64,000 bases of DNA, taken from the NCBI RefSeq assembly GCF_036588685.1, contig NC_086375.1:69502001-69566000 (forward strand). The letters run 5' to 3'. The DNA is from Mytilus trossulus. Its lineage: Eukaryota. A program made the position numbers and the translations under genes. The notes below the pieces were generated by a model, which was not told where the DNA came from, did no database searches, and was given only the letters and a program-made list of their open reading frames with translations. Of the stretch, positions 1-64,000 are shown in pieces. Each line of letters starts with the position of its first letter. The stretch's first letter is position 1.

Positions 1-847
1 TGTTATGCCAGACAAGCTTGGGCCGTGGGACGTCAGAGCTCGTCCTGTATCAAAAAGTGGATATTTGCCCACCCAAAATGGATGCGCTGCTTTATCGCTT
101 CTGGAGCCGACTGAGGGCCTTGGAATTATATAAATCGGGCATCGATCTCTTCATTTTTCATTTATCTTTTCATATATGTACGTTTCACCTACCTGTCAAC
201 CTTTATTTTTCTATATTTTAACAGTTTTTACAGAGACCCATCGGTCTATGCATTGTGCCTTTCAGTTTCAAAGATTATCACGTGACCACGAGAAAACAGT
301 GCAAATGACCATAATGTAACACCTCGTTCATTTACTATGCAAGTTAACTAAATGTCCGAGAGCTTCCGAGTGTTATCGTGGTCGGAACTAGATGCTTACT
401 ACCGATCTCCTGTAAAGGAGGTGAAAAAACGTGGTTGCTTCTAAATGTTAACACATCGATCTCCTATAAAGGAGGTTAAAAAATATAAATATTTGCATAT
501 TTGAGTCTCGAGGCCACGAACTCTCTCGTAACTTGACGTCCATTTGAAAGTGAAAGTCAAAATTTATAAACCGATGGGTCTCTTTTAAAACTGTTAAAAT
601 ATAGAAAAATAAAGGTTGGCAGGTAGGTGAAACTTACATTTATGAAAAGATAAATGAATCACAAAGAGATCGATGCCCGATTTATATAATTTCAAGGCCC
701 TCAGTCGGCTCGAGAAGCGATAAAAAAAAAGCGCATCAATTTTGGGTGGGCAAATATCCACTTTTTGATACGGGACGAGCTCTGACGTCCCACGGCCCCA
801 GCTTGTCTGGCATAACTGCCGTTGGACGTCAGAATAATCTCGGACTA
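1..847. mobile_element. Non-autonomous TIR element (MITE/foldback) with long (>245 bp) inverted repeats; left end cut off by the window edge
   Basis: 1-~246 is the reverse complement of ~571-817 (e.g. GTTATGCCAGACAAGCT...GAGACCCATCGG vs CCGATGGGTCTC...AGCTTGTCTGGCATAAC). The near-identical ORFs 18..221(+) and 594..890(-) are by-products of this. The right boundary is approximate. Confidence 0.8.
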
Positions 848-1475
848 AGGTGATACATGTTATGATTGATAATTCATTACATTTGTACAAGTGGCTAACG
901 GAAGAGGTCTATAATGATAAATGAAAAAAAAAACATGACTTGGATAAAGAATTCTTTCATTGGCACTCATACCACCGTTTCTTATATTTTTTCACCTGTA
1001 ATTCACCTGTAAAAAAATCGGCGCAAATGAAATGCATATCGGTGCAAATGCAAAACGCCGGTTAGGAAAGAAATATGTCTAGTTCATTTTGCAAATACTT
1101 TTCGACATGTGATATTTAGAATATAGATAAGGATGTAACTAGATAATCCTTTTGTGCTTTTTGTTTTTTTTCGCATTTTTTTCTTTCTTCTTTATTTATT
1201 ATTTTTTATATTTTTTTCTTATCTTACCAATAGATAATGTAAAATATTTCCAATTAAGATATAGCAAGTTCAAAGTCATTAACAACCAATACAAAAAATC
1301 ATGCATCTAAGACTTAATTATGTTTTTTTTTTTATAGCTGTGTGGAAAGGATTGCGTGGTTTCTCATGTTTTCGTTTCTTTTTTCCAAAATGATTTATTT
1401 CCATCATGTTTCCTCATTACAAAAAAATATTCAATATAATTTTGATTGCTCAATCAATACAGAGTCTGTATGTAC

Positions 1476-1770
1476 TTTTATTGTATAGCAATATAATATT
1501 TCCCACAGAAAGGAACCAAAAGTTAGCGTGCAATAAATTCTATTATTGCACTAGTGCAATAAATCTTCAAAAATCATGACGTCATCAACGACAAAACGTC
1601 AGTTTATACCAATTTTAACTTTCAAATATTATATTGCTATACAATAAAAGGGTTATTGCATGAATATTGGGAAGTATTGTCCCTCGAAGAACATATATTG
1701 CACTCGCAAGCTCGTTCAATATAAAATTCTACTCGGGACAATATTCCCCAATATTCATGCACTAACCCTA
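1476..1770. repeat. Palindromic element: inverted pair 1477-1500/1625-1649 plus a ~120-bp hairpin 1650-1768
   Basis: TTTATTGTATAGCAATATAATATT pairs with AATATTATATTGCTATACAATAAA. The hairpin is GGGTTATTGCATGAATATTGGG...CCCAATATTCATGCACTAACCC, with GCAAGC near the apex. Confidence 0.65.
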
Positions 1771-2037
1771 TAATATACGTAAAAATATCTTTCCTTGTAC
1801 CATTAACTTGATTTTGTAAGAAATAAAAGAATCTTGTTAAACATTGACTGTTACAGTATATAAATATCTTGCCGTCGTTGCAATTTGTTACAAATTTATT
1901 TTTGCACATACATCTCTTTGCGAAAAGTTTTTGGTTTTCTCTGAAAAGAAAATCTTTTATTTACTTACATCACGAATATTAAATAAATAATGTACATACA
2001 TATTTACATAACATTCCTCACAATTTTCAAATGTTAA

Positions 2038-3447
2038 TCATGGGACATTATTATAAATGACTGTGTTGTTACTAATTTCGTTTGGAGTCGCACAACCTTC
2101 TGGTGAACACATTTCAGTTTCATTATCTTCCGATGGAGTCACGCCTTCTTCTGGTGAATTTGTACCAGTTTCATTATCTTGCTCTTGAGTCGTGCCACAC
2201 ACTGGTGAACATGCACTGGTTTTGTTCTGTCCAGAATCTTGCAAAACTTCTGATGAAGATGCTCCTTTCTCTTCGTCTAATGGTTTTTGTTTTTCTTGTG
2301 TTCCTTTGTCAGATAATTTTGAGATCTGAGACATATTTGTTTTTGAATCAGTTGATCGGCTACTTGAGGTCAATCTATGAAGTCTGTCCAATATTTTATC
2401 GAGTCGCAGAATCTGTGATACTCCAGCTCGAAATGGACGAGATGAACAGACGTAAAGAAAGAAGTTAACGGTATAATTAAGCTGTTCTAATATTTGAGAG
2501 ACGTCCCGAAAGATTAGAAATTTCTTTGTATTTTGTCCAAAAGCATCTACGCCTATGAAGAAAGCTATATTATGCAGTGCTGTGATCGGGGTAACAAATA
2601 TGACGTATGAAACCATGACGGAAACCTACATTGTCGTGGCCCTTGTTAGATCGGAGCTGTTTCCTTTTGTATTTGTCAGTTTCTTCCGAGCTTTGCTTCG
2701 TCTTTCTAAGCTGACAAGAATAATAAGTGTGACTGTTACTATAATAATTACTGGAATCAGAGAATAAAGACTTGAACCGGCTGTTAGCATGCTCCTGTAT
2801 AATGTTACTGCTTGTGGGTCCTTCCTATCAAAACTATCAGGATTACATACACCTTTGCTGTCAATTTTTGAACAATATGTCCAGCCAGCATTAAAGCCGC
2901 CAATGACAAAATAAACAGCTGCGATTCCTATCAAGCAGTTTCGTTTACTGAAAAAGATCTTTACCCTAAACGGGAATAGGACTGCAGTGAATCTTTCCAG
3001 ACATAAATAAACAACAAACCATGACGACGTCATTTTCCCCGTTCGAAAGAACCAAAAGAATAATTTACAACCAACTTCGGATAAAGCACGTAGATCGCGT
3101 CCAAAGAGCTCTAAGACAAACATCTTGTTGAATGGCTGGGCTAGAAGGAGAGTCACATCTGATACAGCTAAAGCTGCAAAGAAATAACGGGATCCCATTT
3201 TGGAAAAGGCTTTGCTGTTCATTATAAATATTGTGATCAGATTTCCAAAAACTCCAACTACAAGACATGTTGGTAAAATGATAATATTGACATATTCTAG
3301 ACCCTCTAATGCATCGTCGTATACGGTTCTCGTGGATATAGCAGGTGGTTCGTTTGTCTGACAAGTTCCATTGCAGTAGACTGTAGATGTATTGTCTGCC
3401 GAGGTAGTCAATGGTGTCACCGATGTATTTTGAAATAAGGGCTTCAT
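2038..3447 (-). pseudogene. Class A (rhodopsin-like) peptide-type GPCR, copy 1; nonsense codon at the start of TM6
   Basis: ORFs 2626..3483 and 2038..2616 are in the same frame and are separated only by a TAG at 2628-2626, where copy 2 has TTG (Leu). The protein is otherwise highly similar to 5366..6775. The probable true ATG is at 3447, just after a polypyrimidine/CAG acceptor. Confidence 0.85.
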
Positions 3448-5365
3448 TGTAATTGTTCTGGAAAAGATACACAAAAAGAACATTCAGATGAAGGTGTTAA
3501 CTTTATTACTGTTTTAGTGTACATTTATTTTAACTATTATTGAAGGAAAGAAATACCAATTCGTATTGTTTGATGTTACTAAACCTTTAGAATGTACAAA
3601 TATGTTCGATTCTTATTTACCGCAGCGATTGTCTCCTTCCTTCTTTGATATTGTAAATGATTTTTAAAACATAAATACTTTTCAAAAAGTATCATTGCGG
3701 TTTTGATCTACCATTTTGACAATTTTGTCTAAAAAGGATTTTAAGCATCTTGTTCAACATGAACTGTTACAGTATATAAATATCTTGCAGTCGTTGCAAT
3801 TTGTTGATGCAGAAAAGTAATAGATTAGAAAAAGGAGCAATCCTTCTTGCTTGCGATCAATTCGTTTCAGCTCTTGTGAATAGTTGTTTCAATGGCAATC
3901 ATACACCATTTCCTTATTTCTATACTGATTCATCCTTCAAACCAAAAACCAAAAATAAAGAATTTGTCTTCTATTATTAAATAGTCTAAGAGTTTAATGG
4001 CGACTACCCTTGCGAGAATTGCGCCAGATTACCGTATATAAAAACATTTTAAATAAATGTTTTAAAATTATTATTATTTTGGAATTAACCATTTTTTTAT
4101 ATTCATATTAAAGAAATTTGTTGGATTTTTTCCCTTAAATTTAATTTTGTTATTTAAATTTGAACTATGGTGTGTATTTTAGTTATCTTAATTATCTTGT
4201 GGTTAATTTATAGCGAGAAGAAAAATTTCTGTGAGCTTATTATTCCGTTATTTGTAACTTAGCTGTAGCCAGCTTTGTTTATAAATATCAAATGATTTGG
4301 TGGGTAGGTGTGTTTGTTTTTTATTCATGAAAACTTTTAAGTATCAAATAAAAAAAGAAAATTCCGAAACACCTTAAAAGAACAGGAAATTGGTTTGAAA
4401 ATATCACCTTTCAACAAAATATAGGTCTATTAGAGTTTGGACAAACCAATTAGATGAGACTTTAAACTATAGAAAAATTTACAATCTCACGCAACACAAT
4501 GTGATCTTCTGGTATGTTGAAATATTTCAAACTTAATTCATAGTCAATACTTGTAGATATAACTCTCATTATTAATTACCACCATTGCGCATCTTCTAAA
4601 ATATAAATGAACCTTAGTATGTGTACGCGAGTCAAAATAGTCATTCAGAATGAATTGTATAACTCTTTTTAGAATGTTTGTTGTTTTATATGTAAATTTG
4701 TAATATTATGCAACTGTTTTGTAATAGGTGAGACTCAGATAAAGTATTGTTTCAGTGTCTTGTAAGGCTAGACAGACCTTTAAACGTCGACGTCGACAAT
4801 TGAGATTTCTTGATCGCAAGAAACAACATCTCAACGAACCTAATATCACTTTAATTTTCAACAGATTTTGGCATACTATATATACAAAAACATTTGCTAA
4901 TTCAAATTCTCAATTTCAAGCTTCCGGAATATCTGATATTACCCCCCTTTTTTTGGTGGGGTTCGTGTTTCTTAGCATTTATTTTTCCAGATTTGTTTTG
5001 TGTACTATAATTCTTTGTCTGTTTGTCCTTTTTTTTTTTTTTTAGCCATTGCGTTTACAGTCTAATTTGAAAAGCCCCTCTTTTTAAAAGTGAGTGTTTG
5101 AGCAAAATATACAGTTAACCCATTGATATCTGAAACAAACCAACATAATATCAAAAACATTCGTTTAAACATTTATTTTCTAGATTAAGGGGTAACAATA
5201 TCAAATGTAGTTTGCATACAAATTAATTCTAGCACACAAATCTCTATGCGGAGAGTTTTTTGTTTTCTCTGAAAAGAAAATCTTTTATTTACTTACATCA
5301 TGAATATTAAATAAATAATTTACATACATATTTACATAACATTCCTCACAATTTTCAAATGTTAA

Positions 5366-6775
5366 TCATGGGACATTATTATAAATGACTGTGTTGTTAC
5401 TAATTTCGTCTGTAGTCGCAAAACCTTCTGGTGAACACATTCCGGTTTCATTATCTTCCGATGAAGTCGCGCTTCCTTCCGGTGAAGTTGCACCAGTTTC
5501 ATTATCTTGCTCTTGAGTCTCGCTACACACTCGTGAACATGCACTGGTTTTGTTCTGTCCAGAATCTTGCAAAACTTCTGATGAGGATGCTCCTTTCTCT
5601 TCGTCTAATGATTTTTGTTTTTCTTGTGTCCCTTTGTCAGATAGTTTTGAAATCTTAGACGAATTTGTTTTTGAATCAGTTGATCGGATTCTTGAGGTCA
5701 ATCTATGGAGGCTTTCAAATATTTTATCGAGTCGCAGAATCTGTGATACTCCATCTCGAAATGGACGAGATGAACAGACGTACAGAAAGAAGTTAACGGT
5801 ATAATTAAGCTGTTCCAATATTTGAGAGACGTCCCGAAAGATTAGAAATTTCTTTGTATTTTGTCCAAAAGCATCTACGCCTATGTAGAAAGCTATATTA
5901 TGCAGTGCTGTGATCGGGGTAACAAATATGACGTATGAAACCATGACGGAAACCAACATTGTCGTGGCCCTTGTTAGATCGGAGCTGTTTCCTTTTGTAT
6001 TTGTCAGTTTCTTCCGAGCTTTGCTTAGTCTTCCTAAGCTGACAAGAATAATGGGTGTGACTGTTACTATAATGATTATAGGAATCAGAGAATAAAGACT
6101 TGAACCGGCTGTTAGCATACTCCTGTATAATGTAACTGCTTGTGGGTCCTTCCTATCAAAACTATCAGGATTACATACACCTTTGCTGTCAATCTTTGAA
6201 CAATATGTCCAGCCGGCATTAAAGCCGCCAATGACAAAATAAACAGCTACGATTCCTATCAGGCAGTTTCGCTTACTGAAAAAGATCTTTACCCTAAACG
6301 GGAACAGGACTGCCGTGAATCTTTCCAGACATAAATAAACAACAAACCACGACGACGTCATTTTCCCCGTTCGAAAGAACCAAAAGAATAATTTACAACC
6401 AACAGCGGATAAAGCACGTAGATCGCGTCCGAAGAGCTCTAAGACAAACATCTTGTTGAATGGTTGGGCTAGAAGGAGAGTCACATCTGATACAGCTAAA
6501 GCTGCAAGGAAATATCGGGATCCCATTTTGGAAAAGGCTTTGCTGTTCATTATGAATATTGTGATCAGATTTCCAAAAACTCCAACTACAAGACATGTTG
6601 GTAAAAGAATAATATTGACATATTCTAGACCCTCTAATGCATCGTCGTATACGGTTCTCGTGGATATAGCAAATGGTTCGCTTGTCTGACAAGTTCCATT
6701 GCAGTAGACTGTAGATGTATTATTTGCTGAGGTAGTCAATGGTGTCACTGATGTATTTTGTAATAAGGGCTCCAT
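5366..6775 (-). CDS. Class A 7TM GPCR, FMRFamide/TRH-receptor-like invertebrate-expanded type, ~469 aa, single coding exon
   Basis: Seven hydrophobic segments; GN in TM1, LAVSD in TM2, C-K in TM3, LERF (DRY variant), LIP in TM5, TP in TM6, NFFLY (NPxxY variant); N-terminal N-glycosylation sequons. The first 12 codons of ORF 5366..6811 overlap an intron acceptor (TTTTTGTGTATCTTTTCCAG), so Met13 at 6775 is the likely start. Confidence 0.92.
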   Translation of the reverse strand: MEPLLQNTSVTPLTTSANNTSTVYCNGTCQTSEPFAISTRTVYDDALEGLEYVNIILLPTCLVVGVFGNLITIFIMNSKAFSKMGSRYFLAALAVSDVTLLLAQPFNKMFVLELFGRDLRALSAVGCKLFFWFFRTGKMTSSWFVVYLCLERFTAVLFPFRVKIFFSKRNCLIGIVAVYFVIGGFNAGWTYCSKIDSKGVCNPDSFDRKDPQAVTLYRSMLTAGSSLYSLIPIIIIVTVTPIILVSLGRLSKARKKLTNTKGNSSDLTRATTMLVSVMVSYVIFVTPITALHNIAFYIGVDAFGQNTKKFLIFRDVSQILEQLNYTVNFFLYVCSSRPFRDGVSQILRLDKIFESLHRLTSRIRSTDSKTNSSKISKLSDKGTQEKQKSLDEEKGASSSEVLQDSGQNKTSACSRVCSETQEQDNETGATSPEGSATSSEDNETGMCSPEGFATTDEISNNTVIYNNVP

Positions 6776-9700
6776 TGTAATTGTTCTGGAAAAGATACAC
6801 AAAAAGGACATTCAGATGAAGGTGTTAACTTTATTACTGTTTTAGTGTACATTTTTTGACAATTATTGAAGAAAAACAAAATCGTATTGGTCGGTTTTAC
6901 TAAACAATTAGAATGAATAAATATGTTCGATTCTTATTTACCGCAGCGATGGTCTCCTTCTTTCTTTGATATTGTAAATGATTTTTAAAAACAAATACTT
7001 TTTAAAAAGTATCATTGCGGTTTTGATCTACAATTGTTGCCTAAAAAAAATTAAAAATAATAATAAGTAGAAAACTTTACCTTTCTATGATCTCTCAAAA
7101 TGTTTTGGAAAATTTAGTTTCATATCTAGGTTTTATATAAATGTATCCTAGTTATTACTTTGTTTGACCATTAAGGCATTTTTTGGTGTTAATATATATT
7201 ATGATTTAATGAAAAGAAGTTTTCATTATTCCAATGTTTGTTGTGATTGTTTCGATAATAATGTAGTTTTTTGTAATGAAGAAACGATAAACAAAAAGTA
7301 GAAAATGACAATATTAATTATGATATTAACTTGGAATGACAAGGTCGCACCAATACGCAATATAATAGTAATATTCAATAATGTGTATTCAACAAACTTC
7401 CTACGCCAAAAATATAATAATGTTTTAGTGAAAGCAGCAGGTGGCAATAATTGTTATCTTCACTGCATTCATCAAAACCAATTGATTTATAATGAAACAA
7501 CGAATCTTATGGCCCCTCTCTGTTATGATTTATCAAAACAGGAATGTTTACAGAATTAACAAGATGTCATTTCTAAAAATATTGTTTGGACAAATTACGA
7601 GGTAGGGAAATTAAAAGTAAAAAAATATCGTTTCGCTGCTTATTACGACCAATGTATATCTATATAGTATATTTTGATAACACAGATGTCAAACAGATTT
7701 TTATCTTTGATGATTATTATTGCAAAACATATTTTGATTTCGACATTTAGATCGGTTAAACGAGTTCTACATTTTTTAAAATGCACTCAAAAAATCTATT
7801 ACCGCCATGACAGACGCGCACACCAGAAATTTTGAGCTATCGTACTAAGGCATTGCATAAAAACACCCCACCAAAATAAGCAATCCATTATAAGAGTTAT
7901 ATGAAAAACCCATCTTTAATAGGTAAATTCATGTCAATTTGATTCAAGACATTATTCAAATATTTATGCAAATACTGATTGACAAACAGAACTTTATACG
8001 TCAATTTCATGTAATGGTATTATAGGTTAGAACTTTCTCACTATATAAAAATAATAATATAAAGCTTAACTAATGCTAAGAGTCCGAAACACTTTTCTTG
8101 TTTCATTCTTCAGTAATGATCAAAGCCAACTATTTAAAATTCAAATCTATATAAATACCGAGACAAGTAAAGAGCTAGTGAGTAAATTACCGAAAGGGAC
8201 TTAAAAGCATGAAAGATCAACTTTTCCTGAGGGAGTCAGATCATAACCTTAGTTTCTCTTTAAATTCTTATGTTATTAAACTTATTATCGTTTTGAATGC
8301 AATCTATTATAAACAGTTGTAACAATCACAATCGACATTCATTGTCCTTACTTAGCTTATTAAACGACATCCATTCTTACTTTTGGGGAACAAGTATGCC
8401 CTGTGTCATCTTTAGATCTCGTGACTTAACGTCCCTCATCTCACGAGCGAACCCCGGCAATAGAGTTCGACATAATTCCTCCGAATGAGGGTAAGAACAG
8501 ACATCTTCAAATGGTATCCACGGTTGTGCGGGACGTACTGCAGAACATTCACAACAGAATGCTTTAGTATCGTACTTGTAAACCCAAAATCCTAAAAAAA
8601 AAGCTGTCTCGCAACGACTATTTAACGTTCTAAAAGATTTAATTGATATCCCATATATTGATAATATTTCCTTGATGTCACGACATGATAAACATATATT
8701 TTCTAGCGTCTCTTATAATAGTAGTCCAATTTGTTTTGAGAGACCAATGACTAATGTATGGTTTTGGTGTCTAATTGTTAAAACATACCGGTACATGTTC
8801 TTGTTTGATTAAGTATTTTTCCAAGACGTAATATCTTTTCGTCAAATAGAACTACTCGTGGAAATTGTGCATTTTTTTAATCATATATTATAAGATTTTA
8901 TTAACACAATCGATCTTCTGACCTGGAGTCGCATCATCTCCCTTAGACTAGAAAATGAAGCTTAGTGTCATAGTATTTTTGTATAACTAAATTATGAATA
9001 TTAAATATGGTAACATTTCGCATACCATATTTGGTGAAACTGCAGTGTCGGACTAATGTAAAATATTTTATCGGCCATATGAATTTTAGCCGGCAACTTG
9101 CTCTAATATGGCAAGGTCATACAATATGATCACAAACGAAATATTTTTGCCAATTAAATGAACGATAGTTGACAGACAAAGATAATGGATATACGAAGTC
9201 AGAATTTATAATCATTTTAGTTCAAATGGATCATATGAATAAAATGATAAAATTGTACCTATTTCGATCGTTTGAATTTCGTTACTGTATGTCATACGTT
9301 TCAAAAATGTTTGAACTATTTGTGGAATTACCAATCATGATATCACTAAATGACAATTTAGTATGTTGTTTAAAATGTACATGTAATTTAGTTAGAATTT
9401 GAGACAACATTCATTATTTTTTTTTTAAATTTTCCCTATTTGGCCTAGAAATAATCCAGTTTTGATCATCATTGGCTCTTCCGGAGGTTAATCATTGTAT
9501 CACGTACATCCTGAATTTGAGTATCCTGTTCTCTGAATTGGTTATTCGGTGTCTACATCAATTTTGCATGCAATGTTTAATTTCCTTGTAGCACATATGT
9601 ATATGTATGTCAAAATACACTCATTAAAATATTTTTCTAATTTGCTATCATTGGTTTAAGAGGAACACTGTCTGATTTGTGTTTCTATGTTTCAATTGGT

Positions 9701-10607
9701 TTATTATTTGACCCTGAAATATACTTGTAGCAAAATTAAACAAATGTTTGAATGTTGAAGTTGAGACATAGAAAAGACATATCAAGACATTTCAAAACTA
9801 TAACATTTCTTTCTTAAACCAACTGGTACCCTGAATATCTGATTCACACCAACTGTGCTACAAACGAAACTTAATTAACAGCAATTTAGTTTGAAAAGTT
9901 AAAGACAAACTGTCCTTCGTTTTAAGATCGAAAAGTATAGTACTATTATGAGTTTTTTTGTGTTTGTTATTCAAACACACATAGTTTGTTATGAAGACTT
10001 ACACGATTACCAGGTATTTCACTCGACCCATACAGAAAGGTGAATTTTTATTTGTTAATTTATCAACTTGTAGCCTTAAAAAATATTTAAAAGAATATTG
10101 AATCTGGAAAGAAATTTTATTTGAAATTCATTTTGTTTTATGTTTTAAAGAAAAACAGATTACTCAAACACGACTGAAAATAAAATTCTGTAGCCTACTT
10201 TCTCTTCACAATAGGATTATTTACCATTTTTAGGATTATTTCCAAAATTCTGTTTTGAATTAACAGATCAATCTTTTATCTTTCCTAGAATGTTTTTAAA
10301 TTCATTTTTTCCATATGCAAAATGAGTTGAACAACACGTTATCGACTGTTTTGTAATAATTTGTCTTGGATTTTAAAAATGTATAATATCTTGTAGCTCC
10401 ATACTATAATTTGAGTATAAAATGTGTAAGTTACAAACACAAAAAACATATACACATGCATTTAAATTTTTAAAGGCCACGAAATCGTATGTTAACATTC
10501 CAGATATGCAAACTTGACCATGTTGTACCTTCTAAAATTAACAGTTCCATTTCTATTGTTAACTTTCAACTGAATATCCTCATATCGGATAATCCTTGCA
10601 TCAGTTC

Positions 10608-13600
10608 TCAGATTTTGAAAAGTCCAAAATAATTCGCATATTTTGATTTTTTAACATGTCTTATTGCTTCGTCAGAAATTTCGCTCTGCACTACGAGACC
10701 ACTATCAAGTTTAAAAGTTCCACAAAGGAAACTAGTATACACTCTTCTCGTTTCTGAAGATCCACCAAATCTACTTCGCAGTAAAGGTTGTCGTTCTGTC
10801 TTTGGTAGAAGCTTGAGCCATTGCTTAATCTTATGCCGATATAACCCAACAGTAGTAACGTCACCAAAATCAAAGGTAATAGCAGAATAGACGAAATAAA
10901 TACTCGTTTCTACTATTTCAATGCTTTGATTTTTTTCATTGTAGTTCACATCGTTTCTATGTGCGGTTCCGAGGTGGTCACCCTTATACGTCCACGCAAG
11001 ATTCGTTCCTGAAAAAAGTGTAGAACATAAATAAATGTTAGTCCACTAATCGAGATTAAAACGGATACATTGCGATTTATATACAACCTCCCCACCTATT
11101 GTGGTTATCCCATGAACCTCATCAGAAGGTATAATTTATTATGTGATCTTGATGTTGGTTGTCTTTAATTTCGAGAAAAAGGTCTATATGGTTGTCGTTG
11201 AATTTTTATGATAAAGTTGTTCACTCGGAATGATTTAGAACTTGCCATATTGTAAGAGATATTTTTTATGTTGGAGTGTGTGTTGCCTTCTAGATGCCTT
11301 TCGGTTATTTGTTTCCTATTTAATTGCCCCCGAATGACTCCAACGTATTCCTCAAATTCTCTTATCATTGATCTTTAAACATTGAAAATAACTCCAGAGC
11401 CACGTAACCTCTCAGTGTCAAATTGGCATGTCACGTATTTACAAACTGATTGAAAGTAAAGTACAATTATTACTAAAAACTCCCCATCGCTCACTTTTTA
11501 ACGTGACTTCCTGAATTGAACGTGTAAAAGAGAATTGAGAAAAATCATGACTTTGTACATCCAAAATATAAGTATCCAATGGTTGTTGATTGTAAGTGTG
11601 CATAATTGTTTATGAATACACATTTTGTGAAGTTTTTTTTTTATTAATTACAATATCAATGTAAAAAATCTATGCCAAGGATTTTATTACTGTTTAAAAT
11701 GGACAATTTTAGATAAAGGTCAGACAAATAATTGATTGTTTCTTAATTTACGGGCTCTGCAAACAACATCACCGTAAACGTGAGGATATATTTTTGGTTT
11801 TACTTTTAAGTGAAATGTATTTTCTATCAATTATCCAATTCGAACAAAATGATAAATCAAATACCTGTCAGCGTGTTCAAATTTAAATACATGTGGATAG
11901 AATGATGTCTGGTGCTCCACCATTTCATCTTTCTTTCGATCACATAATCTGTAAAGTTAATGTATACTTTGCCTATTCATTTCTATTACAGTTTACTGTA
12001 CGAGCACAAGAAAGCGTTTACTGTAAGGTTTTATTGGCTGTTCATATACCACACAAATTTATTGGAATGGTATACATATTTACCCTATTTACATATACGC
12101 ATTGCTTTGCAATTTTATGCTCGGATGTCTTTTATCTGACACTTCGAATTGCGTAATGTTTATAAATACATTGGCATACAGATTTGTTTTCAATATCTTT
12201 ATAAAATTATATGTCTGTAGTACGGGGCGCCGAATGGGACTCTTGTGGTTTTGTACAAAATTCAATTCTGTCATAACAAAATCAGTTTTGTCTTACAAAA
12301 CTATGTGCTACAGACTTATTTTGTGAGAACTTCAATTTTGTGATGACAAAATTCATTTGTGTAGACAAAATTCATTTTTGTCATGACAAAATTCATTTTT
12401 GTAGACAAAATTCATATTTGTCATGACAAAAGTCAATTTTGTCTAAAAGGTATGCAAATATAAACATATTTGCATACAAAATTGACTTTTGTTACCTGAT
12501 ATGGAAATTAAATCACAAAAGTCAATTGTGTAAGGTAAGATTCAATTTTGTGAGACAAAATTGACTTTTGTGAAACAAAATTAACTTTTGTGAGACAAAA
12601 TTAACTTTTGTGAGACAAAATTGACTTTTGTGAGACAAAATTCAATTTTGTGAGACAAAATTCAATTTTGTGAGACAAAATTCAATTTTGTGAGACAAAA
12701 TTCAATTTGTCATTTTTGTTGAGACAAAAGTCAATTTTGTTAATTGTGTTGAGACAAAAGTCAATTTTGTAAATTTAGTTGAGACAAAAGTCAATTTTGT
12801 TAATTTTGTTGTGACAAAAGTCAATTTTGTCAATTTTGTTGAGACAAAAGTCAATTTTGTCAATTTTGTTGAGACAAAAGTCAATTTTGTGACGACAAAA
12901 TTCATTTTTGTGACGACAAAATTCAATTTTGTAACAACAAATTGACTTTTATGAGACAAAATTGACTTTCGTGAGACAAAATTGACTTTCGTGAGACCAA
13001 AATCAATTTTGTTGAGACAAAAATCAATTTTGTTGAGACAAAAATCAATTTTGTTGAGACAAAATTCAATTTTGTTAATTTTGTTGAGACAAAATTCAAT
13101 TTTGTCAATTTTGTTGAGACAAAATTCAATTTTGTCAATTTTGTTGAGACAAAAGTCAATTTTGTCTCACATTGGTCAATTTTGTCTCACAAAAGTCAAT
13201 TTTGTGTAACAAAAGTCAATTTTGTGTAACAAAAGTCAATTTTGGGTAACAACAGTCAATTTTGTGTAACAAAAGTCAATTTTGTGTAACAAAAGTCAAT
13301 TTTGTGTAACAAAAGTCAATTTTGTGTAACAAAAGTCAATTTTGTGTAACAAAAGTCAATTTTGTGTAACAAAAGTCAATTTTGTGTAACAAAAGTCGAT
13401 TTTGTATGCAAATTAGTTCACAGAAACCAAACTAAACTAATTTGAATACAAAATTGACTTTTGTCGCTCAATTTTCAAATTAGGTAACAAAAGTCAAGTC
13501 TGTGTAACAAAAATGAATTTTGTCATGACAAAAGTGACTTTTGTCCGCTGATAGATAATTTTGTATGACAAAATTACAAATTTGTAGTATGATACAAATT

Positions 13601-15426
13601 TTGTTAAACTGAACTCATTTTTGTTGAACAAAAGTCACTTTTGTCCGTACAAAATTGAATTTTGAGTACAAAACCACAAGAGTCCCATTCGGCGCCCCGT
13701 ATGTAGTATATGCATTGTTTAATTATAAAAATAAAAATGAATTTTCGGATCATATTCTACAAAATATTAAAATGTCCGAAGTATGTTTTGACGTTTTTCT
13801 TAATATTTTATGTGACTTTTACTGTACAGATTCATTACGAATAAAAAAAAAAAAATAAAAAAAAATGATGTGTAAACTTGTTCTCTTTAGAATAAACGTT
13901 AAAAAATAATTCCTGAGATTTGCGATAAAACGTAAAAAAATATTGGTCTTTATATTTTTACAATCACTTTCTTTTGTTCGTAAAAGTTCAATTATGCGCA
14001 ATCTTTGCATTATTGAATATTCAGTTGTTGTCCATTCGTTTTTGGTGTGTGCTTTTCTTTTGATTTTGCAATGTGATTATGGACTTTCCGATTGGATTTT
14101 CCTCTGTGTTCAGTATTTTTGTGATTTCACTTTTTACACAAACTATTTGTCCTTATCTCCTATCTTCATGTAGTACAAACATTATGTCGAAGTGTTACAA
14201 TGTTATTCCATGATATACAGACACGCTTTATTAAACTGAATAAATTGTTAAAGCTTGGTTGTGGTCTATGGCCATTACAGGGAATTAAACAAAAGCATGT
14301 ATTTACATTCAATGACTTAAATGAATATTTTACTTACCAATATCCAAGGCTGGCTTTGTTATCATTGGATCCATCATCTATACACACAAAAATAAGACAA
14401 AACAATTGAGCTAGTGTTTATAAGGATACCTTGAAGTAGAGCATTGGCATTATTCACGTATCTGGAAACGTTAACGGATTGACGTATACGTATCGGGCAG
14501 ATTTGTGTAGAATAATGTTTTATCCCCGACATAAATTAAAACTCAGTTAAATTTAAATGCATTAACATATCTTTATCGGGACCAAGTTGGCTTTATTTAT
14601 CTTTAAATTTCCTCGTATACGAGATATGGATACGCCAACAAATACGATAATAATGCAAATGCTCTACTATATTTAGTATCATTTGGTTGTATAAGTTTGA
14701 AAAAGAAATTGATCTAAAAACACTCCTTTGTCAGGGACTATATTGATTAAACAAAAAAGGGAACATTGAGGATGAAATATGGAAGTGTTCGACCTCAAAA
14801 TAAATTATACTGTCAGTAACCGACGATATAGAGGTTGCCAATTTAAATATAAAACTTTCATGATCTTCGTTTTTTTCCCTGTGTCAGTAAAAATACCCCC
14901 TTTATCCCGACGGACTCCCTTTGCAGACATATTACAAATGTTTGATTTGCTCTCGTCCTGTGTATGACCAAATATTTAGTAACTACATTAGAGAAATCAA
15001 AAATGATTGATATTCGAAAGAATTTTACCCATGTATGTTACATACCCGTGAAATCATCTTCTGCATATATTCCTGATCTTTGTAGCAGCATATTTTCCCT
15101 CCATCTTCTGTACGGCTGATGCTGTCAAACAAAGTGTCATTAGCTTTGACAGTGGATCCCAAAGAGTTACAAGGTATACAAACACCATTGTTAGAATTTG
15201 TTTTTCCGAACGACACTTCGTTATCTTTTAATGTCTTTTTGTCTTTTTCATAAAGACCTACTTTAAAGATGAGTAAAACCACAAGAACGACCAATAATAT
15301 TACATTCACAATAAAGGATTTTTTTAAATATCCTTTTATTTTTTTTTGTCTATTTGTCCAAATGTTTGTGTCATTGTCGTCTAAGATATTTGTTGTACTT
15401 TCTGTGCGTCGTCTAAGGGAGGACAT
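10608..15426 (-). CDS. TNF-superfamily ligand (type II membrane protein), 4 coding exons: 15046-15426, 14338-14377, 11865-11948, 10608-11008; 301 aa
   Basis: Exon 1 encodes a cytoplasmic N-terminus, a TM helix (FIVNVILLVVLVVLLIF) and a CIPC...CC stalk. Exon 3 encodes KWWSTRHHSIHMYLN. Exon 4 encodes the TNF homology domain: LAW...GTAH, IYFVYSAITF, TSFLCGTFKL and C-terminal NYFGLFKI*. All introns are GT-AG with consistent phases (0,1,1); total 906 nt. Confidence 0.85.
12221..13701. mobile_element. TIR element with internal ~20-bp quasi-palindromic tandem repeats, in TNF intron 2
   Basis: TIR TACGGGGCGCCGAATGGGACTCTTGTGGTTTTGTAC at 12221 and its reverse complement ending at 13701. Flanked by TGTAG at 12216-12220 and 13702-13706. 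The interior is ACAAAA(G/T)TCAATTTTGT-type repeats. Confidence 0.9.
14435..14668. mobile_element. Degenerate MITE in TNF intron 1
   Basis: Imperfect terminal inverted repeats AGTAGAGCATTGGCATTATT ... AATAATGCAAATGCTCTACT. Confidence 0.55.
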
Positions 15427-15986
15427 TGTTAGTCTATCGACGACTATATACTATCCAAATTACTAATTGTTAGTCTGTCAGGAAGTATTTTGAATTGAAC
15501 ACATTAAAATTTTAAAAGGAAATTAAAACTTATATGCCAATAAAATAAACACTTCCTTGATACTCATAAAACAATGAAGTCATTTCCACATCTGAACTGA
15601 CTAAATGTATTATGTGTAAAATCCTGTTTTATTCAAACTAACAATGCACCAAACCGGTGGATGACCTCAAAAAGTACTTGGAAATCCACAAACTGTGACA
15701 GCCTACATCTTGTCGTTGCGTTTTCATGTTCCCTTCGACTGGTGGGTTCCGAATTTCTTCTTGGTGTCTTCTTTTAGTGTGTGTAAAATATATGTCTTTT
15801 CCAGATTTTGAAACGTGTCCATATTTCAGACGACTCTTGACAGTCCAAGATTTGCAATTATTCTTTCAAAAGGAGAAGAGCATGCAGATAAACAGAACAG
15901 TGACCATTATGTTTCAATTATATTTCCCCAGTAAATCTCCCTGAGGCCTCACCGTCTTAACCCAATATGTAGAAACTCATCTCTTA

Positions 15987-17111
15987 AGCTGGGGGCACAC
16001 ATTCACGATTTTTACTACCGTTCTCGACAGGAACATTCCCGATTAAAATTTATCAAAAGTCTGATCAAGATCCTGTGAATCGTGGATGGAAATTCAAACT
16101 TAAATCAAAATTTGTAAAGCTGGAGTCACACATTCACGATTTTTACCGCCGTCCTTGACAGGACCGTTCCCGATTGAAATTTATTAAAAGTCTGATCAAG
16201 ATCCTATGAATCGTGGATGGAAATTCAAACTTAAATTAAAATTTGTAAAAAAAAATATTTAATCACGACAACAATCAGCTATTGTACAGATAGCGTCGAT
16301 ATTCAACCGTTTCCAAGCGAATTTATCCCGATAATCTTGTTCTAAATCCGTTTCTAATCCGATTTGTATCTTTCGCCAGGTAAAATTCGACCGAGTCTGT
16401 CACGACTGCGTCCCGATTCTACCGAATGTAATCCGACAGAGATCAGATAGTGACAAGAGAGTGAACCGACGCTGACGGAAGTTATCCGTTCGAAAACTGT
16501 CGGCATACTCGGGATGATCAGGTACTGTCGGAACGTAATCCTATCACGGTCCTCTCTATCGTATTGCAAACGGCTTTGTCTGGTCTCAGTCGTATTGTGT
16601 TCTGTAATTGTCGGGACTCTGACGTGGGTATCATTGACATATTTAGAATTTATAACGGGACGGTTTCGGAACGATTTCGGCAAAAACGGTTCGCAATCGA
16701 CAAGGTCTGGATGCAATCTGGACTCAATCGGCAGAAAAACAGCAATGAAAAATTTCTCCAGATCATTCCCGTTCCACAGGACACCGTCCCGAATACACAG
16801 AACATTGTTAGGAATTCGATCCGATACAGCAGAATCTGTCACGCCATAGGCACCATTGTAATCCGACTAGACAAAATCGGCTGAGTTCCCCCGAATGTTA
16901 CGGGACGCACCTAACTGTCGGGGTGCTTTGCCGAACTATTCGGACCCTTCTTGACCAGTAGGAATCTGTTACGAACTGAAACGACTGCGTTTAGACAATA
17001 ATAGGACATTCCAGATAATTGAGGATACTAATCCGACTTTTTCACTTTTCGTGTCGTATCGTTGTCTGATCTCAAACGGGAGCAATAATCGGCAATGTGT
17101 GAACCCCGCAT
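15987..17111. mobile_element. GC-rich non-autonomous DNA transposon, PIF/Harbinger-like, with ~131-bp tandem duplication of its left end
   Basis: Termini AGCTGGGGGCACACATT / AATGTGTGAACCCCGCAT with TTA/TAG flanks. 15987-16117 is repeated at 16118-16248. The internal ORFs have no recognisable domain. Confidence 0.6.
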
Positions 17112-17350
17112 TAGGCGAGAAGATAATGTTCTCAGCCATTACGGTTTGTTTTGGTGAAAATTTTAATCGCCAGTACAATCAGTATTATTTTGACATTGCA
17201 CAAGGTAATGTTTCTCCTGACTATTTATGACGTTTTATTTTGCTCAATCCGTTAGATGTAAGTTGTAAACTGAAATATGTCTTGGATACATAGCATTTTT
17301 TATAAGCTGTTATTAGCTTTGAAATAGCTGCCAATAACTGAAAATTACAG

Positions 17351-18534
17351 GTGTTCCGAGCTTTCTGTGATTCAAAGTGCTTACTTTCAAAAAACCGAAG
17401 TGTCGGTCCATGTTACTATTCTACATGGACATGCATTGCTAGAATACGATGGTGTTGATAGTTCAGAAGATTTTCCTGAAATTATCACGGAACAATTTTT
17501 TGTTACAAGACCAGACTTAGTTCATGATCAATACTTTGTTCACCAAGTCCGAAATTATATAGAGGAATATTAACAGTCGATTTCATATTCAGTAGAAAAA
17601 AAGCACGAGTTTACAGACGGGTGTGCAGCCCAGTGTAAGAGCAGACACTGTTTCGGAGATATAAGTCAAACAAGCGACGGCTTTGGATATCAACATTTCA
17701 CAAGAAATTTCTTCGAAACTTCCCATGCAAAAGGTATTTATAATAATTAAGTTTATTATCCTCGAACTTACTCCTATAATTGCCTATAAATACAGATGAG
17801 TGTCAGACCGTCTGTCAGTCTCTACGCTAGATATCTTGGACACAGATTTAATGATTTTCTCACGTTTTCGAGTACAATGGAATACATATTATTTAGCTTT
17901 TGATTGAATATTTATGACTTATTTGAGTAAAATGTAAATATTTTAAAAGTGGCCGGGTATTCACATTATCGGTAAACTGTTTTTCTTTCAATCCGTCACG
18001 TTATAGGTTTATGTTTGAAAACATTATTCCAGAAAGTTGTTTTTTTACATGTTTTTTGTTTTATATCTAATTTAAAATAAATGTATTTTGATGCGTCGGA
18101 CTAAATTACACCTGCCACAAAATACGTTGTATCAAAGGAACAGGGCTTTCTGTTCTTCATCTTGGCATTCACTGCATTTCAGGACCACAAGACGCTGCTG
18201 GAGGAATTATTTAAAGACAAGCCGACTGTGTCATTTTACGCGGACAGACTCAGATAAGGACAGCAAAAGATCTCTTAGTACGCGAATTTATTTCTAACAC
18301 AACCGAGGTTAAATTGTAAGAGAAGAATATTCCGATATGCGGAAACGATTCACCGTGACAACAGACTGTCTTTTAAGCCGGTGCCTAGCATTCGATCTCT
18401 TCACCAAGTAAGAGCTAGTCGTGATTCTGCTAAATGATTGATAAATATTAGTGAGTTGTCTTGTTTCTGTATAAACTGTTGTCATCACATGTATGACCAG
18501 TGTTCTAATTCGATAAAAACTGGTGGTTATACTT
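17351..18534 (+). pseudogene. Degenerate DDD transposase, Sola-like (probably Sola2), with an intron at 17734-18182
   Basis: Translates IQSAYF...HDQYFVH...EFTDGCAAQCKSRHCFGD...RNFFETSHAKG | PQDAAGG...RRIFRY...ELSCFCINC...C, with in-frame stops and a frameshift. The superfamily call is from motif recall, not a search. Confidence 0.7.
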
Positions 18535-18642
18535 AATAGTTATCCCACTCGGACTTGGTGTGTCATTGTGAGATCACGCCGATGGCCGGAGGCCAGAGTG
18601 TGATCTAACACTGACACACCAAGTCCGAGTGGGATAACTATT
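18535..18642. repeat. ~108-bp hairpin with a branched GC-rich apex; left end of an inserted element that truncates the Sola relic
   Basis: AATAGTTATCCCACTCGGACTTGGTGTGTCA pairs perfectly with TGACACACCAAGTCCGAGTGGGATAACTATT; the apex contains GGCCGGAGGCC. Confidence 0.85.
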
Positions 18643-20254
18643 TTACATCACAGCTTTACTCCCTGCGGGAACACCTGTGTTTCGTGGTCTATATTACAAC
18701 AAAACGTTCTCGCCTTTTCAATATCGTCTTGTGCACAGTTAAGCGGTTGTACTTGCTGCGTCAGTGGTCTATATTTGTTCGGAAGTAACCGCAAACAATG
18801 TCATTCGAATCACAAAAAAAACCCACATTGAAATGTTTCAGAATGTATTAATGAAATAAAATGCTATACATTTATTAATCAGTATTTATCCCTATAAAGA
18901 AACAGTAGTTATAGAAACCAATAACATATATGAAGATATATACATGTACATGTAGGAAATGCTTTAAAGAGGTAAAAACGAATGGGGGACAATCATGACA
19001 AAAATAAATTCATACGTTCGTTTAACAACAAGCGACTTGGATGAAACGTCAGTAAAAAAGAGTATTTCGACGTTAATGTAACGTCAGGTATTACCAGTAT
19101 CGTGCGTAACGTTATTTTCCTATTTTTTCTACAAGGATGCAAGAGCATTTTTTTTTTTTTTATCAGATAATCAGATATAATAAATAAAAAAATCTACATG
19201 ATTAAATTCATATAAAACAAAATCTTACTGTAAAACAAGCTGGACATTCAGTTCCGTTATCTATGTTCTCTGGAAATTCAGTTCTTAGGAAAAATTTCCT
19301 GAATTCACTGAAAGTCTCCGTCATTAGAGATTTGTAGACGTCTGATACCTAAAAATAACACAAGATTAAAGTTTTTAAACAAAAGTAAAATGATGATTAA
19401 TTTCTATACAAACAACCCTTAATTCAATACTTTCTAATTTTAATCAAAGCTAATCAGTTGTTGTACAGCTGAAATCTACCTGTTCAGGTATTTTTTTTCC
19501 AGTACCGCGACTACCAGACATTGTATAGTCTGTATAGATTGATTGGTTTATTCAAAATTATTTTCTTACATTTTAGTGATTTGCATCTAATTAATTTAGT
19601 CCAAAAGATTAAAATTATAAGAAAGACATTTTTATTTAACATGATTTGATGTAAATTTGAGAATTTTTTTAAATAAAAAATCTATAACAAGGTGTATGAA
19701 CTTAAGCTAGAACATGTGTGCGCATGTGCGAAGATGGAATATTTTATTATGCATCCCTCATTTCTTCAAAAATGATAAAATGATCATTGAAACCTGTATC
19801 TTACATTAATTTTAAATGTTATGTTGAAGTAATAATGTGTAAAGAGCTTCTGCAGTCAGATGAGCTTTGAAGATGTACACAGATTTTACGTATATGTTTC
19901 CTGTCCACGTTTCACCATTGTTAAGTCAAGATCCGGTATTAGTGACATTTTATTAAAAAACGAAAGCAATGTTTTTTACGTCATTTTTTACATCATTTTG
20001 CACAAATAAAGAGTATAAGGCATATATGAGCAAGCTCATGTTCACACACCAAATAATGCACTGCCAATTTAACAGTTTATGTCAGAACATAAATTTGACA
20101 GCAAGTGTCCCTTTAAGATCATCTCATTTACAGTATCATAGAGTAAAAACCGGGACATGTTTAAAAAAAAACCTGAAACCTGCATGTCAAATGCCAGTTT
20201 AGGAAACTTTGTGGTTGACGGCAAATTCTGTACTTCACCAGTGTTACAGCTTCT

Positions 20255-20255
<1 letters not shown>

Positions 20256-20291
<36 letters not shown>

Positions 20292-20530
20292 CTTTATTCA
20301 ATTCTTCAACATATATATACAACAGATATATTACATATTACACAAAAATATCACAAAGCAATGTTTTAAGTATAATCACATATATAATCAGCACAATAAT
20401 TAGAAATTAAATGTTATGACACCTTCGGTTTCTTGTACCAGAATATTATTCTTTAAAAAGTGTTTCTCAAAAACATTTCTCATACATTTTGCATCACACA
20501 AATATTCATACAGGTAAGTTATACAATGTT
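20256..20530 (-). mobile_element. 5'-truncated poly(A) retro-insertion (LINE 3' end or retrocopy) inside a KDZ exon
   Basis: 34-nt T run at 20256-20289, preceded on the minus strand by AATAAA. Exact 12-bp TSD TTACAGCTTCTG at 20244-20255 and 20531-20542. Confidence 0.88.
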
Positions 20531-21164
20531 TTACAGCTTCTGGTTCACATTTGCAAAACTGGATGCTGCGTTTATGCTGTCTTCCTAAAAAGATAAACAA
20601 ATAAGTTTTACTATGCTTATGCATAAATTTCATATAACTAGTATAAATGCTATATTGTGCTGCTACTTATTATTTTTTCAAATAAACATGCCTATTATTT
20701 CAGAAACTAATGCCCTGTTCACACTATCATTTTCCATGTTCAGTAATATAAATGTAAATTACTCGATAACGTAAATTCTAAAATTTATAACAATCAAAAG
20801 GGAGCTAATGTTGGTAGATATAATAGGATTAAAGAAGAACTTCTATGATATGTTTGTGAGTGACTTGATCCAGTTTATACACCAATAAGTTCCTTTAAAA
20901 AGGCGTTTAATCCTTATAATTTTTTTAAATTGGAAATAGGGAATACATATATTTTCACACTCGTTACCTCTATCCCACGTAAATTGTATATTTATGTCAG
21001 TGACTAGTCCTGGGCGCATGAATATATTTGTTAGTTAGTGCAAAAATATGTGCTCAATGAAATTTGCTATCTGGCAAAAAGTAAACTGCAAAAACTCTTA
21101 TAATCATTCAAACAAATGTTTTTGTGTATTATTTTTTAAACCATTTATGTGCGATGAGAATAAC

Positions 21165-21298
21165 ATTTGTCCTCAATGCTCTTCAACTTCGTACTTGTTT
21201 GGCTTTATATATATTTTGATATGAGCGTCACTGATGAGTCTTATGTAGACGAAACGCGCGTCTGGCGTACTAAATTACAATCCTGGTACCTTTGATAA
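21165..21298 (+). ncRNA. Type I hammerhead ribozyme (retrozyme fragment)
   Basis: Core CTGATGA at 21231-21237, stem II GTC/TTATGTA/GAC, GAAA at 21251-21254, short palindromic stem III CGCGCG, GTC cleavage triplet at 21260-21262. Confidence 0.85.
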
Positions 21299-22234
21299 CA
21301 ATAAGAATCAGTGTTATAACTGTTGCAATCTTGTTAACATTGGTTATAAAAAGAATTTAAATTTGGTCTACATTATCTATTCAATAGACTATTGAAAAAT
21401 AACCAACGTCAAGATCGACTACCCGAAGTCCTGATACTAAACCAATCCTAAAAAAGTATTCCCTAATATGCAAATCTTAAAAGAATTGTAATCATTTCAC
21501 CACATTTTTTTGCAAGTTGGTGAAAGCATTCTTCAAATACATTTTATTGTCTAAAAACAGGAAAATAACCCTTTTTAATGAATAAAAACCTAACTCAGCA
21601 ACGTAAAATTTAAATTTATAAATGAAACCAAAAGGGAGCGTCAATAGAAGTAAACAATTCACCAAAGTTTTATGCAAATTAGTCAAAGAATTTTTGAGTT
21701 AAATTGAATGTCTAACATGTTGACGACGGACAGATAACAGTATACCATAATAAGCCCGTAAACAAATCCATGGCAGTATTATACGTTTGTTGATTGTAGC
21801 CATTATATGGTAGAAGCAGAAACTGAAACATTCTGTATTATTAATCCTTGTCTACATTCATTTAACATACCTTTCACATCAATAATAACAATATTCTTAA
21901 AATAATTTGTGTCACAATCACTATTTGATGACAAGATCCAAGACGGTGTTTTCAAGAGGGTCCCAACAAAAGCTTCATTCTGAAATTATAAAAAGATGAG
22001 TTCAATACAAATATGTCATGTTCAGTAAAATTAAGTCAAACCCCTATCGTGGCATTTATGTATTATTCAAAAAGATAACATCATAAAAAACTTGTGAACT
22101 AAGTTAAGTTGAGTTAATGTGTTTTCATTTTCATCGAACAATTAATTTAACCTAAGGAGTATAGACAGTACATGTACGTTGGGCATACAATTTAGTCTTT
22201 AATATAATATATCACATTAACAACAACATAGCAA

Positions 22235-23270
22235 TAAACATAAAATTGAGAATGGAAATGGGGAATGTATCAAAGAGACAACAACCCGACCATAGAAAAA
22301 ACAACAGCAGAAAGTCACCAACAGGTCTTAATGTAAGGAGAAATTCCCGCACCCGGAGGCGTCCTTCAGCTGGCCCCTAACATATATATACTAGTTCAGT
22401 GATAATGAACGCCATACTAATTTCCAAATTGTACACAAGAAACGAAAATTAAAATAATACAAGTCTAACAAAGACCAGACGCTCCTGACTTGGGACAGGC
22501 GCAAAAATGTGGTGGAGTCAAACATGTTTATGAGATCTCATCCCTCCCCCTATACCGCTAGCCAATGTAGAAAAGTAAACGCATAACAATACGTACATTT
22601 AAAATTCAATTCAAGAGAAGTCCGAGACTGATGTCAGGAGATGTAACCAAAGAAAATAAACAAAATGACAATTATACATAAATAATAACAGACTACTAGC
22701 AGTTAACTGACATGCCAGCTCCAGACTTCAATTAAACTGATTGAAAGATTATGATTTCATCATATGAATATCAGGCATAATCCTTCCCGTTAGGGGTTTA
22801 GTATCATACCATCATAACATATATGAGAAGAACATAACCCGTGTCATGCCAACAACTTGTTTTTGAAAAAATGTGTTTAGTTCCGATGCAAAGACCCTAT
22901 AAGTGAATTAATATTAACGCCAAAATATGCAATCTTTAATGACCTGACAACAATATTGTAACTATATCCTTTCTTAATAAGACTATTTAAAGGTTTTGTT
23001 AGTTTCTGCGGTGAATACTGACATTTTTGTGCTTTATAAAGAATATTTCCATAAAAACATTGGATGTGAAATGCCTAAACGTATAAGAAGTCTGCATGTT
23101 GAGCTATATTTACGAATGATGTCCTTATACCGATGATAACATTTAGTAAATGTTTTGACTATTTTGTGATATCGAAAACCCTGGTGTAATAATCTTCTAG
23201 TAATACATAAATTTCTCTCATTTAAATCTAAAAAATTGTTACATACACGAGCGAATCGTACAAGTTGAGA
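22235..23270 (-). mobile_element. 3' part of a Naiad-type Penelope-like retroelement (RT C-terminus + 3' UTR); continuation of 30800-32560
   Basis: The minus strand reads SQLVRFARVCNNFLDLNERNLCITRRLLHQGFRYHK...GSLHRN*, resuming exactly after ...YGVYI at 30800. It is homologous to SQLIRYSRAC...RKLLNQEF of the 26371 ORF. Confidence 0.82.
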
Positions 23271-25450
23271 TACAACCCGTAACAGTGTAGTGATCGAATT
23301 CGCGTTTCTTTACCGTATTAAGAATAAGTTATGTTATCGACAAACTTATTTCAGAAGTGACATAATTTAATTTTCTCCATCGACAAAATATTTCATGTCC
23401 AACGTGTAAGTTTTCATTGTTTAAGTCGAAGTTTTTTTAACACAGTAAAACATGTTTTATAATCAACCTCTGTCATCGGCATTTTCATTTTAACGGTAAA
23501 GGATCAAATACGGGATCTCCGAAATTTCTATAATTTGTTACGAGGAAATCATTATTCAATCGAACATATGTCTTTGTTCATGACGAATATTATGAAATAC
23601 ACAGGAGTTGAAATGATCAAATACTTTCGAACTGACGGAAACAAAAATACATAATTTAGAATGTGTGTTCTGTCATAAACAATGAATGGCTTCGTCGTGC
23701 GAATCGACGAGATCATGTTAAATGTAAATGATCTTAGCTGTAGAAATAGTTGGTGCGACCTCGATAAAATCTTTATCAAGTTAATATAAGCGATAAATAT
23801 TCATGACTACAATGATAATGAATTTATTGGAGTCACATCCACTGTTTCTACTGTAAACATGAACTCGTCAGTGCAATGAAGACACTTTTAAAAATTGAGA
23901 TTGTTGGTTTATTCTTTACACCTTCGAGGTATTACAATTATTTCAGTGTTTATTTAAAGTTAAATTTATTTTCAAATCTCTTCTGTTAAAAAACTGTCTA
24001 AACTTCCGTTTAAGAATTCTGTGGTAAACTATCTATTCTATAGTTAGGACCATTTCATAATAAATACCCTTTTGTACAAGAATACTTTCTTTATATAAGT
24101 ATAATCTGCTGGTTATAGAATTTTTTTTTATAACTTTCATTATTGTGACGACGCGCTATGAAATTCAGATTAATTTATAAATGAAGTTGTATATAAATTT
24201 TTGGTCATAAACACAAATCTTTTAAACAGTTCGACGAGTGCGTCAATGTTACAGTAGTCTGTTTACTGTAACCTACTAAGCTTGGCCCGATTCATCTGTC
24301 ATTTATGGAAACTAATTCACCACTTTCTGAGACATTCATTTCTATTTCACAATCAGACATGGAGTTACATTTGTAACTAAAGGAAAACTCTCAAATTAGA
24401 GAAATTTGACATAATATACTGAAACTTTCTAAAATTTATTAAACGGCTGCTTTTCTTAGATATGAGATTTTTCATGGTCAAACTTTTTCATTGTTGACGG
24501 ACATTTTGAGATTTTTTATTGCAAAAAAATGTTTTTTTTTTTTAAAGAAATCACCATTAATTTTTTTTAACTTCATGAACATGTACAGGAAGCAGAATTA
24601 TTGCACATCTATTGTACTACTTAAAACTGTAATTCGATCTGTTGCGTCCTTAAAATGTTCTGACCGTCCTAAGATTAAATGTACGGAAATGTTTCGGTAA
24701 ATTAAATTCAAATCCGAATTGAATGTTCATAACACAAAAAGAGAAACCAGAATCTCTTGATGACCAAACGTATGTACACGTTGGGGCGATTAAGAGCTTT
24801 TCAGAAGGAGTGAGATTCCACCCTTGTTGAAAGCCTTATGGAGACCTCTAGATTTTTAAATTCCCTCCGTTTTTCACATGGATGGAGTGTGGTCTCTCTG
24901 TAAATTACCCCATATCTTTTTATTTTTCTATTTACCGAAGGTTCCATGTGAAAATTTCCATTGGATCATATCTTTTAAACTAAATGTACAAAACAGGCCC
25001 AAGAAAAGGCGAAATTTCTTTTTCAAACCCTAACTAGAAATCTATTTTTTTCTGATTGAGCACCTTACGTTATCGTCAATGAGTTCAGGCATGTGAAAAT
25101 GAAACCCTGAACAGGCTTTCAGCAATATTTTTTACCTATTTAATATTAAGTAAATATTAGCATGTACATGTATTTGATTAAGTACAGATATAACAAAGAA
25201 ACTGCCCGGTATCCGACGTAAGAGTACACTTTTTACTGCACGCGTAATCGGTAGCGTTCACTAAGAGGACACTTGTACCCAACTACGCGTGAAGTATGAG
25301 TACAGAATCGTCCCATACAGGACATTTTCTATGTTATCATAGTATATTATCCGACATTTAAGAATAGAATCTGGTCAAATTTTGAAGTTGAACATGTGGG
25401 AATTTTTCGTTTTTGCCACGGACCATTTAATACCAGTCCCCCCTTTTGTG

Positions 25451-26250
25451 TTTATGTTCCGGACCATATGAGTATTTGGACCATACGCGTATGGTCATGA
25501 ACATATGGGTATATACTCATATGGTCGGGGTAATTAACACTCTGTTACAGTTTACTTTAAATATTTCTAAACTTTTCATATGGTATTACCGTTAATTAAA
25601 AAGACGCTATCAAATAGATATTCTATTATTATATTAAAGAAAAAAGATAAGCTAAATAAAAACTAGAAGTTCGTTACAAAGTTAATTTTCCTTAATTGTC
25701 AAATTTATAGTAAACACATTTTTTACCGATGGTCATTACCATTACGATTTGTTATAATGAGTGAATATGAGGCAATATGTCGACTAAAAATAATTTCCAT
25801 TTTTTTTTAATGAACTGTTACACAAGAAGTCACTGGAAAGCAACATAGTTTATTTAAGTTGTCCTCTGAATAGTGTGTATTGCAGTCATTTTACGATATT
25901 TTAGATCTAGCGCTTTTCAAAAACACCGTAGACATCAGCATGGCCACAGACCTCGGTATCACTGTACGCATTGATCACTAGCGATGAAACTATATTCAAT
26001 TTTTTCAATTATAAAATCAATTAATTGTCATATAACCATCACTGCTCTTTAGATAAAGTTCTTGTATTATTGAAACGTTCATAATGTTATTAAAACAAAT
26101 ACCTGTATAGTCCAAATACTTATATGGTCCGCCCGTTAATAACCAAACGAGTATTATACTCATATGGGCCGACCATACGCGTACGGTCGGACCATACGCG
26201 TACATTTTGTATGATCGGACCATATGAGTATACGCATATGGTCACGACCA
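25451..26250. mobile_element. MITE-like element with palindromic GGACCATACGCGTATGGTC / CCATATGAGTAT terminal clusters
   Basis: Clusters of these motifs in both orientations at 25455-25530 and 26120-26250. Flanked by a near-identical 19-bp direct repeat (25432-25450, 26247-26265). Confidence 0.7.
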
Positions 26251-26337
26251 GTCCTCCCTTTTGTGAATACGTATGATGAGAAAACATTTCAAAGTTATTG
26301 ATTGAATTAAAATCCATCACACATACGGTACACATTG

Positions 26338-29300
26338 TAGTCCGAAAAAATAAAGGACTTCATTTCTTCCATGGACACGGTGTCGTCTGATACGGCAGGT
26401 GTCCCCTCCTCACCAGACATGACAAATAACCCAAACACGACTCATTCAGATCATCGTCCTAGTGACAACAGCAATATTACACATATACAGCCTTGTTCAG
26501 TTCTCCTTAAAGACATTTTGGTTTTTGATGACACAGTACAACACTGTCGCATTTCAAAATGTGAGACCAAAGGCTGCAAAACTTGTGCTATTTTAATTAC
26601 AGATGCTGAATTCACTAGCAATTTGACCAAGAAGTCATATTTTACCAGAAGTTACGATGATCTGAATTGTAAATCGATAAATGTTGTCTACGGATTAGAG
26701 TGCAACCTTTGCGGCTTGGTATACGTCGGTGAAACGAAAGGAAGGCTAAACAAACGTATGTGCGGTCATAGATCAGACATTAACCTCAATGCTAACGACA
26801 TTCTATACCAGCATTTCAATCAGCCCGATCATTCCATCGTTTCTATGACAGTTCGAATTATTGAAAAAATATACCATAGCTCGAACAATCCTAATCTTTC
26901 AACGACTCTCCGTAGACAAAAAGAAGACTACTGGATTAGACAATTGGGAACTGCAACACCGTATGGCTGCAATGACAAAATTGATGGTATAGGTATTCTA
27001 TCTAGTCCTTCGTGTAACTCGTTGAATGTGATGAACATTTTCAATTTGACTCCTCGACTTAGACGTAGTCATGGCCATCGTCATTATACATCACCCTCTC
27101 TGCATGATGTCTCTATTAATGACTTTCTGCCATGCATACAAAAACCGTTAGGTATTCATCACATTCGCACGAAACTTTATTCATTACCCCTTTCAAAACT
27201 TCATTCTCTGTTCAATTTATGTTTGGAATCCACTGTTACAAACCCTCATTCAAACCAATACAAACTACTAGCTATAATTTCGGATATTGCTAGTCACAGA
27301 CTTTTCAAGCCAGTTCGCATTGGAAAAGATGAAAAAGAGAAAAGATCTTTTCTAAATCTTTCCTTTGCCAACAAAGGTCTCGATGGCGTCAACCTAGGCA
27401 ATATCCTTCATCATAAATTAGTTCAATCGAAAATACCTCCTTATTTCAAAGACCAGTCTGTACCAATAATTTCTCATACCTATACCAAACCTATTGCAAC
27501 TAAAATTTTCAATTACAAACGCGTTTTGCAGGATCTCGATATTGACGACTTCAAGTCTAAACCTCCTGATTGCACTTGTGCTAGTTCCCAATTCATATAT
27601 AATCCTGCTGGCCACGTTATTACCGGTGACCTTAACATTGTTAATAACACTTCTCTACGAAACGTGTTATCGAAGGGTCCGAAATATCGTGAGCCTAAAT
27701 CCATCAATTGGAAACACAACTTTAAAATTTTGATGGATTCAGTCGAGGATTATGCCAGGCAATGGGCTAAGCGCGAGAAGGAAGACGTAGACACTCTATC
27801 CGAATGGATTAAGGCAGTGAGGTCGTTAATACAAATCAGAATTAAGAAACTGAATGGGTCCATCAATGCCCATGCTACGTCAATCTTCAAAGATCCAAAT
27901 GTTGCTAAACACCTATCTGACCTCCATGATGAATATGTTGTTGTCCCCGCAGACAAAGCCCCAAATAACATCGTTTTTATCTGTAAAAGTCATTACATTA
28001 ATTGCTTGATAAACGAATTAGGCATAGACAATTCACTTGGAAACCCAACATATACCCTCACGACACTTACTAAAGAGGAAATCCTGGATAATCATAGGTC
28101 TGTTCTTTGTTCCTTTGGTATTTCTACCAAAGATGAAGAACTGGATCTTCCATCACTGTATTGGATACCTAAACTACATAAGTGTCCTTACAAACAACGG
28201 TATATTGCTGGGTCTTCCAAGTGCTCCACGAAACCTCTTTCTAAATTATTAACATCCATTTTATCAGCAATCAAAGACGGGCTTCAAAGTTATTGTGAAA
28301 CTGCCTATTCTAGAGGTGGCGTGAATCAGATGTGGATACTTAAAAATTCCAAAGATCTTTTAGAGTACATACAATCTAACTCTCTTTCATCTTGTAACAG
28401 TATTAAAACATTTGACTTTTCTACTCTTTACACAAGTATTCCACATTCCAAACTAAAAGACAAATTAAAAGAGTTGGTATTACTTTGCTTCATAAAAAAG
28501 AATGGCCAACGTAGATACAAGTATCTTGTCTTGGGGAGGGATAAATCATACTTTGTAAAGAACCATTCTGATTCAAACAAAAAAATCTCTGAAACCGATA
28601 TCATCAAGATGCTTGATTTCTTGATTGACAATATATTTGTTACGTTCGGAGGACGTGTTTTTCAACAGACTGTCGGCATCCCAATGGGAACAAACTGTGC
28701 CCCTCTACTTGCTTACTTGTTTATTTATTATTATGAGGCTGACTTCATGCAGGAACTTCTTAGGAAGAAAGATAAGAAGTTAGCAATATCCTTTAACTCT
28801 ACTTTCCGCTATATAGATGACGTTCTTTCACTAAACAATTCAAAATTTGGTGACTATGTGGATCGCATCTATCCCATCGAATTGGAGATAAAGGATACTA
28901 CAGATACAGTTAAGTCGGCTTCATATCTTGACTTACATCTAGAAATTGACAATGAGGGTCGGTTGAAGACAAAACTTTACGACAAAAGAGATGATTTCAG
29001 CTTTCCAATTGTGAACTTTCCATTTCTAAGTAGCAACATTCCAGCAGCACCTGCATACGGGGTATATATCTCCCAATTGATACGATATTCCCGTGCTTGC
29101 ATTTCCTATCATGATTTTCTTGATAGAGGGTTACTGCTCACAAGGAAGCTATTAAACCAAGAGTTCCAAATGGTGAAGTTGAAATCATCCCTTCGTAAAT
29201 TTTACGGACGCCATCACGAGTTGGTTGACCGTTATGGAATAACCGTTTCACAAATGATATCGGATATGTTCCTTACGTCGTAACTACAATCCCCTTCCCT

Positions 29301-29583
29301 TTCATGAATTTGACCTACCGAATTAGACTTTTTACCGGATTTGTAATCACATAAGCAACACGACGGGTGCCGCATGTGGAGCAGGATCTGCTTACCCTTC
29401 CGGAGCACCTGAGATCACCCCTAGTTTTTGGTGGGGTTCGTGTTGTTTATTCTTTAGTTTTCTATGTTGTGTCATGTGTACTATTGTTTTTCTGTTTGTC
29501 TTTTTCATTTTTAGCCATGGCGTTGTCAGTTTGTTTTAGATTTACGAGTTTGACTGTCCCTTTGGTATCTTTCGTCCCTCTTC
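26338..29583 (+). mobile_element. Apparently full-length Naiad Penelope-like element including ~300-bp 3' UTR
   Basis: Uninterrupted ORF plus a 3' UTR. Related UTR pieces recur at ~4920-5085, 38335-38460, 40170-40325(-), 43810-44095 and 48450-48520(-). Ends are approximate. Confidence 0.8.
26371..29283 (+). CDS. Penelope-like retroelement ORF, Naiad type: N-terminal Zn-finger/GIY-YIG endonuclease followed by reverse transcriptase (970 aa)
   Basis: CKTC...LNC..NVVYGLECNLC..YVGET...RMCGHR...HF..PDH (GIY-YIG), then CTC...GHVITGD, VVPADK, YWIPKLHK, TFDFSTLYT, GIPMGTNCAP, FRYIDD, YLDL, YDKRDDF. The EN-before-RT order is the Naiad/Chlamys arrangement. Confidence 0.93.
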   Translation: MDTVSSDTAGVPSSPDMTNNPNTTHSDHRPSDNSNITHIQPCSVLLKDILVFDDTVQHCRISKCETKGCKTCAILITDAEFTSNLTKKSYFTRSYDDLNCKSINVVYGLECNLCGLVYVGETKGRLNKRMCGHRSDINLNANDILYQHFNQPDHSIVSMTVRIIEKIYHSSNNPNLSTTLRRQKEDYWIRQLGTATPYGCNDKIDGIGILSSPSCNSLNVMNIFNLTPRLRRSHGHRHYTSPSLHDVSINDFLPCIQKPLGIHHIRTKLYSLPLSKLHSLFNLCLESTVTNPHSNQYKLLAIISDIASHRLFKPVRIGKDEKEKRSFLNLSFANKGLDGVNLGNILHHKLVQSKIPPYFKDQSVPIISHTYTKPIATKIFNYKRVLQDLDIDDFKSKPPDCTCASSQFIYNPAGHVITGDLNIVNNTSLRNVLSKGPKYREPKSINWKHNFKILMDSVEDYARQWAKREKEDVDTLSEWIKAVRSLIQIRIKKLNGSINAHATSIFKDPNVAKHLSDLHDEYVVVPADKAPNNIVFICKSHYINCLINELGIDNSLGNPTYTLTTLTKEEILDNHRSVLCSFGISTKDEELDLPSLYWIPKLHKCPYKQRYIAGSSKCSTKPLSKLLTSILSAIKDGLQSYCETAYSRGGVNQMWILKNSKDLLEYIQSNSLSSCNSIKTFDFSTLYTSIPHSKLKDKLKELVLLCFIKKNGQRRYKYLVLGRDKSYFVKNHSDSNKKISETDIIKMLDFLIDNIFVTFGGRVFQQTVGIPMGTNCAPLLAYLFIYYYEADFMQELLRKKDKKLAISFNSTFRYIDDVLSLNNSKFGDYVDRIYPIELEIKDTTDTVKSASYLDLHLEIDNEGRLKTKLYDKRDDFSFPIVNFPFLSSNIPAAPAYGVYISQLIRYSRACISYHDFLDRGLLLTRKLLNQEFQMVKLKSSLRKFYGRHHELVDRYGITVSQMISDMFLTS

Positions 29584-30012
29584 TATCAAACACCTTTTTA
29601 ATTTTTTTCCCAGTATATTTCTTTTAGTTTTGGATAAAATTGTAAAGGCAATAATACTATCAAGACGTCCTTCCATAAATCTTTTTTTTCTGTTCTGACT
29701 TTGAAGAAATGACTACTTTCCGCCCAATCGGAATGGTGCATGGACATATTTTGTTTCATATTATTGGAATTATTTTCAATATTATCGGTATTAAACTTGA
29801 TTATCGACACATTAAAATTTGTCAGCATTGGCAATCTTTTTACGTTAAAGTACCAATAGTTCGGTCACTACTCAATAAAGTTTGTCGATAACGTAGCTAA
29901 TTTTGACGGTAAAGAAACCTCAATTCTCTAATTTTAGTACTATTTTCACATTTCCTGACCGGTGTGAGAAAAATATTTCTCCTCACTAGTGAAAAAACTA
30001 TTCTCGGCAAAT

Positions 30013-30444
30013 AAACTCATCATAGATACCAGGACTAAAATTTGTGTATACGCCAGACGCGCGTTCCGTCTACAAAAGACTCATCAGTAACGCTCGAATC
30101 CAAAAAAGTTAAAAAGGTAAAAAAAGTACGAAGTTGAAGAGCTTTGAGGACCAAAATTCCTAAAAGTGTTGCCAAATACAGGTAAGGTAATCTATGCATG
30201 AGCCTTAGTATTTCAAAAAATTATAAATTTTGTAAACAGTAAATTTATAACTATAACCATATCATGACAATTAATGTCAGCACAAAAGTGCTGATTACTG
30301 GGTTTGTGATACCCTCGGGGAAATAAATCTCCACCAGCAGTGGAATCGACCCAGTGGTAGTAAATAAACACATCATAGATACCAGGACTAAAATTTGTTT
30401 ATACGCCAGACGCGCGTTTCGTCTACAAAAGACTCATCAGTGAC
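30013..30444 (-). mobile_element. Non-LTR retrozyme: ~353-bp monomer bounded by two type I hammerhead motifs
   Basis: Direct repeat CATCATAGATACCAGGACTAAAATTTG... at 30018 and 30371. The minus-strand core CTGATGA...GAAA is intact at ~30402-30444 and mutated (GGAA) at ~30049-30095. Confidence 0.85.
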
Positions 30445-30630
30445 AATGATTAGTCGAAATTTGATCATGACGTCTAAATGTTTTGTTTTCTTCTGAATAT
30501 TCCTATTGTGACGTCATGAAAAAAGACGACAATGCCTGATGACGTCGCATATAAAGAGCACAAGTTTCTGAAAATCTTTGAAAAAGAACGATAAAAAGCA
30601 TTAGAGAAACAGATTTCGACACTAAAACTC

Positions 30631-30750
30631 GTGGTTTACGATATTTCTCCACTCTCGACAGTTAAATTTTATCATTTAAAGAGCTCGGCAAGCCTCGCGC
30701 TTTTAATGATAAAATTTTACTGCCTCGAGTGGAGAAATATCGTAATACAC
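30631..30750. repeat. ~120-bp hairpin with GGCAAGCC apex
   Basis: TTACGATATTTCTCCACTC...AAATTTTATCATT pairs with AATGATAAAATTT...GAGTGGAGAAATATCGTAA. Confidence 0.8.
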
Positions 30751-30799
30751 TTGTTGCAGTGTATGAATCTATATTTCGATCACTGCTCTGTTACGGTTG

Positions 30800-32560
30800 T
30801 ATATAAACACCGTAAGATGATGACAAGCGAACGTCACCATCTAAAAATGGATCATTAACGATAGGAAATGAAAAATCATCTCTTTTATCATTAATTTTAG
30901 TATTTAGCTTTCCGTTAGTGATATAGATATCAAGATCGAGGAAAGGGCAGTGGTCATTGTTAGTATTAGCTTTATTTAAAGTTAGTTCAACAGGATAATT
31001 TTCTTTAGTAAACATACTGAAGTCGTCATTATTGAGAGCCAAACTGTCATCCAAATATCTAAAAGTATTATTAAATTTGTTTATAAGATGTTGTTTTGAT
31101 TGGTCTTTGCTGATTTTTGTCATAAATTGTAACTCATAGCAATACAAAAACAGGTCCGCAATAAGTGGTGCACAGTTAGTCCCCATTGGAATTCCGATAA
31201 CCTGACGATGTACGGAATCTCCAAAGCGAACAGAAATTTTATCGGGTAAAAATTCAAGGGCATATATAGTATCAAAGCATGTCCAATTGACATAGTTTTT
31301 TTTGTTTATTGCTACTAAAAAATGACCTAAATGAGTTCGAACATATATATATATATATTCACATTCTGACTTTTTAAATGCCCATTTAATTAGGTTGGTG
31401 ATTTTTTTCTTAATGAAAATGTGTGGCAATGTGGTATACAGGGTAGAAAAATCAAAACTTTGATCAGATTCAAAATCACCAATATAAGCATGCAATTTAT
31501 CAAGTACTTCCAACGAGTTCTTGACACTCCAAGAGTAATTAATTCCACTATTTTCGAAAGCCTTATTTGAACAATTTATTATCAGGTTTTTTTATTTTAC
31601 CAAGTGTACTGGTAAGAAGAATAAACAATTCAGTTGTGGAACGATGGCTACTGACGAAATAAATCTATATTTGGAAGGTGTGGGGTTCGGAAGCCAATAC
31701 ATAGTTGGGACTTTCATTGTATTTGGTTCTGCTTGAAGAGCGGAAGCTAAAAGTTTATGTTTGTTACAGATGTCGTTTTCTGAAAAAGGAGTCAGTTAGA
31801 ATGTTGGTGAATTGGTAATTTCTTTTTTCAGAACTTCAATGTAATATTTACGCCTAACAATAATAATATTATTAGCAGCTTTATCGGCCGGGACAAAAAC
31901 AAATTCATTGGCTAGTTCTATTAGTTTATGTTTGATACGAGAAATAGGTTTATTGTGGTTATTGTTAATAATAGAATGTTCTTTAAAATGTTGAATACGT
32001 ATATCAACTATGTTCATTACTGAATTGAAAAAAGAGTCCAAAGATTTTTTGTCAACTTTTTCCCGTTTTATCCATTTCAAACAGTAAGTACGGAGTGAGT
32101 CGTGGATGATATTACGACACTCATTCCAATTAATTACTGAAGGGTGCGATATTTAGGTCCTTTACTGAGGAATGATTTTAACTCTCGGTTTTGAACGATG
32201 TTAAGATCTCCTGTTATAACATGGAAATGGGTCCATAAATGTATGCGGAATTAATACATTACATGAAGTAGGTGTATTTTCACTGATATTAACATCTTTA
32301 CACAATTTGTTATAATTGAACACAAATTTTCGAGTAGATTTCATGTAAATATAGCAAATAAGAGGGAGCTCAGTATTGTCAAAATATCCAGGAATTTGTT
32401 CTTTAACAGAATGGTCGTTAAATATACCGGCAATATTTACAAAATCAAATCCTTTATTGACATACTTTATTTTAATAAAATGTTTTTATGATCTTCAGGG
32501 CGATCAATTTTTGGAAATAGTTTAGAATAACAATATGCCACAATACTTTAAACTATTTCA
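30800..32560 (-). pseudogene. Degenerate Naiad-type Penelope-like RT (5' part; second family)
   Basis: ORF pieces with FVPADKAANN, SFDFSTLYT, GIPMGTNCAPLIADLFL, FRYLDD, FLDL, DKRDDFSF; frameshifts and stops between them. Confidence 0.88.
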
Positions 32561-32626
32561 TAATACCCATTTCGAGACAAAAGCATAAGTTATTTGTTCT
32601 ATTTGAAATAAAATGTGCACATTACA

Positions 32627-32815
32627 GATATAGGAAGATGTGGTGTGAGTGTCAATGTGACAACTCTCCATCCAAATAACAATTTATAAAAGTAAACCCT
32701 TATAGGTCAATGTAGGGCCTTCAACACGGAGCCTTGGCTCACACCGAACAACAAGCTATAAAGGAACTCAAAATTACTAGTGTAAAATCATTCAAAACGG
32801 AAAACCAACGGTCTA
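32627..32815 (-). repeat. Dispersed short repeat (SINE-like/PLE-3'-like family)
   Basis: The motif ...TCATTGGCA(C/A)TCATACCACATCTT... recurs at ~955-990, 3880-3925, 36220-36345, 38055-38150 and 46500-46535. Confidence 0.55.
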
Positions 32816-35800
32816 AACATGCACGTCTTGGGTACTATCAGATGTTATAGAACAATATGTTCCACATTTCAACAAATTCATTGAAGAAATTTCATACTGA
32901 GACATAAAGAGGGTACACATGTTATGTCTAATCAGAACTTTTAGAACAATTGATATGCTCCACACTCATTGAAATTTAAAAAGTAATTCTATAAGTTTTT
33001 CTAAGAATAAGAAATGCTGTTAGCTTACCCATGCTTCAAACATGTGCAGATAAGGATACTAGTGTGTCCTCTCTAAACAGTCTTCACATACCATTTCACA
33101 TGGTGTGCAATCAATGCATTTGAAGAGCTGGGACTTTTTTCACATTCATGGCAGGTATCAGTTGATGGAGCCTCTGAACTGATAAAGGCCTCATACATTT
33201 CATCTTCAATGTCACTCCAATCGTGTAACCGCTGATCCTTTAATGAAATATAGGTACGCTTTCCTGTAGGAATAATCAAATACATTAAGATCAGTTTAAG
33301 AGGTGTTATTATTGGATACTTTACACAATCAAGTAAATTAGGATTAAAATTAGGTTTATCAGTTCATCAAACTATAAAAATACCTGTACAAATGTAGGAA
33401 AGAAACACTTTTGTGCATATCAAGCCCATTCAATTATAATAAACTGTGTAGGAAAGTACTTTTTTCATGGTTAAATGCTAAACGTACAAATTAACATGTT
33501 CCTGAGTTGGAAATTCAATAATGTCACTCCTTTATTGTATGAATGTTATTCATGTTTGTCTTTAATTTGCTGTCATAACCATTGATTGTTAATGCGTTAG
33601 TGCTAATAAAGATGATAACTTTTCTTAATTGATGATGGATTTTTAGTTTTCTGAAGACATAAAGAACATTTTAAAGTCAACTTGTTGTTGGAATATTTTT
33701 GTTGTTTATTTATGTAGTTCACAAGTGTTTCTTTTTTGATGATATAGATTAGACTGTTAGTTCTCCTGTTTTAGACTATTCATTAGTTTTTGGGCCCTTC
33801 AATAAGTTTATAACTTGCTGTTCCATGCCAGAACTCTGTAATTGTAAACAATGTCGATACTTTGACCTATAATTATTTCCTTTTCTATATTGTGACTTGG
33901 ATATATAGTTGTCTCGTTTGCTGCTGCATCTATCAGATAATAGCAACATTAAACGATTTGAACTACTGGTTATACTGCAATACATTTGGAGGGCATACTG
34001 CCCCCCCCCCCCAAAAAAAAAAAACCAACCCACATTGTTAAATGGAAAATTTGCATGAATCAAGACAAATGTAGGTGTGATAAAAATAAATCACAGAAAC
34101 AACTTTGAAAATAGGTCTAAAGGATTACGATAAAAGGAACAGAAAAGGTCCAGGGCGAATTTAGCCATTTAAAAAAGGGGGGAGCATGCATTCATATTAA
34201 ATTCATACATTTGAAGGGTGTTCCAAACCTATGTCTCAATACAAATGTATGTTCCTAAACCGCTATAACTATGCAAATCATTGATTCAACCGAATACCCT
34301 TGAATCTGCCTTATATATAAATGATAATGAAACAGTTAAGGTTGATACCCTTTTTACTTACCGGATTCAGCATCAGGTTTGATTTCATTCTCAGTTTCTT
34401 CCATTGTCGAAGGGCATGGCAGGGTTAGAGAAAAATCAGATGTCGAAGTACCGTTCCAAAGATACATGTAGTCTAGAACATCATCCAAAACATTTAACTC
34501 TTCGTCCGTAAATTTTAAAGACGCCTGTTTAGCGCTATAAAATTAAAATGCATAAAAGAAATGCTCGTACAATTACGCACCAAAGTTTTACTCGTTTTAA
34601 TTTAAAACTTTGAAAGCTCTGCACTTAATTTAAAAGTTTCGAGTAAAAATAACACATACAATCTGTTCCGGGTTGAGGGCAACACTTATAAATTTCACGG
34701 AATAACAAAAAGAATCATCCGAAAAATCAGTAACAAACAGATAAATCAAATCGTAGTTCAAAAGGTCTCTCTCTATATATGTAGTTGAACAATGCATGCA
34801 CCGACTATCGAATAAGTTGAGCGCTTTTTCTTTGTGTTTTTTCTGGTGCCGCCTTTTTTGTTGTTTTGGCTTTTCGAAACGACGTCAGGTTGACGCCGTA
34901 AGAAATTTTATGCGTGTGACATCTTTTTCACCATTTTTTAAACATTCAATTTTTGGAAAGTACGAATGCTGTGGAGAACAATATAGATTTTTTGAAAAGA
35001 CTAGACAAATAACATGTCTATATTAGATTTTCATTGTCGACAATCAAGTGCAAAACTAAACATAGTTTACTTTAATTACGACTGTACGCAACGTTTTTGC
35101 AAAAAATGAACGTGTGACATTGTATTCACCAAATCTAAATATTAAGAATCTTTTTTGTTTTTGTGTTTGACAGATTTTGCTTTTGAAATTAATTAATAAT
35201 AGAAAAACAACATTATACTAGCCAAATCATTTTCTCACATAATAACATCAGTTATCCGTATTTTTTATTTGTTTTCGTTTAAGTATTTTCGAAAATGGAA
35301 ATGGGACACACTGATATTTTGAAGATTTGCCTGGTGTAACAGAATAAGACGACATTAGCCATCAAACAAATACATCATAATGTGTTGTCATTTCATGACA
35401 ATACGCGGCAAACAAAAAATAACAATAAAAATCGGTCAAAAAAAGTCGAAAAGAGGGTATATACTTCAGTTTTCATCAGCAAATGTTACCCGGGACAGCC
35501 CATTATTTCTCCAAAATCCAGAATCAAATGATTATCAACTCGAACTAATGCGTTTTAAATTATTTTAATGTAGATAAATGAAAAAGGACATTTATATCCA
35601 TCACATTGATATCTTTGTTTTCATTAAAATACGATTTTTCCTGCACCTGCAGCGCAGTTTTAAAAACGAAACATACAAAAAACGTAAACGATACGAACAT
35701 CGCGCGTAACGTCTTACCAAACGGCAATGCATAATGCTGAAGGTCAGAAACTTCCCCATCATCAGCTTTCACACCACGAAATTGACGAGAAAAGACAACC

Positions 35801-36613
35801 TTTCTTGAACGTTTCCCAGCCGAATGTAATCAAGCATAGTGTACGAATCAAAACCATAGCGAAATAGAAGTTAAAAGTTGATTAAAATAGAAGTATGGCG
35901 GCTGTAACGTTGAAACACGTGTAATAGTAAGTTTTGATACGGCTACGTTAGAGTTTTGCATCTCCGAAACTGGTCTCTGTCTTTTGTTAGCGCTACCAGT
36001 GGTAACATCTGTACTGTACAGTATGAAAGTCTGACTTTGTTAGTGCTACTAGCCGGCTAACATCCCTAATAGAATCCTTATATTAGCAGCTTATATAATA
36101 GGATCGGGTGGTATTTCGACGTTATTTTAAAGTAACGTCAGGTATCACCAGTATCGTGCGTTACGTCATTGCTTTGTACACTTAAATCGAGCTGTTAGTT
36201 TTCTCGTTTTATATTTGTCATAGCAGGCTTTCTACAGCTGACTATGCGCTATGGCTTTTGCTCATTAACGAAGGCCGAACGATGACCTATTGTTTTTAAA
36301 AATTAAGTCTCGTCTTATTTGCAATCATACATATTCTTTCTTATATATTTACATGTAAGTTCGTCTTCCTTTAAAATATAAACACGATATCAACCCAACA
36401 TATAGGTGAATAAAATAGTGATTTTTCCGATATGCCCACGTCTATTTAAAACATACTACAATATGCAATAAGTAAACAAAACGGGCTTTACCAACATATA
36501 AATCTTAGTTATCTTGACATGTCTCTATATATTAGAAGTGGAAAGTTTCTATAATGAACAATCTTAAATTTATATTTAGTGTCTTTGTCAGAATATAGAT
36601 AACTTTTAATGCA

Positions 36614-36621
36614 TATATAAA
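36614..36621 (+). promoter_or_regulatory. Candidate TATA box of the ninjurin gene
   Basis: TATATAAA ~40 bp upstream of the ATG at 36661. The AT-rich background weakens this call. Confidence 0.35.
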
Positions 36622-36660
36622 ACAAGAATTATAACAGACGATATCAAGAAATATAAAAAT

Positions 36661-39600
36661 ATGGCAGACATAACTGTTGGAATGAATTCCCCATACAAGG
36701 TAAACTATATCAGTTTTCCATATTACTTCTTCACTTTGTTCAATGACGTGATTGCTTTCATGATTCTTAATATAGTAAATTTTAGATGTAACGAAGGAAA
36801 ATACATGGTCGGTTTAGTCGGCAAGAGTACATATTCGCGTATATTTCAATCCAGTTATTAAGCTAGGTTTACACTGCCGATCAGATCAACTCGATGATCC
36901 CGGTTGTCCAAATTTCCACGTCCAAGCTCAACCAAATTCTTGATCGAGCCTGTTTGCGACTTCTACCCGACCGCCATCCGACTATACACGACCTGAACCC
37001 GACCATTCAAGTCTCCTTAATGACTCCATCACGACTCCATCCCGACGACAAAATGATTACTTATTCAATAATTCCGATCAATTTTCGATCTTTACTCGAC
37101 TAGCTAGACCAAATCAACTATTCTCGATCTCAACCTGATCTCGACGAGACCAGATCGACCTGATCGTATATGGGTCTTAGGGATAATCGGGAATTGGTCG
37201 GGTATGTCCGAACGCATGTACGTCCCAACATGACAGAGACAAGTTAATAAATGTGACGGAGCTGCATAGAAGACGAAGAAGATGGTGTAGACATCAACAG
37301 GCGCCGAGAAATCTAGGTGAGGCAGTGGCTGACACAACGACCACTGTGTGGGAAGTTTGAGAGACTTGCACTAACTCAATAAAGAGGAACGCAATGCTTA
37401 TAAAAAACTTCGTTATAGTGAACACTGAAATGCTTTATTGCTCTTTTTTGGAAATGAAACCACCAAATGAGATTTGTCACTGGATTAGTACTTATGTTAT
37501 TTAGCAATATGCAAAAACTTTACCATCCACATTTCCTTGCTTTCTTACAAATAAAAGCGTACTGGTTGTCAAATATATACAATATGTCATATATCTATCA
37601 AGAGATGAAGAGTGCATTTCTTTCTAACAAAAGTTTGGTAAACGTGGTGTGCCGTTTGTTATAGTTTGTTAAACGTAACAGAAGTAGAAACAAATGCATT
37701 GTTCGGTGAGAGGGGAGTGAAATTTTGAGTAATTTTAGACAATTTTTTGAGTTATGACAAGCAAGAACACGTTTAGCTAATTGAATTAATGTTAACGTTA
37801 GAAAGAAATGCATCGTTTGAACTATCAAACGAAGAAAGACAAACTGTAGACGCATTTGCAGCGAGTGTATAGTTTGTCAAAAGTTATGCAAAACTGCAAA
37901 AGTATGTAAGAAACAAATGATCAAAATTAAAGCTCGCTGAACAGTTTGTATCGTAACTGTTAGACGGAATTCGCACCAAATAAAAACAAATATTTGTCTT
38001 TTATCTCATTTTTGTGTGAAATTACGTCAAAAAGTTCGAATGAAAAAAAATTGACTGTAAGGTGACCTATAGTTGTTATCGATAATTTCTGTGTCATTTG
38101 GTGTTCTGCGAAGAGCTGTCTCATTGGAAATTGTACCCAATCTTCTTGTTATGCTACAAACATTTCTGGACAAAACAGAAAATAGCCCATAAAACAGGTA
38201 AAATATTTATCTTGATGTTCTTATAAACCTACTTTGAAAGATAACTTTATAGTCATCAGCAGTCTAACAATGAATATTATTGCACAATTACTTTAATATT
38301 TGAAAATTTCGACGGTGCCAAAATTGCAGGATTTTCTTCCCTTCTGGAACATCTCAGTTCATCCCAGGTTTTGTTTGGTTACGTGTTGCTAAGTTTTTAG
38401 TTTTCTATGGAAGGTGGACTGCTGTTTTTCTTCTCGCCGGTTACCGTTTTTCGCTATGGCTGTTTTGGAATCACTTTAAGTAATTACACCAATCTTCATA
38501 ATTGAACACACTTTACTGTCTCCTTTCATATAGCTGATTCGTCTTGATACTTGGTTTAGTAGTGGAAATTCTGGTGAACGCTATCTCTCATTTTAATTGA
38601 ATATCTCAAATCCTGACATGCTATTTTTTTTAGGACGAATATGTTTACAATTTTAATATCTGATAAAATTCTGGTTGATGTTAAAATGAATATACTGGAT
38701 GGATGTCTTATAAACATATATTTCTCTTATAAATAGATTTCTTAATGAAAAGACCAGTTTGATCTGAAACAAATCTTCTATGATTGAAAATAATTTTCTG
38801 TGTCATCCAAAGTATTCTGTCTCTTTTTTTTTTTACATATTCTTTCTGCAAATTCAGTGCTGGTTTCCGAACATTTAGTATACATTATTTACTTGGTAAT
38901 TTACATGAACATAAAAACTGCTTGTCGCAAAAGAAGATCGAACAATTTTATAAGCAGGTTGCAAAACAGTATAAGCACACGAAAATGGCCGAAAATAAAT
39001 GAAACGAATTACAAGACATAAAGATAAGATTTTTTATTTTTCAGACAAATGATGTCAATATCAAAATGATAGTTTCTGACTAAACTTTGTTTCTTTATTA
39101 TTCTTTTACCTGTAATTGTGAGAAAGAAACATTTATGAAACTCTGTATGTGTAGTGAAAATTTATGGTTAATTCGGGCAAGATATGAGGAAACAAAATCG
39201 ACTAACATGTTACAAAGATAAACACAAATTATACCAGTAAAGTATAATCAAAGGAACGTTATTAGGACAAAAAACAAAACGGATTAAAATACTTTATGAA
39301 TGAAATAATTGAAACAACCTTGTCTAAATTGTGAACAGTAATAATTCTTTATACTTGAACATGTTGAAGGGAGAAATAATCGTCATTATAATTGAATAGT
39401 CATAAATATATTTCTTGATATCGAAGTCATTGTCCTGTGTCATATCAAGTAAATGACACAAAGATTTTAGGGGTATAATAAATGTCCTTCCAATAAATTA
39501 TTATAGTATGGTTTATATAATGGATAATATGACGTCTATTTTCACTGAACTAGTGTACACATTTGAGTTTTGGGGTCAGCTGTATCCATCTTCGGGTACG

Positions 39601-40835
39601 GGATTGTCATTCTCTGTTGAAAACCAAGTGGTGGGCTTCGGCTGTTTTCTGCTCTTTGGTCGGGTTGTTGTCCACATTTCCATTCTCAGTTTTATCAGTA
39701 TAACAGACGATGGCACATGGTTCAAATCGAATTATCTCCCATTAACTAGAAATGAAATCAAGTCTTTTTGGTGTATGCGATGTAGATAAAATGCTAAAAC
39801 GAGATTTAGGTTATTTGATGTTTCTTTACGTCTGTACTATGTAGTGTTAAAATGGAAAAAAATGTGGTCCGCCGACATATTCATTTACAGGAAAAAGTAA
39901 AAAAAAAAAAAAAAAATACAGAACTCCGAGGAAAATTCAAAACGGAAAATCCCTAATCAAATGACAAAATAAAAGAATAAAACACATCAAACGAATTGAC
40001 AACAACTGTTATATTCCTGACTTAGTACAGACATTTTCAGATGTAGAAAATGTTGAATTAAACCAGGTTTAAAAGCTCTAAACCTCTCACTTGTATGACA
40101 GTCTCATCAAGTTTCTTTATATTGACAACGTTGCGTGAAAAAAAATGTCACAAATAGGGGAACATCAGCAACACGACCCCCACCAAAAACTGGGGGTGAT
40201 TACAGGTGCTCCGGAAGGGTATGCAGATCCTGTTCCATATCTGTGACCTGTCGTGTTGCTCATGTTGTTACAAAGCCGATTAATAGTCTAATTCTGTAGG
40301 TCACATTCGTGAAAAGGGAAGGGGATTTAAGCGTCTAATACTTGCTCGTTATGAATGGTAAAAGCGGTATCTAAGATAAGTTATTACTACATTTAAGGCT
40401 GACACGTTTTATATATGTATTATTTATCTTGCTTTATCCAACTAACATATAATACATACACGTAAGTAAGCTATTTCTTTTTATTTGTAGTCAGAATCGA
40501 AAGTTCCAGGATCGAATGCTTATGACAGAAAGAAGACATTTGCTGAGGGATTACTTGATGTAGCTATATTAATTGCTAATGCTACACAGCTTAAGGCTGT
40601 AATATCTAATGGGCCGTCTCATAAATATTACATACCACTATTGGTCCTAATCTCAGTGTCGATTGTTATACAGCTAGTAGTGGCGGTCTTATTGTTAATC
40701 ATAGGAGCCACGGAAAAAAGGGCAGATAATAAAGTATGGCTATATAAAATGAACAATGCAACAATAGGACTTATCGTGGCAATAACAGTAACCAACATTT
40801 TCATCAGTGCATTTGGTATTGAATCTACGAACTGA
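36661..40835 (+). CDS. Ninjurin family protein (NINJ1/2-like), exons 36661-36699 and 40491-40835, 127 aa
   Basis: Exon 2, after a TTTATTTGTAG acceptor: SNAYDRKKTFAEGLLDVAILIANATQLKAVISNGPSHKYYIPLLVLISVSIVIQLVVAVLL...KMNNATIGLIVAITVTNIFISAFG, the ninjurin amphipathic helices plus two TM segments. Exon 1 (MADITVGMNSPYK|GTAAAC) is phase 0 and its donor region is conserved in the duplicate; exon 1 is less certain than exon 2. Confidence 0.85.
36861..37350. mobile_element. GC-rich PIF/Harbinger-like MITE fragment in the ninjurin intron
   Basis: Starts TTA|AGCTAGGTTTACACTGCCG, resembling the 15987 element, and is absent from the paralogous intron at ~43140. No right TIR was found. Confidence 0.45.
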
Positions 40836-43449
40836 AAAATCATCAATAATTTACAAATGCTGCGCATCATAATCTAAAATAGTTTTGAAAAATATATATG
40901 CTTAGTATTTATGTTATCATAATATAAATAACGCAAATTGAAGTTTCACATATTAGTATCATCTGCATTGTATTTTTTGTTGTTGTATTCTATATGTTGT
41001 TTATGATAGGATTACGCTTACGAGATTAAGACAACATTTTTGATAATTAAAATCAAGTCAGAATAAGCTACATACAATTCAAGTTCGTGCTATCACATTG
41101 TAAGATTTTTTTTCATCATTTTGGTAGAACTTCTTTTGATAAAAAAAATATTTTAATTGTGAATTTTCGTATATACATAACACTTTTTTTTGTAGTAATA
41201 CATATTTGTTTTAAAGCTTCAGATAAAACAATAAGATATGAGATGAAGTTTGGCGATTTATTTTATGCGATACGCATACAGAAAACCTAATTGTGTGGCG
41301 TCTGTAACGTACTAGTCTGCAACAAATTTTAGAATCTTTATACTTCATAAACATTGCATCATAGTCTTATCATATATATTTTTTTATTATGTAAGTGAAA
41401 TCATCTTCTCATTGATTCGTTGGAATTAATGATAAGCTTAAGCCTTTTCATGAACCTGTATTTTATGACACCTTATTATTAACTGTCGCATGTATATTCA
41501 TTAAAGTTTGAGTCATATCTTAGATTTAGATAAGATTCATTTAAATTACTGGATCCTTATTAATTTGAAACAACGTATTCTTAAAGGTTGTTAATCTAAC
41601 TCAGTAGTAAAACCATTATAAGATTGTTTTTATTGATCCATTCGTACTTGTTTTTTTTTCGAAAAATTCAATAAAATTAATAATAAATATATATTGCTAT
41701 ATATGCACATTTATGCGAAGTAATATTTTTACATCCTGTTGATACTCTATACTTATAATTTATTTTGGCAATGTTCAAGGTCATATGTTTTCCAGACTGT
41801 TTATGGTGTCTCAGTTACAAAAATGTACGATGCGTACGAATTGGTACTAACATATGAAAGAACAATTTATCTATTAGTTGTAATAATGGCTTTGAATGAC
41901 CTTTCAGTAATAGATGCCAGTACTATCATATCGTTGCTTTGTATCTATTGTTTTTATGTTAATTGTTTTGTGCCTCGTACGTACTGATTGGTTTCAGTCA
42001 ATTGCAACTGTTCTTATATTGTCCTGTCACAAGCAGATATAACCCCGCCACATTATTCATATGCTTGTCTCCAACTAGGAGCCTGTAGAACAAAAGCTGA
42101 CGTTGGTTCATGTCCGTTATATGTGATTTTCGTGAAGTGCTTTGGTAGAAACTTGGCATTCATTTTTTAAGTTTGAATTATTTTACATTTTTTATTTCTA
42201 AGTATTTATCATTGTCGAAGGCCGTACTGTGGCATTTAATTGCTTACTACCACTCTGTTGATTGCTTGTTTTATTCCTTTCTTCCATAACATTTGAACGG
42301 AGAAACAGCAAATATTGCAGTTTTCAAGTCTGGTTTGATCCAGTCCTTGTTCTTCACCTTTATATTGTAGTACGTGCGTACTGGATTTCTTTAAAGTGTG
42401 TTATAAAAGGACTAACAGACCAAAACGTTTTACCATGAATATATTTAGTATCATACTTAAGGGAGATGAACCGTTTTTATGAACATCATCTGTGAATTAT
42501 AAGAAAAAATACATGCATAAAGTAAAATATCACATAAAATCTTTTTTTTCTTCTTCTGCTGAATGTTTCGTTATAGGTTTTAAATAAGGTGATTTAAATC
42601 AAAAAGTACATTCGCACGAAACGATAAATACATGTTTCTTACACTAATGCAAATACATTGCCTTTCATTTAAAGTTATCATTTGGAAATTTTGTAACAGT
42701 TTTAGACTACCTTTGTTCACGGCAGTCATTCGGTATTATAACGAGAAAAAATGTTGTAAAAGAGTAAACGGTGGTCAAGTATTGCGAGAGGGTTGTGAAC
42801 GATCTGGTATAGGATCATGAAGTAAAAAATCTAATTTAGGGAATAAAGTTGACAAACATTGGAAAATTAAACTGTCTGTCGGAATGGTCTAACATTATGA
42901 GCAGTACCTGAGAAAAATCAAGGTTAAAATTCCACCCTTTTTTTTACAAAACTACAAATGGCAGATTGATTTTGAATTTCCCATACAAGGTAAATATAAC
43001 AGTTTTCCATATTACTTCTTCACTTATCAAGGACGCGATTGCTGACATGATTTTTAATATTGCTTTAGATGTAAAGAAAGAAGGTACATGGTCGGTTTAG
43101 TCGGCAAGTGTACTTTGACTTCGAGTATTTTTCAATCCAGTTAAAATACTAAGCGAGTATGAACGTATCTTTTTCTGTGACTTCATGTTCAAAAACTACG
43201 AAGTAACTATAATAATGTGTTACAAATCCTTTGGCAGTGGTCTTTAAAACATAATATGGGGTTTCCATTTGATTTTAATAAGGTTTTACGAAGACTTTGC
43301 ATTCTATGCCTTGCAGTACTTATGTGATCCAAAATGAAAATCACTGCACAGAAGAACACGAAGGCACATTTCATAGAGGACACAGTTAACTAACATAGTG
43401 TGTTATTGAGTTTTGTTTGTTGTATTATGTTTTATGGAGTTAAATACAA

Positions 43450-44097
43450 AGTATATATCTACCAATTGATATTACCGTTGTATTTCCTATCATGATTTCC
43501 TTGATAGAGGATAGCTGCTCACACGGTAGCTATTACACCAAGAGATCCAAATGGTAAAGTTGAAATCATCCTTTCATAAATTTTACGGACGCCATCACGA
43601 GTTGGTTGACTGTTGCGGAACAGGGGCGAATCCAGTAATTTTAAAAAGAGGGGAGTTCCAACCTTGAACAAAGGTGGAAGGGGGTTTCCAACTATATGTC
43701 CCCATTCAAATGCATTAATCGTCCAACAAAAAAGGGGGGATTCCAACCCCTTGATCCGCCACTGTGGAATATCCGTTTCACTGATGACATCGGAAATGTT
43801 TCTTATATCGTAACTGCAATCCCCTTCTCGTTTCACGAAAGTGACCTTCCGAATCAGACTATTTTTGTAATAACATGAGCAACACGATGGGTGATACATG
43901 TGGAGCAGGATTAGACTACCCTTCCAGAGCACCTGAGACCTTTTCATTGGGTTCGTGTTGCTTCGTTATAAGTTTTTTATGTTGTGCTTGTATACTATTA
44001 TACGTCTGTTTTTCATATTGCTTTTTAGCCATGGCGTTGTCAGAGTTTATGTTCGATCTATGAGTTTGAATGTCCCTCTGGTATCTTTCGGTCCTAT
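43450..44097 (+). mobile_element. 3' fragment of a Naiad-type element, interrupted by a small MITE at 43621-43764
   Basis: Homologous to ~29060-29583. The insert has CAGGGGCGAATCCA / TGATCCGCCACTG termini with (C/T)GGAA flanks. Confidence 0.8.
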
Positions 44098-44644
44098 TTT
44101 ATAATCATCTGATGCTTCGCCCATTTAATATTATACTTAATTTCTACATGGAATATGAACTGTTTTTGTACTTTTCATATCATTTTCAACGTAAATATTG
44201 AATCACATTGAGTAAATACACCTATCTTCATAATTGACCATACTTTTCTATCTCCTTTCAGATAGACAATTCGTCGTGTTACTTGGTAAAGCAGTGGAAA
44301 TTCTGGTGAAAACTATATCTCTGCTTAAAAATTGAATATCTCAAATTCTGACATGTTCTCTTTTAGAACGAATATATTTATAATTTCTTCCGATAATATT
44401 CTGGTACTCTTAAAATGAATGTACTGGATAGCTTTCCTATGAATGTATATTTCTCTATTAAATAGATTTCGAAATAAAATGGTCAGTTTGAAATGAAACA
44501 AATATTATATGACTGAAAATACATGTTTTGTCATTTTAGTATCTCTTTCTTCTTTTCATACATGTATTCTTTGCAGCGAGTTTAGTGCTGTTTAGTCAAT
44601 TCGCTGGTGGTCGATTATATTCTGTTGTCCGTATGCTAAGTAAA

Positions 44645-45299
44645 GGTGTTAGACCACCAATTGCTCCCTGCAGTTTAAAACGTATGTAAAAGAAGTCCTA
44701 CTCTGACACAAAATAGTGCTTTTGATATCATTGTTTACCTAAACTAACCAACAAATTGCAGAAATGAAACTTTTGGTGAAAGGGAAATATATTGAGACCA
44801 TTTTGAGCCAAAATTCATTTGTCTATGAGTTTGCGTTAAAAATTCAGGATTAATGCGCTACATACTAGTAATACACTAATTTAAGATTTCCAGAAATCCG
44901 AGAGTTATTTTGGTAGTACCTGTGTTTTCAAAATCAGAAATTTCTTATAAGACTTTGAAGAGGGGGCAATACCTTTTTGTGTTAACCTGTATGGCCCTTT
45001 TCGAGGTGTTGTTAACTGTTATCTGAGATCAATTTAAGCTGTTAACTGTTCAATCCACTTTGTTAACTGTTATCAGCATTTTTGCCTTTTTTGTTAACTG
45101 TTTTTGTGTTAACGGACCTCCTATTGCCTCCCTCTGAAAACTGGTTGGAAATTGGCATGTAGAAAGGTGATACATGTACAATTCAGGATATACCTGGTTT
45201 CTTTGAAGTTAACTTAATAAGGTAAAATATTTAGAAAGCTGTGAAAATTACAAAATTTGGTTGAACAGATAGGGATTTTTAATAGGTGGTCTGACACCT
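44645..45299. mobile_element. MITE with a nested Sola2-like mini-element at 44960-45134
   Basis: Outer TIR AGGTGTTAGACCACC / GGTGGTCTGACACCT. Inner TIR GAGGGGGCAATA / TATTGCCTCCCTC, with a 4-bp TSD TGAA and GTTAAC repeats. Confidence 0.72.
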
Positions 45300-48200
45300 A
45301 AATGTGATTTACTCTGTATTATACAAAAAAAAACTACTTATCTGAAAACAATAATGCCTGAAAATAAATGACACTCGTTACAAGACATAACTCTAACAAT
45401 TTATTTTTCAAACTTTTCAAATGATGTCAATATCAAAATGATCTGTTCAGACTAAACTTAGTTTCTTTTATTCTTTTACCTATAATTGTAAAAAAACTAC
45501 GTATGTTTAATTCGTGGTTATGGCTTATTCAGGTACGAAAAGAGGAAACAAAATCGACTAACATGTATCAAAGATGAACACTTTCTGTATACCAGTAAAG
45601 TATATCCAAGGAATGTTATTTGGACAAACATTGCCAATAACTGAAAAATACATAGAACGGATAAAAAGACTTTATGAATGTTATAAATGAAACAACATTG
45701 TCGAAATTATAAACACTAAATTCTTTTGACTTGAGCATGTAAAAGAGAGAAACAAATTTGTCATTGATTTTTAACAGTCATATACATTTTTTGATTTCGA
45801 AGTCGTTGTCCTATGCCATATTTAAAAGTAAATTACACAAAGAATTTTGGGGGGTATAATAAACTTCCTTCAATAAATTATACTTGACTTCAGAATGGTT
45901 AGTATATTGAATAATATGACGTCCATTTTCAATGAACTAGTTTATGGGTTAGCTGAAGCCCACATCAGGGTGCGGGGGTTTCTCGCTGTGTTGAAGACCC
46001 AGTTGTGGGCTTCGTCTGTTTTCTGCTCTTTGGTCGGGTTGTTGTCTCTTTTTTTACCCCATTTCCATTATCAATTTTATCAGTAAAATGGATAATGGCA
46101 CATGGTTTAAATTGGATTACCTTCCATTAGCTAGAAAGGAAATTCTTATACTCATAAGAAAACATTAAAAATCCTTTTTAAGATACTTAGATGCAGTTAA
46201 GGTTAATTTGATTTTTCCATACCTCTGTACTTTGAAGTGATACTAATCAAGTAAAATGGTCAAAATTGGGGTCCGCTGTCATATTCATTTACAGGAATTT
46301 AGCGTCTGATACTTGTTCATCGAAAGAAGTCAAGATTCAATATGTAACAATTCAATTATCAGAGCCATTTTAATCCGTATAAATTAAATGTATTGTAAAT
46401 TCAAATCAAACTTTGATGTTGACTTTCAAAAAGCATTGTTTTTTAAAAGGTATTGTAAGAACGCTCACATCGTAGTTGCAACCGTCTCTGATGTATATTT
46501 GTCTTATTGGCAATCATGATACATCTTGTTTTTATATAACTGGCAAAAGCGGCATCTAAGGTGAGGTTAAGTACATTTTAATGCTAGCACTTTTTGTATC
46601 TGTAATATTTCTCTTGTATTATCCAATAAGCACATGTATATGCGTATGTAAGCTGAACTTATTTCATTTTATTTGTAGTCGGAGTCGAAAGTACCAGGAT
46701 CGAATGCTTATGACAGAAAGAAGACATTTTTAATAAACTATTGAATCTTTGCCAAGGGATTACTTGATGTAGCTTTATTAATTGCTAATGCTACACAGCT
46801 TAAGGCTGTAATATCTAATGGGCCGTCTCAAAATATTACATACCACTATTGGTCCTAATCTCAGTGTCCATTTTTATTCAGCTAGTAGTGGCGGTCTTAT
46901 TGTTAATCATAGGAGCCGCGGAGAAAAAGGCAGATAATAAAGTATGGGTACATAAAATGAACAATGCAACAATAGGACTTATCGTAGCAATTACAGTAAC
47001 TAACATTTTCATCAGTACATTTGGTGTTGAATCTACGAACTGAAACATAATTAATAAATGCTGCGCATCATAATCTAAAATCGTTTTAAAAAATAGATTT
47101 GCTTAGTATTCATTGTATAGTTATATCAAATAATGCATATTAAAGGTTCGCATGTATTGTAAACAATCCTTTGGTCGTGCAATTTATTTTCATTTTGAAT
47201 TCTATATGTTATTTATGATAGGATTAAGATTGGATGAAAGAAGTTTGCTACTCAGTTTCAAAATAACAAGCTTTTCATAACACTAGTATACATTGTTATG
47301 GGATAAAAAAGAAAGGAACCAAAAAAAGCACAAAATGTAAAAAAAAAAATGTAGGTTAATGTGCTTGTCTTGGAGTTACTAGCCATAGAAATTTTGGCGG
47401 GAAAATGTTCTCTCTTGATTTTTCATAGCTTTATTATGGAAAGGTTTAAGTTCTCAAAAACAATTAAAAAATAACAAAGATTTTATTAGACTTTTACAGA
47501 TGGCTTATAATTATACATGTAAAAGATTTATAAAGAGAAAACTATGGATCAATGGGCAAAAAATGTTAAGGCATTCAAATAGATAAATTCCGAAAATCAG
47601 ACAAAGATTCGAAAACATGACAAGCAAACATCCTTAACAAAACTTTGCTATACAGTCTAATTAAACCTTTCCAATTTGATGCTCTCAAACTGTTAAGCGC
47701 TTTTATCATTAGGCAGAACTTCTTTGCAAAAAAAGCATTAATTTAAAATTTTCGTATAAACAAAACTATTTTTTGTAGTGATACTTAATTTAACTTCTAA
47801 TGGAGATAATTTTCATATTAAAACAACAAGATATGAGATGAAGTTTTGATCACTTGTCCAATGCAATACGCTTACAGTAAAAATAACGTGTGGCTTCTTT
47901 AATGCCTCTGTCTGCAACAAATCTAAGAATCATATAATTACAGCATATAATACATGTACATAAAATCCTAGTCTTATCATATATATTTTATTATATAAGT
48001 GAAATCATCTTCTCAGTGATTTGTTGGAATTATTCATACGCTTAAGCCTATTACCTAACTTTTATGTTAAGACACCTTAGTAACTGTCGCATGTGTATTC
48101 ATTTAAGTGTGTGTCATGTTTTAGTTTTATATACGATTCATGCAACTTAATATTGTTAAAGTAATTTAACACAGTAGTACAATCTTTAAATATTGTTTTT

Positions 48201-49971
48201 ATTGGTACTCACATTGTTTTTTTTAAATAATTAAAGCATTACTAAAAATATTGCTATATATGCAGTTATGCGAACTAAATACTCCTACATCCTGTTGATA
48301 CTGTTTACATAATATTTATTTTTGACAATGCACAAGGTTATATGTTTCTCAGAGTTTTTATGGCGTCTCAGTTACATAAACACCTTTGGATGCGTTCTGA
48401 TTGATACTGTAGTCTTGGAGAGCATAATCTAAGTATTAGTTTACTTATAAAAGAGGGACAAAAGATACAAGAGGGACAGTCAAACTCATAAATTGAAAAG
48501 GAAATTGACAACGCCATATGACTAAAGTAAAAAAAAAAATATTATTAACTACGAGTACTCTTATATTGGTGCTTTGTATTTCTCTCATGTTTGATTTTTC
48601 TTAAATTGTTTTGCTAAAAATTAGGCATTCAGTTTTTACGTTTGAATCGTTGCACATTGTTCATGATAAGGCCTTTCGTAACCAACGATACGGTTTAAAG
48701 TTGTTATCATTTTTGAAGGCTGTACTATGGCCTTTAATTGTATATTTCTACTTCATTTGAACGCTGGTGAATTGTTGTCTAATCAAACCAAATGTCTTTT
48801 TATTTTTTATATTGAACACTTTTAGCGGTTTACTATTGTTGCATATTTGCGTGTTTAATTCTAAGAAATAACGAAAAAATGGAGAATTTTTTTTAATAGA
48901 AAATAAGGGAAACTCTTCACAGTGTACGCTGACGACCGAAATTTTAGAAATACGAATATATATAAATAATGTCTTTAATACAATGAGAAGGATTTCAAGC
49001 ATATGTTTTCATTAGTCTGCCTGGTATGGATCAGACAAAATGTTCCATGATTTCTCTCTAGACATGGATTCAAGTAGCGGGTAACGTACAACAATATGCA
49101 TCCAACATTTCAATTATCCCACAAGTTTAGTGAATACTTACCCAATAAACTACATGTTACATGGTTAATTCCCTTGAATGGAAAAGAGGAGTCAGAACAA
49201 TGAACATTTTTATTCTTTTTCAGCATTATACAAATATAATTCAATTTTACAAACCAGTCTGACGCATGTATAATTCAAATTTTATTGTTATCTTTTATAA
49301 CATTTGCATAGAGAATCAGCAAATACACGTTTTTAACTTGGTCTGGTTTCAATCCGGTCCTTGTTCTTCACTTTTATATTATAGTACGTGCATACTGGAC
49401 TTCTTTTAAGTGTGTTTTAAAAGGACTAAAAAATCAAAACAGTTTACCATTAATTGAAACATACTTAAGTGAGATGAACCGTTTTATGATTAAACATCAT
49501 CTGTGAATTTGAAGGAAAAGAAAATGCATAAAGTAAAATATCACATAAAATCTGTTTTTGAAAGTTTATTGTAATGAACTAAATCAGACGATTTAAATCA
49601 GATAGTACATCTGCGTGAGACGAACAAGTATAAATACATGTACCTTACGCCTATGCAAATTTTGTAACATTTTAAGACTACCTTCTAGATCAACTATTAT
49701 TACCGACTACTTGCCTAATAGCATCATCTGTCCGTCCTGCATACATTTATATATTTTATAAAAAGCGAAGAGTGTCTCTTCTGACTCCCGTGAATTATTA
49801 TGCACATTCATATCTACAAAACAAAAATACTGGTAGAAAAACTAAAGAACAAAAGCTGTCAAGTTTCTGACTTGGTGCAGACATTTTACTAAGAAAATAA
49901 ACCATGTTTTCGAGCAAGATAACAGGTCCGCTTGTATGACAGTTGTTTAATGTTCCGTGAAAGTTACAATA

Positions 49972-50345
49972 GAATTAACGGCACCAATTTTTCTTGCACC
50001 AGATGCGCATTTCGACAATACATGTCTCTTCAGTCATGCTCATGGCCAAAATATTTGAAATCCAAAGTTTATATAAAAGATGAAGAGCTATAATCCAAAA
50101 GGTCCAAAAAGTATATCCGTGAAAGGAATCAAAGCTTTGCATGAGGGAGATATATTCCTTAATTTATAATAATTTCTAAAATTTTGTAACAGCAAATTTT
50201 TATAACACAAAATAATCCGTATTTACATGCCAGTACCGAAGTACTGGCTACTGGGCTAATGATGCCCTCGGGGACTAATAGTCCACAAGCAGAGGCATCG
50301 ACCCAGTAGTAGTAATATAATTAACGGTACCAATTTTCTTGCACC
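49972..50345 (-). mobile_element. Retrozyme monomer, second subfamily (hammerhead core CTGAAGA...GAAA)
   Basis: Minus strand reads GAGCATGA-CTGAAGA-GACATGTATTGTC-GAAA-TGCGCATC at ~49995-50041. AATTAACGG(C/T)ACCAATTTT...CTTGCACCA is repeated ~346 bp later. Confidence 0.78.
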
Positions 50346-52919
50346 ATTCTTACAAATTAGGTGAACAACCGAAATAGACATAATATGTGTTGTGGTCACA
50401 AATTGGATCAAACGGCTAAAACTCTGTAAACATTCATGGCAGGCAAACAACACAACTGAACTAAAAATTCAAACATACTAACAATTCAATCAACAAAGAA
50501 ACCAATAAAAAAGACTTTGCAGTAGATAACAGTGAGTAAAGGCATATAATTCTTTAAACACTTACCCGATAAAGTACAATATAAGAAAGATATAAGGGTA
50601 TTCAAATTGAAAACAACACAATGAAAACTCTATGTGTATGAATCGCATTTATGGTCCCATTACCAAAAAAACGCCAAAAGCCCTAAAACTGAAAGCTAGA
50701 TGTACATTTAGCGAATTATGTCAAAAGTAATAACGACAAATCATAATAATAGCACAAATGCAAATAAAGGTAAAACTGTAAAGCAGATACTATTCTATAT
50801 GAAGTCAGCACCTAGAATCAAAAACCCAGACCATCCTGTATTATTTGTGTTGTAGACCCTGATTATTTATCTAAATGATTTTGGTATTTTTCAGAGAACT
50901 TTTTGAGGAAAAAGAGAAAACGATCTTTTACAAAACCCTCGCTCATTGATTTTTTCGTCAGGCACTGATGTCGATTTACATATTCTGAGTAACAGCTTCA
51001 AACTCCCGACTACGTTTTCATTTGGTAAACTGTATATTCCATACACGGATGATTTTGATAAATTGCTGCTAAGGTGAAGAAAATTTATAATTTCAAAATT
51101 GAAATCATTCGTATGCCATATACAAAGGTATTGATATGGCCGCTGGTGTCAAACTCCGGGGAAATGTATAGAAAAAAACCAGAGAAAGCTTCATATGTGG
51201 TGTTTGTAATCTCTTGTTCAGGACTATTAATGGGTCCTAATCAGTAAAGTTTATATAGTTCTTGCAAATAACATCTTAAGTTTAACTTTATGTTAATTTA
51301 AAGGATGTAGTTTCTTTCCTCTTTCCTCAAAATGTAGGAATAGCCAGAAGACACTAGCACAGTGTATGTAAATAATATTCAAAAGCAACGATTTGAATTC
51401 ATAGGTATAAATAAATGCACAAGTAATTCCAATTATTTACAATAATATATACAAGTAAATAATATCATTTAAAATATCAATGTTTAATCATTCTTCAAAT
51501 GAAAGCACTAAATTTTGATTTACATTAAACAAAGCACCAAAGGTATACTAAATTGACATTATGCATAAGGTAAAATCACAAAAAAACTGAACTCAGAGGG
51601 AAAATCAATTTGGAAAGTCCATAATCAAATAATCAAATAACAAAACGCAACAAAAACGAATGGACAGAAACTGTCATATTCCTGACTTGGTACAGGCATT
51701 TTCAAATGTAGAAAAAATGGTGGATTAAACCTGGTTCTATAGCGCTAACCCTCTCACTTTAATAACAGTCTCATCAAATTGGCACTCACAAAGTAATATA
51801 TAATCAAAGTTCAGTCATTTGGCTTTGTTTAATCTATCAGGCCAATTTATACACTTATCTTTGATAATTAAGTACTTTTGACATTAAAATGATTTTTAAA
51901 AATAATGAAAATAATAAATTCTTTAAGGCTGAAGTTGAAAGTGTGGGTAACTATTGGTTTTCTTTTTAAATACGTTTTTTCAGACTTTCCTGACTTTTAA
52001 ATGCGTTACTACTTTTTCTTTCATTTTATCTTTATTTTTCCAAAATGTAGGAATAGCCAGATGACACCCTTTCCTCTACGTTAATTGTGGTTTTCTAAGT
52101 ATACTCCCTACAAAATGTGTCATATTTTCATAACCTTTTGTTTGACAACCAGCTCAGTTACCTATCAGTTTTATCATATTTTAAAACAGTATCACATATT
52201 CACAACACTTTAGCAAAGTATAAAACAATCTATCATTTATAATGTATACTTCCATACTACCTTCAGCTTCTCCTGTAGCAGTTTTTTTTTGTATACGCAT
52301 ACGAAATAATAAGCGGGTTTTCAATTGTATGTTATCGAACAAGGAAGGTTTACAGTTGTGGACGGTAGACTCATAGAATATGTAAGACAAGTTCAATTTC
52401 CGTTTTGTTATCGACATATGCATGGTATTAATAAAGTCAGTTGAGGAATGTTTTTTTCTCTGTAACCTGATATTGTGGTTAGACCTTGAGGATATGCTGT
52501 TTGGTGTCGTTTAATCCTTGCATGAACTTATACATCAGAGGTTCCTTACAAATCGGGGTTAATTTTTATAAATTACTGTGTGATGCGTTTTCAGATTCGC
52601 CCCTCCTGTACTTCCTATTAACTAGGTACTTATATTTTGTATATCATAATAGCCATGTATGAAATATCGTCGCAATTGTGTTTCTTCGTGTGAATATGCC
52701 AAACGGTTTCTCATCAGCTTCTCGTTTACTTAATACTCTACGCAGAGGTATCATCATTGCTTAGACGTTAATAGCTATATTGGGTAAGTCTGAAGACGCG
52801 GTAATAATGTGTTCGCTTGTAAAAAACACGTCCTGTTTGTCTTACAAATGGAATACCAAGTTTTGGATATGAATAGTTGAAAAAGTTGACATATTTTTCC
52901 AGTGTTGGAATGCTTTTAA

Positions 52920-53128
52920 GGTGTTAGACCTAGGTTAAGGGAAATAACTCTTAATATCATCAGTACGTTTGTGTCAGCCATTTTCATAAATACGTTCTAA
53001 GCTTCTAGGATACATAGGTTATTTTCAATCTGTTACAGGTAAATGCTTAAAATACATTAATAGAACTTGACTATTACAAACGCATCACTGAATCAAAGAG
53101 TAATCTCCGTGGACCAAGGTCTACCCCC
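52920..53128. mobile_element. Small TTAA-flanked MITE (Kolobok-like termini)
   Basis: TTAA|GGTGTTAGACC ... GGTCTACCCCC|TTAA. Confidence 0.55.
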
Positions 53129-54107
53129 TTAATTGCACAAATGTAGTATGTAGACTACCTGTTACAACGAATTCACCTTAAAGTGCCATGGGCTACCTGA
53201 ACTAGAAAAAGTGAGGTGATATAAACAATACAAAATATATAGTTATAATGAAAACATATGTATAAGCCGTCGCTGGTATGTGATGTATTTGTACATTTAC
53301 TTTGTTTATATGACCTTTGAATTATTTTCCCTTGCAGCAAGAGACATCAAACTGATTGCATGATACGATAGTTACGTTTTTATGAACAACCTTTCAAACT
53401 AGTTGTAAAATAATTTTTTCTTGCTTGACTGCCGAAAATTGTTATTTGCAAACTGAATGTTTACGGTAAATCCATAGTATGCTTGGTGATATAGTCTAAT
53501 GGAGCGAGTTAAACTAACGAATTGCGCATGGCAGATGCAACCGTTAAATATAAATTCTTTTAACTTCTGTTGTCAACTAAACTGTCTTTTTGGTAAATCT
53601 TGAAAACGGACTGGCTAAAGAAATCTCCAGGTACTGTATTATTTTTTTAATTCACTTCTTTAATGGACGATATTGCTACTTGAATTGCATGAATCAATTA
53701 GTGTTTTTTTATTATATATATGATATATTAACATATGTTCTAATATGTTGAAGATTACAAGATTGCACGTCAAATACTAGGTCGAATAAGAAATCTGAAT
53801 ATATTAAGTTAACCATAGTTTTTAAAATTGTGTACTGTCGTTCAATAGTAATAACACGTTATAATTAAATGCGTCCAATACTCTTTTCTGGATTTACCTT
53901 CATTAAAAAATCTCAAAGCCGATTTTTTGAAAGCTGAGCAAGTATAAGAACAAAACATTTGAAGGGCTCTATGATAAAAAAAAAATCTGGTGCATAATTA
54001 TTTTGAAGCTTGTCTTTTTGCGTTATGAATATTTTATTACAGTATCATTATGCAATCAAAAACTAGAAACATAGAATGAGTAAACACTTTATAATTGTTT
54101 GTTTAGG

Positions 54108-54183
54108 ATGTTGAGGAACTTCATATTCGTTTGGCTGTTCTATGTTGTCGCAGCAGTACACGTGGGACCTCAAAATAACACAG
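54108..54183 (+). CDS. Candidate first coding exon of a secreted or membrane protein (signal peptide)
   Basis: TGTTTGTTTAG acceptor, then ATG: MLRNFIFVWLFYVVAAVHVGPQNNT, then a phase-1 GTAAT donor. Downstream exons were not identified. Confidence 0.4.
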
Positions 54184-55344
54184 GTAATATTAGTATACTC
54201 CTAAGAACCCGAAACACAGGAAAATGGTACGAATCAATAAATTACCTTTAAACATGTAATCGTATTTTGAAAATTTGTGCCACTTAACAAAAAGCGTATG
54301 ATGAAAATAACTTTTAATTTGAAATATTTAACTAGATGCGACAATCCTGTTCAAAATTTGGTCTCCAATTATATGCATAAAAAATGCATTATATGATGAT
54401 TAACAGTGTGTGCATGAACGGAATGTAAAATACAAAGATTGTATTGTCATTTATCGTGTTATTGCTGATATCATAGATCCCTGGGATTTAGATTTGTTTA
54501 AGAACGCACCGGGAATTATATGGAAGATAACTTGTAGTAATATATCTTTACCAGAGGTTTTTTTATTCGTTTTCATTCGTACAGTAAAACTCATGGTTAA
54601 TAAGGCGTCCGCTTTGTAGGATGTATAATTACGCTGCAACTTCAAGTCGGAATTTGGGAAGTCAAAAACTATCCAATATCGTATGCATGGAATCGATGCA
54701 TGAGTATAACGCTCTCTGCGCATTTAAGGTCCTATGAATAAGTTTACAAATGGCCGAAAGATTGTCTAGATTTTTTTTTCAAGGCAAAGGTTTGGCATTT
54801 AATCAAATCATTCATTTTCCATTGGCAGTCGAAAACTCTCAAGGCCTGCCAATTGGATTGGTTGTTATGTTATTACCGACACGAATATGCTATCAAGTGT
54901 AACGATTTTCTTTATGCAGTGATGCTTTTACTTTAATTATCATCCGTAAACAATTATCGGCATCTTACATACAACCAGAATAACATGCACTTTAAAGTCA
55001 GATAAAAAATACTGAATATAAAGGTATATTGATCAGATAACATAAATTGTATTTATGTAAAATACTGATTTAAAATTTAAAAACCATGACTTCAATCAAG
55101 TAAATATAAACTAACATATGAAAATTTTACACTGTAACCACCCACATACAATATTATATATTGTTTTATTTTAGACGTATGTATCGATATTCATTTTATT
55201 TATCCAAACATACAGATAAAAACCTATAGAATTATTAAACGATTAACAAACAGTTCATTTTCAGAAGTGGAACATAAAAATTATACTTTATGTCAAAAGT
55301 ACAATCAGGCATCATTAACTTCGGAAACGAAACGTTCACCAACA

Positions 55345-58300
55345 CTGGCTTGTAAACACTCATCAAATATAACTGATTTAACATTTGCCCAGCCAGACGC
55401 GCGTTTAGTTAACAAGAGGCTCACCAATGGCACTAAACATATACCAACAGTTGGAAAGCCAAATCTTAGACGAAGTTGAGCATTTAAAATAGAAAAATCT
55501 TTAAAAATTGTGCCAAATATGGCTTAGGCATTTAAGGCATTGGAAAGACACCTTAGTACTATTTGATCATTTTATAATCAATATTTTAACATAAATTTAA
55601 ATAATAATGATATTTACTGTCAACACAAAAAGGTCTTACAACTTGTTTGGTTAAACTCTCCCTGACAAAAAGGTCTTACTACTTGTTTGGTTAAACTCTC
55701 CCTGACAAAAAGGTCTTACTACTTGTTTGGTTAAACTCTCCCTGAAAAAAGTTATTACTACTTGTTTGGTTAAACTCTCCCTGACAAAAAGTTCTTACTA
55801 CTTGTTTGGTTAAACTCTCCCTGACAAAAAGTTCTTACTACTTGTTTGGTTAAACTCTCCCTGACAAAAAGGTCTTACTACTTGTTTGGTTAAACTCTCC
55901 CTGACAAAATATTCCTACTACTTGTTTGGTTAAACTCCCCCTGAAAAAAGTTATTACTACTTGTTTGGTTAAACTCTCCCTGACAAAAAGTTCTTACTAC
56001 TTGTTTGGTTAAACTCTCCCTGACAAAAAGTTCTTACTACTTGTTTGGTTAAACTCTCCCTGACAAAAAGTTCTTACTACTTGTTTGGTTAAACTCTCCC
56101 TGACAAAAAGTTCTTACTACTTGTTTGGTCAAACTCTCCCTGACAAAATATTCCTACTACTTGTTTGGTTAAGCTCTGCCTGACAAAAAGTTCTTACTAC
56201 TTGTTTGGTTAAACTCTCCCTGAAAAAAGTTATTACTACTTGTTTGGTTAAACTCTCCCTGACAAAAAGGTCTTACTACTTGTTTGGTTAAACTCTCCCT
56301 GAAAAAAGTTATTACTACTTGTTTGGTTAAGCTCTGCCTGACAAAAAGTTCTTACTACTTGTTTGCTCTGCCTGACAAAAAGTTCTTACTACTTGTTTGG
56401 TTAAACTCTCCCTGAAAAAAGTTATTACTACTTGTTTGGTTAAACTCTCCCTGACAAAATGTTCTTACTACTTGTTTGGTTAAACTCTCCCTGACAAAAA
56501 GGTCTTACTACTTGTTTGGTTAAACTCTCCCTGGCAAACGTTCTTACTACTTGTTTGGTCAAACTCTCCCTGACAAAATATTCCTACTACTTGTTTGGTT
56601 AAGCTCTGCCTGACAAAAAGTTCTTACTACTTGTTTGGTTAAACTCTCCCTGAAAAAAGTTATTACTACTTGTTTGGTTAAACTCTCCCTGACAAAAAGT
56701 TCTTACTACTTGTTTGGTTAAACTCTCCCTGACAAAAAGGTCTTACTACTTGTTTGATTAAACTCTCCCTGACAAAAAGGTCTTACTACTTGTTTTGTTA
56801 AACTCTCCTTGACAAAAGTTCTTACTACTTGTTTGGTTAAACTCTCCCTGACAAAAAGGTCTTACTACTTGTTTGGTTAAACTCTCCCTGACAAAAAGGT
56901 CTTACTACTTGTTTGGTTAAACTCTCCCTGACAAAAAGGTCTTACTACTTGTTTGGTTAAACTCTCCCTGACAAAAAGGTCTTACTACTTGTTTGGTTAA
57001 ACTCTCCCTGACAAAAGTTCTTACTACTTGTTTGGTTAAACTCTCCCTGACAAAAAGGTCTTACTACTTGTTTGGTTAAACTCTCCCTGACAAAATGTTC
57101 CTACTACTTGTTTGGTTAAACTCTCCCTGACAAAAAGGTCTTACTACTTGTTTGGTTAAACTCTCCCTGACAAAAAGGTCTTACTACTTGTTTGGTTAAA
57201 CTCTCCCTGACAAAAAGGTCTTACTACTTGTCTGGTTAAACTCTCCCTGACAAAAAGGTCTTACTACTTTTTCGGTTAAACTCTCCCTGACAAAAAGGTC
57301 TTACTACTTGTTTGGTTAAACTCTCCCTGACAAAAAGGTCTTACTACTTGTTTGGTTAAACTCTCCCTGACAAAAAGGTCTTACTACTTGTTTGGTTAAA
57401 CTCTCCCTGACAAAAAGGTCTTACTACTTGTTTGGTTAAACTCTCCCTGACAAAATATTCCTACTACTTGTTTGGTTAAGCTCTGCCTGACAAAAAGTTC
57501 TTACTACTTGTTTGGTTAAACTCTCCCTGAAAAAAGTTATTACTACTTTTTCGGTTAAACTCTCCCTGACAAAAAAGTTCTTACTACTTGTTTGGTTAAC
57601 TCTCCCTGACAAAAAGTTCTACTACTTGTTTGGTTAAACTCTCCCTGATAAAATGTTCCTACTACTTGTTTGATTAAACTCTCCCTGGCAAACGTTCTTA
57701 CTACTTGCTTGTTTAAACTCTCCCTGACAAAAAGTTATTACTACTTGTTTGGTTAAACTCTCCCTGACAAAAAGTTCTTACTACTTGTTTGCTTAAACTC
57801 TCCCTGACAAAAATTTCTTACTTCTTGTTTGGTTAAACTCTCCCTGACAAAAAGTTCTACTACTTGTTTGGTTAAACTCTCCCTGACAAAATGTTCTTAC
57901 TACTTGTTTGGTTTAATTCTCCCTGACAAAAAGTTCTTACTACTTGTTTGGTTAAACTCTCCCTGACAAAAAGTACTTACTACTTGTTTGGTTAAACTCT
58001 CCCTGACAAAAAGTTCTTACTACTTGTTTGGTTAAACTCTCCCTGACAAAAAGGTCTTACTACTTGTTTGGTTAAACTCTCCCTGGCAAACGTTCTTACT
58101 ACTTGTTTGTTTAAACTCTCCCTGACAAAAAGTTCTTACTACTTGTTTGGTTAAACTCTCCCTGACAAAAAGGTCTTACTACTTGTTTGGTTAAACTCTC
58201 CCTGACAAAAAGGTCTTACTACTTGTTTGGTCAAACGCTCCCTGACAAAATGTTCCTACTACTTGTTTGGTTAAACTCTCCCTGGCAAACGTTCTTACTA

Positions 58301-61300
58301 CTTGTTTGTTTAAACTCTCCCTGACAAAAAGTTATTACTACTTGTTTGGTTAAACTCTCCCTGACAAAAAGTTCTTACTACTTGTTTGCTTAAACTCTCC
58401 CTGACAAAAATTTCTTACTTCTTGTTTGGTTAAACTCTCCCTGACAAAAAGTTCTACTACTTGTTTGGTTAAACTCTCCCTGACAAAAAGTTCTTACTAC
58501 TTGTTTGGTTTAATTCTCCCTGACAAAAAGTTCTTACTACTTGTTTGGTTAAACTCTCCCTGACAAAAAGTACTTACTACTTGTTTGGTTAAACTCTCCC
58601 TGACAAAAAAATCTTACTACTTGTTTGGTTAAACTCTCCCTGACAAAAAGGTCTTACTACTTGTTTGGTTAAACTCTCCCTGACAAAAAGGTCTTACTAC
58701 TTGTTTGGTCAAACGCTCCCTGACAAAATGTTCCTACTACTTGTTTGGTTAAACTCTCCCTGGCAAACGTTCTTACTACTTGTTTGTTTAAACTCTCCCT
58801 GACAAAAAGTTATTACTACTTGTTTGGTTAAACTCTCCCTGAAAAAAAAGTTCTTACTACTAGTTTGGTTAAACTCTCCCTGACAAAAAGTTCTTACTAC
58901 TTGTTTTGTTAAACTCTCCTTGACAAAAGTTCTTACTACTTGTTTGGTTAAACTCTCCCTGACAAAAAGGTCTTACTACTTGTTTGGTTAAACTCTCCCT
59001 GACAAAAAGTTATTACTACTTGTTTGGTTAAGCTCTCCCTGACAAAAAGGTCTTACTACTTGTTTGGTTAAACTCTCCCTGACAAAAAGTTCTTACTACT
59101 TGTTTGGTTAAACTCTCCCTGACAAAAAAATTCTTACTACTTGTTTGGTTAAACTCTCCCTGACAAAAAGTTCTTACTACTTGTTTGGTTAAACTCTCCC
59201 TGACAAAAAGGTCTTACTACTTGTTTGGTTAAACTCTCCCTGATAAAATGTTCCTACTACTTGTTGGACTTAACTCTCCCTGGCAAAAGTTCTTACTACT
59301 TGTTTGGTTAAACTCTCCCTGACAAAAAGTTCTTACTACTTGTTTGGTTAAACTCTCCCTGATAAAATGTTCCTACTACTTGTTTGGTTAAACTCTACCT
59401 GACAAAAAAATTCTTACTAATTGTTTGGTTAAACTCTCCCTGACAAAAAGTTATTACTACTTGTTTGGTTAAACTCTCCCTGACAAAAAGGTCTTACTAC
59501 TTGTTTGGTTAAACTCTCCCTGATAAAATGTTCCTACTACTTGTTTGGTTAAACTCTCCCTGACAAAAAGTTCTTACTACTTGTTTGGTTAAACTCTCCC
59601 TGACAAAAAGTTCTTACTACTTGTTTGGTTAAACTCTCCCTGGCAAACGTTCTTACTACTTGTTTGTTTAAACTCTCCCTGACAAAAAGGTCTTACTACT
59701 TGTTTGGTTAAACTCTCCCTGACAAAAAGGTCTTACTACTTGTTTGGTTAAACTCTCCCTGATAAAATGTTCCTACTACTTGTTTGGTTAAACTCTCCCT
59801 GACAAAAAGTTATTACTACTTGTTTGGTTTAATTCTCCCTGACAAAAAGTTCTTACTACTTGTTTGGTTAAACTCTCCCTGACAAAAAGTACTTACTACT
59901 TGTTTGGTTAAACTCTCCCTGACAAAAAGGTCTTACTACTTGTTTGGTTAAACTCTCCCTGACAAAAAGGTCTTACTACTTGTTTGGTTAAACTCTCCCT
60001 GACAAAAAGGTCTTACTACTTGTTTGGTCAAACGCTCCCTGACAAAATGTTCCTACTACTTGTTTGGTTAAACTCTCCCTGGCAAACGTTCTTACTACTT
60101 GTTTGTTTAAACTCTCCCTGACAAAAAGTTATTACTACTTGTTTGGTTAAACTCTCCCTGAAAAAAAAGTTCTTACTACTAGTTTGGTTAAACTCTCCCT
60201 GACAAAAAGTTCTTACTACTTGTTTTGTTAAACTCTCCTTGACAAAAGTTCTTACTACTTGTTTGGTTAAACTCTCCCTGACAAAAAGGTCTTACTACTT
60301 GTTTGGTTAAACTCTCCCTGACAAAAAGTTATTACTACTTGTTTGGTTAAGCTCTCCCTGACAAAAAGGTCTTACTACTTGTTTGGTTAAACTCTAGCTG
60401 ACAAAAAGTTCTTACTACTTGTTTGGTTAAACTCTCCCTGACAAAAAAATTCTTACTACTTGTTTGGTTAAACTCTCCCTGACAAAAAGTTCTTACTACT
60501 TGTTTGGTTAAACTCTCCCTGACAAAAAGGTCTTACTACTTGTTTGGTTAAACTCTCCCTGATAAAATGTTCCTACTACTTGTTGGATTAAACTCTCCCT
60601 GGCAAAAGTTCTTACTTCTTGTTTGGTTAAACTCTCCCTGACAAAAAGTTCTTACTACTTGTTTGGTTAAACTCTCCCTGATAAAATGTTCCTACTACTT
60701 GTTTGGTTAAACTCTCCCTGACAAAAAGTTCTTACTACTTGTTTGGTTAAGCTCTCCCTGACAAAAAGGTCTTACTACTTGTTTGGTTAAACTATCCCTG
60801 ATAAAATGTTCCTACTACTTGTTTGGTTAAACTCTCCCTGACAAAAAGTTCTTACTACTTGTTTGGTTAAACTCTCCCTGGCAAACGTTCTTACTACTTG
60901 TTTGTTTAAACTCTCCCTGACAAAAAGGTCTTACTACTTGTTTGGTTAAACTCTCCCTGACAAAAAGGTCTTACTACTTGTTTGGTTAAACTCTCCCTGA
61001 TAAAATGTTCCTACTACTTGTTTGGTTAAACTCTCCCTGACAAAAAGGTCTTACTACTTGTTTGGTTTAATTCTCCCTGACAAAAAGTTCTTACTACTTG
61101 TTTGGTTAAACTCTCCCTGACAAAAAGTACTTACTACTTGTTTGGTTAAACTCTCCCTGACAAAAAGTTCTTACTACTTGTTTGGTTAAACTCTCCCTGA
61201 CAAAAAGGTCTTACTACTTGTTTGGTTAAACTCTCCCTGACAAAAAGGTCTTTTTACTTGTTTGGTCAAACGCTCCCTGACAAAATGTTCCTACTACTTG

Positions 61301-62985
61301 TTTGGTTAAACTCTCCCTGGCAAACGTTCTTACTACTTGTTTGTTTAAACTCTCCCTGACAAAAAGTTATTACTACTTGTTTGGTTAAACTCTCCCTGAA
61401 AAAAAAGTTCTTACTACTAGTTTGGTTAAACTCTCCCTGACAAAAAGTTCTTACTACTTGTTTTGTTAAACTCTCCTTGACAAAATGTTCTTACTACTTG
61501 TTTGGTTAAACTCTCCCTGACAAAAAGGTCTTACTACTTGTTTGGTTAAACTCTCCCTGACAAAAAGTTATTACTACTTGTTTGGTTAAGCTCTCCCTGA
61601 CAAAAAGGTCTTACTACTTGTTTGGTTAAACTCTCCCTGACAAAAAGTTCTTACTACTTGTTTGGTTAAACTCTCCCTGACAAAAAGGTCTTACTACTTG
61701 TTTGGTTAAACTCTCCCTGACAAAAAGTTATTGCTACTTGTTTGGTTAAGCTCTCCCTGACAAAAAGGTCTTACTACTTGTTTGGTTAAACTCTCCCTGA
61801 CAAAAAGTTCTTACTACTTGTTTGGTTAAACTCTCCCTGACAAAAAAATTCTTACTACTTGTTTGGTTAAACTCTCCCTGACAAAAAGTTCTTACTACTT
61901 GTTTGGTTAAACTCTCCCTGACAAAAAGGTCTTACTACTTGTTTGGTTAAACTCTCCCTGATAAAATGTTCCTACTACTTGTTTGGTTAAACTCTCCCTG
62001 ACAAAAAGGTCTTACTACTTGTTGGATTAAACTCTCCCTGGCAAAAGTTCTTACTACTTGTTTGGTTAAACTCTCCCTGACAAAAAGTTCTTACTACTTG
62101 TTTGGTTAAACTCTCCCTGACAAAAAAATTCTTACTAATTGTTTGGTTAAACTCTCCCTGACAAAAAGTTATTACTACTTGTTTGGTTAAACTCTCCCTG
62201 ACAAAAAAATTCTTACTAATTGTTTGGTTAAACTCTCCCTGACAAAAAATTCTTACTAATTGTTTGGTTAAACTCTCCCTGACATAAAGTTATTACTACT
62301 TGTTTGGTTAAACTCTCCCTGACAAAAAGGTCTTACTACTTGTTTGGTTAAACTCTCCCTGATAAAATGTTCCTACTACTTGTTTGGTTAAACTCTCCCT
62401 GACAAAAAGTTCTTACTACTTGTTTGGTTAAACTCTCCCTGACAAAAAGTTATTACTACTTGTTTGGTTAAACTCTCCCTGATAAAAAGTCCACCTACAT
62501 TGACATCGTTCCAGTCGTTGTTATTACCCATCAAAGATAACAGGTTAAAATTTGGCCAACAAATGCGCGTTTCGCTTACATAAGGCGGCTTGTCAATGGC
62601 ACTCAAATAACAACAGTTGGAAGACCGAATCATAAATTTAGCATTCAATTTTCTTTTCAAAAGGTGTGCAAAGTAAGTCTTAGGCAATCTATACCTTAGT
62701 GTTATTTCAACATTTATAAACAATAGATTTACAGAAATTCTAAATAACAATAATGATATGTCATGTTAACACAAAAGTGCTAAATACTGGGTTGGTTATA
62801 CTTTCCAGTAGCGATATCGTTCTAATGGTTGTAAACACGTATTAAAGATAGCAGGCTTAAAATGTGTTACGCCTGGCACGCGTTAGGCCTTTCAGTGGCA
62901 TTTGAGTTAAAACAGTTTGAATGCCAAAATCAAAGCAATTTAAACTGACAATTTCGAAAAGTTCTGCCAAATCATCTAAGGTAGC
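55345..62985 (-). mobile_element. Degenerate tandem retrozyme array hosting the 40-bp satellite
   Basis: Decayed hammerhead-like motifs at ~55393-55435, ~62560-62605 and ~62870-62900. The flanks match the 30013-30444 monomer in order. Confidence 0.65.
55625..62481. repeat. Tandem array of a 40-bp unit (ACAAAAAGTTCTTACTACTTGTTTGGTTAAACTCTCCCTG), ~171 copies, with higher-order structure
   Basis: Directly visible. Diagnostic variants recur at ~1.32- and ~1.24-kb spacing. Confidence 0.98.
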
Positions 62986-63549
62986 ACTACACAGTTAGGT
63001 GTGTAGTTTCGTATTTTGGCCCCTGTAGATTTTTCAAATATGAAAGCTGGTATGCAATAAAATAAATTTTGTGATAGCTGAGTACTAGAATAGCCTTCGT
63101 TTTGGGTTTATATGAACATCAAGATTATGTAATGTACGTAATATATAGGCTATTTTCTGTATAACAGTCCGTTTTTGCATGTCCATACCATACATTGGTC
63201 CGGCAATTATTGTAATGTTTTTTTCCAATTTTTTGTCGCACAAACTTTATGATTAGATATTAACAAAAAAAAAGAGTCGAAAGACACTCATTTTTTATTT
63301 GATCATTAGGAAGATTAATGTCAACAGTTTTCAAAAAGGTATCACTCAAAGGCATTGAAATTCTACTTTGATCTAAATTTTGGGGGGATATGTTCACGCC
63401 CCTTTTTTTTTTGCAATATTTGATTGTAAATAAATGTAGAATGTTGCCATTGATATACATAAAAGGAATTATTTTTACCCTTTCAACTTTTAAAAATCAA
63501 ATCTATTAAAGATGATGATTACATACATATGGACATATACAACACAACT

Positions 63550-64000
63550 AGTTTCGTCTACATAAGACTCATCAGTGACGCTCAGATCAAAACAGTTAAA
63601 AGGCCAAATAAATACAAAGTTGAAGAGCATTGAGGACCCGAAATTCAAAAAAGTTGTGCAAAATTCGGCTAAGGTAATCAACCCTGGGTGTAAGAAAATC
63701 CTTAGTTTTTCGAAAAATTCAAAGTTTTGAAAACAGGAAATTTATAAAAATTACCATATAATTGATATTCATGTCAACATCGAAGTGTTGACTACTGGGC
63801 ATGTGAAACAAACAGTGAGGTTAATGTATTAGAAATCCAGGAATCAAGGATGAGAAAAAATTTTGTGGCTCATTTTTTGTTTTATTTTCTAACTGTGGAG
63901 TGCTACCTATATATACTCGAATAATAGTTATCAAAGGTACCAGAATTATAATTTAGTACGCCAGACGCGCGTTTCGTCTACATAAGACTCATCAGTGACG
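63550..64000 (-). mobile_element. Retrozyme copies with type I hammerhead cores (63551-63583 partial; ~63957-64000 intact core)
   Basis: Reverse complement of CGTCA-CTGATGA-GTCTTATGTAGAC-GAAA-CGCGCGTCTGGCGTA, identical to the copy at 21226-21269. Confidence 0.85.

What the first reader, a model, noticed from the sequence alone, without database searches (positions are those of the whole stretch)
55345..62985. A 6.9-kb satellite born inside a hammerhead-retrozyme monomer
Seen: the 40-bp unit (ACAAAAAGTTCTTACTACTTGTTTGGTTAAACTCTCCCTG) resembles one internal segment of the retrozyme monomer (ACAAAAGTGCTGATTACTGGGTTTGTGATACCCTCGGGG at 30282-30320; also 62770-62806). It sits at the matching position, after ...TGTCAAC and before ...TCCACC..CATCG..CCAGT. 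The decayed ribozyme motifs on either side (GCGCGTTT at 55399 and 62565) are 7166 bp apart. Collapsing the array to one unit gives ~349 bp, close to the 353-bp and ~346-bp monomer lengths elsewhere in this window. Known: mussel non-LTR retrozymes are ~350-nt hammerhead-bearing repeats that give circular RNAs. Inference: a ribozyme retroelement seeded a new satellite, and both parental flanks are still intact. The array is far more homogeneous than its decayed host, so amplification came long after insertion.
Basis: partly seen in the sequence, partly recalled or inferred. Interest (0 to 1): 0.8.

Follow-up and report, generated by a model that had tools for sequence, protein, structure and literature searches.

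The report
Minisatellite born inside a dead retrozyme
In one old, inactive copy of a mussel-type hammerhead "retrozyme" repeat, a 40-base internal piece has been copied head-to-tail about 172 times into a 6.9-kb array found nowhere else in the genome; it is a very clean but ordinary example of a new tandem repeat arising from a mobile element.

Summary
A 40-bp tandem array lies at 55625-62490: 171 full units plus an 8-nt partial unit, with 93% pairwise identity between units. It sits inside one decayed monomer of a short retrozyme array (Z'-A-B-C', 55318-62983). A family profile aligns through both junctions into the first and last unit. With the array collapsed to one unit, monomer A is 340 bp and colinear with the 353-bp monomer (z = 20). 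The unit's best match in all 26 family monomers tested is at the colinear place. The 29-nt unit core occurs 168 times in the 1.3-Gb assembly, all within this array, so this is a single-locus minisatellite rather than a dispersed satellite family.

The array has the form (8-nt direct repeat + 32 nt)n + 8-nt direct repeat. This fits a first duplication by slippage between two short direct repeats. Later growth by unequal exchange is shown by blocks of about 31-33 units (about 1.3 kb) that are 95.5-97% identical.

The same genome holds other arrays internal to retrozyme copies (35 bp x30, 43 bp x9, 34 bp x4.6, 47 bp x2) and one copy with the reciprocal 39-nt deletion. The process is therefore recurrent and has no special hot spot.

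The kind is well known (minisatellites derived from transposable elements). Only the host element class is new. Interest is moderate to low.

The parts
55318..55377 (-). Z': 3' part of a decayed upstream retrozyme monomer (profile positions 278-349). It keeps a single copy of the region and an intact ACGAAACG repeat.
   Evidence: nhmmer E=4.4e-4 on the 801-nt upstream stretch. The element's sense strand is minus because the family's hammerheads are on the minus strand.
55384..55624 (-). Host monomer A, left part (profile about 8-245), ending ...ACTGTCAAC at the array.
   Evidence: nhmmer hit 55391-55671 = profile 8-293, E=1.6e-22. Mean identity to 13 family monomers is 71.6%.
55391..55435 (-). 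Dead hammerhead remnant of monomer A (GCGCGTTT kept; the CTGATGAG and GAAAC cores are mutated).
   Evidence: Sequence. No Rfam hammerhead at E<=10.
55625..62490 (.). 40-bp minisatellite: 171 units plus an 8-nt partial unit, 6866 bp, homologous to profile positions about 246-287 of the retrozyme monomer.
   Evidence: TRF. Unit census: 52 variants. Mean pairwise identity 93.4%. Unique in the genome.
55625..55632 (.). Direct repeat 1 (ACAAAAAG), the start of the first unit. It corresponds to ACACCGAAG in the family.
   Evidence: nhmmer alignment; sequence.
62483..62490 (.). Direct repeat 2 (ATAAAAAG), the terminal partial unit. It corresponds to ACGAAACG, which precedes TCCACC in the family.
   Evidence: nhmmer alignment 62447-62550; sequence.
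58643..60361 (.). Clearest higher-order duplication inside the array. Ten consecutive identical units at 58643-59042 recur at 59962-60361, a lag of 33 units. Blocks of 30 units at lags 31 and 33 are 95.5-97.1% identical, against 91-93% for other offsets.
62491..62549 (-). Host monomer A, right part (profile about 296-354), beginning TCCACCTACATTGACATCG.
   Evidence: nhmmer hit 62447-62550 = profile 252-354, E=3.3e-8. Identity to the family is 72.5%.
62550..62863 (-). Host monomer B (312 bp), decayed, with a single copy of the segment at 62769-62806.
   Evidence: nhmmer 62560-62863 = profile 11-356, E=3.8e-25. Local alignment of the unit to B's segment gives 30 identical columns of about 37; a global alignment gives 30/40. 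No hammerhead detectable.
62867..62983 (-). C': truncated third monomer (profile 5-145), the end of the old insertion.
   Evidence: nhmmer E=2.1e-5 and 4.3e-7.

Best explanation
An old insertion of about 2.3 tandem monomers of a hammerhead retrozyme (Z'-A-B-C') lost its ribozymes by point mutation. Within monomer A, a stretch of about 40 bp bounded by two short, similar A-rich direct repeats was duplicated. The repeats are ACAAAAAG and ATAAAAAG here, and ACACCGAAG and ACGAAACG in the family. The duplication most likely arose by replication slippage or misaligned repair between the repeats. Once two units existed, unequal sister-chromatid or homologue exchange, together with further slippage, expanded and homogenised the array to about 172 units. 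Part of that growth came from duplicating blocks of about 31-33 units (about 1.3 kb). The result is a non-coding, single-locus minisatellite with no sign of a function of its own.

Shown: homology and colinearity, uniqueness in the genome, the (direct repeat + 32 nt)n + direct repeat architecture, the higher-order blocks, and the presence of the junction in a second organism label.

Inferred: the slippage mechanism of the first duplication, and the timing.
For: - Array parameters.
- Colinear alignment of the collapsed locus, z = 20.
- The family profile aligns across both junctions into the units.
- The unit's best local match in all 26 monomers is on the + strand at the colinear place. It scores 30, against 17-26 elsewhere. 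Shuffled units reach that score in 1 of 2000 and 5 of 2000 trials.
- The unit is as diverged from the family (69%) as the flanks are (72%). Its best-matching counterpart among those compared is the segment in the adjacent decayed monomer B, at 75-81%. It shares about four derived bases with B, counted by eye on the alignments. The unit is therefore the host's own segment, not a young donor.
- All 168 genome-wide matches to the core lie in this array.
- The terminal ATAAAAAG aligns to the family's ACGAAACG just before TCCACC.
- A young copy elsewhere (L071) lacks exactly this segment, through a 39-nt deletion between the same repeats. This is the reciprocal product.
- Higher-order blocks.
- A contig from organism B (record 14) spans 62458-62657 with one mismatch.
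- Other sub-monomer duplications and arrays in the family show that the process is routine.
Against: - The two direct repeats are short (8 nt, 7 of 8 identical), and array homogenisation may have reshaped them.
- One deletion example (L071) is only anecdotal support for slippage at these repeats.
- The units form no notable hairpin that would favour slippage (z = +0.6 to +1.0).
- The timing argument cannot separate a late first duplication from an early one followed by continuous concerted evolution.
- The copy number rests on one assembly. The only outside check is contig word depth, which the tool itself warns is not a copy number.
Confidence: 0.87

Rival explanations
1. The array was made by the reverse transcriptase during retrotransposition, through template switching or slippage of the Penelope-like enzyme on the circular or multimeric retrozyme RNA. 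On this view it was born with the insertion rather than by later DNA-level events.
For: Retrozymes are thought to be copied from circular RNA by a Penelope-like reverse transcriptase (PMC7229834; bioRxiv 10.64898/2026.07.22.740005). The 35-bp x30 array on C88 sits exactly at the truncated end of a young copy. A perfect 47-bp duplication travels with at least 8 monomers on C1, so some duplications do pass through the RNA or monomer amplification cycle.
Against: The unit carries about the same load of substitutions relative to the family as the flanks do (69% against 72%), while units are 93% alike. The higher-order block duplications are DNA-level events. The neighbouring monomers Z' and B, laid down in the same insertion, carry one copy or none. 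Each C88 unit includes 5 nt that are identical to the first bases of the downstream flank, which points to duplication after insertion there too.
Confidence: 0.05
2. An unrelated 40-bp minisatellite arose or landed at this point, and its likeness to the retrozyme segment is chance.
For: Unit against family is only about 69% over 40 nt. The genome is full of minisatellites with 30-45 bp periods: a loose three-anchor pattern found 284 matches, and its reversed control found 226.
Against: The best match is at the colinear place and on the right strand in 26 of 26 monomers. Shuffled units almost never reach that score. The profile alignments run continuously from both flanks into the units. The collapsed length restores a monomer. 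No other locus holds the unit, so there is no donor.
Confidence: 0.03
3. The array is real, but its length and higher-order pattern are partly assembly artefacts (mis-expansion or collapse of a repeat).
For: Only one assembly was seen. All public runs available here are Logan contigs, which cannot span the array.
Against: The 52 unit variants fall into an ordered, non-periodic pattern with diverged block copies (95.5-97%), which is unlike assembler stutter. In run X1, array words have about 100-200 times the word depth of the flank (about 1400-5400 against 23-47). That is the order expected for 100-200 units, though it is a rough figure.
Confidence: 0.05

Closest known systems
[quoted passage not shown]
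   Same: A short internal piece of a non-autonomous retroelement is duplicated in place and expanded by slippage and unequal exchange. The element's flanks stay recognisable on both sides.
   Different: The host here is a hammerhead retrozyme, not a SINE. The searches of the held paper library made here found no report of a sub-monomer array from a retrozyme. At 172 units and 6.9 kb it is large for a single-locus array.
Satellites born from tandem repeats inside LTR retrotransposons (Ogre elements in Lathyrus; PMC7004042), and Tetris foldback elements in Drosophila virilis (PMC4079207)
   Same: An internal TE repeat serves as the seed of long arrays. Both short in-element arrays and long arrays occur.
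   Different: In those cases the arrays spread to many loci and become true satellite families. This one is confined to one locus, and its host copy is dead, so it cannot spread by transposition.
Metazoan non-LTR retrozymes of mussels (PMC7229834; bioRxiv 10.64898/2026.07.22.740005)
   Same: The host is a member of this family. It has monomers of about 350 bp in tandem, and the intact relatives carry a type I hammerhead per monomer.
   Different: Those papers treat the whole monomer as the repeat unit (a 'minisatellite' of about 350 bp). Here a 40-bp sub-monomer piece forms a second-order array, and the host's ribozymes are inactive.
Satellite-like repeats carried by Helentron/pearl elements in oysters and other bivalves (PMC7492417)
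   Same: A link between TEs and tandem repeats in a bivalve genome.
   Different: Those repeats are a built-in part of a mobile DNA transposon and are scattered with it. This array arose after insertion, at one site.

Membership tests
TE-derived minisatellite (in-situ amplification of an internal TE segment) | Head-to-tail units of about 10-100 bp | tested here: met
   Period 40, 172.2 copies, 92% matches.
TE-derived minisatellite (in-situ amplification of an internal TE segment) | The unit is homologous to an internal segment of the TE | tested here: met
   Best match at profile positions about 246-287 in 26 of 26 monomers. Shuffles reach the score in 1-5 of 2000 trials. The profile aligns into the units.
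TE-derived minisatellite (in-situ amplification of an internal TE segment) | TE sequence is colinear on both sides of the array, and collapsing the array restores the element | tested here: met
   Collapsed length 340 bp against 353 bp, z = 20. nhmmer gives profile 8-293 on the left and 252-354 on the right.
TE-derived minisatellite (in-situ amplification of an internal TE segment) | Copy-number variation between individuals (VNTR behaviour) | tested here: inconclusive
   Array-to-flank word depth is about 100-200x in X1 but about 10-20x in X2 and X3. These are contig depths, not copy numbers.
Satellite DNA family in the strict sense | Abundant and present at many loci or in long heterochromatic arrays | tested here: not met
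   All 168 genome-wide matches are in this one 6.9-kb array.
Metazoan non-LTR retrozyme (the host element) | Tandem monomers of about 150-450 bp homologous to the family | tested here: met
   Z'-A-B-C' match a profile of 353-358-bp monomers. The family forms arrays elsewhere in the genome.
Metazoan non-LTR retrozyme (the host element) | A type I hammerhead ribozyme in every monomer (the definition of an active retrozyme) | tested here: not met
   No hammerhead at E<=10 in A, B or C'. Intact copies in the window score 25-29 bits. The host is a dead member of the family.
Metazoan non-LTR retrozyme (the host element) | Expression as self-cleaved linear and circular RNA | not testable with these tools
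   No RNA run on record. Run X7 is only guessed to be RNA, and it holds array words only.

The most novel reading that the evidence does not exclude
Retrozymes may be an unusually productive nursery of new tandem repeats. In this one genome the family has spawned at least four independent sub-monomer arrays (40 bp x172, 35 bp x30, 43 bp x9, 34 bp x4.6), plus duplications that ride along with amplifying monomers. If this rate exceeds that of other repeats of like age and copy number, something in retrozyme biology would be driving minisatellite birth. Candidates are copying from circular RNA with template switching, or recombination within tandem monomers. The large array here would then be the first step of a retrozyme-to-satellite pathway in bivalves.
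Probability: 0.12. Interest if true: 0.55.

Novelty: new member of a known kind. Interest (0 to 1): 0.33.

Why it matters
The locus is an unusually legible record of how a tandem repeat is born. The parent element, both junctions, the short direct repeats that probably primed the first duplication, a reciprocal deletion in a sister copy, and the later block duplications can all still be read.

It adds hammerhead retrozymes to the list of mobile elements known to seed minisatellites. It also shows that sub-monomer duplication is common in this family.

In practice, a single-locus array of about 170 units that is shared by two organism labels could serve as a hypervariable marker. It does not change what is known about how such repeats arise, and nothing suggests a cellular function.

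Tried and rejected
1. Hot-spot idea. Searching for two nearby copies of the segment's conserved 16-mer found a second array on C88. However, the same test with three other conserved 16-mers of the monomer also found duplications and an array. The segment is therefore not special.

2. Loose pattern search. A three-anchor pattern (TACTGGG three times, gaps 22-38) was not specific: 284 matches against 226 for the reversed control. It mainly shows that the genome is full of minisatellites. It did turn up the C5 array by chance.

3. Hairpin-driven slippage. Three-unit stretches of the array (both strands) and of the C88 array fold no better than shuffles.

4. A separate repeat family sharing the segment. 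The very high word depth and foreign flanks at 62752-62801, and the 50-bp hits, suggested this. The three loci fetched are ordinary retrozyme copies of another subfamily.

5. Transcription. The only run guessed to be RNA (X7) holds array words but no flank. Low-coverage DNA explains that equally well, so it was not used as evidence.

6. Self-megablast of the array at >=97% and >=400 bp returned nothing. The higher-order structure was shown with unit labels and block alignments instead.

7. Coding potential. No ORF of 90 aa or more lies wholly inside the array. The only ORF touching it (62388-62750, minus strand, 120 aa, TTG start) starts about 100 bp inside the array's right end and lies mostly in the flank.

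8. Limits met along the way. The window holds no N. Read laying was given 830 letters.
Full report
WHAT IS THERE

Tandem Repeats Finder reports one long array at 55625-62490: period 40, 172.2 copies, 92% matches. Cutting the array at the conserved 3' part of the unit gives 171 units: 135 of 40 nt, 26 of 39 nt, 9 of 41 nt, and one fused pair. An ATAAAAAG(T) tail follows. There are 52 distinct variants, and the two commonest occur 38 and 30 times. Mean pairwise identity of the 40-nt units is 93.4%, and identity to the majority unit is 96.1%. The variation is concentrated at positions 7-12, next to the A-run, and units near the array ends are no more diverged than those in the middle. No ORF of 90 aa or more lies wholly inside the array; the one ORF that touches it lies mostly in the right flank. 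The window has no N.

THE HOST

The window holds several copies of a repeat of about 353 bp. The clean copy at 30044-30396 is followed by the start of a second monomer. Each intact copy carries a type I hammerhead on the minus strand (Rfam RF00163 at 25-29 bits, below the gathering score of 34 but with the full core). The same family forms tandem arrays of 353-358-bp monomers at many places in the 1.30-Gb assembly. This matches the retrozymes described for the Mediterranean mussel: about 5000 hammerhead copies, repeats of 350-390 bp, and abundant circular RNAs (PMC7229834). A 2026 preprint links these elements to Penelope-like elements (10.64898/2026.07.22.740005).

A profile built from 11 family monomers (nhmmer) marks the following around the array:
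- 55391-55671 = profile positions 8-293 (E = 1.6e-22)
- 62447-62550 = positions 252-354 (E = 3.3e-8)
- 62560-62863 = positions 11-356 (monomer B)
- 62867-62983 = positions 5-145 (truncated C')
- upstream, 55318-55377 = positions 278-349 (partial Z')

The array therefore lies inside monomer A of an old insertion of about 2.3 monomers. No hammerhead is detectable in A, B or C' even at E<=10, whereas the young copies a few hundred bases downstream are detected.

IS THE UNIT A PIECE OF THE MONOMER?

Four lines of evidence say yes.

1. The two profile hits above run from the left flank 47 nt into the array, and from 44 nt inside the array out into the right flank. Both place the unit at profile positions about 246-287.

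2. With the array collapsed to one unit, monomer A is 340 bp (241 + 40 + 59). It aligns end to end with the 353-bp monomer with a score of 206.5, against 47 +/- 7.9 for shuffles (z = 20).

3. The unit's best local match in each of 26 family monomers is on the same strand at the colinear place. It scores 30, against 17-26 anywhere else. Shuffled units reach that score anywhere in a monomer in only 1 of 2000 and 5 of 2000 trials.

4. The unit is about as far from the family (69% mean, 74% maximum) as the flanks are (72%). Its best-matching counterpart among those compared is the segment in the adjacent decayed monomer B: 30 identical columns of about 37 in a local alignment, and 30 of 40 in a global one. 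It shares about four derived bases with B; I counted these by eye on the alignments. The unit is therefore the host copy's own, already mutated segment, not a fresh piece from an active element.

ONE LOCUS OR MANY?

The 29-nt core of the unit, with up to 3 mismatches allowed, has 168 matches in the whole assembly. All are on the + strand. The window's array by itself contains exactly 168 matches. The reversed control pattern has none. An 80-nt similarity search found a single candidate locus. This is a single-locus minisatellite, not a dispersed satellite family.

HOW IT PROBABLY AROSE

In the family, the segment is bounded by two short, similar words...CAAC-ACACCGAAG-(segment)-GGGG-ACGAAACG-TCCACC.... 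In the host these read ACAAAAAG at the start of the first unit (55625) and ATAAAAAG just before TCCACC (62483). The array thus has the form (8-nt repeat + 32 nt)n + 8-nt repeat. This is the signature of a first duplication by slippage or misaligned repair between two direct repeats 40 bp apart. I infer, but have not shown, that loss of CpGs in both words made them more alike in this old copy.

A young family copy on another chromosome (L071) carries the reciprocal product: a clean 39-nt deletion of just this segment between the same two words. That is a single example, so it supports the model without proving it. The units do not form hairpins that would favour slippage.

Later growth was at least partly by unequal exchange of larger blocks:
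- Unit variants recur at lags of 31, 33 and 64 units.
- Ten consecutive identical units at 58643 recur at 59962.
- Thirty-unit blocks at those lags are 95.5-97.1% identical, against 91-93% at other offsets.

TIMING

A and B are 77% identical over 267 aligned columns, and each is about 72% identical to the family. The units are 93% identical to each other, and the large blocks 95.5-97%. The caveat is that concerted evolution keeps arrays homogeneous. The first duplication could therefore be older than the coalescence of the present units.

OTHER INDIVIDUALS

Public runs holding parts of the stretch come from two coded organism labels plus mollusc metagenomes. All are kept as contigs. Laid on 62171-63000, a 200-nt contig from organism B (record 14) covers 62458-62657 with one mismatch, which puts 33 nt in the array and 167 nt in the flank. 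The right junction therefore exists outside the assembled individual.

Word depth of array words relative to the flank is about 100-200x in run X1 and about 10-20x in X2 and X3. This is compatible with a large array and perhaps with copy-number differences. The tool warns that such depths are not copy numbers, so I treat this as a consistency check only. A run guessed to be RNA holds only array words, which low-coverage DNA would also explain.

NOT A ONE-OFF

Looking for other arrays of the same segment, I found the following in this genome:

- C88:190090-191108. A young, right-truncated retrozyme copy ends in 30 tandem units of 35 bp (96% matches). Each unit is 30 nt of the same segment plus ATACA, which is also the first 5 nt of the flank. 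That duplication was therefore made on DNA after insertion.
- C5, about 29.921 Mb. A decayed monomer carries 9.2 units of 43 bp that begin at the same place. A hammerhead remnant lies just downstream.

Control searches with three other conserved 16-mers of the monomer also found duplications:
- A 34-bp x4.6 array at profile positions 73-109, embedded in a monomer on C2.
- A perfect 47-bp duplication carried by at least 8 monomers of an array on C1.
- Several single duplications of 26-56 bp, including one of the hammerhead region.

Sub-monomer duplication is thus routine across the monomer, with no evidence for a hot spot. The window's array is the extreme case among those seen.

COMPARISON WITH WHAT IS KNOWN

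Minisatellites and satellites seeded by internal pieces of transposable elements are well documented. Examples are thousands of human TE-derived minisatellites, a mouse VNTR from SINE B1, Ogre-derived satellites and Tetris (PMC9659126, PMC7004042, PMC4079207). Bivalve genomes are known for links between TEs and tandem repeats (PMC7492417, PMC11136912). The retrozyme papers treat the whole monomer of about 350 bp as the repeating unit. The 2026 preprint discusses retrozyme arrays themselves as minisatellites, and neither it nor the other papers found describes a second-order array made from a sub-monomer piece. I therefore file this as a new member of a known kind: the mechanism class is ordinary, and only the host element class is new.

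A note on method: the retrozyme is a non-coding cellular repeat, not a virus or provirus. I used a profile and a majority 40-mer for comparison only, and I give no full-length consensus.

VERDICT

Confidence in in-situ origin from the host monomer is about 0.87. Confidence in the direct-repeat slippage step specifically is about 0.6. Interest is 0.33.

Noticed in passing
L084 (G000:C88:189300-191900), array at locus positions 781-1819, read on the minus strand: A second minisatellite derived from a retrozyme: 35 bp x30, 96% matches, at the truncated end of a young retrozyme copy. Each unit is 30 nt of the same internal segment plus ATACA, which matches the first 5 nt of the downstream flank.
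   Followed up: partly
L085 (G000:C5:29920500-29921900), array at locus positions 494-891: A 43-bp x9.2 array inside a decayed retrozyme monomer. It starts at the same internal place and is bounded by GTTGTGA words, with a hammerhead remnant just downstream.
   Followed up: partly
L087 (G000:C2:92026600-92027500) and L088 (G000:C1:64560100-64560800): A 34-bp x4.6 array from a different part of the monomer (profile 73-109), embedded colinearly. Separately, a perfect 47-bp duplication (profile 284-331) recurs in at least 8 monomers of one retrozyme array, so it has been propagated with the monomer.
   Followed up: partly
L071 (G000:C8:80574336-80577584), locus positions about 1500-1510: A young retrozyme copy with a clean 39-nt deletion of exactly the segment that is amplified in the window, between the same two short direct repeats.
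   Followed up: partly
L086 (G000:C4:90870100-90871400), locus positions 472-814: A 43-bp x8 minisatellite that shares a 12-nt word (CTTACTACTTGT) with the window's unit and ACTACTGGG with the retrozyme segment. It has no retrozyme flanks (no nhmmer hit at E<=10), so the likeness is probably chance.
   Followed up: partly
window 63551-63809 and 63953-64000: Two young retrozyme pieces (79-97% identical to the 353-bp monomer by BLAST; hammerhead-like Rfam matches at 63546-63597 and 63958-64000) lie just downstream of the old decayed insertion. The first stops at profile position 278. Right-hand truncation points in the family vary widely (227-337), as expected for incomplete reverse transcription.
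   Followed up: partly
window 22761-22825 (minus strand): An Rfam SECIS_1 match exactly at the gathering score (35 bits, E = 0.003), which hints at a selenoprotein 3' UTR on the minus strand.
   Followed up: no
window 12331-13406: About 1 kb of nested 20/30/40-bp tandem repeats built on a TTTTGT...ACAAAA word, with 69-96% matches between sub-arrays. They are unrelated to the retrozyme.
   Followed up: no
window 15986-16249: A 131-bp x2 tandem duplication, 90% matches.
   Followed up: no
whole genome: Minisatellites with 30-45 bp periods are very common in this genome. A loose three-anchor pattern and its reversed control each hit hundreds of places in dozens of arrays.
   Followed up: no
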